Source of the DNA: Mobula hypostoma
Lineage: Eukaryota
Length of the DNA stretch: 64,000 nucleotides
Direction of reading: 5' to 3'
Assembly (NCBI RefSeq): GCF_963921235.1
Contig: NC_086108.1
Coordinates: forward strand, 44,208,001-44,272,000
In this document: positions 1 through 64,000 of the stretch, one piece after another
How the letters are laid out: every line of letters starts with the position of its first letter
Numbering within the stretch: position 1 is the stretch's first letter
Position numbers and translations under genes: made by a program
Notes under the pieces: generated by a model
Database searches by the model: none
Seen by the model: the letters and a program-made list of their open reading frames with translations, nothing else
What the model was told of the DNA's origin: nothing

Positions 1-363
1 CCATTCACTACCTGGAGGAGCATAAACATTCAGCAATGTTACTTCTGTACTTTCTATTCTTCCTGTGATTTTTACAAACCGTCCTTCTTTGTCTCTAGTC
101 TCTGAAATATGTTCATAATTAAGAGTACTTGATATTAAAGTAGCTACCCCTCTTTTGTGACTCAATTTATATGATGAATAAAATACATGCTTAAAGCCCA
201 TTCTTTTTAATTTTCCATGTTCAGATTGGCTCATATGTGTTTCCTGGAGGAAAGCTATTTGTGCCCTCTCTTTTTTCAATATAGACATAATCTTATTTCT
301 TTTAATTGGATTCAAAACCTCATTAACATTATAGGAAATTATTTTTACCAATTCAGTTTGCAT
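1..363 (-). CDS. L1 ORF2p N-terminal APE endonuclease (partial, open to window edge)
   Basis: Manual translation MQTELVKIISYNVNEVLNPIKR...IAFLQETH...KRGVATLI...DKEGRFV...LLNVYAPP with no stop in 121 codons. Confidence 0.88.
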   Translation of the reverse strand, partial: MQTELVKIISYNVNEVLNPIKRNKIMSILKKERAQIAFLQETHMSQSEHGKLKRMGFKHVFYSSYKLSHKRGVATLISSTLNYEHISETRDKEGRFVKITGRIESTEVTLLNVYAPPGSEW

Positions 364-761
364 TTTTCTCTAGTAGAAAAAAAACACTCTCCTTTTCTAA
401 CCAAACAGTAAGCAATCCCTTCTCAACAGTAAACCAAGACATATAACCACACCCCAGACATTTTTGAATGTGTAACATTTGAAAATTTTTCCCGACTTCC
501 CACAGTGAGGCCTGAGCACCAACCCGCCTCAGTTCAGAGGGATAACCTCTATCTTCACCCTGTGTTAGAGGGCCCTCAGCAGTTTGAATAATCATAGAGA
601 ATTTTCTCCTATTTATGTCTCGACCAAATTGCTATCATTCAAGTTATTCCGCCTAGTTTATTTTCAGTTACCAGTTTTCGTTTTACCTTTAAGTCCGATT
701 TACTCTTTTCAGTCATTTCTCTTAATTAATCTGTATTCTCTGTACATTCGCGTCTGAATAT

Positions 762-1712
762 TTACAGCTTTTCCTTGTAGTTTGACACTCTGGTTCGTGT
801 GGAGCGTCCTCGCCCCACTAACTGCCACGACTTCTGCCGAATCCTCTCCAGTAGCGACTCCGGTTGGGTGATAACTTTAATAGGTAGTCTCCAGTCCGCC
901 AGGTCCGACGTTGCCTCCTCCACCGTTGCGTAAGTTTTTGTCCCTTCGTCGTAAAAGACTCTCAGCCGAGCTGGATACAGGGTCTGGAATCTGATGTTGT
1001 TTTCCTTCAGGACTCTCCGTGTTTCCGTATATTCCTTCTGTCTGGCAAGAATCCCCGGTGCGTAGTTGTGGTCTAAACTGATTTTACAGTTGTTCCATAT
1101 GAAACCTTTCTTTTGCCATGCCCTTTTAAGCACCTCTTCCTTCGTTCTGTAACTGAGAAATCTGACCAGAATCGATCTGGGCTGGGCACCTGCCGGAGGC
1201 TGTGGTGCCAACGTGCAGTGAGCCCTTTCTATCTGTAGGTCTTTTGCGGCCGGTATATCAAGGTTCTCTCTAAGCAGCTTCTCCACGAAGGGAATCATCA
1301 ATCCGGGTTTACCTTCAGTTCCTTCGGGAACTCCGTAAATCCTCACATTTTCCCTTCTCGAGCGGCCTTCTTGGCCTATGAGCTTCCACTGGAGCTGGTC
1401 TTGCAGCTTCAGCATTTCTGCTATCACTTCCTCAGCGTTTTGTAGTTTCTCTTCAATTCGAACAATCCTCGCTTCGGTTTCATCTATCCACGAGTTAGTT
1501 TTTACTATTTCTCCTTTAATATCTTCCAGCTGTTTGCTGTTATCTTGTCGGAACTCGCGAATCTCTCCGAGAATCAAAGACAGAGTCACCGATTCCCCCT
1601 CATTATCTCCGTCCTGGCTTGCCATGGGGGAGCTAGGCCTGTCGCCTTGCTGCGTCTCTTTATGTTTATCAGCCTTCGGAGCGGACTTTTTAATCTTGTT
1701 CTTAGACATCAT
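762..1712 (-). CDS. L1 ORF1p (coiled coil, RRM, CTD; Transposase_22-like)
   Basis: Motifs EGRSRRENVRIYGVPEG, IERAH, PRSILVRF, LYPARLRV. The frame continues about 12 codons past the TAA at 762-764, so this stop may be premature. Confidence 0.88.
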   Translation of the reverse strand: MMSKNKIKKSAPKADKHKETQQGDRPSSPMASQDGDNEGESVTLSLILGEIREFRQDNSKQLEDIKGEIVKTNSWIDETEARIVRIEEKLQNAEEVIAEMLKLQDQLQWKLIGQEGRSRRENVRIYGVPEGTEGKPGLMIPFVEKLLRENLDIPAAKDLQIERAHCTLAPQPPAGAQPRSILVRFLSYRTKEEVLKRAWQKKGFIWNNCKISLDHNYAPGILARQKEYTETRRVLKENNIRFQTLYPARLRVFYDEGTKTYATVEEATSDLADWRLPIKVITQPESLLERIRQKSWQLVGRGRSTRTRVSNYKEKL

Positions 1713-1859
1713 CCTTGCCCCTTTTATTAATATAGTTATGCAATATTAAGTATTTGTCCAAATTCGATTTTGGGGCAGTTTACCTTCTTTTTTGTCGAGA
1801 GACCTTTTCCTTACGCCGCCATTCCCTTGATGACCCGGAAGTCCCGCAAGTTGAGACAT

Positions 1860-2225
1860 TTATCATTGCAGCAGAGTGAACTTAAAGAGATGTATAAAAT
1901 TATAAGGAGCATAGATAGGATAAGGGGACTCAGCCTTTCTCCCCCAGGACTGGGGAATCAAGAACTAGGCGACGTAGACTTAAGGTGAGAGGAAAGAGAT
2001 TTCATAGGGAACTTAGGGGCAACTTTTTCACTCCAAAGAGAGGTCAATCCATGGAATGAGCTGCCAAAGGAAGTGTTTCAGGCAGGTGCAATACCAACAT
2101 TTAAAAGGTACTTGGACAGGTACAGAGATAGGAAAGATTTGGAATATGGGACTGGCTTAAATGGGGATCTTGATCAGCAGGGGCCAGTTGGGCTGAAGAA
2201 CCCATTTCCGTGCTGTACGATTTGA
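1860..2225 (+). mobile_element. CR1 LINE 3' fragment, degenerate
   Basis: Similar to the CR1 ORF2 C-terminus (L.E.YKI.R.IDR...WNELP) and 3'UTR seen in other copies here. Confidence 0.7.
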
Positions 2226-3387
2226 TAACTCTGTGAGAATCAGGTACGTTTTACACCAGTCTGGTATATTAACTTAGCCATTGTTGTCACACTGGAAACC
2301 CACCATGAGAGCAGATGCTGCAGATTTATTTGGTATTTATAGCTGGACTGCAATCAACCTAATTCAGAGTTTACACCGTTACTCGCAATGATTCATTTTC
2401 TAATAATGAACCAATATTCATACCATTCATAGCTTTCTCTTAAATTGGTGAATCGTACATTAGAACGTTCAGTTAATTCATTCATGTCCTTTAGGTATGG
2501 GCATTTGCCACACTTACCTGGTCTAACTTTTAAGTTTTAGAGATGTTTGATAATGCTCCTGAAAGAAGTTGGAACATGTTGTTTCATTAAACTCTCTATG
2601 TACAGTAAATGCAAGCTGCAAATATCCTAACCTGACTTTGAGCAGGAAGATCACCTGAAGAGCAATTAGTTCTACAAAATAGAGAATTCAGTGAAAGAAG
2701 ATACTGCTTCCTCTGACAAAGTTATACCCACAAATTCTGACATCATTCCCAAATAAAAACATCTGCATATTCAGATATACACAGTATATAAATACACTCT
2801 CGTATATCCGGCACATGAAAATTAACTGTTTTATTTAAAAAAAATAAAGCACTGACATTTAATTCAACTCTTTGTTAAAGCAATTGATTTTTTAATGAAT
2901 GTTATTTAACGTACAGGATTTGGAATTAGTTAAGTATTAACAGACGGTTTGGAGGAGTATAAAACTGGGCTCCACGCAGTCTGCTGCTTCTGCACTTCAT
3001 CTCACATGTGCAGTTTGTGCCAGATGCCACCTTGGCAAGAACACTGATGCACGCTGCAAGGTGGATTTTGATTATCAGTAATGCAACACAAATTTAAAAT
3101 TAAACAAATATGAAGCAATCGTTCACATTTTGTAGCTAAACAGACCAACTAATGCCTTCTCAATCACATACATTTGGCATCAGGTAGGACTCGGCCAACA
3201 AATGCAGTTTAAAGGAATCGTAAAAGGACCTTGTTGTTGATAGCGTTCTACTGTCTGTTGCAATGACTAGTGTGCTCAGACTGCATTCAAATATTTAAAT
3301 TTTATGGAAAGTGGTATGCTTATGGTGAAGTAGTCTGACTCTATGTGCAAATTAGTTTCTTAAGAAGGTGCACCATAAATATCAGGG

Positions 3388-3640
3388 TAACACACACAAA
3401 ATGCTGGAAGAACTCAGCAGGTCAGGCAGCATCTAGGGAAAGAAATAAACAGTCGCGTTTCTGGCCGAGACCCTTCATCATGACTGGCAAGGAAGTGGGG
3501 AGGAAGCCAGGATAAGAAGGTGGGAGGAGGAGGGGAGGGGAAGGAGTTCATGCTGGCAGGTGATGGGTGAAGGCAGGTGAGGGAGAAGGTAGGTGGATGG
3601 GGGAGGAAGGTTGAAGTGCAAAGCTGGGAGGTAATACTTG
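3388..3640 (-). mobile_element. Penelope-like element pseudo-LTR tail with degenerate hammerhead motif (3450-3486)
   Basis: Same tail sequence (acacacaaaatgctgg...cagcatct...gacccttcatca) as the coding PLE copies. Confidence 0.75.
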
Positions 3641-4249
3641 TGTGCTATACCACAAATATCACGTTTGATCTACAACATGAATAAAAAGATTGGCAGGAGG
3701 CACCTGGAGCAGGACAAGGATGTGTGAAGAAACAGAGGATGAGGAATCTTGGTATAAAATTGGATCCACCCAGACTGGGAGGCATCAGGTCTCCTGCCTA
3801 AGCAAACAAAAACAACTTTGCCACCTAATACATTGCAAACACAACCTCAGGCTGAAGCAAGGACTTCACTGTCAGCAGGTGTGGCTATAAACTTCTACTC
3901 TACATATAATGAGAGCCAGACTGTCACAGGACATGGCAGAATATTAGCATGTTCAAACACTTCCACTGTCTAGAAAACTCTGGACGATCACTGCAGCTCA
4001 TGTCGTATTTCAAGCCCAGACCCTTAGTATCCTGCAACACACTTCACAACCTTGCAATTATAAGAGCATTATTCTAGTCTCCAGACATCAACAAAGCAGC
4101 TAAAAAGAACAAAAGAGTCAACTTTGACGGTCTATTTGAGCAAATTACGATTAACTGATACAACCGCAGACTGCTGCAACATGGAAACAGAGTCTTTGGC
4201 TCAACTTGTCCACGTTGACTGTGTTGCTTACCAGCAACACCAGGCAACA

Positions 4250-7200
4250 GGCGAAACTTGGAGGGGGAGGGATGAAGCAAAGAGCTAGGAAGTTGATTGG
4301 TGAAAGAGACAGAAGGCCATGGGAGAAAGAGGAGGGGGGAAGGAGGAGCACTAGAGGGAGGCGATGGGCAGGCAAGGAGATAACATGAGAGAGGGACAAG
4401 GGGACGGGAAATGGTGAAGGTGGGTGGGGGGAGAGGCATTACTGGAAGTTTGAGAAATCGATCTTTGTGCCATCAGGTTGGAGGCTACCCAAACGGAATA
4501 CAGTACAAGGTGTTGTTCCTCCAACCCAAGTGTGGCCTTAGGAAAGGGCCACACTTAGACCGATGGTTTGAGATGCATCTATTTTAATGCAAGGAGTATT
4601 TTGAACACAGCGGATGAGCTTAAAGAGTGGATCAGTACTTGGAGCTATGATGTTGAGGCCATTACAGAAACTTGGATGGCTCGGGGGCAGGAATGGTTAC
4701 TTCAAGTGCCAGGCTTTAGATGTTTCCGAAAGGGAGGCAAAAGAGGTGGGAGCATGACACTGTTGATCGGAGATAGTGTCACGGCTGCAGAAAAGGAGGA
4801 AGTCATGGAGGGATTGTCTACGGAGTCTCTATGGGTGGAAGTTAGGAACAGGAAGAGGTCAATAACTCTACCAGGTGTTTTTTTTTATATAGACCACCCA
4901 ATAGTAACAGGGACATTGAGGAGCAGACAGGGAGACAGATCCTGGAAAAGTGTAATAATAACAGGGTTGGCTTGGTGAGAGATTTTAATTTCCCAAATAT
5001 TGATTGGCATGTCCCTAGATCGAGGGTTTAGATGGGGTGGAGCTTGTTAGGTGTGTTCAGGAAGGTTTCTTGACACAATATGTAGATAAGCCTACAAGAG
5101 GAGAGACTGTACTTGATCTGGTATTGGGAAATGAATCTGGTCAGGTGTCAGATCCCTCAGTGGGAGAGCAGTTTGGAGATAATGATCACAATTCTATCTC
5201 CTTTACCATAGCATTGGAGAAGGATAGGAACAGACAAGTTAGGAAAACATTTAATTGGAGTAAGGGGAAATATGAGGCTATCAGGCAGGAACTTGGAAAC
5301 ATAAATTGGGAACAGATGTTCTCAGGGAAACGTACAGAAGAAATGTGGCAAATGTTCAGGGGATATTTGCGTGGAGTTCTACATAGGTACGTTCCAATGA
5401 GACAGGGAAAGGATGGTAGGGTACAAGAACCATGGTGTACAAAGGCTGTTGTAAATCTAGTCAAGAAGTAAAGAAAAGCTTACGAAAGGTTCAAAAACTA
5501 AGTAATAATAGAGATCTAGAAGATTATAAGGCTAGCAGGAAGAGCTTAAGAATGAAATTAGGAGAGCCAGAAGGGGCTATGAGAAGGCCTTGGCGGACAG
5601 GATTAAGGAAAACTCCAAGGCATTCTACAAGTATGTGAAGAGCAAGAGGATAAGACATGACAGAATTGGACCAATCAATCGGTGACAGTGGAAAAGTGTG
5701 TATGGAACTGGAGGAGATAGCAGAGGCACTTGATGAGTACTTTGCTTCAGTATTCACTATGGAAAAGGATCTTGGCGATTGTCGGGATGACTTACAGTGG
5801 ACTGAAAAGCTTGAACATATAGATATTAAGAAAGAGGATGTGCTGGAGCTTCTGGAAAGCATCAAGTTGGATAAGTCACCGGGACCGGATGGGATGTACC
5901 CCAGGCTACAGTGGGAGGCGAGAGAGGAAATTGCTGAGCCTCTGGGGATGATCTTTGCATCATCAATGGGGACGAGACAGGTTCTGGAGTATTGGAGGGT
6001 TGCGGATGTTGTTCCTTTATTCAAGAAAGGGAGTAGAGGTAGCCCAGGAAATTATAACCAGTGAGTCTTACTTCAGTGGTGGGTAAGTTGATGGAAAAGA
6101 TCCTGACAGGCAGGATTTATGAACATTTAGAGAGGCATAATATGATTAGGAATAGTCAGCATGGCTTTGTCAAAGGCAGGTCGTGCCTTACAAGCCAGAT
6201 TGAATTTTTTGGGGATGTGACTAAACACATTGATGAAGGAAGAGTAGTAGATGTAGTGTATATGGATTTCAGCAAGGCATTTGATAAAACACCCCATGCA
6301 AGGCTTATTGAGAAAGTAAGGAGGCATGGGATGCAAGGGGACATTGCTTTGTGGATCCAGAATTGGCTTGCCCACAGAAGGCAAAGAGTGGTTGTAGACA
6401 GGTCATATTCTGCATGGAGTTCAGTGACCAGTGGTGTGCCTCAGGGATCTGTTCTGGGACCCCTACTCTTCGTGATTTTTACAAATGACCTGGATGAGGA
6501 AGTGGAGGGATGGGTTAGTAAATCTGCTAATGACACAAAGGTTGGGGGTGTAGTGGATAGTGTGGAGGGCTGTCAGAGGTTGCAGCAGGACATTGATAGG
6601 ATGCAAAACTGGACTGAGAAGTGGCAGATGGAGTTCAACCCAGATAAGTGTAAGGTGGTTCATTTTGGTGGTCAAATATGATGGCAGAATATAGTATTAA
6701 TGGTAAGACTCTTGGCAGTATGGAGGATCAGAGGGATCCTGGGGTCTGAATCCATAGGACACTCAAAACTGCTGCGCAGGTTGACTGCGTGGTTAAGAAG
6801 GCAAACGGTGCATTGGACTTCATCAATCGTGGGATTAGGAGCCGAAAGGTAATACTGCAGTCATATGGGACCCTGGTTAGACCCCACTTGGAGTACTGTG
6901 CTCAGTTCTGGTCGCCTCACTACAGGAAAGGTGTGGAAACCAGAGAAAGGGTGCAGAGGAGATTTACAAGGATGTTGCCCAGATTGGGGGGCATGTCTGA
7001 TGAGAATAAGTTGAGTGAACTCGGCCCTTTCTCCTTGGAGCGACAGAAGATGAGAGGTGACCTGATAGAGCTGTACAAGATGATGAGAGGCATTGATCGT
7101 GTGGGTAGTCAGAGGCTTTTTTACAGGGCTGAAATGGCTAGTATGAGAGGGCATGGTTTGGTCTTTTTGGAAATCAGACCAGAGTGAATACTCTGAGGTG

Positions 7201-7835
7201 TGTTATGGAACAGAGGGATGTCATAGTAAAAGTGCAAGGTTTGCTGAAAATGGCACGGCAGGCTGACAAGTTGAAGAAGGCAGGTTTGGGCACGCTGGCC
7301 TTCATCAGTCAAGGCATTGAGTATAGGATTTGGGAAGTTATGTTGCAGCACTGCAGACATTTTTGAGTTCGCACTTGGAGGATTGTGTACAGTTTTGGTC
7401 ATCCTGTCAGAGGAAAGGTGCTTGGGAGTAGGTACAGAGGAGATATCAGGAGTAAGTTTTTTTTACGGAGATAGTGATGAGTGCGTGGAATGGGCTGCTG
7501 GCAACGGTTGTGGAGGCAGATTCTACAGGGTCTTTTAAGAGACTCCTGGATAGATACATGGAGTTTAGGAAAATAGAGGGGTAAAATAGATCATTTCTAA
7601 GGTATGAACATGTTCGGCACAGCATCGTGGGCCAAAGGGCCTGTATTGTGCTGTAGGTTTTCTATGTTTCTATGATATACAGGAGGCCACTCCGGGAGCA
7701 CCGAACACAGTAAATGACCCCAACAGACTCACAGATGAAGTGTTGCCTCACCTGGAAGGACTGTCTGGGGCTCTGAATTGTAGTGAGGGAGGAGGTGTAG
7801 GGGCAGGTTAGGCACTTGTCCCGCCTGCAAGGATA
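4250..7835 (-). mobile_element. PLE fragment (4250-4538 and 7674-7835) split by a CR1 insertion
   Basis: pLTR and GIY-YIG C-terminal sequence on the left continues as GIY-YIG sequence right of the CR1 tail. Confidence 0.7.
4540..7673 (+). mobile_element. CR1 LINE, near-complete ORF2 (APE + RT) with frameshifts and stops
   Basis: YFNARS, AITETW, DKSPGPDG, YMDFSKAFDK, SGVPQGSVLGPLLF, RPHLEYC; 3' tail tttctatgtttctatg. Confidence 0.92.
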
Positions 7836-8141
7836 AGATTACCATGCTGGTAAACCTGTTTCTGCACTCTTTATATTTTAATAACACCTTTCCTCTGACA
7901 GGATGACCAAAACTGTACACAATCCTCCAAGTGCGAACTCAAAAATGTCTGCAGTGCTGCAACATAACTTCCCAAATCCTATACTCAATGCCTTGACTGA
8001 TGAAGGCCAGCGTGCCCAAACCTGCCTTCTTCAACTTGTCAGCCTGCCGTGCCATTTTCAGCAAACCTTGCACTTTTACTATGACGTCCCTCTGTTCCAT
8101 AACACACCTCAGAGTATTCAATCTGGTCTGATTTCCAAAAA
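7164..8141. repeat. 257-bp inverted repeat (7164-7420 versus 7885-8141), two mismatches seen
   Basis: Near-identical ORFs on opposite strands (7121..7402- versus 7903..8289+), checked by reading the nucleotides. Confidence 0.92.
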
Positions 8142-8570
8142 TGCAATACCTCACATTAACTGGACTGAAAGCCACTGGCTAATCCACAACCCACATACCA
8201 GCAGATCAAGCCCATCTGTAATTTTTCATAACCCACTACACTATCTCGCAACACAATCTATTTTAATATCATCCGTAAAGTTCCTATAAACATGGCAGTT
8301 CACATCACTTCCATTCCTAATTAGCAAACCTGTTTTCTTAAATAATGTCTCTGCATCGTCAAGATTTCTCTTCCCCATTTTAGTTTTTAATGTTTCAATC
8401 AAATCACCTCTCATGCTTCTTAACTCCAGCAGACACAAGCCTAGCCTACTTGACCTTTCTTCATAAGACTATCCTTCCATTCTAGATATTAGTCCAACAA
8501 ACCTTCTCTGAATGGCTTCCACTTCGGTCCTTCCCTAACAGAGGCAAATACTCTACATAGACAGGACAAC
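7841..8570 (-). mobile_element. Old degenerate CR1 fragments
   Basis: LAFISQGIEYR and MRGDLIET remnants. Confidence 0.65.
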
Positions 8571-8574
8571 AAAA

Positions 8575-8865
8575 TGGCTGCTGCTTCTCAGCTCCAGAGG
8601 CCCAGTTCAGTATCGTCCTGCAGTGTTACACGAGTCCACACCTTTCCCCTGTGATCAGGCAGTTTATCTCCTATCCCAATGGTGGGAAGAGTTGGTAAGT
8701 TAATTGATCACTGTAAATTGCCACTCGTGAGTAGATGACTATTAAATCTGGAGGAGATGGGGTTCATGAGAATGTGGGGAGAACAAACCATGGTTAATAT
8801 GAGATTAGTGTAAGTGGGTGATTGATGGTATTGAGTCGGGTCAGTCAAAGGGCCCATTTCCATAC
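8575..8865 (+). mobile_element. V-SINE / HE1-like SINE, degenerate
   Basis: Resembles the V-domain core (ggtaagttaattgatcactgtaaattgcc) followed by a CR1-like tail; recognised from memory only. Confidence 0.5.
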
Positions 8866-9524
8866 TCAAGAACTGAACAAGTTCTCCAAATGTGGTATCA
8901 CCACTTCCCTACAGAGCTGTTTCACTAAGGAACCACTTTATTCTACATTCTTAAACAAGTGTGCAATTTTCCAACCACTGCAATGTCACCTCACTAGACA
9001 CTTTGATGTTCAGAGAATCCATAAATTGTAGAACATGTAAATAAAGCACAACTAAACCGAAGAACTCTTACCCTATTCATTCTTTACATTGTCATATAAG
9101 CTTTTAGTTTTTAAGTCTGAATGACCAGCAGACTGAGTCACATTGAGACCAAGGAGGAAACCTGCTTCACGAAACAGCATCCATGTACATCTAAAGTCAC
9201 AAACTGCTGAGGATGGCAATTGTGGCAAGGCAGCATTGAAAGGGTAAGTGTATCGGTGAAATATTTTTAAAAAATCAATGTCAAGCAATCTACATTAAAC
9301 AAGGAATTGCTACCAATATTGTTATATCTTGAGAACTGAATTCATTGCCCTATTGAAAGAGTTACCAAAAAGAACCACTTTGCCCCTCCCTCCAATTTCT
9401 TTCATTTCTTAACAACATATTTATTTTATTATCTTGGAAAAGTGATGCTGCTGAGCGTTTCACGGTAATTAACTATTTTACCATTGACATTTTTCTCAGG
9501 AGATTTAATTTTGCATTAATCAAA

Positions 9525-10572
9525 GCAACACACATAAAATGCTGGAGGAACTCAGCAGATCAGGCAGCATCTATGGAAAAGAGTAAACATGCTATGTCTC
9601 GGGCCGAGACCCTTCTTCAGGATTGGAAAGGAAGGGAGAAGACACCAGAATAAAAAGGTAGGTGGAGGGGAAGGAGGATAGCTGGAAGGTGATAGGTGAA
9701 GCCAGGTGGGTAGGAAAAGAAAAGGGCTGGAGAGGAAGGAATTTGATAGGAGAGGAGAGTGGACCATAGGAGAAAGGGAAGGAGGAGGGGACCCAGAGGG
9801 AGGCAACAGGCAGGTGAGAAGAAGTAAGAGACCAGAGTGGGGAATAGAAGATGAGGGTAGGGGGAGGGAAAATTACATGACTGGAAGGAGAAACTCATAT
9901 TCATGCAACCCAGTTGCAGGCTATCTAGATGGAATATGAAGTGATGCTCCTCCATCCTGAGGGTGGCCTCATTGCATCACAAGAGAAGGTCATGGACTGA
10001 CATGTCAGAACAAGAATGCAAATCGGAATTAAGGTGTTTGGCCACCGGGAAGTTCTGCTTTTGACAGATGAAGCACAGATGCTTGATGAAGCGGTTGCCC
10101 AATTTGCAGCAGGTCTCACCAATGCGTTGGAGGCTGCATTATACAATAGACAACAACAGCAGATTCACAGGTGAAGCGTTGCCTCACCTGGAAGGACCTC
10201 ACTGGTGAAAAAAAAAATCCCTCCCCCTCCCTCCTCTTCTTCTAATCCCCACTCTGGCCTCTTGCCTCTTCTCGCCAGCCTATTGCTTACCCCTGGGTCC
10301 CCTCCTCCTTCCCTTTCTCCAATGGTCCACTCTCCTCTCCTATCAGATTTTTTCTTCTCTCGCCCTTTACCTTTCTTACCCTCCTTCATTCACCTATCAC
10401 CTTCCGGCTATCTTCCTTCCCCTCCCCCACCTTTTTATTCTGGTGTCTTCCCCCGTTTCCTTTCCAGTCCTGAAGAACGGTCTCAGCCCGAAATCTTGCA
10501 TCTTCGTTCATTCCAGCATTTTGTGTGTCTTGCTTTGGATTTCCGGCAACTGCACAATTTCTTGTGTTAGTG
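9525..10572. mobile_element. Inverted PLE pair (minus copy about 9525-10197, plus copy about 10200-10570)
   Basis: Mirror-image pLTR sequence and GIY-YIG remnant; possible flanking duplication aatcaaa (9518-9524 / 10573-10579). Confidence 0.75.
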
Positions 10573-10669
10573 AATCAAATCCTGGTCTGATTGTTTCTGA
10601 TCTACATTGCACAGATGTATTCAGAGTGACAGGATAGGCATCTTTAAACTAATTTATCTGTCAATAACA

Positions 10670-10790
10670 CAAGAGATTCTAGAAGTCCAGAGCAACAGGC
10701 ACAAAATGCTGGAGGAACTCAGCCCGTCAGGCAGCATCTATGGAAACGAATAAACAGTCTACATTTCAGGCTGAGACCTTACATCAGATT
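10670..10790 (-). mobile_element. Short PLE tail fragment
   Basis: cacaaaatgctggaggaactcagc...catttcaggctgagacctt tail motif. Confidence 0.7.
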
Positions 10791-11135
10791 AGGATCAATA
10801 AGCTGCTAAAATAGTATTTTTCTGCATTTAGTGCAGCTATAAACCAGTATTCCACAGGTTTCTTACTAAGCAAGTTTGGTTAAAATTATCCTCAATCCAT
10901 CTGAAAAATAATACATACTTCCTACTCACAAAAACTTCTGCTTTTTATGTGAAAAGGCTATTTCTTGATTTTGTTGTTGATTTGCACATGCAGTTAAAAT
11001 ATCATTAAACTTCCCTGGACGTTTAACAACTAAAGAGGAATACATATGGCAAATTAAAACAAAATCAGAGTGCATACATATTAGATAAGCACAACCTTCA
11101 GATCTTTAGTTACCACTCTAAGATCATATTCCTAC

Positions 11136-11237
11136 CTTTCCAGGACCTTCTCCCTTGGCTACGAAGGTAGCAAATGCATTGCACACTTTCCACTGCTTTC
11201 CACTCAACGGATCTTCACAAATAATATTAATTCCAAC
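11136..11237 (-). CDS. ACOT11: ACOT11-like coding exon, 102 nt (VGINIICEDPLSGKQWKVCNAFATFVAKGEGPGK)
   Basis: Acceptor attctttatccag, donor AAG|gtagga, phase 0/0. Matches ACOT11 VGIQVASEDLCSEKQWNVCKALATFVA. The next expected coding exon was not found, so the gene continues beyond position 1. Confidence 0.88.
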
Positions 11238-11662
11238 CTGGATAAAGAATTATTTTCTAAATTAATCTAACTGTAAAGCATCTCCCAGCAGAACAACTAC
11301 AACCCAATGATTTCCAACAATGCTTTTAACGTCAAATGCACGGTTCGGAGAGAATGGTCCGGCAGCTCTGGCCAAGGAGCACCAATGTTAGCTCTATATA
11401 GCTTTCAGAACTGGCACAAATCTACCATTGTTATAAATTCTGATCTAAAATTGTAGATACACTGAGCCACAACACTGTATTTCCGTATGATGTCAGCAAA
11501 CTGAAGGTTATGGTAGAGCTGTATTCTAGGATAAGTTAAACATCCCAAAGGCATATACGTATGAGAAAAACAGATTGGAAAAAAACCCTATCTTAATTGG
11601 ATTTAATTGTCACTCGACTGGATTAGTGAAATCCTTCATACAAATCTAAAGTAAGTTCCAAC

Positions 11663-11723
11663 CTCCAGACTTGTGGTAAATGCACGATTCACTTTTGCTT
11701 TGATGTTCACTACTTGTCCAACT
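11663..11723 (-). CDS. ACOT11: ACOT11-like coding exon, 61 nt (RVGQVVNIKAKVNRAFTTSLE)
   Basis: Acceptor ttttattttcttccag, donor GAG|gttgga. Matches ACOT11 VGQVVNIKAKVNRAFNSSME. Confidence 0.9.
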
Positions 11724-12019
11724 CTGGAAGAAAATAAAAGCATTCAGAATTACCAAGAAAGCCACTTGCAAATGCACTGAAAATCTGCTATCATGATAAC
11801 CTTGACAAGTTCATTTTTGTATTTCATAATACCAGCTTTGGTGAGTAACTAACATCCACTATAATCCTATTAAAGGGTATCAAGCTCCAGCTTGTGTTAT
11901 TTTGAATCCAAATACTCAGCATTATCTTTATCTTAGAACTCTCCCAATGGTATTTGCCATAGGAGTGCAAAATGCTCAGCTGCCAAGCTTTCTCTTTTGA
12001 CAATTTCCCTTTTTTTTCC

Positions 12020-13160
12020 CAGAGAAATTTGAAGCAGTGGTGAGGGCAGGGGAGTAGATGTTACCTACATGGGCTTTAGCAATGCCTTTGATTAGGTCCC
12101 ATATGATGGAACACATGGAATCCAGATGAGCTTGTCAATAGATACAAAATCTGTTTGGTGGTAGAACATAGAGGGTGGTAAGAGAGGTAGTTTTTCAGTA
12201 AGAGGCTCGTGACCAGCGGGGTGTTGCAGAGATCAGTGCTGGCTCCTCTGTTATTGGTGAGATATATTAATAATCTGGATGAGAATGTAGGTGGCATAAT
12301 TAGCATATTTGCAGTGACAGCAATATTGGTGTTGGATAGTGGACAGTGAAGAAGGTTGTCCAAGGCTACAACAGGGTACTGAGCAACAGGGAAATGGGCA
12401 AAGGAATAGCAGAAGGAATTTAACCCAGACAAGTGCAAAGTGATGCAATTTGGGAAGCTAAACCAGGACTGGACTTACACAGTGAACGGCAGAGCCTTGA
12501 AGAGTGTTGTTGAATGGAGAGACCTGAGGTTGCATGTAAATAATTCCACAAGTGTAGCAACACAGGTAGGCAGGGTAGTGAAGATGACATATGGCCTCCG
12601 TCAGGTAAGCCATCAAGTACAAGAGTTGAGATGTCAAGTTTCAATTATACAGAACATTACTTATGCCACATAGAGTATTACGTGCCATTCTGGTTGCCAG
12701 AATAAGCTACAGAGAATGGAGAACGATTCAAAAATGTTGTCTGGATTGGAAGGCTTGAGTTATTAGGAGGGACTGCATTTGTTAGATCTGCTTTCTCTGA
12801 AGCAAGTAACATGATAGAGTATATAAATTTATGAGCGGTGTAGACAGTATGGATAGATACTTGGTCTGTTGTCCATAAAACTAGGGAGCAGAAGTTTAAG
12901 ATGAGAGGGAGGTGGTTTCAAGGGGAACTGGAGGGGTAAGTTTTTCACAAAGAGTAGTTGGTATCTGGAATAAGCTGCCAGAGGTGATGGTAGAAGCAGG
13001 AATAGTAACAACATTTAAGAGACATCTGTTCAAGTACTTGAATGAGCAAGCTAGAGGGGGATATGAAATTATTGCAAGCAAGTGGGTTAGTGTAGACAAG
13101 CATAATGGTTGGCATAAACATAATGGGTCAAAAGAACTGTTTCAATTCTGTACAACTTAA
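12020..13160 (+). mobile_element. Old CR1 RT and 3' fragment
   Basis: Degenerate RT and FSQRVVGIWNKLP remnants. Confidence 0.75.
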
Positions 13161-13583
13161 AAGACTCTAAATCTTACATATTTTTAAAATATTCCTTCAC
13201 TCAGGGAGCTAATGGGCCCAACTCACCACCAAGACTAAATCTGTCCGCTTACACCACCTACGTTAGAGACTTGTGTCCAAGGACCCACCCTCTTTGCCAG
13301 TGCCCAGCATTCATGCTTCTCCCTACCACTCAACCTGCTCCCATCTACCCAGCACCACCAACCACAGGAAGGATCGATGCCCCTCACTCGAAGGAAGCCC
13401 AATCAAGACACCAATTCTGCCTCTCATGGCTTCCTGCCTTCGCCCTCCGGGAATTTCAAGTACAGTATCCGTGGCTCACCAGGAGAATTGTGAATTCTGC
13501 ATTGCCGTGAATCAAGCAGGAGTTCTACACAGTGCTCTGGTCAATATTTAGCCCTCCATCTCATCAGAACAGATAGCTGATGA

Positions 13584-16253
13584 AACACACACAAAATGCT
13601 GGAGGAACTCAGCCGGCCGGGCAACGTCTATGGAAAAAAGCACAGTCGACATTTCAGGCCGAAATCCTTCAGCAGGACTGGAGAGAAAAAGTTAGGGAGT
13701 AGATTTGAAAGATGGGGGAAGGGAGAGAGAAACACCAGGCGATAGGTGAAACTTAGAGGGGGAGGGATGAAGAAAAGAACTAGGAAGTTGATTGGTGTAA
13801 GAGACAGAAGGCCATGGAAGAAAGATAAAAGTGGGGGGAGCACCAGAGGGAGGCGATGGGTGGGCAAGGAGGTAACATGAAAGAGGGAAAAGGGGATGGG
13901 AAATGGTGAAGGGGAGGGGGTGGGGCATTACTGGAAGCTTGATAAATCAGTGATCATGCCATCAGGTTGGAGGCAACCCAAACAAAATATAAGATGTTGT
14001 TCTTCCAACCTAAGTGTGGCCTTATCGCAACAGTGAAGGAGGCATGGATGGACATATTGGAATGGGAATGGGAAGTGGAATTAAAATGGGTGGACACTGA
14101 GAGATCCCGCTTGTTCTGGTGGACGGAGCGTAGATGCTTGGCGAAGCGGTCTCCCAATCTACGTCGGGTCTCACCGATATACACGAGGCCACACCGGGAG
14201 CACCGAACACAGTACATAACCCCAACAGACTCACAGGTGAAGTGTCGCCTCACCTGGAAGGACTGTTTGGGGCCCTGAATGGTAGTGAGAGGGGAAGTGT
14301 AGCACTTGTTCTGCTTGCAAGGATAAGTGCCAGAGGGAGATCAGTGGGGAAGCACAAATGGATATGGGAGTCACGTAGGGAGCGATCCCTGCGGAAAGCA
14401 GAAAGTGGGGAGGCAGAGGGAAAGATTTGATTAGTGGTGGCATTGAGTTGGAGGTGGCAGAAGAATTATGTGCTGGACATGGAAGCTGGAGGAAAGGACA
14501 AGGAGGACATCTCTTTGTTTTTTTAGAATGAAAAGCCTCATCCTGAGAGCAGATGCAGCGGAGACAGAGGAACTGAGAGAAGAGGATGGCGTTTTTACAA
14601 GTAGCAGGGTGGGGTGAGGTATAGTCCAGGTAGCTGTGAGAGTCCATTGGTTTATAATAGACTTCATGGATAAGTTGTCTCCGGAGATTGAGACAGTGAG
14701 ATCGGGAAAGGGAAGGGAAGTGTTGGAAATGCAGCAGATAAATTTGAGGCCAGGGTGGAAGCTGAAAGCAAAGTGGATGAAATCGACGAGTTCAGCATGG
14801 GTGCAGGAAGCAGCACCAATGCAGTTGTCGATGTAGTGTAGGAAAAGTGCAGGACGGTCACCAATGCAGGCTTGGGACACAAGTGTTCCACGTAGTCAAC
14901 AAACAGGCAGGCATAGCTAAGACCCCTGCGAGTGCCCATGGCTCCCCCTTTTGTTTGAAGGAAGTGGGAGGAGCCAAATGAGAAATTATTCAGAGTGAGG
15001 GCAAGTTCTGCTAGGCGGAAGAGAGTGGTGGTGGAGAGGAACTGGTTGGGTCTGGTGTCCAGAAAGAAACAAAGAGCTTTAAGGCATTCCTGATGGGAGA
15101 TGGAGGTGTATAGGGACTGGACATCTATAGTAAAAATAAGATGATGGGGTCAGGGAACCTGAAATCCTTGAAAAGCTCAATGCCTTCAATCGCAGCTCTT
15201 CCATTTCATGCACGTTTGCTCTTACCCCATCCTCTCGCCACCCAACCAGGGATAGGGTTCCTCTTGTAATCACCTACCACCCCACCAATCTCCGCATCCA
15301 GCACATAATTGTCTGAAATTTCCACCATCTCCAACTGGATCCCACCACCAAGCACATTTTTCTCTTCCCCCTCACTTCCTGCTTTCCACAGGGATTGCTC
15401 CCATCATGACTCCCTTGTCCATTCATCCTTCCCCACTGATCTCCCTCCTGGCACTTATCCTTGCAAGCAGAACAAGTGCTACACGTGCCCTTACACTTCC
15501 TCCCTCGCCACCATTCAGGGCCCCAAACAGTCCTTCCAGGTGAGGCAACACTTCACCTGTGAGTCTGCCGGGGTCATATACCGTGTTTGGTGCTCCTGGT
15601 GTGGCCTCCTCCATATCGGTGAGACCCGACGTAGATTGGGAGATCGCTTCGCTGAGCATCTACAATCCATGCGCTAGAACAAGCAGGATCTCCCAGTGGC
15701 CACCCATTTTAATTCCGCTTCCCATTCCCATTCTCTTATGTCCATCCATGGTCTCCTCCACTGTCGTGATAGCCACACTTAGGTTGGAGGAACAACACCT
15801 TATATTCCATTTGGATAGCCTCCAACCTGATGGCATGAATATCAATTTCTCAAACTTCCAGTAATGCCTTCCGCCCCCACCACCCTTCACCATTTCCCAA
15901 ACCCTTTTCCCTCTCTCATGTTATCTCCTTGCCCATCCATCACCTCCCTCTGGTGCTCCTCCCCCCTTTCTTCTTTCTTCCATGGCCTTCTGTCTCTTTC
16001 ACCAATCAACTTCCCAGCACTTTGCTTCATCCCTCCCCCTCCAAGTTTCACCTATTGCCTGGTGGTTCTCTCTCCCCTACCTCCACCCATCAAATCTACT
16101 CCTCAGGTTTTTTCTCAAGTCCTGCCAAAGGGTTTCAGCCCGAAACATCAACTGTGCTTTTTTTTCCATAGATGCTGCCTGGCCTGCTGGGTTCCTCCCG
16201 CATTTTGTGTGTGTTGCTTGAATTTCCAGTATCTGCAGATTTTCTCTTGTTTG
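13584..16253. mobile_element. Neptune-type PLE inserted as an inverted composite (minus arm 13584 to about 15174, plus arm about 15175-16253) with 13-bp TSD
   Basis: RT (HYIDNC, the YIDD motif), linker YPCKQNKCYTCP, GIY-YIG (VMYCVRCSRCGLVYIGETRRRLGDRF). TSD agatagctgatga at 13571-13583 and 16254-16266. Confidence 0.9.
13643..13680 (-). ncRNA. Minimal hammerhead ribozyme motif in a PLE pLTR (core substitutions)
   Basis: CAGTC-CTGCTGA-AGG-ATTTCGG-CCT-GAAAT-GTC-GACTG. Confidence 0.65.
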
Positions 16254-17094
16254 AGATAGCTGATGACCATCGTTTATGGAGCCTTGTTCTGCACTATTAT
16301 CTGCAATGTTTGTTAAATACCACCAAGGATATGATTCAAATATACATCACTTTCTGATACTCTGGGATATCTGCACATCATGAAAAACACTTCATAAGAC
16401 ACAAATTTTCTTTTATTCCTGAACCACGCTTCAGGTTTTCAGCCTTACAACAGAACTTGATAACCTTCAGTAACACTTGCTGGAAGTTTTGAAATACCAG
16501 CTTGTTGCCTCCATAAATTTATTCAGATTTCAGAAGTGAATTGTGTGCAAAGCATTCAAGATTACCAAGCTGGCTTGTAATGCTGTGCATGTTTGACACT
16601 GAAATCTAAAGGCCAAAAGCCACAGAAAATGCATAGGTATGAACTAACGGCCAATAAATAAGCATCGAATAGTCCAGGATACTTGGATTTTAAAAAGAGA
16701 TGGGTAAAATTAAAAAGGAGGATAATAAGAAAAGAAATAAAGACAGAAGAGAGAAAAGATCGCAGATCAAATAGAATAAATTTAGGCAGCTATAAAGGCA
16801 GCAAGGAGCAAAAACTTCCAGAAATGTTTACAAGTCTCACACAATCATGATACTGGAAAGCAGTTTACAAGTCAAGAAAGCAAAAGTTCTTGTAACAAGG
16901 AATATACAATAGATTAGATTACTAACCAATAACCAATAAATTAGTATTACATTTGTAGTTTTAAAATGGGATTGAAAACCAATAAATCCCCAGGACCTGT
17001 AGATCTGCAGTGCAATGTTTTGACTAAAGATGTTGAATGTACTGGCTGTGATCTTCTAAAATTCCATAGATTCCAGAATGGCTCCCACAGAATG

Positions 17095-18208
17095 AGACCC
17101 TCCACTGCGTGGGGTCAAACATGAGGGCTGCATTTCAGCTGTCTACAATTTGGTCACCAAATTACAGGAAGGATATAAATAAGGTTGAAAGAGTGCAGAG
17201 AAGGTTTACAAGGATGTTGCCGGGACTTGAGAAACTCAGTTACAGAGAAAGGTTGAATAGGTTAGGACTTTATTCCCTGGAGTGTAGAAGATTGAGGGGA
17301 GATTTGATAGAGGTATATAAAATTATGATGGGTGCAGATAGAGTGAATGCAAGCAGGCTTTTTCCACTGAGGCAAGGGGAGAAAAAAAACCAGAGGACAT
17401 GGGTTTAGGGTGAGGGGGGAAAAGTTTAAAGGGAACATTAGGGGGGGCTTCACACAGAGAGTGGTGGGAGTATGGAATGAGCTGCCAGACAAGGTGGTAA
17501 ATGCGGGTTCTTTTTTAACATTTAAGAATAAATTAGACAGATACATGGATGGGAGGTGTATGGAGGGATATGGTCCGTGTGCAGGTCAGTGGGACTAGGC
17601 AGAAAATGGTTCGGCACAGCCAAGAAGGGCCAAAAGGCCTGTTTCTGTGCTGCAGTTTCTATGGTTTCTATGATACGCAAGCCAGAGCAGTATGATAAGG
17701 AAGGCAAGTTGTTGCCCATGTAGCATGTTCCCCCTCTCTATGCAGTTGATGAATCCAAAGGAACGGTAGGTACTAATACAATTTACATCAGTAGCGTCGT
17801 AGGAGTTGCCAGTCAGCATTGAATTCAACATAGGACTGCCTTAGGGACTCCAGCTCTGGATTATTCCTCAGGCTTTACTCCAGAAGCCTTCCCCATGAGT
17901 GGAAATAACCTCAAGGCAATGGAGGTTGGAGATCAGAACTTCCCTTCTCCTAGGTAAGCTGCCAGCCACGGCTAATGAGCCCCATCTGCCAGAAGCAACT
18001 GGTTTTAAGGCGCCAGTAACCCACCTTTGCCCCTTTGCCTGTCAGTAGAAATGGTTCCACCAGGGTTAATAACTAAGCCGCACGTGAAGGCCAGAAGCTG
18101 AACTTGGTTGTCAGAGGCTATTCAAGACACACACCATTAGGAGCATTTAATAAGTAGTGGGAGCTTATCCCACTATCACCCTCCAGGCTCTAACAACCTT
18201 TAGGAACC
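17095..18208 (-). mobile_element. Short non-coding RTE-related element (17673-18208, probably continuing at about 17095-17145 across the CR1)
   Basis: Resembles 5' regions of RTE-clade elements (ttctcctaggtaagctgccagccacggctaatgagccc); highly structured 5' leader; no ORF. Family call from memory. Confidence 0.5.
17146..17672 (+). mobile_element. CR1 3' end, 5'-truncated
   Basis: WSPNYRKDINKVERVQRRFTRMLPG...FTQRVVGVWNELP; tail ttctatggtttctatg. Confidence 0.9.
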
Positions 18209-19449
18209 TTCTCAGAATGAAAGGGAGCAAATATAAATTTATAGTACTTAATGAAAGGTGGGAAAGAGCTGGCAACGTGGCAATCAAAAGCTGGCAAAAG
18301 AATAAATATTAGCTATATAGCCAAGCAAGTTGTCACTCTGCTGTTCAATTAATATATCAAAGCAATTGTTGTTTGAATTATTTTAAAACTGAATTTCTTA
18401 ATTTGAAATGATTAGAGGCTATTCAAGAAACTGACAAAAACACAGAAAACTGCAATGCCACAGGCAATCACCCATCAGGTTAGGAAAACAGGAGTAAAAC
18501 GGATAACCTGATAGGGCAAACAACAGGAACAGGATAGGGCAGGCAGCAGAGGGACCTCATGTTCCAACTTGCCTCAAACAAGGCACACAGGTCTATTTTC
18601 TCTTCAAAAGCAAGGTTAGTAATTTGACTCCAGAAAAATTTGTTGCGCATTGTGCAAATTTACCAAGAAAATTTACATGTAAAAATTATTTAGCATAATG
18701 ATAATCAAGTACAGCAATCCCTCAAGACAAAAAATTATTATGAGCTCACTATCTGGAATAAGAATGAGAGTAAGAGTCAGAGAGAGCAAGAGAAAACTCT
18801 GTCTAGTTCTAATTAGTGAAACATTTACTATATTTCTCTCTTAACAGATGTGGTCTGACCTGCTGACCATTTCTAGTATTCTCTATTTTGTTTAGTTTTC
18901 AGCACCTGCAATTTTTTTTTGCTTTTCAATAGCTGATATGACCTTTGGCTTTGACTCCATTTGTCATGCAAAATATCCACCCCATCCAGCATCCTCAAAC
19001 TCGTCTGTCTTAAAGGGATCACCCTCAGTCCTTTAAGATGCAGAATATGTCTGTTCAATCATTCTTCATGGGCTAAATCGTTCATCTCAGGAATCAGTCT
19101 AGTGAACTCCGATTAATCAGTTTACTCAATCTAAGTCTCACTATTTCATGAGCCTATAGGTCTAGACTGATAAAATTAAACTTGCATTTGCATGGTACAA
19201 GCTGCAAGATATTTAATATCCAATTTTGCATTTGAAGTACAGTTATTTTTGTAGCATAAGAAAATGAAAGTGCTAATCTAGAGTGTGCAATTAAAGTGCC
19301 CAAAATGGATTGTTAAGGCATTTTAATAATATTCAGCCCCTAAGACTCAATATTCAAATTCTTCTGTGTCTGAGGAACTAAGGAAATATTAATATTCTAG
19401 AAGACATGCAACAAAAATAAATAGATCTACATTAAAGTCTACATTAAAG

Positions 19450-20162
19450 GCTTAGCAGCAGATTTTCCACAGTAGTCTGTGGCAATGAATTCCATAGACT
19501 CACCAGCTCTGGCTAAAGAAATTCATACTTATCTCTGCTCTAAAGGGACGTCTTTGTATTCTGAGGTTGTACCCTCTAGTCCCAGAGGCTCGCACTATTG
19601 GAAAATTCCTCTCCACGTCCATTCTATCTAGGCCATTCAATATTTGATTGGTTTCAATGAGATTCTCCTCAATTTCCTAAACTCCAATGAATACAGGCCA
19701 AGAGCCATTAAATGGTTCCTCATACAATAACCCTTTAATTCCCGGGATAATTCTCGTGAGCCTCCTCTGAACCCTCTCCAATGTCAGCACATCCTTTCTT
19801 AGATAAGGGGCCCAAAACTGCTCACAATATTCCAAGTGCAGTCTGTCAAAATCCTTACACAGCCTCAGCATTACGTCCTTGCTTTTATATCCTAGCCCTC
19901 TTGAAATGAATGCTAACATTGCATTTCCCTTCCTTACTACCTGCAACCATCATGTTAGCTTTTAGGGAATCCTGCGTGAGAACTTCCAAGTCCCTTTGTA
20001 CCTCTGATTTCTGAACTTGCTCCCCATTTAGAAAATAGTCTAACCCTTTACTCCTTCCACCAAAGTGTATGACCATACACACCCCTACACTATGTTTCAT
20101 CTGCTGCATGTTTGCCCGTTCTCCTAATCCTTCTGCAAACTCCCTGCTTCCTCAACACTACC
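19450..20162 (-). mobile_element. CR1 3' fragment
   Basis: NAMLAFISRGL...[16 protein letters not shown]. Confidence 0.85.
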
Positions 20163-20270
20163 TAAAATACTTTATGATGTCACACTATAGCATCAGATTT
20201 TATAAAACACAGAGCATTTTTTCTCAATTATTGGAACAGAATTAAACACTTTGGAAAATGAGATTGTTAC

Positions 20271-20340
20271 CTGAGGGTATACTCAAAGTCAATATCATCC
20301 ATTGAGGCAGTAACACACGGGCGATTTGCATGTCTCTCTG
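20271..20340 (-). CDS. ACOT11: ACOT11-like coding exon, 70 nt (AERHANRPCVTASMDDIDFEYTL)
   Basis: Manual translation. Acceptor ctaccctgcag, donor AG|gtaaca. Phase 1 in and phase 2 out fit the neighbouring exons. Matches ACOT11 AERHAGCPCVTASMDDIYFEHTI. Confidence 0.9.
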
Positions 20341-23300
20341 CTGCAGGGTAGGGATGAGAGAAGCAGGAGATTAAAAAAAGCATTGTCAACAAAAAGTATC
20401 AACTTAAAGCCTAAAATTTACTTAATCATTTCATGCAATATAACGTAACAACATACGTAGGATAAACATATTTTGGCTCTGAATGCTGCCTGCACTTTTC
20501 ATTATGAGGCATTCCAAAAATTGAAGCCATCAAATTTCCTTGAGTAGGTAATAAATCTGCTACTCCCAAGATATCTCAATGATATCAAGGGTTTATGAAT
20601 AAGGACACTGTAGATTCAGAAGCCCAGTAAGATACACATCACTATGCACATTCATTAGGTCATAAATCAATTAATTCTTTTACAGGAATTGTTAGAGTAC
20701 AAATACTGACAGAATGAAACGATCTGAAGTCTGCCGGCCGGGATGCAAGGACTTGTACTCTGGTTATGATGGTGCTGAGAAATAGTGACACTTTGCACAC
20801 AGCTCCAATGGAAATCATCAAATATTTGTGTTTAAGACTACCACAGGTGAAATCCACAGTCACAGCCATGGGTACTTCAGTAAGCAGCATCATTTCAAGA
20901 CGTTTAAAAAAAACCTATCGAAACTAAAAATCAGTTTACTCCAAAAAACAGACTCAGATCGTGAGCGTAGTTCCCTTTTAAGAAAATGGACAGCTCAGTC
21001 TTTTAAAGGTAGAGGAGGTAGAGTATGCTTTATGAGTAACTCGCCATGGTGCACAGATGTGGCAGTTCTATCGCAGCCCAGCTCACCTGACCTGGAACAT
21101 CTAGCGGTCAAATGTCATCCTTTTTATCTGCTGGGGAATTTTCTGCCATCATCCTGGTGGCGGTGTATATTCTACCTCAAACCAATGTAAGGCTGGCCTT
21201 GGTGGAGCTGAGCACTGTAAACGACAGATACGAGACAACACAACCTGATGCCTTCCCTATTACTGCAAGGAATTTCGACTACACCAGCTTGAAGAAGTCT
21301 GAGAACAACTACCACCAACATATCACCAGTGGAACCAGAAAAGCCAACACACTTGATCACTTTTATTCCACCATCAAGAATGCTTACTGTGCCATCCCAC
21401 ACCCACACTTTGGAAAATCCGATCACCAGCCTATACTGTTCCCAACATATTGGCAAGTCTAAAGACCGCAGCACCAGTAGTGAGAACCAAGAAGGTATGG
21501 TCAAAGGAGATGGAGGAGCACATACAGGACTGCTTTGAGTCAGTAGACTGGACAATATTCAGGGATTCATCTTCGAATCTGAATAGATATGTCACAGCTG
21601 CCATTGACTTCATCAAGACCTCTGTAGATGAATGTGTGAGTGTGTTTGAGAACATACCGTTCATATCAAACCAAAAGCCATGTATAAACCAGGAGATTTG
21701 TAGTCTGCTGAGGGCTAGATCTGTGGCATTCAAGACCAATGCTCCAGAACTATACATGAAGTCCAGGTACAACCTATGAAAGCTTAATAAGAGTGAGGAA
21801 ACAAATCTGATTCAGGTTAGCTGTGGGATCAGGTGCACTTCAGCTCTCGTAGGGTTTGCAGGTCATTACTTCCTACAAAGTGAAACTGAACATCAGGAAT
21901 GACCATGATGCCCCACTTCCAGGTGAGCTCAACGTCTTTTACGCACGCTTTGAAAGGGAGAATGAAACCAGACCTGTGTGAATCCCTACAGCATCTGGTG
22001 ACCCTGCGATCTGTCTTAGAGGCTGATCTCAGAACATCCTTCCATAGAGTGAGCCCTTTGCGAGGCATTAGGCCCTGATGGTGTACCTGGCAGGACTCTA
22101 AAAACCTGTGCCAACCAACTGGCGGGAGTGTTCAAGGTCACTTTCAATCTCTCACTGCTGCAGGCAGAGGCTCCCACCTGCTTCAAAAGGGCGACAATGA
22201 TACCAGGGCCCAAGAAGATCAGGGTTAGTTGCTTTAATGACTATCACCCAGTGGCACTCATATCTACTATGATAAAATGCTTTGAGAGGCTGGTTACGGC
22301 CAGAGTCAACTCCTGCAGGACCTAGTCCTGCTACAATCTGCCTATTGTCACAACAGGTCTACAGCAGATGCCATCTCAGTGGCTCTCAATGACTCTCCAT
22401 TCAGCCTTCGATCACCAGGATAATAGCAATACCGACGTCAAGCTGCTATTTATTTACTACAGCTCAATGTTCAACAGAACCATACCCTCAGTTCTAATCA
22501 ACAAGCTTCAACATCTGGGCCTCTGCAACTGGATCCTTGACTTACTCACAGTCAATGCAGATCAGAAATGACATCTCCTCTTTGTTGGCAATCAACACTG
22601 GCACACCTCAAGCATGTGTGTCCAGCCCACTTCTCTACTCTCTCTACATCCACAACTGAGTGATTGGGTGCAGCTCAAATGCCATCTATAAATTTGACGA
22701 TGACACAGCTATAGTCAGAATTTCACACGGTGATGAGAAGGTGTATAGGACTCAGATAGTCAGCTGGCTGGGTGGGGTGTAACAGCAACCTCGTACGCAA
22801 CATCAGTAAGACCAGGAAATTGATTGTGGACTTCAGGAAGGGGAAAATCGAGGGAACACACATCAGTCCTCATCAAGGAATCAGACCTGGAAAGAGTGAG
22901 TAGTTGCAATTTACTAGGTTTCAACATCTCTGAAGATCTATCCTGGCCACAACATATCGATGCAGTTAGAAAGAAGGCATGATCGTGATCGTGACTGCAT
23001 TCTATTAGGGGTTTGAGGAGACTTGCTATGTTGCCAAAGACACTCGCAAATTTCTACAGATGTATCGTGAACAGCATTCTAACTGGTTGCATCACTGTCT
23101 GGTATGGAGGGGCAGCTGCATGGGATCGGAAAAAGATACAGAAAGTTGTAAACTCAGCCAGCTCCATCACGAGTACTAGTTTCCCCAGCATCAAGGACAT
23201 CTTCAAAAGGCGATGTCCATCAAAAAGGACATACATCTCCCGGGGCATACACCCACCAGGACATACATCCCCCAGGGCATACACTCTTCTCACTGCTACC

Positions 23301-23689
23301 AAAGAGTACAGGAGTTGGAGGTCACACACTCAACATTTCAGAAACAGCTTCTTTCCCTCTGAATGGACAATTAATCCATGAATACTATCTCACTATTTTT
23401 CTTCTCTTTTGTTACACTACTTATATATATTAATTTGTATTTTTTATTATATACTGCGATGTACTTCTGCCATATGTCATGTGACCAGCAACAATGAATT
23501 ATCAATTGAGGCAGGTTTTATAAAAACCAAACAAATATTTATTAAACTCTGCTCAACAACAGCGAAAAGTATTCAAACGACTAACTTAACCAGAAGTTAA
23601 CTGCTATACAGCAACTCTGGAACAGTTCTTAAAAGGGTAAATTCGAAAACAGTTCTTAAAGTGGTAAATTCGAAAGTCCAAGTGATTTA

Positions 23690-24448
23690 GATTAGATTAT
23701 GAGGACACACAGTCCTCTTTTATTGGACGAAGGATCTCGGCCTGAAACGTCGACTGCACCTCTTCCTAGAGACGCTGCCTGGCCTGCTGCGTTCACCAGC
23801 AACTTTGATATGTGTTGCTTGTCCTCTTTTATTGTCATTGAGTAATGCATGCATTAAGTAATGATACAATGTTTTTCCAGAATGATATCACAGAAACACA
23901 TGACAAACCGACGGAAAAACTGACAAAAACCACATAATTATAACATATAGTTACAACAGTGCAAAGCAATACCGTAATTTGATAAGAACAGACCATGGGC
24001 ATGGTAAAAGTCTCAGAGTCTCTCGAAAGTCCCATCATCTCACGCAGACGGTAAACCTCCAGTGCCGCAAACTTGCCGATGCGGCATCCTGGAAGCATCT
24101 GACCAGAGTCCAACTCCGAGTCCGTCTGAAAACTCCGAGCCTCCGACCAGCTCTCCGACACCGAGCACCGAGCACCATCTCTGCCGAACACTTTGACCCC
24201 GGCCCCGGCAACAGGCAACAGGCAATAGGCAAAGCCAAGGATTTGGGGCTTTCCCCTCCAGAGATTCTCGATCGCACAGTAGCAGCAGCAGCGAAGGGGG
24301 CATTTCAGAAGTTTCACCAGGTGTTCCTCCGTGCTTCTTCACGTCTGTCTCCATCAAATCAGGATTGTGCACGGCATCCTAGTTCACAAATACGATATCA
24401 ATTCGGAGCGGCCACGTGTGCTGCATCACGCCATCTTCTCCTCCCTCC
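23690..24448 (-). mobile_element. Non-autonomous retroposon family X, copy 1
   Basis: Homologous end to end with 28291-28967 and 34171-34846; (TAATC)n 3' tail; possible TSD ttta. Confidence 0.8.
23726..23820 (+). mobile_element. 95-bp PLE tail insertion with 14-bp TSD
   Basis: TSD gtcctcttttattg at 23712-23725 and 23821-23834; the other two family X copies show the empty site. Confidence 0.9.
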
Positions 24449-26001
24449 TTTACACAGTCAATAAGGAAAGACTCCTCTGGAAACGGATTTCTTTGAAAAC
24501 ATGACGTTACTGCTGATTCTCCAAAGGATTCACGACGAAGGAAATAAAACGGCTTAAAGGAACTGACCTTTTCCTGGCGAGTGAACACTGCACAAGCTTC
24601 TCTGCTCTTGTAGCAGTAATCTCAGATACAGGTCATTTTTCTGAAAGAAGACTTAATAAGGTCATTCCTTCATTAAACCGCCGAGACTCCAACTTTATTC
24701 CGATCCTTCAGGTTCCCGTCCTTCAGTAAGGTCTTCACTCTCCAATACTACTGTAAAGGTAAATCAAAGATACACCAACAAAGCTGGCAGCAATTGGTGA
24801 AACGGCCGGCACAACAATTTTACCTTACAATAGAAAGTAAAACTTGGTTTTAAAACCAAACTGTATCATGAAACAAATATGCAGCATAACCGAGTAACTA
24901 ACGAAGTGAACAACTCAACTGAAACCTAACTGCGTCACACCAGGGGTCTCCTTTATACCTGCTGAGAACAGGTCATCATGTGGCCTCACACTGGCGGGAG
25001 AATTACATCATGTGACCTCCACAAGACCATTACATCATGCTCATAAGACAGGCATAAGATACCCATGGGGTATGTAACACATAAAACAACAAATTTCATG
25101 ATATATGCCAGTGATATTAAACCTGACTCTGATTCCAACAAAGCCAGAAGGAATTGTAACTTTACCTCGCAGACTAAAATTCACCATACATTTAGGTATT
25201 CCACATGTACACATATGAATCATTGACACAAGGTACAACTGATAGCCTCTAAAGACAAAATTAAGTCCCTTGGACAAATAAACTAATATCTATAAGATTT
25301 CTGCTTTGTCTAACATCTTAATGCAAGCATCCTCAAATTTTTGGACCATAAAACAGTATGAAAAGAATGCTTCCGAACAAAAAAATCAAGTTTAATGCTT
25401 TTGCCATTGATGCCAGGAAATGAAGTTTATTTCTGTTTTAGGCAGCTTGGTTCATTCTGGTACTCCCAGATCAAGTGTAGCAGGGTCTAGTGCAGAAGAA
25501 AGAGTAAACCAACCAGATCCCAGGGGGTTAACTTGCACGGCAAGACTCAGCTCCACTCTAGTTCAGTCCCCTGCTCAACAATTTACTTGAGGACATGTCA
25601 GAACAATGCAAGCCACACATCGTATTTTCAACCACTCAGAATGAGATGGATTAGTTGCACACACATTTAAACTTCTCAGTGATCGGACAGAGATGAGGAA
25701 CTAGTTTGAAATTTAATTCCACGTGACATCGTAACGCCAAGCCAGCAAAATAAACAGCTTCCAGTCAGTAGAGACTGAATACAAACTGATACTCACATGG
25801 TAAAAATACAATACACAGATGCAACTTCCTTGACAAACATGTGGAGATTCACCACATCCACACAAATGAGCAATTCATGTTCCCAGAAAACCCAAAGGAA
25901 TCCAGTGCCAATTAAAAGTTATGTTTTCTTCCACACTCATGCATCTTCATGCAAGTGAGCCAAAACACATAGCTTTGGTGTTGTTTAGCCAGAACAGAAT
26001 A

Positions 26002-26235
26002 CAGAGAATTCCAGTTAATTGGGACACATCGGGACCAGGGCATTATTGGCCCAATTAAGTGGCCGCTCCAATTAGCCGGTTTCATGGGAATAATTAAAAA
26101 GGTATAAAAAAGGCAAACTCCTATTTAATTGAGCAACAATGTACTGTATGTATTTAAATGAAATACAGAACAAATTAGAACACTACCAATATCCCTACAG
26201 TATTATAAAACTGTGTATTAGTTTCCTAATAGTTC
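26002..26235. mobile_element. One end of a Tigger/pogo-like DNA transposon
   Basis: TA followed by CAG...ccagttaattgggacacatcgggac and an internal cccaattaa repeat; no second terminus seen. Confidence 0.45.
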
Positions 26236-26239
26236 TTGA

Positions 26240-26570
26240 CTGAGTTATCCTTTTTCCATCATTTCGGTGGCCCTCTCACTCCTTCTCTTCTCTTCCCCCT
26301 GCCCTCAGGACCTGCCCATCACCCCCCTGATTCCCCATCTCCTTCCCTTTATCCCATAGTCCATTGTCCTCTCCTGTCAGGTTCCTTCTTATTCAGCCCT
26401 TTGTCTTTTCCTCCTAGTAACTCCAAGCATCTCATACTGTCCCCCCCTCCCCCACCTGGTCTTACCTATCACTTGCTGGCTTGTTTTCCATCCCTTCCCT
26501 CCATCTTTTTATTCTGCCTTCTCCCTTCTTCCTTTCCAGTGTCGATGAAGGGCCTCAGCTGGAAATGGTG
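26240..26570 (+). mobile_element. Old PLE pseudo-LTR fragment
   Basis: Pyrimidine-rich pLTR ending in a degenerate gatgaagggcctcagctggaaa motif. Confidence 0.65.
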
Positions 26571-27260
26571 ATCAGGATCAGGTTTAATATCACTGGGACA
26601 GGCTGTGAAATCTGTTGTTACACAGCAGCAGCACATTGTAATACATAATAGTAAAACTGCAAATTACGTTAAGTATATAAGTTAAATTAATTATGTAGTG
26701 AAAAAAGAGAAAAAACTATATAGTGAGGTAGTGTTCAGGGGTTCAGTGTCCATTCAGACATCTGATAATGGAGGGGAAATGAAGGAGCTGTTCCTGAATC
26801 ATTGAGTGTGTGCATTCGGGCTTTTGTACCTGTTCCCTGATGGTGGAAATGAGAAGATGGCATGCCCTGGCTGATGGGGGTCCTTTTTGAGGCATCGCTC
26901 CACAGAAGATGTCCTGGATACTGGGGATGCTGGTGCCCACGATGGAGCTGACTGAGCTTACAACTTTCTGCAGCTTATTTCAATCCTGTGCAGTGTTCCC
27001 CCACACCGGACAGTGAGACAGCCAATTAGAATGCTCTCCACAGTATATCTGTAGAAATTTGCAAGTGTCCTTGGTGATATACCAAATCTCTTCAGACTCC
27101 TAATGGAATATAGTCGCAATCATGCCTTCTTCGTAATTGCATTGATATGTTGGGACCAGGTTAGACCCTCAGAGATATTGACACTGACACCCAGGAATTT
27201 GAAATTCCTCACCCTTTCCCCTTCTTATCCCTCTATGAGAACCGGTGTGTGTTCCCTCAT
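26571..27260 (-). mobile_element. Rex1/Babar LINE 3' fragment
   Basis: Reverse complement of the RT C-terminus and 3'UTR seen at 27493-29983. Confidence 0.75.
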
Positions 27261-28290
27261 CTTGAGCTACATGAGCTTCAAACACTGCAACAGATCAAGG
27301 AAGTGCAGAGTTACCTGATGTGGTGTTTCGGCAGGTAGTCACGCCCATTAGTCTAACTGCTGGGCAATACCATTTGTTTAATTTGGTCTGTAATTGGGGA
27401 CAAGGGCATGTGACAAGAGGTAGGTCTGGAGGAGCCTCAGCCCTAGAGCCTGTCCAACAGCTCTGAGATTCTTGCTCCCTATGAGGGCGATTGTGGTGTG
27501 TGTGCTTAGCCCACTGCTCTACTCTCTGTATACACATGACTGTGTGGCTAGGCATTGCTCAAATACCATCTATAAATTTGCTGACGATACAGCCATTGTT
27601 GGTAGAATCTCTGGTGGTGACAAGAGGGCGTACAGGACTCAGATATGCCAACTAGTGGCATGGTGCCACAGCAACAACCTGGCACTCAATGTCAGTAAGA
27701 CAAAAGAGCTGATTGTGGACTTCAGGAAGAGTAAGACAAAGGAGCACATGCCAATCCTCATAGAGGGATCAGAAGTGGAGAGAGTGAGCAGCTTCAAGTT
27801 CCTGGGTGTCAAGATCTCTGAGGATCTAACCTGGTCCCAACATATCAATGCAGTTATAAAGAAGGCAAGACAGCGGCTATACTTCATTAGGAGTTTGAAG
27901 AGATTTGGCATGTCAACAAATACACTCAAAAACTTCTATAGTTGTACCATGGAGAGCATTCTGACAGGCTGCATCAATGGTTGGTATGGTGGAGCTACAG
28001 CACAGCACCGAAAGAAACTGCAAAAGGTTGTAAATCTAGTCAGCTCCATCTTGGGCACTAGCCTACAAAGTACCCAGTACATCTTTAGGGAGTGGTGTCT
28101 CAGAAAGGCGGCATCCATTATTAAGGACCTCCAGCACCCACGGCATGCCCTTTTCTCACTGTTACCATCAAGTAGGAGATACAGAAGCCTGAAGGCACAC
28201 ACTCAGCGATTCAGGAACAGCTTCTTCCCCTCTGCCATCCAATTCCTAAATGGATATTGAAGCTTTGGGTAATATACAGTATTTCTGATT

Positions 28291-28967
28291 AGATTAGATT
28301 ATGAGAAAACTCAGTCCTCTTTTATTGTCATTTAGAAATGCATACATGCATTAAGAAATGATACAATGTTCCTCCAGAGTGATATCACAGAAAACAGGAC
28401 AACCCAAAGACTAACACTGACAGAACCATATAATTATAACATATAGTTACAGCAGTGCAAAACAATACCAGAATTTGATAAAGAACAGACCATGGGCACG
28501 GTAAAAAAAAAGTCTCAAGTCCCGATCGACTCCTGAGTCCCCGATAGCAGATGGCAAAAGGGAGGAACTCCCTGCCATAAACCTCCAAGGCACCGACAAG
28601 TGCCGATGCCTTGGAAGCAGCCGACCACAGCCGACACCGAGTCCATCCATCCAAAAACTTCGAGCCTCTGACCAGCCCCTCCAACACAGCCTCCCAAGCG
28701 CCATCCTCTGCCAAGCGCCTTTGACCTAGCTCCGGCCGCCGAAACAAGCAAAGCCGAGAATTCGGGGCCTTCTACTCCAGAGATTCCGGTTACCACACAG
28801 TAGCAGCGGCAGCAAAGCGGGCATATCAGAAGTTTCTCCAGATGTTCCTCCGTACTCTCACGTCCGTCTCCATCAAATCAGAATTGTGCACGGTCCCCTA
28901 CTTGACAGATTACAGATATTCACCGGAGAGGCAGCGTGCCCTGCGTTACGCTGCCATCTTCTCCTCC
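28291..28967 (-). mobile_element. Non-autonomous retroposon family X, copy 2, with 8-bp TSD
   Basis: TSD ttctgatt at 28283-28290 and 28968-28975. Confidence 0.85.
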
Positions 28968-29075
28968 TTCTGATTTTGCACATTTTTAAAAATCTATTCA
29001 ATATATGTAATTGATTTACTTGTTTATTTATTATTATGTTTTGTTTTATTTATTTATTTTTTTCCTCTAGATTAT

Positions 29076-29886
29076 AGAAACATAGAAAATAGGTGCAGGA
29101 GTAGGCCATTCGGCCCTTCGAGCCTGCACCTCCATTCAGTATGATCATGGCTGATCATCCAACTCAGAACCCCGCCCCAGCCTTCCCTCCATACCCCCTG
29201 ACCCCCGTAGCCACAAGGGCCATATCTAACTCCCTCTTAAATATAGCCAATGAACTGGCCTCAACTGTTTCCTGTGGCAGAGAATTCCACAGATTCACCA
29301 CTCTCTGTGTGAAGAAGTTTTTCCTAATCTCGGTCCTAAAAGGCTTCCCCTTTATCCTCAAACTGTGACCCCTCGTCCTGGACTTCCCCAACATCGGGAA
29401 CAATCTTCCTGCATCTAGCCTGTCCAATCCCTTTAGGATTTTATACGTTTCAATAAGATTCCCCCTCAATTTTCTAAATTCCAACGAGTATAAGCCTAGT
29501 CGATCCAGTCTTTCATCACATGAAAGTCCTGCCATCCCAGGAATCAATCTGGTGAACCTTCTTTGTACTCCCTCTATGGCAAAGATGTCTTTCCTCAGAT
29601 CAGGGGACCAAAACTGCACACAATACTCCAGGTGTGGTCTCACCAAGGCCTTGTACAACTGCAGTAGTACCTCCCTGCTCCTGTACTCGAATCCTCTCGC
29701 TATAAATGCCAGCATACCATTCGCCTTTTTCACCGCCTGCTGTACCTGCATGCCCACTTTCAATGACTGGTGTATAAGGACACCCAGGTCTCGTTGCACC
29801 TCCCCTTTTCCTAATCGGCCACCATTCAGATAATAATCTGTTTTCCTATTTTTGCCACCAAAGTGGATAACCTCACATTTATCCAC
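29076..29886 (-). mobile_element. Young 5'-truncated CR1 with uninterrupted 240-codon ORF2 C-terminus
   Basis: ORF 29164-29886; TSD attat at 29071-29075 and 29887-29891. Confidence 0.92.
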
Positions 29887-30602
29887 ATTATGTATTGCAT
29901 TGAACTGCTGCTGGTGCTAAGTTAACAAATTTCACGTCACATGCCGATGGTAAAAAAACCTGATTCTGATTCTGATTCTGATTGTAGGATGGATGAGCAA
30001 TCTGATCATGGCGTCATGGTTCAGGGAACCATTTGGGGTGGTGGCGGGAGGAAGAGAAAAGAGAAATGCAATTGAAATTGGGGATAGTACAGATGGGGAA
30101 ATGGACACTACCTCAAGTACCAAGAGTCCCGAAAGCTGCGTTGCCTGCCTGGTACCCGGGTTTCGGACTTCTTATCAGACTTTTCATGGAGTGGAGGGGA
30201 AATACTCAGTTGTGGGTACCATCAACATACTGTATGCAGGAGGACTGGAGCTCTGCTGAGGGGACCTAAGCAGCTGGGCACTAAATTAAAAGGCAAAACC
30301 AATAAGGTAATAATCTCTGGATTGCTACCAGGGTCACGTGTAAATTGACATGGGGTCAATAAGATCAGAAAGCTAAATGCTTGGCTCAAAGATTGGTATG
30401 GAGAAGAGGGTTTGAATGACAGGCTGCACCTGAATCATGCTGGGACCAGGGCACAGACATAGTAGGGCTGTGAATAGGGCATTGAACTAAATAGCACGGG
30501 AGGTGGGAAAATATGGATAAAATAACCAATAAGGAGAGTGTAGAAGTAATTACTGAAGTCTCTAGGATAAAAAAAACTAAGGCAGAAAGTTTAAAAAGAA
30601 AC

Positions 30603-31168
30603 CTACTCTACTGTCAAGATGAAGCCACACTCAGGTTGGAGGAACAACACCTTATATTCCGTCTGGGTAGCCTCCAACCTGATGGCATGAACATTGACTT
30701 CTCTAACTTCCATTAATGCCCCACCTCCCCTTCGTACCCCATCCCTTATTCATTCATTCATTTATTTATTATTCTTTTCCCCCATTTTTCCTCTCTTTTT
30801 TCTCCCCCTGTCCCTCTCACTATAACTCCTTGCCCATCCTCTGGATCCCCCCCCCTTTCTTTCTCACTAGACCTCCCGTCCTATGATCCTCTTCTTTCTC
30901 CAGCCTCATATCCCTTTTGCCAATCAACTTCCCAGCTCTTAGCTCCATCCCTCCCCCTCCTGTCTTCTCCTATCATTTTGGATCTCCCCCTCCCCCTCCC
31001 ACTTTCAAATCTCTTACTATCTCTTCTTTCAGTTAGTCCTGACGAAGGGTCTTGGCCCAAAACGTCGACTGTACCTCTTCCTATAGATGCTGCCTGGCCT
31101 GCTGCGTTCACCAGCATTTTTGTTTTGGTGTGTGTTGCTTGAATTTCCAGCATCTGCAGATTTCCTCG
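30603..31168 (+). mobile_element. PLE 3' part (GIY-YIG C-terminus and pLTR) with hammerhead motif at 31035-31070
   Basis: [36 protein letters not shown] followed by pLTR. Confidence 0.88.
31035..31070 (+). ncRNA. Minimal type I hammerhead ribozyme motif in a PLE pLTR (G-to-A change in the GAAA box)
   Basis: AGTC-CTGACGA-A-GGG-TCTTGG-CCC-AAAAC-GTC-GACT. Confidence 0.75.
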
Positions 31169-33309
31169 GCTTTGCGTACACAATACTCCAAGTGTGGTCT
31201 CATGAGTGCCTTTATAGAGGCTCAACATCACATCCCTGCTCTTATATTCTATACTTCTAGAAATAAATGCCAACATTGCATTTGCCTTTTTCACACTGAC
31301 TCAACCTAGAGGTTAACCTTTAGAGTGTCTTGCACAAGGACTCCCAAGTCCCTCTGCATCTCTGCATTTTGAATGCTCTCTCCATCTAAATAATAGTCTG
31401 CCCATTTATTTCTTCCACCAAAGTGCATGACCACACACTTTCTAACATTGTGTTTCATTTGTCACTTCTTTGCCCATTCCCCTAAACTATCTAAGTCTCT
31501 CCGCAGGCTCTCTGTTTCCTCAACACTACCTGCTCCTCCACCTATCTTTGTATCATCGGCAAATTTAGCCACAAACCTATTAATTCCATTGTCTAAATAT
31601 CATTGACATACATCATAAGAAGCAGCGGTCCCAACATCGAACCCTGTGGAACTCCACTGGTAACTGGCAGCCAACCAGAAAAGGATCCTTTTATTCCCAC
31701 TCTCTGCTTTCTGCCGATCAGCCAATGCTCCACCCAGGCTGGTAGCTTCCCTGTAAATGCATGGACTCGAATTTTGCTAAGCAGCCTCTTGAGCGGCACC
31801 TTGTCAAAAGTCTTCTGAAAATCCAAGTACACCACATCCACTGCATCTCCCTTGTCTACCGTGCTTGTAATTTCCTCAAAAAATTGCAGTAGGTTAATCA
31901 AGCAGGACTTTCTTTTCAGGAAACCATGCTGGCTTTGGCCTATCTTGTCATGTGCCTCCAGGTACTCCATAATTTCATCCCTAACAATCGATTCCAACAA
32001 CTTCCCAACCACTGATGTCAGGTTAACAGGACTATAGTTTTGTTTCTGCTGCCTCCCACCCTTCTGAAATAGCGGAGTAACATTTGCAATTTTTCAGTCA
32101 TCTGGTACAATGCCAGAATCTATCGACTCTTGAAAGATCATTGTTAATGCCTCTGCAATCTCTCCAGCTGCTTCCTTCAGAACCCGAGAGTGCATTCCAT
32201 CAGGTCCAGGAGATTTATCCACCCTCAGACCATTAAGCTTCCTGAGCACCTCCTCAGTCGTAATTTTCACTGCACGTACTTCACTTCCCTGACACTCTTG
32301 AATGTCCGGTATACTGCAGATGTCTTCCACTATGAAGACTGATGCAAAATACGCATTCAGTTCCTCTGTCATCTCTGCATCTCTCATTACAATATTTCCA
32401 AAGGCATTTTCTATTGGTCCTATATCTACCCTTGACTCTTTTACCCTTTATATACTTAAAAAGCTTTTATCCTTTGATACTACTTGCCAGCTTCCTTTCA
32501 TAATTCATCTTTTCCTTCCTAATGACCTTCTTTGTTTCCTTCTGCAAGTTTTTAAAAGCTTCCCAATCCTCTATTTTCCCACTAGCATTGGCTTCCTTGT
32601 ATGCCCTCTCTTTTGCTTTTATTTTGGCTCTGACTTCACTTGTCAGCCACGGTAGTGTCTTTCTTCCATTCAAAAATTTCTTCTTATTTGGAATATATCT
32701 GCCTTGCACTTCCCTCATTTTCTCCAGAAACTCCAGCCATTGCCTCTCTGCTATCCTTCTTGCTAGTGTCCTTTTCCAGTCAACTTTGGCCAGTTCCCTT
32801 CTCATGCAATTGTAATTTCCTTTAATCCACTGAAATACTGACAGATTGGAATTTCGTTTCTCCTTCTCAAATTTAAAAGTGAACTCGATCATATTGTGAT
32901 CACTGTTCCCTTATCACCTCCGGATCATTGCACAACACCCAGTCCAGCACAGCCGATCCCCTAGTGGGTTCAACAATAAACTGTTCTAAAAAGCCATCCC
33001 TTAGACATTCTATAAATTCTGTCTCGAGGTCCAGCACTGGCCTGGTTTTCCCAACCCACTTTCATGTCAAAATCCCCAGTGATTATCATGACATTGCCCT
33101 TCTGACATGCCTTTTCCATCTCCTGCTGTAATTTGTAATCCACATCCCGGATGCTGTTTGGAAGCCTGTATTCCTCTTTCTCAGCCCCATCACTCTGGGT
33201 CCCATCCCCCTGCCAAATTAGTTTAAACCCTCCTTGACAGCTCTACTAAATGTGCCCGCTAGGATATTGGACCCCTTTGGGTTCAGGTGTAACCTGTCCT
33301 TTTTGTACA

Positions 33310-34083
33310 TAGAACATAGAATAGTACAGCACAGTACAGGCCCTTCGGACCACAATGTTGTGCCGACCCTCAAACCCTGCCTCACATATAATCTCCCTCC
33401 TTAAATTCCTCCATATACCTCTCCAGTAGCCTCTTAAATTTCATGAGTGTATCTGCCTCCACCACTGACTCAGGCAGTGCATTCCACGCACCAACTGAGG
33501 TTTTTACTGAGTAAAAACCCTTCCTCTAATATCCCCCTTGAACTTCCCACCCCTTACCTTAAAGCCATGTCCTCTTGTATTGAGCAGTGGTGCCCTGGGG
33601 AAGAGGCGCTGGCTATCCACTCTATCTATTCCTCTTAATATCTAGTATACCTCTATCATGTCTCCTCTCATCCTCCTTCTCTCCAAAGAGTAAAGCCCTA
33701 GCTCCCTTAATCTCTGATCATAATGTATACTCTCTAAACCAGGCAGCATCCTGGTAAATCTCCTCTGTACCCTTTCCAATGCTTCCACATCCTTCCTATA
33801 GTGAGGCGACCAGAACTGGACTCAGTACTCCAAGTGTGGCCTAACCAGAATTTTATAGAGCTGCATCATTACATCGCGACTCTTAAACTCTATCCCTCGA
33901 CTTATGAAGGCTAACATCCCATAAGCTTTCTTAACTACCCTATCTACCTGTGAGGCAACTTTCAGGGATCTGTGGACATGTACCCCCAGATCCCTCTGCT
34001 CCTCCACACTACCAAGTATCCTGCCATTTACTTTGTACTCTGCCTTGGAGTTTGTTCTTCCAAAGTGTACCACCTCACACTTC
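33310..34083 (-). mobile_element. Young CR1 3' end nested in a CR1
   Basis: KCEVVHFGRTN...VRPHLEY; (tatgttc) tail at the left end. Confidence 0.88.
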
Positions 34084-34170
34084 ATACCTCCCCCAGAAGA
34101 GGCCCCAATGATACAGGAATCTGAATCCCTGCCCCCTACACCAGTCTCTCAGCCACACAATAATACGACT

Positions 34171-34846
34171 GATTAGATTATGAGGACACTCAGTCCTCGT
34201 TTATTGTCATTTAGAAATGCATGCATTAAGAAATGATACAATGTTCCTCCAGAGTGATATCACAAAAAAAGCAGGACAAACCAAAGACTAACACTGACAA
34301 GACCACATAATTATAACATATAGTTACAGCAGTGCAAAGCAATACCATAATTTGATAAAGAGCAGACCATGGGCACGGTAAAAAAAAAGTCTCAAGTCCC
34401 GATCGAATCCCAATAGACCTGATAGCAGGCGGCAGAAGGGAGAAACTCTCCCTGCCATAAACTTCCAGGCACCGACAACTGCCGATGCATTGGAAGCACC
34501 CGACCACAGCCGACTCTGAGTCCGTCCAAAAACTTCGAGCCTCCGACCAGCCCCTCTGATACAGCCTCCTGAGCACCATCCTCTGCCGAGCACTTTGACC
34601 CCGCCCTGGCCACCAAGCAACAAGCAAAGCCGAGGACTCGGGGCCTCCTCCTCCGGAGATTCCGGATCACACAGTAGCAGTGGCAGCGAAGCAGGCATTT
34701 CAGAAGTTTCTCCAGATGTTCCTTCGTTCTCTCACGTCTGTCTCCATCAAATCAGGATTGTGCCCAGCACCCTACTTGACAGATAACAGATATCATTCAG
34801 CGGAGTGGCTGCTGCGCGCTGCGTCGCGCCGCCATCTTCTCCTCCT
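34171..34846 (-). mobile_element. Non-autonomous retroposon family X, copy 3
   Basis: 5' AGGAGGAGAAGATGGCGGCGCG, 3' AATAAA...CATAATCTAATC. Confidence 0.85.
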
Positions 34847-35359
34847 CATGCTATTCTTGCACTCACTCGCACATGGCACAGGCAGCAATCCTGAGATTAC
34901 TACCCTGGAGGTCCTGCTTTTCAGCTTCCTACCTAACTCCCTGAACTCTCTCTTCAGGACCTCCTCCCTTTTTCTCCCTCTGTCATTGTCACCAACATGG
35001 ACCAAGACTTCTGGCTGTTCACCTTCTCCCTTCAGAGGATACACATTCTATCGTAAAGATGAGCAGGTGGGATGGCTTTATTGGTAAAAATTGAAATCAA
35101 ATCCTTAGCAAGAAGTTTCATAGAATTAGAAGACAGAATCCTAACAAGTAGTGTTAAGAAAATGCAAGAATAAAAAGAACCTGAAGAAAGTTCACCCAAA
35201 CAGTAGCCAGAATGTGAGGGAACCAAATAGCAACAGTAGATGGTAAAGGCAAAGGGGAATTTCAATATTCAGGTAGACTGGGAAAAATCAGTTTGATCAA
35301 CACACACGCAAAATGCTGGTGAACGCAGCAGGCCAGGCAGCATCTATAGGAAGAGGTAC

Positions 35360-35395
35360 AGTCGATGTTTCGGGCCGAGACCCTTCGGCAGGACT
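35360..35395 (-). ncRNA. Minimal hammerhead ribozyme motif in a PLE pLTR (core substitutions)
   Basis: AGTC-CTGCCGA-A-GGG-TCTCGG-CCC-GAAAC-ATC-GACT. Confidence 0.65.
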
Positions 35396-35642
35396 AACTG
35401 AAAGAAAAGATAGTAAGAGATTTGAAAGTGGGAGAGAGAAGGGGAGATCTGAAATGATAGGAGAAGACAGGAGGGGAAAGGAATGGAGTTAAGAGCTGGA
35501 ACGTTGATTGGCAAAAGGGATACGAGGCTGGAGAAGGGAGAGGATCATGGGGCGGGAAGTCCAGGGACACAGAAAGGGGGAGGGGAGCCTAGAGGATGGG
35601 CAAGGAGTTATAGTGAGAGGGACAGTGGGAGAAAAAAAAAGG

Positions 35643-35822
35643 GGGAGAGGGAGAGGGAGAGGGAGAGGGAGAGGGAGAGGGAGAGGGAGAGGGAGAGGGA
35701 GAGGGAGAGGGAGAGGGAGAGGGAGAGGGAGAGGGAGAGGGAGAGGGAGAGGGAGAGGGAGAGGGAGAGGGAGAGGGAGAGGGAGAGGGAGAGGGAGAGG
35801 GAGAGGGAGAGGGAGAGGGAGA
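35643..35822. repeat. (GGGAGA)n hexamer microsatellite, about 30 units
   Basis: Read directly. Confidence 0.97.
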
Positions 35823-38109
35823 GAGAAAGAGAAAAATAAGGGATGGGGTACGAAGGGGAGGAGAGGCATTAATGGAAGTTAGAGAAGTCAAGTGTTCATG
35901 CCATCAGGTTGGAGGCTACCCAGACGGAATATAAAGTGTTGTTCCTCCAACCTGAGTATGGCTTCATCTTGACAGTAGAGGAGGCCGTGGATAGACATAT
36001 CAGAATGGGAATGGGACAAGGAATTAAAATGTGAGGCCACTGGGAGATCCTGCTTTCTCTGGTGGACAGAGCGTAGGTGTTCAGTGAAACGGTCTCCCAG
36101 TCTGCGTCGGGTCTTGCCAATGTATAGAAGGCCACATCGGGAGCAGCGGATGCAGTATATCACCCCAGCTGGCTCACAGGTGAAGTGTCGCCTCACCTGG
36201 AAGGACTGTCTGGGGCCCTGAATGGTGAAGGGAGGAAGTGCAAGGGCAGGTGTAGCACTTGTTCCACTTACAAGGATAAGTGCCGGGAGGGAGATCGGTG
36301 GGAAGGGATAGACAAGGAATAGACAAGGGAGTCGAGTAGGGAGCGATCCCTGTGGAAAGCAGGGGGGGAGGGAGGGAAAGATGTGCTTGGTGGTGGGATC
36401 CCGTTGGAGGTGGCGGAAGTTACGGAGAATTATATGTTGGACTCGGAGGCTGGTGGGGTGGTAGGTGAGGACAAGGGGACCCCTATTCCTAGTGGGGTGA
36501 CGGGAGGATGGGGTGAGAGCATATGTGCGTGAAATGGGAGAGATGCGTTTGACGGCAGAGTTGATGGTGGAGGAAGGGAAGCCCCTTTCTTTAAAAAAGG
36601 AAGACATCTCCTTCGTCCTGGAATGAAAAGCCTCATCCCGAGAGCAGATGCGGTGGAGACGGAGGAATTGTGAGAAGGGAATGGCATTTTTGCAAGAGAC
36701 ACGGTGGGAAGAGGAATAGTCCAGGTAGCTATGAGAGTCCATAGATTTATCGTAGACATCAATAGATAAACTGTCTCCAGAGATAGAAACAGAAAGATCT
36801 AGAAAGGGGAGGGAGGTGTCGGAAATGGACCAGGTAAACTTGAAGGCAGGGTGAAAGTTGGAGGCAAAGTTAATGAAGTCAATGAGCTCAGCATGCATGC
36901 AGGAAGCAGCGCCAATGCAGTCGTCGATGTAGCGAAGGAAAAGTGGGGGACAGATACCAGAATAGGCTTGGAACATGGATTGTTCCACAAAGCCAATAAA
37001 AAGGCAGGCATAGCTCGGACCCATGCGGGTGCCCATAGCTACACCTTTAGTTTGGAGGAAGTGGGAGGAGCCAAAGGAGAAATTATTAAGAGTAGATACT
37101 GCATCTCAAGAGAAGGAGTTTGTAGAATGCCTACAATATGGCTACTTCGGGCTTTTTGTGGCCGAGCCCATTAAGGAAAAGGCAACTTTGGACTTGGTGT
37201 TGTGCAATGAACCAGATTTTATTAAGGAGTTTAAGTAAAGGAATCTTTAGGAGACAGTGATATTAATATGCTAAAATTCACCCTGCATTTTGAGAGGTAG
37301 AAGCTAAAATCATATATACATATATATCTCTACCTCCACCATTATCTCTATATACCGTATCACTATATACCGTATCACTATATAAATAAAATCAGTATTA
37401 CAGTTGAGTAAAGGTAATAGCCAAAGTTGATAGATAGGAAGGGGAGACTAGCAGCGATGATGGTAGAGCAAAAATGACAGGAGTTTCTGGGAGTATTGCA
37501 AAAATTAGCAGGAAGCTAAAGGATTGGGAAGCTTTTAAAACCAATGGAAACAAACAAAGAAAACAATAATTGGAGAAAGGATGAAGTATGAAGAATGAAG
37601 ATAAGCAGACCAATAATATAAAAGTCTTTCCCCAGATATATATAAAGAGTAAAAGAGGCAAGAGTTGACATAAAATTATGGGAAAGTGACACTGGAGAAG
37701 TAGTAATGAAGTGCAAAGTACTGTAACAGCAGATGAACTGAAGTAGTATTTGGCATCAGTCTTCATTATGGAAAACACAAGCAACATGCTAAAAATTAGA
37801 GAGAGTTAAAGAGGCAGAAGTGAGTGTAGTCACTATTACTAAAGGAGAAGGTATTTGGGAAGCTGAAAGATTTGAATATAGATGAGTCACCTGGACCAAA
37901 TAGACTACACCTCATGGTTCTGAAAAAAGTAACTGAAGAGATTTTAGAGGTATTAGTTGTGATCTTTCAAGAATCACTAGATTCTGGAATGGTTCCAGAA
38001 CACTGGAAAATTGCAAATGGCATTCCACACTTAAATGAAGAGAGGAAACCAAAAGACAAGAAATTACAGTCCAATTAGCCTGATTTCAGTGGATGGTGGG
38101 GTTTTAGAG

Positions 38110-41100
38110 TCAACTGGGACAGTAGAGATGACAGACAAGATAGTGCAATGCTCCTCTTGCAGGATGTGGGAAGGCAGGGAGACCTCCAGAAACTGCGGGA
38201 AGTGCATCCACCTGCAGATTCTAACAAATCGCATTAAGGAGTTGGAGCTGCAACTGGATGAACTCCAGATCATTTGGGAGGCTGAAGGGGTAATAGGACA
38301 TATAGAGAGGTGATTACACCCAAGGTACAGGACACAGGAAACTGGATGACAGTCAGGAAGGGGAAAGGGGAAAGGGCCAGTGCAGAGTACCCCTGTGGCC
38401 CTCCCCCTCAATGACAGGTATATCACTTTGAATACTGTAGGGGTGTACAAACTAACAGAGGAAAGTCGCAGTGGTTGGGTCTCGGGCACTAAGTCTATCT
38501 CTGTGACTCAGACAGGAAGGGGGAAGAAGAGGCGCACTGTGATGATAGGGGATGATAGGGGATTTGTTAGTTAGGGGAACAGAGAGGAGGCTCTGTGGGT
38601 GAGAACAAGATTCCCAGCTGGTATGTTGCCTCCCCAGTGCCAGGGTCTGGGATATCTCAGATAGAGTCCTCAGCATTCTTAAGTGACAGGTGAACAGCCA
38701 GATGCTGTGGTCTATGTAGGTACCAATGACATGGGTAGGATAAGTGACAAGGTTCTACATAGGGAACTCAGAGAGTTAGATGCTAAGTTAAAGGGCAGGA
38801 CCTCCAGGGTTGTGATCTCAGGATTGCTATCCATGCCATGTGCTAATGAAGCCAGAACGAGAAGATTATACAGTTTAATACATGGATAAGGATTTGAGGG
38901 AGGACATAAGATTTTTGGATCATTGGGCTTTCTTCCAGAGAAGGTGGAACCTGTACAGAAGGGACGGATTGCGCCTGAACTGGAGGGGGACTAATATCCT
39001 CGCGGGAAGGTTTGTTAATGCTGCACTGTAGAGTTTAAACTGGAGTTGCAGGGGGATAGGAACCAGAGTGGCAGAACAGTTAGTGGAGAAGTTGTGGTGG
39101 CAGATGTTGGTAAGACCTCAGACAAAGTTAGGAATCAAAAGGTTGAGCATGGTGCGACAAAATCAAAAAGGGTGAATACAGGACTGAAAGTGTTGTACCT
39201 GAATGTGCACAGTATATGGAATAAGGTAGATGAACTTGCAGCACAGTTGCGGATTGACAGGTTTGATGTTGAAGGCATCACTGAGTCATGGTTGAAAGAT
39301 TATAGCTGGGAGCTTAATGTCCAAGGATATACATTGTATCGAAAGGATCAGCAGAAAGGCAGGGGATGGCGTTACTCTGTCCGTAAAAAATAAAATCAAA
39401 TTATTAGTAAGTGGTGACATAGGGTCGGAAGATGTTGAATCATTGTGGGTAGAGCTAAGGAGTTGCATACAAACAGTAGTAAGGATGTGGCCTACAAATT
39501 ACAATGGGAGATAGAAAAGAGCAATGTTACAATAGTCATGGGGCACTTCAATATGCAGAAAGATTGGGAAAATTGGGGGTGCTGGATTACAGGATGGGGA
39601 CTTTCTAGAGTGCCTAAGAGATGGCTTTTTAGAGCAGCTCATGGTTGAGCCCACTTGAGGATCAGCTATTCTGGAACGGGTGTTGTGCAATGAACCAGAA
39701 TTGATCAGAGAGCTCAAGGTAAAAAAACCCTTGGAGCAAGTGACTGAACTCACTATGAAATTTGAGAAACAGCAGCTAAAGTCAGACGTATCAGTATTAC
39801 TGTGGAGTAAACAGAATTACAGAGGCATGAGAGAGGAGTTGGCCAGAATTGATTGGGAAAGAACACTGGCAGGGAAAATGACAGAGCAGCAATGGTTGGA
39901 ATTTCTGGAAGCAATTCAGAATGCACAGGATATATACTTCCCTAAGAGGAAGAAGTATTCTAAAGGAAAGATGACACAACCGTGGCTAACAAGATAAGTC
40001 AAAGCCAACATAAAAGCCAAAGAGAGGGCATATAATAGAGCAAAACTTAGTGCAAAGTTAGAGGAACAAGAAAATTTAAAACTCAACATAAGGCAACTAT
40101 AAAGGTCATTAAGGTGAAGATGGAATATGAAAGTAAGCTAGCCAATAATATTTAAGAGAACACCAAAAGTTTCTTCAGATAGATAAAGTGTAAAAGAGAG
40201 GCACGTGGATATCAGACCGCTAGAAAACAATGCTGGAGAAATAGTAATGTGGGACAATGAAATGGCGAATGAACTGAGTACAGTAATTATTTTGCATCAA
40301 TCTTCACTGTGGAATACACAAGTAGTATGGTGGAAATTCCAGGTGTCAGGGGCATGAAATGTGTGAAGTTACCATAACTAAAGAGAAGATTCTTGGGAAA
40401 CTGAAAGGTCTGAATAAGTCACCTGGACCAGATGATGTACTCCCCAGGGTTCTGAAAGAGGGGGCTGAAGAGATCATGGAGGCATTAGTAATGATCTTTC
40501 AAGAATCACTTGATTCTGGAATGGTTCCAGAAGACTAGAAAATTTCAAATGTCACTCCATTCTTCAAGAAGAGACAGATGCAGAAGAAAGGAAACTATAG
40601 GCCAGTTAGTTTGACCTCAGTGGTTGGGAAGATGTTGGGAGTTGATTATTAAGGACAAGGTCTCAGGATACTTGAAGGCACATGATAAAATAAGCCATAG
40701 TCAGCATAGTTTCCTCAAGGGAAAATCTTGCCAAATAAATCTGTTGGAATTCTTTGAAGAATTAACAAGCAGGATAGACAAAGGAGAATCAGTTGATGTT
40801 GTGCACTTGGATTTTCAGAAGATGAAGCTGCTTAACAAGCTATGAGCCCATGGTATTACAGGAAAAATACTAGCATGGAGAAAGCAGTGGCTGATTGGCA
40901 GGAGGCAAAGAGTGGGAATGAAGGGAGCCTTTTCTGGTTGGCTGCTGGTGACAAGCAGTGTTCCACAGGGGTCTGGGTTGGGTCCAATTCTTTTTACGTT
41001 ATATGTCAACGATTTGGATAATAGAATTGATGGCTTCATTGGAAAGTTTGCAGACAATATGAAGATAGGTGGAGGGGCAGGTAGTTTTGAGGAAGAGAGG

Positions 41101-41965
41101 CTACAAAAGGATTCAGACAGATTAGGAGAATGGGTAAAGAAGTGGCAGACAGAATACAGTGTTGGAAAGCATATGGTCATGCACTCTGGCAGAAGAAAGG
41201 GTGGACTATTTTCAAAATGGAGAGAAAATACAAAAAACTGATGCACAAAGGGACTTGAGAGTCCTCATACAGGATTCTCTGAAGGTTAATTTACAGGTTG
41301 AGTCTGTGATGAGGAAGGCAAATGCAATGTTAGCATTCATTTCAAGAGGATTAGAATATAAAAACAAGGACGAAATGTAACTTTATAAAGCACTGGTGAA
41401 GCCTCACTTGGAGTATTGTGAGCAGTTTTGGGGTCCTTATCTTAGAAAGGATGTGCTGAAATTAAAGAGGGTTCAAAGAAGGCTCACAAAAAATGATTCC
41501 AGGATTGAATGGCTTGTCATATGAAGAATGTTCGATAGCTCTGGGCCTGTATTCACTGGAATTCAGAAGAATGAGGGGTGACCTCATTGAAACCTATTGA
41601 ATGGTGAAAGGTCTTGATAAAGTGGATATGGAGAGGATATTTCCTATGATGGACGAGTCTATGACCAGAGGATACAGCCTCAGAACAGAGGGCTGTCCTT
41701 TAAGAATGGAGATGAGGAACCTCTTTAGCCAGAGAGTACTGTAGCAAATCTGCGGAATTGCCACAGGCAGCTGTGGGGGCCAAGTCTTGACGTATGTTTA
41801 AAGCAGAGGTTGATAGATTCTTGATTGGTCAGAGCATGAGGGATACAGGGAGAAGGCAGGAGATTGGGGCTGAGAGAAAAATTGGATCAGCCATGATGAA
41901 ATGGTGGAGCAGACACACTGGGCCAAGTGACTTAATTCTGCTCCTATGTCTTATGATCTTATGAC
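38110..41965 (+). mobile_element. Near full-length degenerate CR1 (ORF1 with Cys-rich N-terminus and SGNH esterase; ORF2 APE-RT)
   Basis: MTDKIVQCSSCRMWE...CGKC; VVYVGTNDM; LKVLYLNVHS; GITESWL; SSVPQGSGLGP; KFADNMK; tail tcttatgatcttatg. Confidence 0.9.
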
Positions 41966-42587
41966 TATTAAGACCATAAGACATAGGTGCAGAATTAGGA
42001 CTATCACATCTCCTTCACCATTTGATCACGGCTGAGTTGCTTTCCCTCTCAACTCCTTTCTCCAGCCTTCTTCTCTTAACCTTTGATGCCCTTAATAAAA
42101 AGGAGATTATCAGATTCCACTATAAATGCACTCAGTGACATGGCCTCCATAACTATCAATGAATTGTGGCAATGAATTCCATAGCTTCATCACAAAGAGT
42201 AAATTGTTCCTCCTCATCTCTGTTCAAAAGGGGCATCGTTCAGTTCTGAGGCTGCGTCCTGTGGTTCTGGCCTTTCCCCTGTTGAAAATATGCTCCCATG
42301 ACCACTCTATAGAGGTCTTTCAATATTTGGTAGGTGTCAATGAGATATCCCCTCATTCTTCTAAACTCCAATGACTACATGTAAGGAGTTACCAAACGCT
42401 CCTTTCATTCCCAGTGTAATTCTCGTGAACCTCCTCTTGTCCTTCTCCAATCCAAACACATCTTTTCTAAGATAAGGAGCCCAAAACTGCCCACAATACT
42501 CCAAATGCCTTATAAAGACTCACCATTATATGCTTGTTTTTATACTTTATTTTTCTCCAAATGAATGCTAACATTGGATTTGCCTTC

Positions 42588-42677
42588 AAGCAACGCACAT
42601 CAAAATTGCTGGTGAACACAGCAGGCCAGGCAGCATCTCTAGGAAGAGGTACAGTCGATGTTTCGAGCTGAGACCCT
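42588..42677 (-). mobile_element. About 90-bp PLE tail insertion in a CR1
   Basis: PLE tail sequence interrupts the CR1; imperfect duplication tttgccttc / tttaccttt. Confidence 0.8.
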
Positions 42678-43476
42678 TTACCTTTCTTACTATTGATTAA
42701 ACCTACAAGTTAACCTTTAGAGGATCCATCACTGGGACACCTAAAGTATCTTTGCACTCTGAAGTCGCTCCCCAATTAGAAAATCATCTATGCCTTTATT
42801 TCTTCTGCCAAAGTGCATGACGATACAATTCCCCATGCTGTATTCTATCTGCTACTTCTTTATCTATTCTCCTAATCTATGCAAGTCCTTCTGCAAACTC
42901 CCTGCTTCCTCAATACAACCAGACCCGCCATATAGCTTTGGCCACAAAATCATCAATTCTGTTATCTAGATCATTAACATATAATGTGGAAAGTAGCAGA
43001 CTTAACACTGACCCCTGTGGAACACCAACAGTAACCGACAGAGAAGGATCCTATTTTGACCTCGCTCAAAAGTGTCCCCATTTTCTTAAGCTAGACAGAT
43101 AGGTAAACTTCTGTCCTAGTGTAGTTATAGTTTGAAGGTGGTTTTGTTATTTGCCAATGTGTTACGATATGCAAGGAGCCGATGTAAACAGACAGATCTT
43201 CTCTGCATTCTTGCAAATGGTAGATTCAAATATTGATTGAAGTTCCTTCTAACTAATAATGAAATGTACAAATGATATAAAATGGCCGACCTGATGACAA
43301 AAGCTAATTGCTTAACAATGCAATAATGAACAATCACAACAGCTGTGAGCACAAGTAAGCAGTGAGACCAAGTAATTACAAATAAAATAACAATCCAAAT
43401 CAGGTAAGATATAACACTCCCCACCTGGTACCTGTAAACTGAACTCATGACTTTCACAAAAAAAAACATTAAACAT

Positions 43477-45458
43477 TCATTCATTCAGGTGCCTTGCCAT
43501 TCGGCGTTGGTGATTATGTCTCTCCATCCATCACGGTCCCTGACCCTCCCAATTGTAGTTGTTGCCTCCCCTGTTTCTAACCATGATGTTATTCTACCTT
43601 TCATTTTCATTCTCTGTCTGCCTCTGCTTCTTTTTCCTTTCAGTTTTCCAGTTGTAACTAAATGTTCTAATGTCTCTCTTCGCATGATGTGTCCAAAGAA
43701 TTTTGATTGCTGTTTTCTGATTTTTTTTTTAAGTAATGTACGTTTTGTTTTCGTTCTCTATAGAACTTCTTTGTTGGTTATCCTGTCCGTATATGATATG
43801 TATAGCATTCTTCTGAGGAACCACATCTGTGCTGCACTCATTCTTTTCTCCACTGTATTTGAGTCGCAGCCATACATCAACATAGGAAGAATGTAGCAGC
43901 TGAGAGCTCTAAGGCAGATGTCAATTGCTATTTTCTTGTTCGTTAGGATGTTTCTCATTTCTATAAATGCTGTTCTTGCCATTGCTATTCTTGCTTTTAT
44001 GGCCGTTTCGCATTTGCCATCAGACGTTAACCATGATCCAAGGTACTTGAAGTTGTGAACTTGTTTCAGGATTTCATTTCCCAATACGATCCTACAGTTT
44101 GGGATATCAGGTTTCTTTGAAATTACCATTACTTCAGTTTTCTTTTTGTTAAAGGTTAGGCCAAGTCTTTCACTCTCTGTTTTGATGGTAGATACTAGTT
44201 TCTGTAAACTTACTTCGCTGTTTGCTATCAGTACTGTATCATCCACATAGCGGAGGTTGTTGATATTGTATCCTCCTATACTTATTCCAGGTAGGTCTTG
44301 TATGGTTCTCATGATGTTTTCACTGTACAGGGAGAACAGGTCTGGTGATAGAACACAACCCTGTCTGACTCCTCGCTTTATTGGCTCATATTCACCAATC
44401 TCGTTGTCTATCCGTACGGCTGCACTTCGTTGCCAGTAGAGATTCCTGATTATTCTTAGACCTTTTCCGTCGATATCAATATCTTTAAGCATTTTCTTTT
44501 TTTTTTTAATTTTATTTTTATTTGGATAAGGAATTCACAATTATCATGTACTTTTTTCACACATATAACCTTTTCCATTTTTTTATATGTATAAAATTAC
44601 AATTATTTATACATTCTTAAGTACACATTGAGATGATACAAAAGGAAAATAAACATTTAAATAGATAATTATGTACTGTGGTAAATCTAACCTATTAGGC
44701 TAAGTAATGAAATTAGTTGTTAAGAAAAATGGTAATAATAGTTTCCATACAACCCTTCTGGACCATTTCCACTGGTCCAATCTTTAAGCATTTTCATGAT
44801 GACTTCGTGTTTCACTGTGTCAAAGGCTTTGTGCAGTCAATGAAACAGAAGTATGGGTCTTGTTGTACTTCTATTGACCTTTCGATAATATTCCTGAGAA
44901 TATAAGTGGCGTTTGATGTTCCCTTGCCTTCGACAAAACTGCACCGTTCTTCATTGATCTCTGGTTTAATTGTGTTTCTTATTCTGAGCATGATGATTCT
45001 AAGTAGGATTTTTGTGAGGTGGTTCATTAAACTAATTGTTCTGTGTTGTCCACACTCTGTTGCACCTGGTTTCTTTGGCAGTGCAATGAATACGGTCTTT
45101 AAAAGATCTTCTGGTACTTTGCCACTGATGTATATTCTATTCAATAAGATTGTTAATTTCTCTACACCAAAATCTTCTTGCGCTTCATACATTTCAACCA
45201 GAATATTATCGGGTCCTGATGATTTCCCCTTTTGCATTTTCTTCATAGCATGTTCCACTTCTTCTTTCAGTATTGCTGGGCCCTCATTCTTGTTGCCAAT
45301 ATCGAAGTTGTCCTCTCGGTCTTTGTCATCGTATAGGTCTTTGATGTTTTCTGACCAACTTTGCATTACTTTTCCTTTTTCCATATTTGTAGAGCCGTCT
45401 TTTGCTTTTATACATCCTGTTATTGTCCCGCTTTTCTTCCTATTTGTGACCTCTTATT
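43477..45458 (-). mobile_element. RTE-clade LINE, 5'-truncated
   Basis: KSSGPDNI, ALPKKPGATECGQHRTISLM, GVRQGCVLSPDLF, NNLRYVDDTVL, FKYLGS; (tgaa)n tail; TSD attaaacat/attaaagat. Confidence 0.9.
44497..44779 (-). mobile_element. Poly(A)-tailed retroposed insert (L1 3'UTR or mRNA 3'UTR fragment) with 16-bp TSD
   Basis: TSD atctttaagcattttc at 44481-44496 and 44780-44795; AATAAA followed by poly(A) on the minus strand. Confidence 0.85.
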
Positions 45459-48286
45459 ATTAAAGATATTAGAGTGAATTCTCCTGATCAATAGCACAGT
45501 CATATACTAAATAGTAATGAGACCATCAGCTGGATTTAAAATACAGGAGTATTTTACAGGAGTCAAATTCTGTCCTTCAAGAGGGATCACCACCTAAATT
45601 TCAAAATAAGCCAATTAGATCATATCAAAAATAATTAACAGAGAATCCAAAACAAATCTCCAATCTGCACAAAACTTAAAATATTGTCTTTGTTTTAACA
45701 GATTTGTAACTAGAGTTCACATTTCAATCGTTTTCCCAGTCTGTTTTTCCATTGATACTATTCATTTCCTTCCGTAGTATTTCGGTACATTTCCTGAGCA
45801 TGCCTGTAAGCTGCTTGCTTGCTTGTTCACAGTTGTTTGGGAGGCTTTGTCAGAGGCTACAGATGAGTAGCAGTGCTGTCTCGATGGAATCAGTCATCCA
45901 TCACCCTCAGGAAAGTAAGGTCATCCATTGAAGGAGCTGGCTTGTAGTCATCCTTTGTATGGACAAAGACAGATTTCACCCACGCTTGCTGTGTTGTTCT
46001 TTGTTGTGAGGTCAAGGCAGGAGAGACGCGAGGCTGATAGGACTGGCCAGAACTCTTCTTGACATGGATGCTGCTAAGACAGGAGGTCATGACACTGAGG
46101 TGCCCATTTTGTAGAATGCTAGTTCTGAAGACACTCACAGGTGAAGGTTTGTGTGCACTCCCTAGGCAGACATCTCCTATTATGACCCACCCACTCAAGG
46201 GCTGACCTCTGCGCTGAAGGAGCGCTTGGAGGCCCACTACGGGGCTCGAGTAGTTTGTGTACCTGCATGATGTCTCTCCCTAGCAGGGGCAGGATCTCAG
46301 CCTTTGGGTTGAGTGACGGCATCTTGTCTGGCTAGGGACATGAGATGAGGGAGGTGAGTTGCTGCTTCTGGAGTGGGGGTTTCCTTCCTGTTGTCTGGAA
46401 GCTGGTCGCACTCAGTGAGCATGGTGTGAGCTAAACGAGCCTTTCCATCAACAGGTTTGATAATAAAGCCTCTTGCTCTTCGCCCAGCTGTCTGTGACAC
46501 ACCTGCACATGTCTTAAACATACAAGGTGAGGTTCCATCGGTTATGTTGAAGACATTGGAAAAAAAAAGATGATTTAGCTAGAAACTTGTTACTTTGATC
46601 ACCCAATATGACGTACATCCTCACCCTCTTCTCACGGTAGTCTTGTGATGAGCCAAATCTTTGAACATGACTTACTGGCAGAGTTTTCCCCCACAGACCT
46701 CAGTACAGGAGGAGGTGGCAGCTGGAAAGGAAGGGGTTCATCTCCCTCCCCACCATTTTGTAAGGGGGTACAGTGTTGTTCTTCACAGACCGGAGAGGTA
46801 GTCCAACATGAAGAGCTGCAATGGCTTGTTGCTGTCGCAGTTGCATTCTGATCACTGGATGACAGCAGCACAGCTCCTTGCCCAGTGACTGGTTGAAGAA
46901 CAGCAGCTGAAACATATGGAGTGTTTTTTTAAGGAAGGCCTTTCGCTCGTCTAGAGCTTCTCCCCAAAGCTTCTACACTCCTGGAGAAGGTGTGGTTTCC
47001 GAAGTAGAGGGCACCTTTTGTCAGGATTTTCTGATGTTTCAGAATCATCCTTTTGGACAGCATTGTCCATCTCAGTTTTGTGCACCATGACAGGGCCTCT
47101 GACAGGTTTCTCTGATTTAAGCGGTGCTGAGCTAGAAGTGGTCATGATAAAGTTGGGGTGGTTCCTCATTCTGGCTTCATCCCAGATGAAACTAGAAAAG
47201 AAGGAAAATGGTGGGAAGCTGACTCCATTTTCCAGTTTGCACCTGGTTCCCTGTGACATCCATTTCTCTTATAGACTAAAGGGGAGTTTCTCCAGGATGG
47301 GACTAACTCCTCATGCAGTGTCAAGGTAAAGCAAGCCAGGTAAGTAGTCTTCGGCTTTGGCCGCTTCCAACTCCAATAGCAGGTCTCCAAGCTCTTGCAG
47401 ATTGGGGCTTCCCGCTAGAAATCTTGGGGAAGGACTCAAGCTTGTTGAAGAGAGCAGTCTCCATTACCTCCATGAATCCGTAGCACTCTTCCAGTCTTTG
47501 CCAGACTAAACTGAGAGCAGCACTGGGTGTTCAATGCGATCTGACTTTAATCTACTTGCTTGCTCAGCAGACTTGGGTCTAAGCCACTTCACCAACAGGT
47601 CGACTTGTTCACTGGGCTTGAGGTTGAGGTCTTCAGTGACATTGGAGAATGCTAGCTTATCATCAGCAGGTCACAACAGGCTAAGAGTCTCGCAAGATCT
47701 GACACATCATGATTAGGTTGGGGCTCATTAGGGGTGTGGTGCACCTTACCAGGAGGCTGAGCAGCATCACCACCGGTGTTATACCGTGCTATGTAGGAGT
47801 CTCGGAGTCTTCTCTTACTACATGGCATCTCTCCATCATATCTGTGGGCAAGTGAGTGGCCGGTCATTAGTCGTTTTGAGATATCTGCCTGTTTGATACA
47901 AGCACAAGTATGTGAGGGATGCAGTCTCCGTTCTGTCCCGTTTGCATTAAAGTTGTCGAGTTGCGGGGTGTTATCCCGTGAAAGGGGAATGCTCCCTTTC
48001 AGTCCTGATTGGCTGGCCTAAGTCTTCAGTGTTTGCTGGTGGGTGGGTATGACCATAAGCCGACTGGTCTTGAACATACCTGGTATTCCTCTCAGCAGAA
48101 TGACAAGGTGAGTTTGATCTAACATCGCCATTGTCAGCTGGCCGCTCTATGCCCCGGCTAAAGCTGCCTGCACCTCTTATTCGTGCTGCAGTGTCTCTAA
48201 TGTGGCTTCCAGGTGGGTTTTCTCTACTGTTATATCAATTTCTCTTTTTGCAAATGACGCCCTGACTAGCGCCACTTCGGCCCTGA

Positions 48287-49040
48287 AGGCTGATTTATAC
48301 TTGTGCGTCAAATGTCTGCCGTAGGTACAACACAGCCGCGAACCCTACGCCGTATCTACGCTGAACCCTACGCCGTAACCTAACGCGCACCTCTCCCAAA
48401 ATGTAACTATGTGTCGCGGCGTCGCAGACCGCAACAACTGTGATTGGTCCGCTTGGTAGCATCGCATTTCCTGCTACGCCGCAATAGCTTCTCATTGGGT
48501 GACTGAAGGGCAGGGAAGGAACTCTGGCTGCAATGCTTTCCATAAAGCTTTACAGACCTCCGAAATTATGGAGGATCCTGTGCTTGACGCCAGTTTGTAG
48601 CTAGCTGCTACAGCCTGTTGACTTCCACCTGAAGCTAAAACTTGAATGGTGATTGCCAGTCTCTGAGTATACTGTGCGTACACTGATGCAAAATAAATGG
48701 TTGGAGACGATAAACCAAATCGTCAAATCTACCTGCCGACATCCGAAAATATTTGAAATGCATTTCCTCATCCATGTCTTTCAGTGGCCAGACAAGCACA
48801 GAAAATTCACCCTCCTTCAGTTTCAGTCACAACTGTTTGAAGTTTGAGTTTCTTCATGTTGCATTTCAACACGAAGAAACTCAACACAGCGACATAGAAA
48901 CCCCACCACCAACTAGCGTTTTGGCGGTGAATTGCAGAGTGAAGCAGACACAGCAACACACAAGTATAAATGCTCACAACAGCGTAGCCCACTTGTGTAG
49001 GCTATGGTGTAAGCTTGTACACACAAGCATAAATCAGCCT
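48287..49040 (-). mobile_element. PIF/Harbinger non-autonomous derivative inserted in BEL gag
   Basis: TIRs aggctgatttatacttgtg / cacaagcataaatcagcct; 3-bp flanks tga/taa; transposase remnant [42 protein letters not shown]; gag frame resumes on the other side. Confidence 0.88.
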
Positions 49041-50399
49041 TAACATGGGCTTCCAGCGCTGCCACGCTTGCTGCGGATCCGCTAGAGTGTCTCGATAATC
49101 TAGATGAACGTAGTGAACACACTGACCTGGTTTCAAGGCTTCTCTTCTCCGCTGCCGACATTCTGACTTTATGTCACGTGGAGCTTGCAGGATCAATAAC
49201 TTATCCACCGCGGATGAATTCACCATTGAGACTGGAGACTGTCCTTTCACTATTGTGCCCTCGCTCAACAGTGTCTCCACTTTCTTAAGCAAGACAGACA
49301 GGTAATCTTCAGTCCCAGTGTAGTTGTGGTTTGAAGACGGCTTTGTTATTCACCAGTACACAAGGAGCCGATGTAAAAAGACAGTACTCCCAGCATTCTC
49401 ACAAAAGGTAGATTCAAATATTGATTGAAATTCCTTTCACTTCTAACAAGTGTTTCTAACTACTGTACTAAATGAAATGTACAAAGACATTAAATGGCCA
49501 ACCTGATGACAAAGTTGCTTAACAATGTGATAATGAGCAACCAACAACAGCTGTACGCACAAGTAAGTAGTGAGATCGAGTAATTACAGATAAAATAACA
49601 ATCCAAATCAGGGAAGACATAACACTCCCCACCTGGTATCTGTAAAAGATGCCACCAACTGAACTCATGGCTTTCACAAAAAAAAATTAAAACATATTAG
49701 AGTCAATTCTCCTGATTAATTGAACAGCACAGTCATCTGCTAAATAGTAATGAGACCATAACTGGATTTGAAACACAAGAGTAAAACTCTATCCTTCAAG
49801 AGGGATCACCACCTAAACTTCAAAATAAGCCAATTAGATCATATCAAATTAACAGAGAATCCAAAACAAATCTAGAATCTGTACAAACTTAAAAGATTGT
49901 CTCCGTTTTTACAGATTTGTAATCAGATAATGAGAATCAACAACAGCTGTGGAAGCAGTGAGATCTAGTAATTAGAAATAAAGTAACAGTCCATATCAGG
50001 AAAGACATAACAGACCCCTTTTTTCCTAAACTTTGCCTTCTGCCAGTCAGCCAATCTTCTATCTTTCCTGTAATACCAGGGATTCTTTCTCATTTAGCAG
50101 TCTCATGTGTGGCACCTTTATTGAAGGCCATCTGAAAATCCAAGTAAACATCATCTGACTCTCCTTTGTCTATCCTGCCTGTTACTTCCTCAAAGAATTT
50201 CAATGGCACTCTTAGGCAAGATATCCCCTTAAGGAAACTATGCTGACTTCCACCTGTTTTATTGTGTGCCTCCAAGTACCCCAAAACCTCATCTTTAATA
50301 ATGGACTTCAACATCTTACCAACTACTAAAGTCAGGCTAACTGGCCTATAATTTCCTGGTTTATTTGCTTCCAAGGCTGAGGTGTAAAGTGCAATATTT

Positions 50400-50755
50400 C
50401 CTAAAGGTTAACCTGCAGGTTGAGTCAGTAATGGGGAAGGTAAATATAATGTTATTATTCATTTCCAAAGGACGAGAATACAAGGATGTAATGCTGAGGC
50501 ACTACAAGGCAATAGTCAGATGATATTTGGAGTATTGTGAGCAGTTTTGGGACCCATGTCCAAGGAAAGATTTGTTGGTATTGGAGAGTGTCCAAAGGAG
50601 GTTTATGACAATGAAAGGGGAACATATAAAGAGCATCTGATGGAATGGTTATGGAGAAAAGGCAAGAGAATGTGGTTGAGAAGGAAAAATAAATCAACCA
50701 GGACTGAATAGTAGAGCAGACTCAATAGGCTGAATGGCCTAATTCTGCTCCAAAA
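50400..50755 (+). mobile_element. Old CR1 3' fragment with internal deletion
   Basis: ttggagtattgtgagcagttttgg and ggcctaattctgctcc tail. Confidence 0.7.
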
Positions 50756-52260
50756 TCATAGAGGAGCTGCATGTATCTGGCTGTAGTCAGCAGCTACCAA
50801 ATGACTTAGCAATTTTTTTCTGGCTGTTCAGACTTTGCCCAGCAATCATTGTGAGCTGCTGCCACAAAACAAAACCATTGGAAATGATTTTATTGGCTAA
50901 AATGGCACGTTTATCAGATGAGCTGCTTGGAAAACCACCCTTGAAATGTCATTGGGTGAACATAAGCAGACCAAGCAAATCAACCTGCTGTTTACTTTCA
51001 ATGCAACACTGAAACTTTTTATTGTTTTAGTACTAGTGGAAATTATTAGATGAAAGCGCATGAGCAACCATTTTAGCAGAAAAATCATTCAATATATTAG
51101 TCAAATGGTCTACTGGAAAAGGGAATGCAACACACAAAATCTTGCCAGTTTGCTCTTAAAATGTTTTGCTAATCATTTTAAAGTAAGGAACAGTAACATT
51201 TCTACTTACAAGTCTCGTCCCATACCATACAGTTGACTCATTCTGGAGAAAATAAGGGTGGTACTAATGTGAGTTTAAAAAGTTGAAAATAAACATTTTG
51301 GGTATGAGGGATTTCAGACCAGAACTGGAATACCAATGACCTTAAACTATGACAAGTGACTACCTGCCAGAAAATCTGATCAGCTGTCTGTCTATGGATA
51401 CTGCTAAGGTGCACTCTGTGAATATTTCACTGGGAAAGTGGTTATGTGAAAGGGTTAAAGTGCCTGCCTGCCTGCACCCCCCCCCCCACCCCCTGTTCAT
51501 AATTGTCTTTTATCTTAGTGTTGAAAATGTTTAGAATGATCTTTTGCTCTAGTTTATGATTAGGTAGAGGGAACTCAGTAGCCCTCTCTTAATCCTTATC
51601 TGTGGATTTGTTTACCTCAGAAGTATAAGATATGGGTGGTTAAGCAGAGGCAGGATAATTAAATGAAAATTAGTCACCCGGACTTTTCAAGGGCACCTTT
51701 TCATTGCAAGAACAATGAGTAGAGCTTTTTGCAAAAACTGTATACAAAGGACTCGCTGTTACTTAATCGGACAACACCAAGAACCAGATTGCGACCGGTG
51801 CAGGGCAAAAGCGTGACACCCGATGGCTATCAAGTCAGGTATCTCCAACGAGCAGGATGGGCAAGTTAAGATGTCCTATCTTGATGCAAGTTGTTAGTTT
51901 ACTTTATTTCAACTTTAATAAATCGTAGAAGTTAGCTACTACTTTCTGTTTGGTGTTCCATTTCCAAAAACGTGCTGCAAATTAAAGAATCAAAACAACA
52001 AGAACAAGTCATTCCATTCAGTTACAGATGAGTTACATAAAATTAGCAATCACCACTTGCCAGCACGCCAATCAAGGATTGGGATTGGATGACTGAATCC
52101 TCTTCCTTTTACATGGTTTCAGCTTCAAGTTTGCTATTCAAGGATATCTGATCAATAGGAAGCTTTCAACATTCAAAATAAATTTATTATCGAAGTACAT
52201 ACAAAACCCTGAGATTCATTTTCTTGCAGGCCTACTCAGTAAATCCAATAACCATTATAG

Positions 52261-55200
52261 ATTATATTTCTGGATCATTGGGATCTCTTCTGGGGAAGGT
52301 CTGACCTGTACAAAAAGGACGGGCTGCACCTGAACTGGAAAGGGACCAATATCCTGGTGAGCAGGTTTGCTAGAGCTGTTGGGGAGGATTTAAACTAGTT
52401 TGGCAGGGGGGTGGGACTCAGAATGTGAGTGCAGAGATTAGGGTAGAAGGACAAGGGCATGATGCTATGTGTTCTGAGTTGGTGAGGAAGGACAGGCAGG
52501 GGACAAAACATAAATGTAGCCAGTTAGAGGGGTTGAAATGTGTCTATTTCAACGCGAGGAGTATTAGAAATAAGGGGAATGAACTTAGAGCATGGATCAG
52601 TGCGTGGAACTACGATGTTGTGGCCGTTACTGAAATTTGGTTGGAGGAAAGGGAGGGGGGAGTAGCATTACTGGTCAGGGATAGTATCACGGCTATAGAA
52701 AGGGAGGACGCTGCAGAGGGAGTGTCTACTGAGTTGGTGTGGGTGGAAGTCAGAAATAGGAAGGGATCAATCACTGTGCTGGGAGTAGTCTATAGGCCCC
52801 CAAATAGCCCTCGGGACACCGAGGAGCAGGTAAGCAGACTGATTTTAGAATGGTGCAGGAGATACAGGGTTGTAGTTATGGGTGATTTCAACTTCCCTCA
52901 TATCGACTGACACCTCCTGACTGCAAGGAGGGTAGATGGGGCTGAATTTGTCAGGTGTGTTCAAGAAGGATTCCTGACACAGTATGTCAGCCGGCCAATG
53001 AGAGTAGAGGCCATACTGGATCTAGTTCTGGGTAATGAACCTGGTCAGGTGGCAGACCTCTTGGCGGCGGGGGGGGGGGGAAGCATTTTGGTGAGAGTGA
53101 CCACAACTCCCTCTGCTTCAGCATAGCTATGGAAAAGGATAAAAACAGACAAAATGGGGAAGTGCTTAACTGGGGAAGGGCTAACTGGGGCAGGAACTAG
53201 TGAGAGTAAATTGGAAACAGATGTTCAAGGGTGAAAGCACAGATGTAATGTGGAGGAAGTTTAGGGACCACTTGTGCTGGGTTCAGGATAGGTTTGTCCC
53301 ACTGAGACAAGGAAAAAATGGTAGGAAAAGGGAACCATGGCTGACAAAACACATGAGGCAACTCGTCAAGAGGAAGAAGGATGCAGGAAGGGCTCATGAG
53401 AAATATAGGGTAGCCAGGAAGGAGCTTAAGAAAGGATTTAGGAGAGCTCGAAGGGGGCATGAGAAGGCCTTGACATGTAGGGTTAAGGAGAACCCCAAGG
53501 CATTCTATGCATATGTGAAGAACAGAAGGATGACAAGAATGAAGGTGGGGCCGCTAAAGGATAAAGAAGACAACATGTGCCTGGAGGCGGAGGAGATTGG
53601 GGAGGTCCTAAATGAATATTTTGCTTCAGTAGTCACAAGTGAAAAGGACTTTGATCAGGGTGAGGTCGAAATAGAACAGGCCTGTGTGCTGGACAATATG
53701 GAGATTAAGGAAGAAGAAGTGTTGGATCTTCTTAAAAACATCAAGATTGATAAGTCCCCAGGGCTGGACGTGATATACCCCAGGTTGCTGTGGGAAGTGA
53801 GAGAAGAGGTCGCTGGAGCAGTAGCTATGATCTTTGAATCCTCTTTGGCTGCAGGGGTGGTGCCGGAGGATTGGAGAATGGCAAATATAGTTCCCTTGTT
53901 TAAAAAGGTAACAGGGAGAATCCTGGGAACTATAGACTGGTGAGTCTTACGTCGGTGGTCTGCAAACTATTGGAAAGGATTCTTAAGAATAGGATCTACG
54001 AGCACTTGGAGAAGTACAGTCTACTCAAGGATAGTCAACATGGCTTTGTGAAGGAAGGTCGTGCCTCACGAGCCTAATTGAGTTTTTTTGAAGAGGTAAC
54101 AAAAGAAATCGATGAGGGTAGCATGGTAGATGCGGTGTACATGGATACTAGCAAGGCATTTGACAAGGTCCCCCACGAGAGACTCATCCAGGAAGTCATG
54201 AGGCATGGGATCAGTGGAACCTTGACTGTTTGGATAAAAAATTGGCTTAAAGGTAGAAAGCAGAGGGTAGTAGTGGAAGGAAAGTATTCTGCCTGGAGGT
54301 CGGTTACTAGTGGAGTGCCGCAAGGATCTGTCCTGGGACCCTTGCTCTTTGTGATTTTTATAAATGACCTGGATGAAGAGGCGGAAGGATGGGTGAGTAA
54401 GTTTGCAGATGACACGAAGATTGGAGGAGTTGTGGATGGAGCTGTAGGTTGTCGAAGGTTACAAGAGATTAGAGATAGGATGCAGAGTTGGGCAGTAAAG
54501 TGGCAGATGGAGTTCAATCTGGATAAGTGTGAGGTGATGCATTTTGGAAGAACAAACCAGAAGGCTGAGTACAGGGTTAATGGTCGGTTACTTAAGAATG
54601 TGGATGAACAGAGGGACCTCGGGGTTCAAATCCATACATCCCTCAAGGTCGCTGCACAGGTTGATAGGATAGTTAAGAAGGCCTATGGGATGCTAGGCTT
54701 CATTAATAGGGGGATTGAGTTCAAGAGTAGAGAGGTCATGCTGCAACTCTACAAATCTCTGGTGAGACCGCACTTAGGGTATGGTGTTCAGTTCTGGTCA
54801 CCTCATTATAGGAAGGATGTGGAAGCTATGGAAAGGGTGTAGAGGAGATTTAGCAGAATGTTGCCTGGATTGGAAAACAAGTCTTATTAGGCAAGGTTAG
54901 CAGAGCTGGGACTTTTCTCTTTGGAGCGTAGAAGGATGAGAGGGGACTTGATTGAGGTCTACAGGATTATGAGAGGCATAGATAGGGTGGATAGCCAGTA
55001 CCTGTTTCCGAGGGCACGAACAGCAAGCACTAGAGGGCATATGTACAAAGTTAAGGGAGGGAAGTTTAGGGGAGACATCAGGGGTAAGTGTTTTACACAG
55101 AGAGCTGTGGGTGCCTGGAATGACTTGCCAGGGATGGTGGTGGAGGCTAAAACATTAGGGGTATTTAACAGCCTCTTGGACAGGCACATGGATGAAAGAA

Positions 55201-55322
55201 AAATAGACGGTTACGGGGTAGTGTGAGTTTAGTACGTTTTATTTTAAGGAATATATGGGTCGGTACATCGAGGGCCGAAGGGCCTGTACTGCACTGTAGT
55301 ATTCTAGTGTCTTCTAGTGTCT
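52261..55322 (+). mobile_element. CR1 LINE (ORF1 C-terminus and near-complete ORF2 with a few frameshifts)
   Basis: DGLHLNWKG; YFNARSIRNK; VYRPP; MGDFNFP; KFADDTK; (ttctagtgtc) tail. Confidence 0.93.
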
Positions 55323-55326
55323 AATC

Positions 55327-58300
55327 TGTAGGTTTTTACAAATAAAAATGGCAGAGGAATTTTCTGTTTAAGACAAACCATAGCAACTCATTTATTGCAC
55401 TTCAAATACTGAACACAAAGCATGGTAAAAAGTTCCTTATGTAATTACATTATTACGTCAGATCAGCCTCTTAAAGTGAACCCCGAACTCAATGTTGGCG
55501 GCTGTGAATGTTCCACTAATTACTTTACCCTACACAGGACCCCAGAATTCACTCAAACCGGTATTGTGAGCCATCTGCCTCAGATCCGATGTGCCATGGG
55601 AGGAGGAACAGCAGAGGCCTCTGGCTCGTCCGGAGGTGTGTTCACACATTCATGGTCATGTCATGACAGCAGAGGTGTAGTAGTGGAATCCTCCAAATCT
55701 TGGTGGGCTGGTTTAAGACGATGTACTGAAATACATTCAGGGTTACCTCTCTTATCTATGATAAAAAGTCTTTTCTTCCTGTTCCAAAATGTGGAACAGG
55801 CCATCACACAGAGGCCTAAGGGGATGTTGGTGCATCATGGCAGGCAAAAACAAACGAGGTAGAATGTAGGTCAACAGGAAACAAAGATACTGTATGCCAT
55901 GATGGGAGGTAGGAATAGGTACCTCCGAATTGAATTTACTGAGGAGTGTGGAACTCTGTTGAGAGGCCGACGAGGTAGACGTGGCGTCAGGAAAAAGATC
56001 ACCTGGCCCTCGTAATGGCTGCCCATATACCGACTCAGCTGCGGATCACTGCAGATCCTCTTTGAAGCTCTTCTGAGTCCCAGCAGGTCCCACAGGATAT
56101 GATCATGCCAACACTCATCGCTCTGGGAAGCCCTCAAAGCAGCCTGTAAGGAGCTGTGAAACCACATGCATAGGCCATTGGACTGCAGGTGATACATAGT
56201 GGTGTGACGTAGCCTAATGCCAAGGTTCCAGGCCATCACAGCCCAGAGGTCTGATATGAATTGGAGACAGTGGTCAGAAAAACTATCAGATGGGGTGCCA
56301 AACTGAGCAACCCGAGTGCGGATGAACACCTGAACCACGTCTGTGGCCGTTGTCGATGCTAGAGGGATGATATCCGGCCACCTGGTGGTATGGACACCAC
56401 GGAAAGGAGGGGTGAAATCATGGGAGGGGGAAGAGGCCCAACCAGATCCACATTAACAAGGTCAAACTGATGCTCAGGGACCTCAAAAGGTGCCAATAGT
56501 GCCTGGACATGGCGGTTAATTCTTCCCTGCTGGCACTCCACACAGGCTGCAGTCCAATCACGCACATCCTTTCTAGGGCCGTGCCCCACAAACTTTGGTG
56601 CAACAAGTTTTTGTGAGGCCTCCCAGCCCAGATGCGAAAGGCCACATATGGAGTTAAAAACCGTCCCCCTCCAGTTTGCGGGCACAATGGGGAGAGGGCG
56701 CCCAGTTGAGACATCACACAGGACAGAGACCCCAGCTTCCCTGAGCTTAACACCAGCCAACCGCAGGCCCATGACTGCTGTCCTGTAAGCCGGGACCTCT
56801 GAGTCATTTGTTCGGTCAGCTGCCATATCGGCATAGTCAACCCCTATGTGTACGGCCTCAACAGCTGGCCATAAGAGGCAATTGGCCACGGTGTGATTTT
56901 TCCCCTCGACATGTTGTATATCTGTTGTGTAGGTCAGGTGGTATTACTGCCATGCAGACCAAGGATCTGATACTTCGGCCATCACATGCACAAGGGGTTT
57001 GTGGTCAACACACGCTGAGAAATGGCTACCCTCCAAAAGAAAACAAAAATGACGGTCAGCCAGATAGAGACTGAGAAACTCACAGTCAAACGTTTGTACT
57101 TCATTTCTGGAATACAGACTTACCGGCTAAAATAGGCGAGCAGCTGCCACACGCCTTGGACCAACTGTTCATGCACAGTATCCACAACGTAGTCTGAAGC
57201 ATCAGAGGTAACAGCTAAAGGTGTGTTGGGGAGCGGGTGAGCCTGTAGGGTCATGTTGGAAAGAGCTCATTTGGTATCATTAAATGCCCTGGTCATGTCC
57301 ACTGACCTGTGATTAGGGGCACTGCCTTTAAGTGCACTATACAGGGGAAGCACATGTTCAGCAGCTTGCGAAATGAAGCGGTGATAGAAATTCAACATGC
57401 CTAAAAACTCCTGTAGTTTTTTTGTGGTGTGGGGCAGTGGGAAATCCATAATAGTGGCTACTTTTGACGGGAGAGGTTCCGCACCTTCAGCGGAGATGTG
57501 ATGGCCAAGAAAGTCAATGGTTGACCCCTGAAACTGGCATTTAGCAGAGCTAATAATCAATCCATGTTGGCTTAAAACCTCAGAACATGTTTGGTGACGA
57601 GATACGTGTTCAGATTTGGACGCACAGGTGACAAGCATGTCATCCAGGTAAACTAAAAGATAATCTAAGACTTTAAATACAGAGTCCATCAGTCATTGGA
57701 AAGCCTGTGCTGCATTTTTCAGCCAAAACTGCATGTGCAGAAACTTAAAGAGGCCAAATGGGGTTATTATCGCTATTTTTGGAGTGTCCTCCGAATACTC
57801 ATGCACCTGATGGTAGCCCCTAACTAGACTGACTTCGGAAAAACTTAACTTTCCGACTAATCCTGTCCAGGTATCAATCAGGGTGGTGGCCTCTTTAAGG
57901 CATCAGTAATTGCCACAAGCGTGGCAACCACGATTGGACTTGGGGACCGTATGGAGGGGTGAAGCCCAGAGCCTATTGGCCAACAATGCCAAGTCTCTCC
58001 AGATGACTCTGGCACCTAGAACCTGCATTGTTCAGACTTCTGATGCCCAATGCGCTGGCACTGACGAAGCAGTAAGGCGGTCAGCACTTCCTAGCATTCA
58101 TACCAAAGCAAGCACAGTAAAAACACAGACCCGGCATAGTCTATTTCACAGCTGTGGGCATCTTTATGTTGGAAGCCTTACTGACAAGGCTCATTGAGGT
58201 AGGGAAAGGAGGAGTGATGAACTGCTGCCTGGCTGAGTGTAGACTATTAGTCATTTTAGATAGCACCCTATGGTCATTCACAGGTGCATTAGCGAGGGCT

Positions 58301-58952
58301 GTGCGAACTTGATCAGGCATTTGCCGCATGAAGAATTCTTTAAAAATAAAACAAGGATGATGTGTTCCCTGGAGAGACAGTATGTGGTTCATTACCTCCG
58401 ACAGCTTAGCATCGCTGAGGCCGGGCAAGCAGACCAACTGTTTGGTGTGCTCAGACTCCAACCGTCCAAAAGTCTATAAAAAGTAAAACGTAAGTTTTCA
58501 GCAATCGGTATTTACCAAGTTCAGGCGAGTGTTCTAGTAGACTCACCACTCTCGCAGCTGTGGAATTGCTGCACAATGCTACCACATAGAAATATCTGGT
58601 GTTGTCGGCAGTGATTTCTCGCAGGGCAAACTAGGCCTCAGCTTGTATGGACTAAGCGACGGCATTTTGCTCCCAAAACTCCAACTATTTCGAAGTGGCT
58701 ACATTGGCCAACATATTCAATAACTCTGAAATGGTCCTAGAGCATCCGTGTCACCAATGTAGGTTTTTGCAAATAAGAATGCAAGAAAAATCATAACAAC
58801 TCATTATTGTACTCCAAACACTGAACACAATGTGCAGTAAAAGTACTTTACACAATTACATCATCATGTCAGACCAGCCTCTTAAAGTGAATCCCAACTC
58901 AATGTCGGTGGCTGTGAACTATGTATGGTTCCACCAGTTACGCTACCCTACA
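55327..58952 (-). mobile_element. Ty3/Gypsy LTR retrotransposon, degenerate, LTRs at 55327-55534 and 58758-58952
   Basis: TGTAG...CTACA LTRs; PBS TGGTGACACGGATG resembling the tRNA-Trp 3' complement; RT VYLDDMLV, KCQF, LQEFLGMLNFYHRFI; integrase VDLVGPLP, HTTMYHLQSNG; TSD aatc/catc. Confidence 0.9.
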
Positions 58953-60129
58953 CATCAATGAAATACTGCACCCAACAGGGCAACACAACAAACTGTGCAA
59001 ATACAAAAGGGAAAAAAAAATAGTAATAAATAAATAAATAAATAAATAAGCAATAAATATCGAGAACATGATATGAAGACTCCTTGAAAATGAGTCTATA
59101 GATTGTGGGAACAATTCAATGATGGGGAAGATGAGGTTGAGTGAAGTTATCTGCTCTGGTTCAAGAGTCTGATAGTTGAGGGGGACTAACTGTTCCTAAA
59201 CCTGGTGGTGCAGGTCCTGAGCCACCTGTATCTTCTTCCTGGTGGCAAAAGCAAGGAGAGAGCATGACCTGGGTGGTGGAGGACCCTGATGATGGAAGCT
59301 ACTTTAATGCAACAGTGCTCCTTGTAGATGTGCTCAATGGTGGAGAGGACTTTACCCATGGTGGACTGGGCCATATCCACTACTTTTTGTAGGATTTTCC
59401 ATTCAAGGGCAATGGGCGTTTCCCTGTCAGGCCATGATGTAGCCAGTCAATATATTCTACACCACACGTCTTTAAAAGTTTGTCAAAGTTTTAAATGCCA
59501 TGCTGAATCTTCGCATACTTCTAAGGAAGTAGTACTAGCTGCTGTGCTTTCTTCAGAATGGTACTTACGTGTCATTCAGAATGACCCAGGACAGATCCTT
59601 TGAAATTATAACAGAGTTATCCTATGTTGTGGTGCTATGAACATTTGCAGAACATGTATGAGGGGGCAAGTGTGAAAAGCAAACCTGAGAAATGGAAGAC
59701 AGCAAGCAGAATGCCTATGATTAACTGCCCAATGCAATGGAGTTGCTGGTCAAGCAAAGAAGTTTGAATAAAGCTTTATTTGGATTGCTACCCCTGTTCT
59801 CCAACAGCCTACACACACCTGTACCAGATATGAAAGGTCAGACAAGTTGACTCTTCATTCTTGGAAAATGGGCTGCATAGCTCATAAGCATATTACAGTG
59901 GAATGAGGGATAACAATTAAGAGGAAAAGCAGGATAAAGTATCAAATATACAAGGTGATTGTAAAGAAATCATCAGGCTTGTGACGAGGTATCAGTTTAG
60001 AATGGTTTCTCTCTAATAATTGATAAAGAGAGCACAATATTTAAGGTAGTCACAAAAAAGTTGGATATTCCCATGCAGGCTTGCTGAAATCTGGTCACAA
60101 AATATTATTGAAAAGAATCAACTGCTTAG

Positions 60130-61460
60130 AACATAGAACAGTACAGCAGAGTATAGGCCCTTCAGCCCTTAGTATTATGGTGACCTTCTAACTTACTCCA
60201 GATGAATCTAACCCTTCCCTCCCACATACTCTCCATTTTTCTTTCATCCAAGAGTCTCTTAATTGTCTGTAATGTATCTGCCTCTACCACCGTGTGGTCT
60301 AACCAGTTTTATAGAGCTGTGACATTGCTTCGTAGCTCTTGACTCAATCCACCAGCTAATGAAGGCCAACATACCATACAGTTTCTTAACCAGCCTATCA
60401 CCTGGTGCAACAACTTTGAGGGACTTGGACCTCAAGATCCCTCTGTTCCTCCACACTAAGAATCCTACCATTAACCTTCTGCTCTGCCTTCAGGTTCAAC
60501 CTTCCAAAGTGAATCACTTCACACTCTTGCAGATTGTACTTCCTCATCTAAATAATTCATAAAAATCGCAAAGAGCAGAATAGATCTCTGCGGAAAACCA
60601 CAGACCTCCAGAAAGAATACACTCCATCGACCACCTTCTTCTTGGGCAAGCCAATTCTGAATGCACAAAGCCAAGTTTCCCTGGATCCCATGTTTCCTGG
60701 CTTTCTGGATGAGCCTACCATGGAGAACCTCATGAAACGCTTTACTAAAATCCATATGCACCTCATCCACCGCTTTGTTACTTCCTCAAAAATGTTCATC
60801 AGGACCATGAAGTATAGCCTGTCCTTATAGAACCATGCTGACTATCTCTAACCAAATGATGCTTCTCCAAATGCTCACAAATCCTCTAAAGATCCTCTTC
60901 AACAGTTTGCCAAGTACAGATGTAAGGCTCACTGGTCTATAATTCCTAGAATTATCCTTATTATCTTTCTTGAACAAAAGAATAATATTTGCCATTGTCC
61001 AATCTTCTGGTACTACTCCTGTGGCTAGTGAGTATGCAATGATCATCACCAATGGAGCAGCAATCTCTTCCCTCGCTCCCTGTAGAAACTTGGGGTATAC
61101 AACCTGTCCATCACCAGGGACTTTATCCTAATTTTTTTCAAAAGTTCCAACACATCCCCTTTCTTAATCTCAACATGTTCCAGCACATTAGCTTGTACTA
61201 TGCTGAACTCGCATTCATCAAAGTCCCTCTCACTGGTGGATATTGAGGCAAAGTATTCATTAAAGCCCTCTCCTAAATGCTCCAACTCCAGGCACATGGT
61301 TCCTCATTTATCCTTGATGAGTCCTACCCTCACTCTAGTCTTTCTTCTGTTCTTCACATACAGGTAGAATGCCTTGGGGGTTTTCCTTAATGCTACTCGT
61401 GAAGACCTTCTCATGTTCCCTTCTAGCTTTCCTAAGTCCATTCTTAAGCTCTTTCCTGGC
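60130..61460 (-). mobile_element. Old CR1 fragment with deletions
   Basis: NEYFASI, NYRPVSLTSVLGK, MDFSKAF remnants. Confidence 0.8.
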
Positions 61461-61637
61461 TCATTGACTAACTATAAATACAAGGAGAAAATAGATTAGA
61501 CTAGGTACATCATAAGGAGAAAAGCTTAGCACAGATTTGCTAAGCTAAATGGCTTAATTATGTGTCATAATAATTCATAACTAATTTAGCCTGAAAACTT
61601 CCAATATCTGATACATGTAGCTATAATTAAGGTATCA

Positions 61638-61961
<324 letters not shown>

Positions 61962-61971
61962 TCACAAACAT

Positions 61972-62895
61972 AATTTGATACGAAGATTGGTGGAAGGGCA
62001 GGTAGTGTTGAGGAAACAGGTAGGATGCAGAAGGACTTAGACAGATTAGGAGAATGGTTAAGAAAGTGGCAAATGAAATACAATGTTGGAAAATGCATGG
62101 TCATCCACTTTGGTAGTAGAAATAAATGTGCGGACTATTTTCTAAATGGGGAGAAAATCCAGGAATCTGAGATGCAGAGGGACTTGGGAGTCCTTGTGCA
62201 GAACACCCTGAAGGTTAACTTGCAGGTTGAGTCAGTGGTGAGCAAGGCAAATGCCATGTTAGCATTCATTTCAAGAAGTCTAGAATACAAGAGCAAGGAT
62301 GTGAAGCTGAGGGCTTTATAAGGCACTGGTGAGGCCTCACCTTGAGTATTGTGAACAGTTTTGGGCCCCTCATTTTAGAAAAGATGTGCTGGCATTGGAG
62401 AGGGTCCAGAGGAGGTCCACGAGGATGATTCCAGGAATGAAAGGGTTACCATACCAGGATGGTTCTGGGTCTGTACTCAGAATTCAGAAGGATGGGGGGT
62501 GGGGGGGGGATCTCATTGAAACCTTTTGAACGTTGAAAGGCCTAGACAGAGTAGATGTGGAAAGGATGTTTCCCATGGTGAGAGAGCCTAGGACAAAAGG
62601 GCACAGCCTCAGGGTAGAGGGGCGCTCTTTCAAAACAGAGATGTGGAAAAATTTCTTTAGCCAAAGGGTGGTGAATTTGTGGAATTTGTTGCCACATGCA
62701 GCTGTGGAGGACAGGTTGTTGGGTGTATTTACGGCAGAGATTGATAGGTCCTTGAGTGGACGTGGCATCAAAGATTACAGGGAGAAGGCCGGGAACTGGG
62801 GTTGAGGAGGAGAAAAGTATCAGCCATAATTGAATGGTAAAGCAGACTTGACGGGCCAGATGGCCTAATTCTGCTCCTATGTCTTATGGTCTTAT
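61972..62895 (+). mobile_element. CR1 3' part, about 110 bp upstream of the ACOT11-like exon acceptor
   Basis: QKDLDRLGEW...[11 protein letters not shown]...FFSQRVVNLWN; tail tcttatggtcttat. Confidence 0.9.
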
Positions 62896-63334
62896 AATTT
62901 CAAGTGAGTACAGAGGACCACAGCACCTCAGTATACAATTTGGGGGAAAATTAAACGAAGAATCTGTCTTCATGTTATTATAGTGAGGAAGTATGTGGCG
63001 CAGAGAGCAGTGCAATTTCAGTTTCGGGGTGTTATGGAAAGCAACATTTCAGAAGAACAATGATACTATGAAATATACCAGCTATGAATTGCAGATAGTG
63101 GCGGAAATTCTTTTTTGACTTTTGATTACTTAGCTTGTAACCTACGATGAGACTATCATAGGATTTAATATTCTCTATTTGTTGAATCTGTAAATTCACT
63201 CGGTCTTTCCTCACAGCAAGTGATGCAATGTGATTGAACAAGTCAGTGAATTAACAGTGAATTCATGACATGCTTTTTTGCGGGATTTATGAATTTACTA
63301 CATGATACAGGTCAAAATCATTAATGGAGTTAGC

Positions 63335-63357
63335 AACACACATCAAAGTTGCTGGTG
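63335..63357 (-). mobile_element. 23-bp PLE terminal micro-insertion with 12-bp TSD
   Basis: aatggagttagc at 63323-63334 and 63358-63369 flanks aacacacatcaaagttgctggtg, the PLE tail end. Confidence 0.8.
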
Positions 63358-63654
63358 AATGGAGTTAGCTCATGGAATTGCTAAATAGGCTTGATGGTCT
63401 AAATGATGTGTCTGTGTCCCAGTTTTTATTTTCCCTTACATTTTCTACCTGTTTTCTATCATCAAGACAGTACTTGCTTCAGTCCCAAATCCTGAAATGC
63501 AGTGGACAACAAGGAGAGAGATTGTTTTAATTTCAAAAGTAGACTGTATACATATATTCAAAAAAATACTAAGGAAAAAATACTAAGGAAGAAATAGTGT
63601 AAAAACAAAACTTATACATTTATGGTCATTGCATTCAGTAGAGTAAATTTTTAA

Positions 63655-64000
63655 AGAGAAGAACACCAACATTGATACACCAGAGACTGTCCATCGTTCT
63701 TGCTGCCTCAGTAAGGCCGCCAGCATAATCAAACACTCCACTTACCATTCTCCATCTGACATTCTCTCTTCGCCACTCTCCCAACAGACAGAAGATACAA
63801 AAGCCTGGAAGCACATACTAACTGGCTTTAGGACAGCTTCAATGCCATTGTTATCAGACTCTTGGAACAGATCATTTGTATGTCAAGATGGGCTCTTGAC
63901 CTTTTAATCTACCTCATTATGATCGCGCATTTTATTGTTTACCTGCACTGCATCTTCTCTGCAGCTTTTACACTTTATTCTGTATTGTTACTGTTTTACC
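63655..64000 (+). mobile_element. Rex1/Babar-like LINE 3' fragment, degenerate
   Basis: aaggccgccagcataatcaaa...agaagatacaaaagcctg...ggacagcttc. Confidence 0.6.

Follow-up and report, generated by a model that had tools for sequence, protein, structure and literature searches.

A 95-bp insertion in the genome of Mobula hypostoma is, as judged by sequence comparison, the solo 5′-truncated end of a ~3.5-kb EN+ Penelope-like element (PLE), and the 5′ ends of its relatives accumulate in a narrow zone at the 5′ edge of the element's hammerhead ribozyme. On balance, we lean toward an account in which the insert arose by TPRT from the shorter of two start sites in the tail, with the cDNA running off the 5′ end of the RNA. 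Taken by itself, the insert is one of tens of thousands and ordinary for its known class, and its value is that of a pointer; the weight of the argument is carried by the population statistics.

The insert, its target site and its parent element

The window analyzed here is a 64,000-nt stretch of contig NC_086108.1. The insert occupies positions 23726–23820 (plus strand) and is flanked by a 14-bp TSD, GTCCTCTTTTATTG, at 23712–23725 and 23821–23834; the two copies match exactly and cannot be extended on either side. It breaks a ~680-bp interspersed element (23687–24447, minus strand) whose 3′-end AATAAA is carried on the minus strand of the 5′ TSD copy. The third and last exact occurrence of GTCCTCTTTTATTG in the window is the empty site at 28314, within a host copy at 28289–28970 (minus strand), and a further host copy at 34171–34846 (minus strand) has an empty site at 34193 with one mismatch to the TSD. 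Alignment of the insert-bearing element with these two copies left a clean 109-base gap, equal to the insert plus one TSD, and the target site was uninterrupted in 14 more host copies, fetched as loci spanning the site. These results bear out the earlier note, which had described a 95-bp insertion starting inside CUGACGA, a perfect 14-bp TSD and empty sites near 28315 and 34195. RNA contigs yielded no usable start, end or splice joint, and their sole feature at this locus was a 109-base skip, which is accounted for by the paralogous host copies. The host element is abundant and often full length, with a GC-rich head, a poly(A) signal and a (TCTAA)n end, and it resembles a non-autonomous LINE derivative. 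The target begins with CAGTCCT (23710–23716), a match to the element's own −5 to 0 (AGTCCT), which is absent from the insert; since all host copies carry CAGTCCT, the match is probably due to chance.

Positions in the element are numbered from the first base of the insert (+1 = 23726), corresponding to G5 in the CUGACGA core of the hammerhead, with C3 at −1, helix I formed by −6 to −2 and +27 to +31, and predicted cleavage between +26 and +27. From G5, the insert (+1 to +95) runs through helix II, GAAA and the palindromic ACGUC loop, followed by a tail stem-loop that extends to the short start site; it was 97–98% identical to the best genomic copies. By the motif layout of PMC4209133, the predicted cleavage site lies after 23751 and the 3′ strand of helix I at 23752–23756. 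A minimal type-I hammerhead was present in the pLTR by sequence and predicted fold, and an Rfam scan of the window gave no hits at the gathering score, hammerhead included. The motif has in common with the minimal type-I hammerheads of metazoan PLEs (PMC4209133) the CUGANGA box, an extra A before helix II, GAAA, a palindromic loop III and a short helix I. The insert differs from these in missing C3, U4 and the 5′ strand of helix I and therefore cannot fold as a ribozyme on its own; it was classed as a solo, short-tail monomer with a broken hammerhead core. The motifs reported in PMC4209133 are mostly single ones from truncated PLEs, with some opposite-strand pairs, and the available text of that paper holds no map of truncation points.

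The PLE origin claimed for the insert was supported by the parent element. Its single ORF encodes an RT (Pfam RVT_1, E = 8e-5) followed by a C-terminal GIY-YIG domain (E = 4e-4), both below the gathering cut-off, and an RT DKG-type motif and the GIY-YIG were recognizable in the translation. The linker that joins the RT to the EN, CKRNKCYTC, is of the type CX4CxxC and agrees with the CX2-5CxxC linker that defines the Neptune clade (PMC8557442), unlike that of Poseidon PAc (PMC11167929); by this motif, the element would be labeled Neptune-type. Full-length copies run from the tail through a 5′ UTR to an ATG at about +165, with a unit length of about 3.5 kb by arithmetic from long copies, and pLTRs or partial tandems in which the tail runs on into the body were seen (L212, L221–L250). 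An optional 30–40-bp tail, an inverted 5′ copy and a TSD were all found in the family.

The 3′ ends of 65 random young copies were bimodal, with 35 at +73 to +97, 29 at +121 to +136 and one in the body. Priming at the tail, as the earlier note had proposed, was supported, with two start sites there, but the particular end that it named (...tgtgttgctt) is the shorter of the two 3′ end classes, and full-length copies continue into the 5′ UTR and ORF. The exact tail 38-mer (+58 to +95) occurs 10,739 times in the genome. A random sample of 133 10-kb stretches contained 195 tail matches, of which 65 represented the young family and 130 older tail families, whose stubs and twins were visible by eye. 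The 5′ end lay at −25 or downstream in 30 of the 65 young copies, which corresponds very roughly to 80,000 short arms genome-wide.

Other copies are present in the window. The family is represented by a second solo stub (about +5 to +95/98) at 42588–42677 (minus strand), which interrupts a different repeat; its ~8-bp duplication, judged by eye, is imperfect. A longer 5′-truncated relative with a long tail (−415 to +132) at 30602–31177 (plus strand) reveals the sequence upstream of the ribozyme, and sequence comparison identified another with a short tail, reaching from beyond −1363 to +92, at 35298–36926 (minus strand). Older PLE tail families that share the ribozyme and tail layout occur at 3389, 9523, 10218–10787, 13584, 16215 and 26323–26566. 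The window also contains a LINE-like, 257-bp inverted repeat of 99% identity (7164–7420 and 7885–8141) that encloses a LINE piece and an inverted PLE fragment (7675–7837), and that we read as a recent rearrangement or an assembly feature. Elsewhere in the genome, one copy (L261; G000:C1, near 1,877,000, minus strand) is a mini partial tandem of a 342-nt unit (−59 to +283) that contains the ribozyme, the tail and the ORF start; it makes about two turns, ends at the short start site and can be read as retrozyme-like or as the product of copying around a small circle.

Excess of 5′ ends at the ribozyme edge

Rates of 5′ truncation were taken from two sets of copies. The consecutive set comprised the first 91 genomic matches of the tail 38-mer, a query blind to the ribozyme, scored against one genomic copy from the matching subfamily; it demands an exact match to +95, so that short-short pairs are under-counted. 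The random set comprised the 133 stretches above (1.33 Mb), in which the young family was scored. A further 60-copy set served for twins and short ends and was excluded from the rates, since its long copies, aligned to one reference, broke at subfamily differences (−155, −166, −257). The first 30 loci were kept outside all rates, since their query contained the ribozyme.

In the consecutive set, 7 copies ended at +58 to +28, 6 at +27 to +10, 38 at +9 to −25 and 18 at −26 to −438, while 22 were longer. Of the 78 copies at risk, 38 came to an end within the 35-nt zone from −25 to +9, compared with 18 of the 40 at risk in the following 413 nt; expressed per base at risk, the rate in the zone was 13.0 times that upstream (p = 6e-20) and 6.0 times that downstream (p = 1e-9). 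Uniform truncation was thus rejected, and the excess of ends at the ribozyme that the earlier note had suspected from two cases was confirmed. The random set agreed (18 of 53 ends in the zone; 14.2-fold upstream, 4.7-fold downstream), and in the 45 copies without an inverted arm the zone rate was 9.1 times that upstream and 10.4 times that downstream. Ends recurred at −21 to −19, −9/−8 and −5/−4, and the start of the insert at +1 falls on the downstream shoulder of the peak. The ends of solos were found in −25 to +9 in 13 cases versus 2 in +10 to +57, mainly at −21 to −3, where they adjoin the TSD; no joined element exon was seen in 22 solos. Since TSDs adjoin many of the zone ends, these are real junctions rather than alignment breaks.

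Among 30 body-linked copies, 13 reached beyond −60, 8 ended in −26 to +9, 2 at −43/−58 and 7 downstream of +27, and the 5′ pLTRs of body-linked copies had zone ends in 8 of 23 cases, scored by eye from BLAST rows. Copies reaching beyond −60 made up 36 of the 91 in the consecutive set. Genome-wide, 1295 junctions were counted at −5, 305 at +27 and 83 at +30, giving normalized rates of about 11, 1.4 and 0.4%, respectively; these are pattern counts normalized with estimated copy numbers and flank frequencies and carry a wide error, with denominators from 17 and 33 matches. Copies starting exactly at +27 numbered 0 of 91 in the consecutive set and 1 of 60 in the second set. A smaller cluster of 5′ ends was observed at −302 to −337, near the stop codon of the ORF (L274, L330, L335, L336, L337 and L376; 6 of 91), with 8 ends in −301 to −438.

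Head-to-head twins and a proposed double-ended priming

The consecutive set resolved into 89 events. Of the short ones, 34 were twins in head-to-head orientation and 16 were solos or others; most stubs are therefore twins, a class missing from the earlier note. Across both sets, 57 of 58 distinct twins paired a long-tail arm (end at +120 to +137) with a short-tail arm (end at +56 to +100, mostly +90 to +95), the exception being long-long; under an independent choice of each tail with probability 0.5, such a pairing has p = 2e-9. In the random set, seven of eight twins were long-short by program and the eighth by eye. When TSD lengths and target motifs were tabulated, as the earlier note had proposed, TSDs were found in 51 of the 58 twins with a length of 10–18 bp, mostly 12–15 bp, which makes the 14 bp of the insert a typical stagger. 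Targets were AT-rich (65%) and two-fold symmetric: relative to the TSD center, 32 of 51 had A at −14 and 35 of 51 had T at +13. Strong homology between primer and template was rejected: overlaps were noisy and averaged 0.5 nt for long ends and 2.0 nt for short ends.

In 31 of 57 twins the short arm extended 5′ past the long arm by 5 nt or more, with the reverse in 16 and a tie in 10. Since the tail is on the long arm only, the arms of those 31 twins are not nested and neither can be a fold-back copy of the other. Both arms agreed at the polymorphic, unselected site +54 in all 33 twins scored (20 T, 13 C), which points to a single RNA species as template, although gene conversion between the arms of the palindrome could contribute.

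These results suggest that twins arise by priming at two start sites from both of the cut DNA ends, which the Anolis protein permits in vitro (PMC11167929). A dimeric endonuclease would cut an AT-rich site of two-fold symmetry with a stagger of ~14 nt, and each DNA 3′ end would then prime on one and the same RNA species, at about +128 in one case and at about +93 in the other. Two surviving cDNAs would anneal through self-complementary stretches of the ribozyme to give a head-to-head twin, and a single surviving cDNA would give a solo such as the insert. In its general form, PLE integration would be an asymmetric, double-ended priming in which both cDNAs run off a transcript end at the 5′ edge of the ribozyme. 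Stubs would then be integrated "strong-stop" cDNAs, and a single reaction would give rise to the inverted pLTR, the one-sided tail and the solo stub alike; this is a tentative proposal, to which we give slightly less than even credence. In the twin priming of L1, a second DNA end primes on the RNA and a 5′ inversion results inside the TSD, with arms that mostly represent different RNA segments. In the present twins, unlike in L1, both arms represent one stretch of ~100 nt, copied from two fixed start sites.

The stop zone and its relation to described elements

Our best guess from the genomic copies is that the stop zone is explained by run-off at an RNA 5′ end. TPRT would start at the shorter of the two internal tail sites, yielding the insert, and the cDNA would run off an RNA with its 5′ end shortly upstream of the hammerhead, in a pool that mixes a major start or trimmed end with longer read-through RNAs. 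Upstream of −5, the RNA is pyrimidine-rich and has no partner once its downstream part sits in the hybrid, and the frequent ends at −5, −9 and −20 begin at an A after a pyrimidine, in words that are presumably initiator-like. The many copies that pass −60, both body-linked and consecutive, indicate that many templates continue upstream, which counts against a single hard end. The breadth of the zone and its overlap with an alternative hairpin (−20 to +10) and with a branch-point/acceptor-like stretch mean that other causes fit as well, and the equation of the zone with a transcript 5′ end, be it a start site or a nuclease-trimmed boundary, is the least certain part of the account. The transcription start of D. 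virilis Penelope is located within the pLTR, some 120 nt ahead of helix I (PMC2377424, PMC4209133).

Double-ended priming could also be retained with a stop that is set by the cDNA or RNA sequence, fold-back or annealing to the other cDNA causing it to leave the template; the elements responsible would be the inverted repeat at −20 to +10 and the palindrome GTC-CT-GAC. The alternative hairpin covers the end peak almost exactly, most of the last ten cDNA bases are pairable with the RT at −6 to −18, and GAC/GTC is common to many twin junctions. The cDNA hairpins are weak, however (−3 to −4.5 kcal/mol), and not stronger than at +30 to +60, where ends are few; moreover, partnerless solos show the same peak (9.1-fold), and short arms end at −5/−4 in 15 of 57 twins regardless of the long arm, all of which leaves this explanation unlikely. 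The earlier note had reverse transcription tending to stop at the ribozyme structure. Stalling of the RT on a folded (or protein-bound) hammerhead, or copying of ribozyme-cleaved RNA, would agree with the clustering of ends over the ribozyme, with the 6 of 91 in +10 to +27 and with the excess of junctions at +27 over +30. Yet a stalled RT should leave ends at or downstream of the 3′ foot of a helix (+31 or +18), and template cleavage should leave them at +27, where starts are nearly absent; most ends lie at or 5′ of the last helix, after the RT has crossed every helix. The junction at −5 alone has about eight times the normalized rate of +27, many +27 junctions read AG|GAC, the helix-I microhomology of twins, and the monomer fold is weak (z 0.13) and no more stable than shuffles. 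Since the main class continues past the whole ribozyme and does not end at the cleavage site, we regard a stall at structure as quite improbable, and stalling and cleavage as largely refuted for that class. A minor cleaved-RNA class is possible: the small bump at +27 (305 versus 83, with one control position) may reflect it, and helix-I microhomology partly explains the bump. A template produced by hammerhead cleavage was rejected for the insert, which starts at +1 and not at +27. The earlier note was therefore right about position and probably wrong about mechanism.

Alternatively, the zone could be a 3′ splice site, with cDNA synthesis ending at a splicing intermediate's branch or at the point where a spliced RNA departs from element sequence. 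Positions −27 to −4, at the 5′ end of helix I (e.g., L229:1337–1360), resemble such a site, with TACTCAC or TACTAAC followed by TCTTCCTTCAG, which supplies a branch A at −20, a pyrimidine tract and AG at −9/−8 and −5/−4 (the tract being followed by CAG), and it is at −21 to −19, −9/−8 and −5/−4 that ends recur; the intron of D. virilis Penelope likewise ends at the 5′ end of helix I (PMC4209133). Against this, an upstream element exon was seen in 0 of 22 solos, no GT..AG joint into the zone occurred among the 15 listed of 53 RNA-contig joints, and the AG at −5/−4 is needed by helix I anyway, which makes splicing a very doubtful cause. We attach almost no probability to the stubs being a SINE-like or retrozyme-like family that propagates itself in short units, even though copies of similar size number in the tens of thousands, one tandem mini-unit (L261) exists and animal retrozymes derive from PLE pLTRs (bioRxiv 2026.07.22.740005). 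The 5′ ends and twin junctions of the stubs vary copy by copy, the part of the body behind the tail needed by the Anolis protein (PMC11167929) is lacking from them, and variants are common to stubs and long copies. The SINE-sized class of the earlier note thus stands as to size (~90–160 bp) but not as to SINE nature: ends are heterogeneous, and no body lies behind the tail. A SINE was rejected on the absence of a fixed head, with 5′ ends spread over −25 to +70, and a non-LTR retrozyme was rejected for the insert, a monomer with a broken core, L261 being the only short tandem among the 91 copies.

Run-off at an RNA 5′ end after priming at two sites, our preferred reading, concerns an anatomy that is already published: truncation, solo pLTRs, the inverted arm, the one-sided tail, the TSD and two start sites. 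Described EN+ PLEs (PMC8557442; Pen2a_Av, PMC3846280) resemble the present family in having an RT with a C-terminal GIY-YIG and a hammerhead in the pLTR, as well as heavy 5′ truncation, an inverted arm, a tail at one end, a TSD and solo pLTRs. In those papers the tail is ascribed to endonuclease resolution and the inversion to self-priming, whereas here the non-nested arms of 31 of 57 twins exclude fold-back; TSDs are mostly 13–15 bp here versus 8–10 bp there, and the 5′-end hotspot is quantified here. Poseidon PAc of Anolis carolinensis (PMC11167929) has in common with our family two start sites that bound the tail, cutting and extension of both strands (observed in vitro), AT-rich targets and little primer-template homology. 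Its ATG lies inside the hammerhead, in contrast to the one behind the tail here, and its start site in vitro was equal between strands, which counts against strand asymmetry. In the available text of that paper "inverted" is used once, for a blocking group, and inverted copies are not treated. Within the full-text literature outside subscription papers, we found neither a positional analysis of a 5′-end hotspot relative to the hammerhead nor an account of the inverted pLTR as the result of asymmetric double priming. As to the origin of the inverted pLTR and one-end tail of PLEs, the statistics favor two primings at two start sites over self-priming. The sharp stop zone and two-site priming lead to direct predictions for the in vitro system already in use, namely which start site each strand takes and where stops fall relative to the RNA 5′ end. 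PLE stubs the size of the ribozyme should be annotated neither as SINEs nor as ribozyme-cleavage products.

A few copies depart from the two tail start sites. Four of the 30 body-linked copies (L226, L232, L234 and L236) stop 125–134 bases into the body, at about +262 to +271, and the twins L085 and L328 include pieces of +140 to +265; together they suggest that there is perhaps a third start site behind the tail.

Follow-up and report, generated by a model that had tools for sequence, protein, structure and literature searches.

The window, by which we mean the whole 64,000-nucleotide stretch analysed (C50:44208001-44272000 of a 3.48-Gb assembly), contains eleven related short motifs that are the 3' tails of Penelope-like retroelements (PLEs; Table 1). 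Local alignments to an intact genomic copy place every one of them within 0-2 bases of where a sequence-only reading of this DNA had put it, with five on the plus strand and six on the minus strand. They form one repeat family, alignable together with 100-400 bases of flank, as found by BLAST of positions 30941-31140 against the window and by an eleven-way alignment. A profile of intact genomic tails recovered ten of the eleven at E <= 0.01; the copy at 26540 was too decayed for this profile and threshold, yet could be aligned by eye. Matches to a 31-base consensus with three or fewer mismatches numbered two in the window and none in 100 shuffles, and a chance origin of the motif matches is excluded.

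Table 1. Hammerhead motifs and associated PLE reading frames in the window (window coordinates)
Feature	Position	Strand	Tail copy	Core changes and remarks
Hammerhead motif	3450-3485	-	3382-3750	C3 to A, C11.1 to A, U16.1 deleted
Hammerhead motif	9588-9624	-	9476-9734	A13 to G, G16.2 to A, broken stem I
PLE ORF C-terminus with 9590 tail	9884-10208	-		
Hammerhead motif	10466-10498	+		C15.2 to T, plus one G-to-C (given as G16.2 or G10.1); head-to-head with 9590 copy
5'-truncated copy	10755-10787	-		Begins at CUGA box; A9 to T, C15.2 to T
Hammerhead motif, older lineage	13643-13679	-	13536-13955	A6 to C, C15.2 to T
PLE ORF pieces with 13643 tail	14047-15173	-		
PLE ORF pieces with 16118 tail	15191-15840	+		
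Hammerhead motif, older lineage	16118-16154	+	15837-16267	A6 to C, G8 to A, G16.2 to A; head-to-head with 13643 copy
5'-truncated copy	23726-23756	+		Begins at G5; without stem I 5' strand and C3-U4
Heavily decayed motif	26538-26571	+		Several changes; cut off 3' of GAAAT
Hammerhead motif	31035-31071	+	30687-31186	Only core change G12 to A (CpG transition); loop TCTTGG
Hammerhead motif	35359-35395	-	35290-35640	A6 to C, G16.2 to A
3' half of PLE reading frame, 405 aa	35888-37105	-		End ~490 bases upstream of 35360 motif
5'-truncated copy	42652-42678	-		Begins ~A9; without CUGANG part of box

The copy at 31035 reads AGTC CTGACGA A GGGTCTTGGCCC AAAAC GTC GACTG. Alignments confirmed the claim that no window copy is free of core changes and truncation, which holds for eleven of eleven; CpG sites mutated from C to T or from G to A make up most of the changes. 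The window copies are themselves inert, none having a competent core. The window also holds five other retroelement frames (762-1745(-), 6058-6681(+), 27424-28260(+), 43758-44534(-) and 54078-54842(+)), one with a weak L1 ORF1-like match and four matching RVT_1, none of which is PLE by tblastn with the PLE protein P0004. At 41930-42000(+) lies a near-perfect 71-base hairpin that scored 28.2 bits against mir-1784 (gathering score 98; E 0.18) and is probably the inverted repeat of a small element. Several of the motifs had been thought to lie in the sense of an ACOT11-like pre-mRNA; whole-genome scans for the START (PF01852) and 4HBT (PF03061) domains gave no match in the window and the gene was not confirmed, a result that is no evidence of absence because exon-by-exon detection is weak.

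The attribution of the tails to PLEs is borne out by RT plus GIY-YIG reading frames upstream of them and by tandem pLTR-ORF-pLTR arrays elsewhere in the genome. Searches by tblastn with P0004 (806 aa) detected the end of the PLE ORF upstream of four tails (9590, 13643, 16118 and 35360), and the other tails in the window are short 5'-truncated copies. The 405-aa frame associated with the 35360 tail aligns with residues 396-800 of P0004 (47% identity, E 3.6e-106; tblastn). Its translation comprises the end of an RT with the YIDD signature (RYIDDCIG), followed by a GIY-YIG region (GVIY...YIGKT; GVIYCIRCSRCGLLYIGKT) whose Pfam score of 22.2 bits is slightly below the cut-off of 22.6. A search among proteins of 710-2,025 aa returned 82 homologues at E <= 0.001, P0004 among them, the best with 44-47% identity across the whole query; among the homologues listed, nearly all had PF28514 and PF26215, most had RVT_1 and about a quarter had GIY-YIG in precomputed Pfam annotations.

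The position of the motif within the element is regular. Among 30 loci with an intact motif, ten have a PLE ORF whose end is ~315-350 bases upstream of it, and the motif lies ~320 bases past the stop codon and 65-105 bases before the 3' end of the insertion. Tandem arrays at loci L083 and L084 are built of 3,513-3,516 bp units, each with the ORF and one motif, and at L075 and L080 a motif is found ~1 kb upstream of a near-full-length ORF. At these four loci the motif is present in both repeats around the RT plus GIY-YIG ORF, which is the pLTR-ORF-pLTR layout described for PLEs (PMC4209133; PMC8557442). The order of RT then GIY-YIG, and the occurrence of 5'-truncated, tandem and inverted insertions, are those of PLEs with a C-terminal endonuclease (layout as in PMC8557442). 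A 157-aa N-terminal ORF query gave 19,315 first-look candidates genome-wide; the 150 candidates scored reached E <= 7e-52 without exception, and long open frames were frequent among them, 1,043 aa being a recurring length. With its 3.5-kb tandem arrays, these 19,315 candidates and many long frames, the family looks recently active.

Several further features of the elements were observed. Two internally deleted derivatives, with the PLE 5' region fused to the 3' UTR immediately before the motif in one and the ORF end fused to the hammerhead at a common CCTGA in the other, were found at L012 (oriented) ~1170-1500 and L036:4611-4715. A (CTCTCC)n microsatellite at ~35650-35830 of the window lies within the 3' UTR of the 35360 copy. 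In every subfamily seen, a polypyrimidine run ending in CAG and resembling a 3' splice site abuts the 5' strand of stem I (L083:4960-4999; window 31010-31034 and equivalents), which is reminiscent of Drosophila virilis, where an intron ends at helix I (PMC4209133).

We took base counts from the window plus 200 kb on each side (464 kb; C50:44008001-44472000), which was scanned with a profile built from 16 intact tails. This gave 77 tail matches, of which 57 span the whole motif and 12 part of it. The consensus of the 57 copies is (C/T)AGTC CTGA(C/T)GA A GGGT CTCG GCC(C/T) GAAAC GTC GACTG and has every core base (C3 U4 G5 A6 N7 G8 A9, G12 A13 A14, A15.1, U16.1 and C17). All 13 core bases are the majority base in these copies, which come from several subfamilies. 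Variation is concentrated at A6, where 9 of 56 copies have C, and at five CpG sites, and the remaining positions, core or non-core, are 89-100% conserved. It looks as if masters with an intact motif gave rise to the copies, which have since been decaying neutrally, and the absence of an intact copy from the window is explained by decay mainly through transitions at the five CpG sites.

The claim of an intact family consensus is thus upheld, the majority base being correct at every core position. A consensus lacking intact CUGANGA and GAAA boxes had been named as a result that would count against a hammerhead; both boxes are intact here. The consensus letters first proposed, (C)AGTC CTGAYGA AGGG TCTCGG CCC GAAAC GTC GACT(G), needed amendment at N7 and at the last base of helix II, since the form most frequent genome-wide has C at N7 and ends helix II with CCT rather than CCC.

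In the 3.48-Gb genome the exact 33-base consensus occurs 1,105 times and a reversed control pattern not at all. When N7, the loop and H17 were left free, intact copies numbered 16,824 with CCC at the end of helix II (C11.1) and 49,598 with CCT (U11.1), again with zero matches to each reversed control, so that at least 66,422 intact-core copies are present; the corresponding bases in the 464-kb sample were 29 C and 25 T. Eleven of the 57 motif-spanning copies in that sample are intact, against 8.9 expected from the genome density, and none of these eleven lies in the window. Extrapolation from the 464-kb sample gives roughly 4 x 10^5 motif-bearing tails in the genome. The expectation of a very large number of hammerhead motifs therefore proved correct.

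Judged by its sequence, the motif is a minimal type I hammerhead signature of a known kind (Cervera and de la Pena 2014). The core boxes, the bulged base and the GUC triplet follow one another in the order that such a ribozyme requires, as had been proposed, with a loopless, palindromic ACGU in place of stem III and GAAAC followed directly by GUC. An A is bulged between A9 and 10.1 in 57 of 57 copies. Helix I would have 5 bp (UAGUC or CAGUC with GACUG) and helix II 4 bp (GGGU/GCCY), closed by a CUCG or UCCG tetraloop. Stems I and II are nearly identical in all subfamilies, the sole difference being U.G versus C-G at 2.5-1.5, and no compensatory changes in them were found among the subfamilies seen in this genome. 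Rfam hammerhead models matched neither the window nor the intact L083 copy at the gathering score or at E <= 10; this says little, because the library models need a stem III hairpin and the motif is without one.

Two lineages depart from the standard core or its border. The U11.1 form, in which G.U replaces the conserved G10.1-C11.1 pair, is the commonest and most uniform variant; it is the form present in the tandem arrays and next to the open frame of 1,043 aa. In an older PLE lineage, which has an ORF of its own, eight of the nine copies seen carry C at A6 (CUGCYGA; L086-L090 and the window copies 13643 and 16118), and 1,050 copies genome-wide carry C6 and are otherwise intact. Changes at A6 were strongly inactivating in classical hammerhead mutagenesis; if this is right, the C6 lineage would have spread without an active core. 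Our literature search gave nothing decisive on the effect of U11.1 or C6 on activity.

Folding predictions bear on the same question. With ViennaRNA the double-hammerhead fold, which can be written as a nested two-strand structure, has energies of -12.9 kcal/mol in the CCU form and -17.9 kcal/mol in the CCC form, and is not the energy optimum, which for the dimer is an extended duplex (-31.7 and -32.9 kcal/mol, respectively). The monomer is predicted to fold best as a rod hairpin, with GAYG from the CUGAYGA box base-paired to CGUC. PLE minimal hammerheads have low activity in vitro and cleave weakly as dimers (PMC4209133), and in an Anolis PLE cleavage needs protein and depends on C3 and G8 (PMC11167929). 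The rod optimum and the poor double-hammerhead energy agree with both of these reports. According to PMC11167929, cleavage of the Anolis PLE is also dispensable for insertion in vitro, and no RNA-seq ends fall at the cut site. The two variant lineages and the computed energies temper the idea of a self-cleaving progenitor.

Weighing these results, we think it probable that the eleven motifs are dead PLE tail fragments with a mutated or truncated hammerhead, and that the intact motif self-cleaves after GUC, weakly and only when paired. Two motifs, carried on one tandem transcript or on two RNAs, would pair through ACGU to form a double hammerhead in which each enzyme half cleaves its partner RNA after GUC. 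Assistance from the protein that the element encodes is probable, and the cut may serve to trim tandem or read-through transcripts to unit length. These steps (double hammerhead, protein help and trimming) we infer from PMC4209133, PMC6765202 and PMC11167929. On this analysis the tens of thousands of intact genomic copies would likely cut RNA weakly and in pairs.

The ends of PLE copies provide a second view of the motif. Among 52 tail matches in the 464-kb sample that start near the motif and were read by eye, 17 run on upstream as the 3' UTR of another subfamily; ten are solo copies with unrelated upstream DNA that start between -6 and +6 of C3, including the window copies 10755, 23726 and 42650; 19 rows (12 events) are arms of head-to-head pairs with the junction in or beside the motif; three are irregular; and three are truncated further 3', one of them (L059:7759-7827) beginning one base past the predicted cut site. 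Truncation in the 140 bases downstream of the motif edge was confined to these three copies. The 5' truncations and head-to-head junctions thus cluster at the 5' edge of the motif and not at the cut site. The literature passages on PLEs available to us contain no statement of such clustering. We rejected this boundary as a trace of self-cleavage, the cut site lying 30 bases further 3' with one copy starting there.

Head-to-head pairs of PLE tails (minus then plus) occur in the window at 9476-10580 and 13536-16267, and PLEs are already known for inverted partners with truncated 5' ends (PMC8557442). Seven pairs are joined within the hammerhead itself, where one arm begins in the 5' half of the motif and its partner in the 3' half (L059:783-923, L067:9628-9768, L045:3820-3960, L066:8548-8688, L043:9426-9566, L065:6120-6260 and L058:3876-4016). 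The two arms of a pair share private variants, which favours snap-back copying of a single template and makes an origin from a dimer of two RNAs less likely.

One reading of the conserved block is that it serves the PLE RT chiefly as a structured site for recognition or stopping, a rod hairpin ~65-105 bases upstream of the priming site, in which the hammerhead core is a vestige or passenger and catalysis is irrelevant to spread. We hold this to be unlikely, but several observations fit it: folding predicts a rod hairpin as the optimum, the U11.1 and C6 lineages were amplified anyway, and the ten solo starts and 12 head-to-head junctions would mark where RT ended or switched template. Loop II and the downstream tail are moreover conserved across subfamilies and the upstream 3' UTR is not, which counts for a stop element because catalysis needs neither. 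The dispensability of cleavage in vitro (PMC11167929) points the same way, as do the success of PLE clades that lack hammerheads and the possibility that these motifs 'simply parasitize PLEs' (both PMC8557442). A plain hairpin, however, needs none of the 13 core bases, which are kept at majority in the 57 copies and are all present in the 66,422 genomic ones. Motifs of this class are associated with PLEs throughout the eukaryotes (PMC4209133), the C3/G8 dependence of cleavage of the Anolis motif (PMC11167929) speaks for catalysis, and the G.U at 10.1-11.1 still keeps G10.1.

A related proposal, that the block is chiefly the place where PLE RT ends or turns back, that the 100-140-base hammerhead-plus-tail is the real unit of spread and that catalysis is dispensable, we likewise regard as doubtful. 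It builds on the finding that roughly one insertion event in three terminates or inverts no more than a dozen bases from the 5' edge, compared with hardly any at GUC, and on the identity of the lineages, that now amplifying being U11.1 and the older one C6.

It is quite improbable, in our judgement, that the 100-140-base unit is a non-autonomous SINE-like or retrozyme-like element, with most motifs not being truncated PLEs and the PLE enzyme copying short RNAs whose start is the motif's 5' edge. The sharp limit of the unit at the 5' strand of stem I would fit such an element, as would contig depth, which was derived from four runs of contigs of unknown kind and used only for copy-number steps and joints. 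Depth increases 5- to 10-fold at L083 4988 and drops by a factor of more than 40 past 5131, and the contigs include a few tail-to-head joints from 5117-5131 back to 4999-5001. Animal retrozymes derived from PLE pLTRs offer a precedent (bioRxiv 10.64898/2026.07.22.740005). Against this, short copies share private variants with the long copies of their own subfamily, a separate promoter or head region was not seen, and among the 200 matches listed tandem short units are rare and close same-strand pairs absent; internal initiation on the upstream pLTR or early template switching would also give the same pattern. That a GC-rich palindromic tail resembles a hammerhead by chance, as the lack of an Rfam match and of compensatory changes in stems I and II among subfamilies might suggest, is extremely improbable given boxes, bulged base, GUC and palindromic stem III in the right order and spacing, in a block of the PLE pLTR exactly as described for the family (PMC4209133).

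With a weakly active, pair-dependent hammerhead as the preferred reading, the general picture is mostly unchanged: a known PLE trait is confirmed in a cartilaginous fish, and the copies in the window have no activity. The use of the result is as a resource: this genome offers a very large natural set of at least 66,422 minimal hammerheads with intact cores, which includes two lineage-level variants in or near the core, U11.1 and C6. The fossil 5' ends of PLE copies could be mined for whether cleavage ever precedes reverse transcription, a question that bears on the role of PLE hammerheads.

Minimal hammerheads in PLEs are already known in other animals. The statement that PLE pseudo-LTRs carry minimal type I hammerheads, thought to cleave as dimers, agrees with PMC4209133 and PMC6765202, the latter citing Lunse et al. 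2017 (its ref. 134) as a further report. The traits given in PMC4209133 are the core boxes, a base between A9 and 10.1, G10.1-C11.1, a palindromic 15.2-16.2, no loop 3, a short helix I, a long helix II and a motif in both pLTRs. Like those of metazoan PLEs (PMC4209133), the motifs described here are type I, with CUGANGA and GAAA boxes, palindromic ACGU and no loop 3, share the unpaired base and the short helix I, and occur once per pLTR around an RT plus GIY-YIG frame, mostly as dispersed single motifs from truncated copies and with opposite-strand pairs 100-700 bp apart. They differ in that helix II is 4 bp with a tetraloop, compared with 6-8 bp, and in that the commonest lineage has G10.1.U11.1 and one lineage has C6. 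Intact motifs number 66,422 here, against ~4,000 in the coelacanth and ~9,000 in Xenopus (PMC4209133), under differing criteria. Rfam Hammerhead_1 and its relatives share the catalytic core and the arrangement of stems I and II; the motif here is without their stem III hairpin.

A further comparison is with Anolis Poseidon PAc (PMC11167929), for which protein-assisted cleavage is shown, and which is likewise a vertebrate PLE with a pLTR hammerhead, an internal RT start and a genomic 'tail' signature. The PAc ORF begins at hammerhead stem II, whereas the motif here lies ~320 bases past the stop codon, with ~1 kb between it and the point where ORF similarity starts in the following unit. Animal non-LTR retrozymes (PMC7229834; bioRxiv 10.64898/2026.07.22.740005) also carry type I hammerheads acting as dimers, are derived from PLE pLTRs and have been found in a cartilaginous fish; theirs are tandem short repeats that give rise to circular RNAs, whereas the short units described here are mostly solo or head-to-head.
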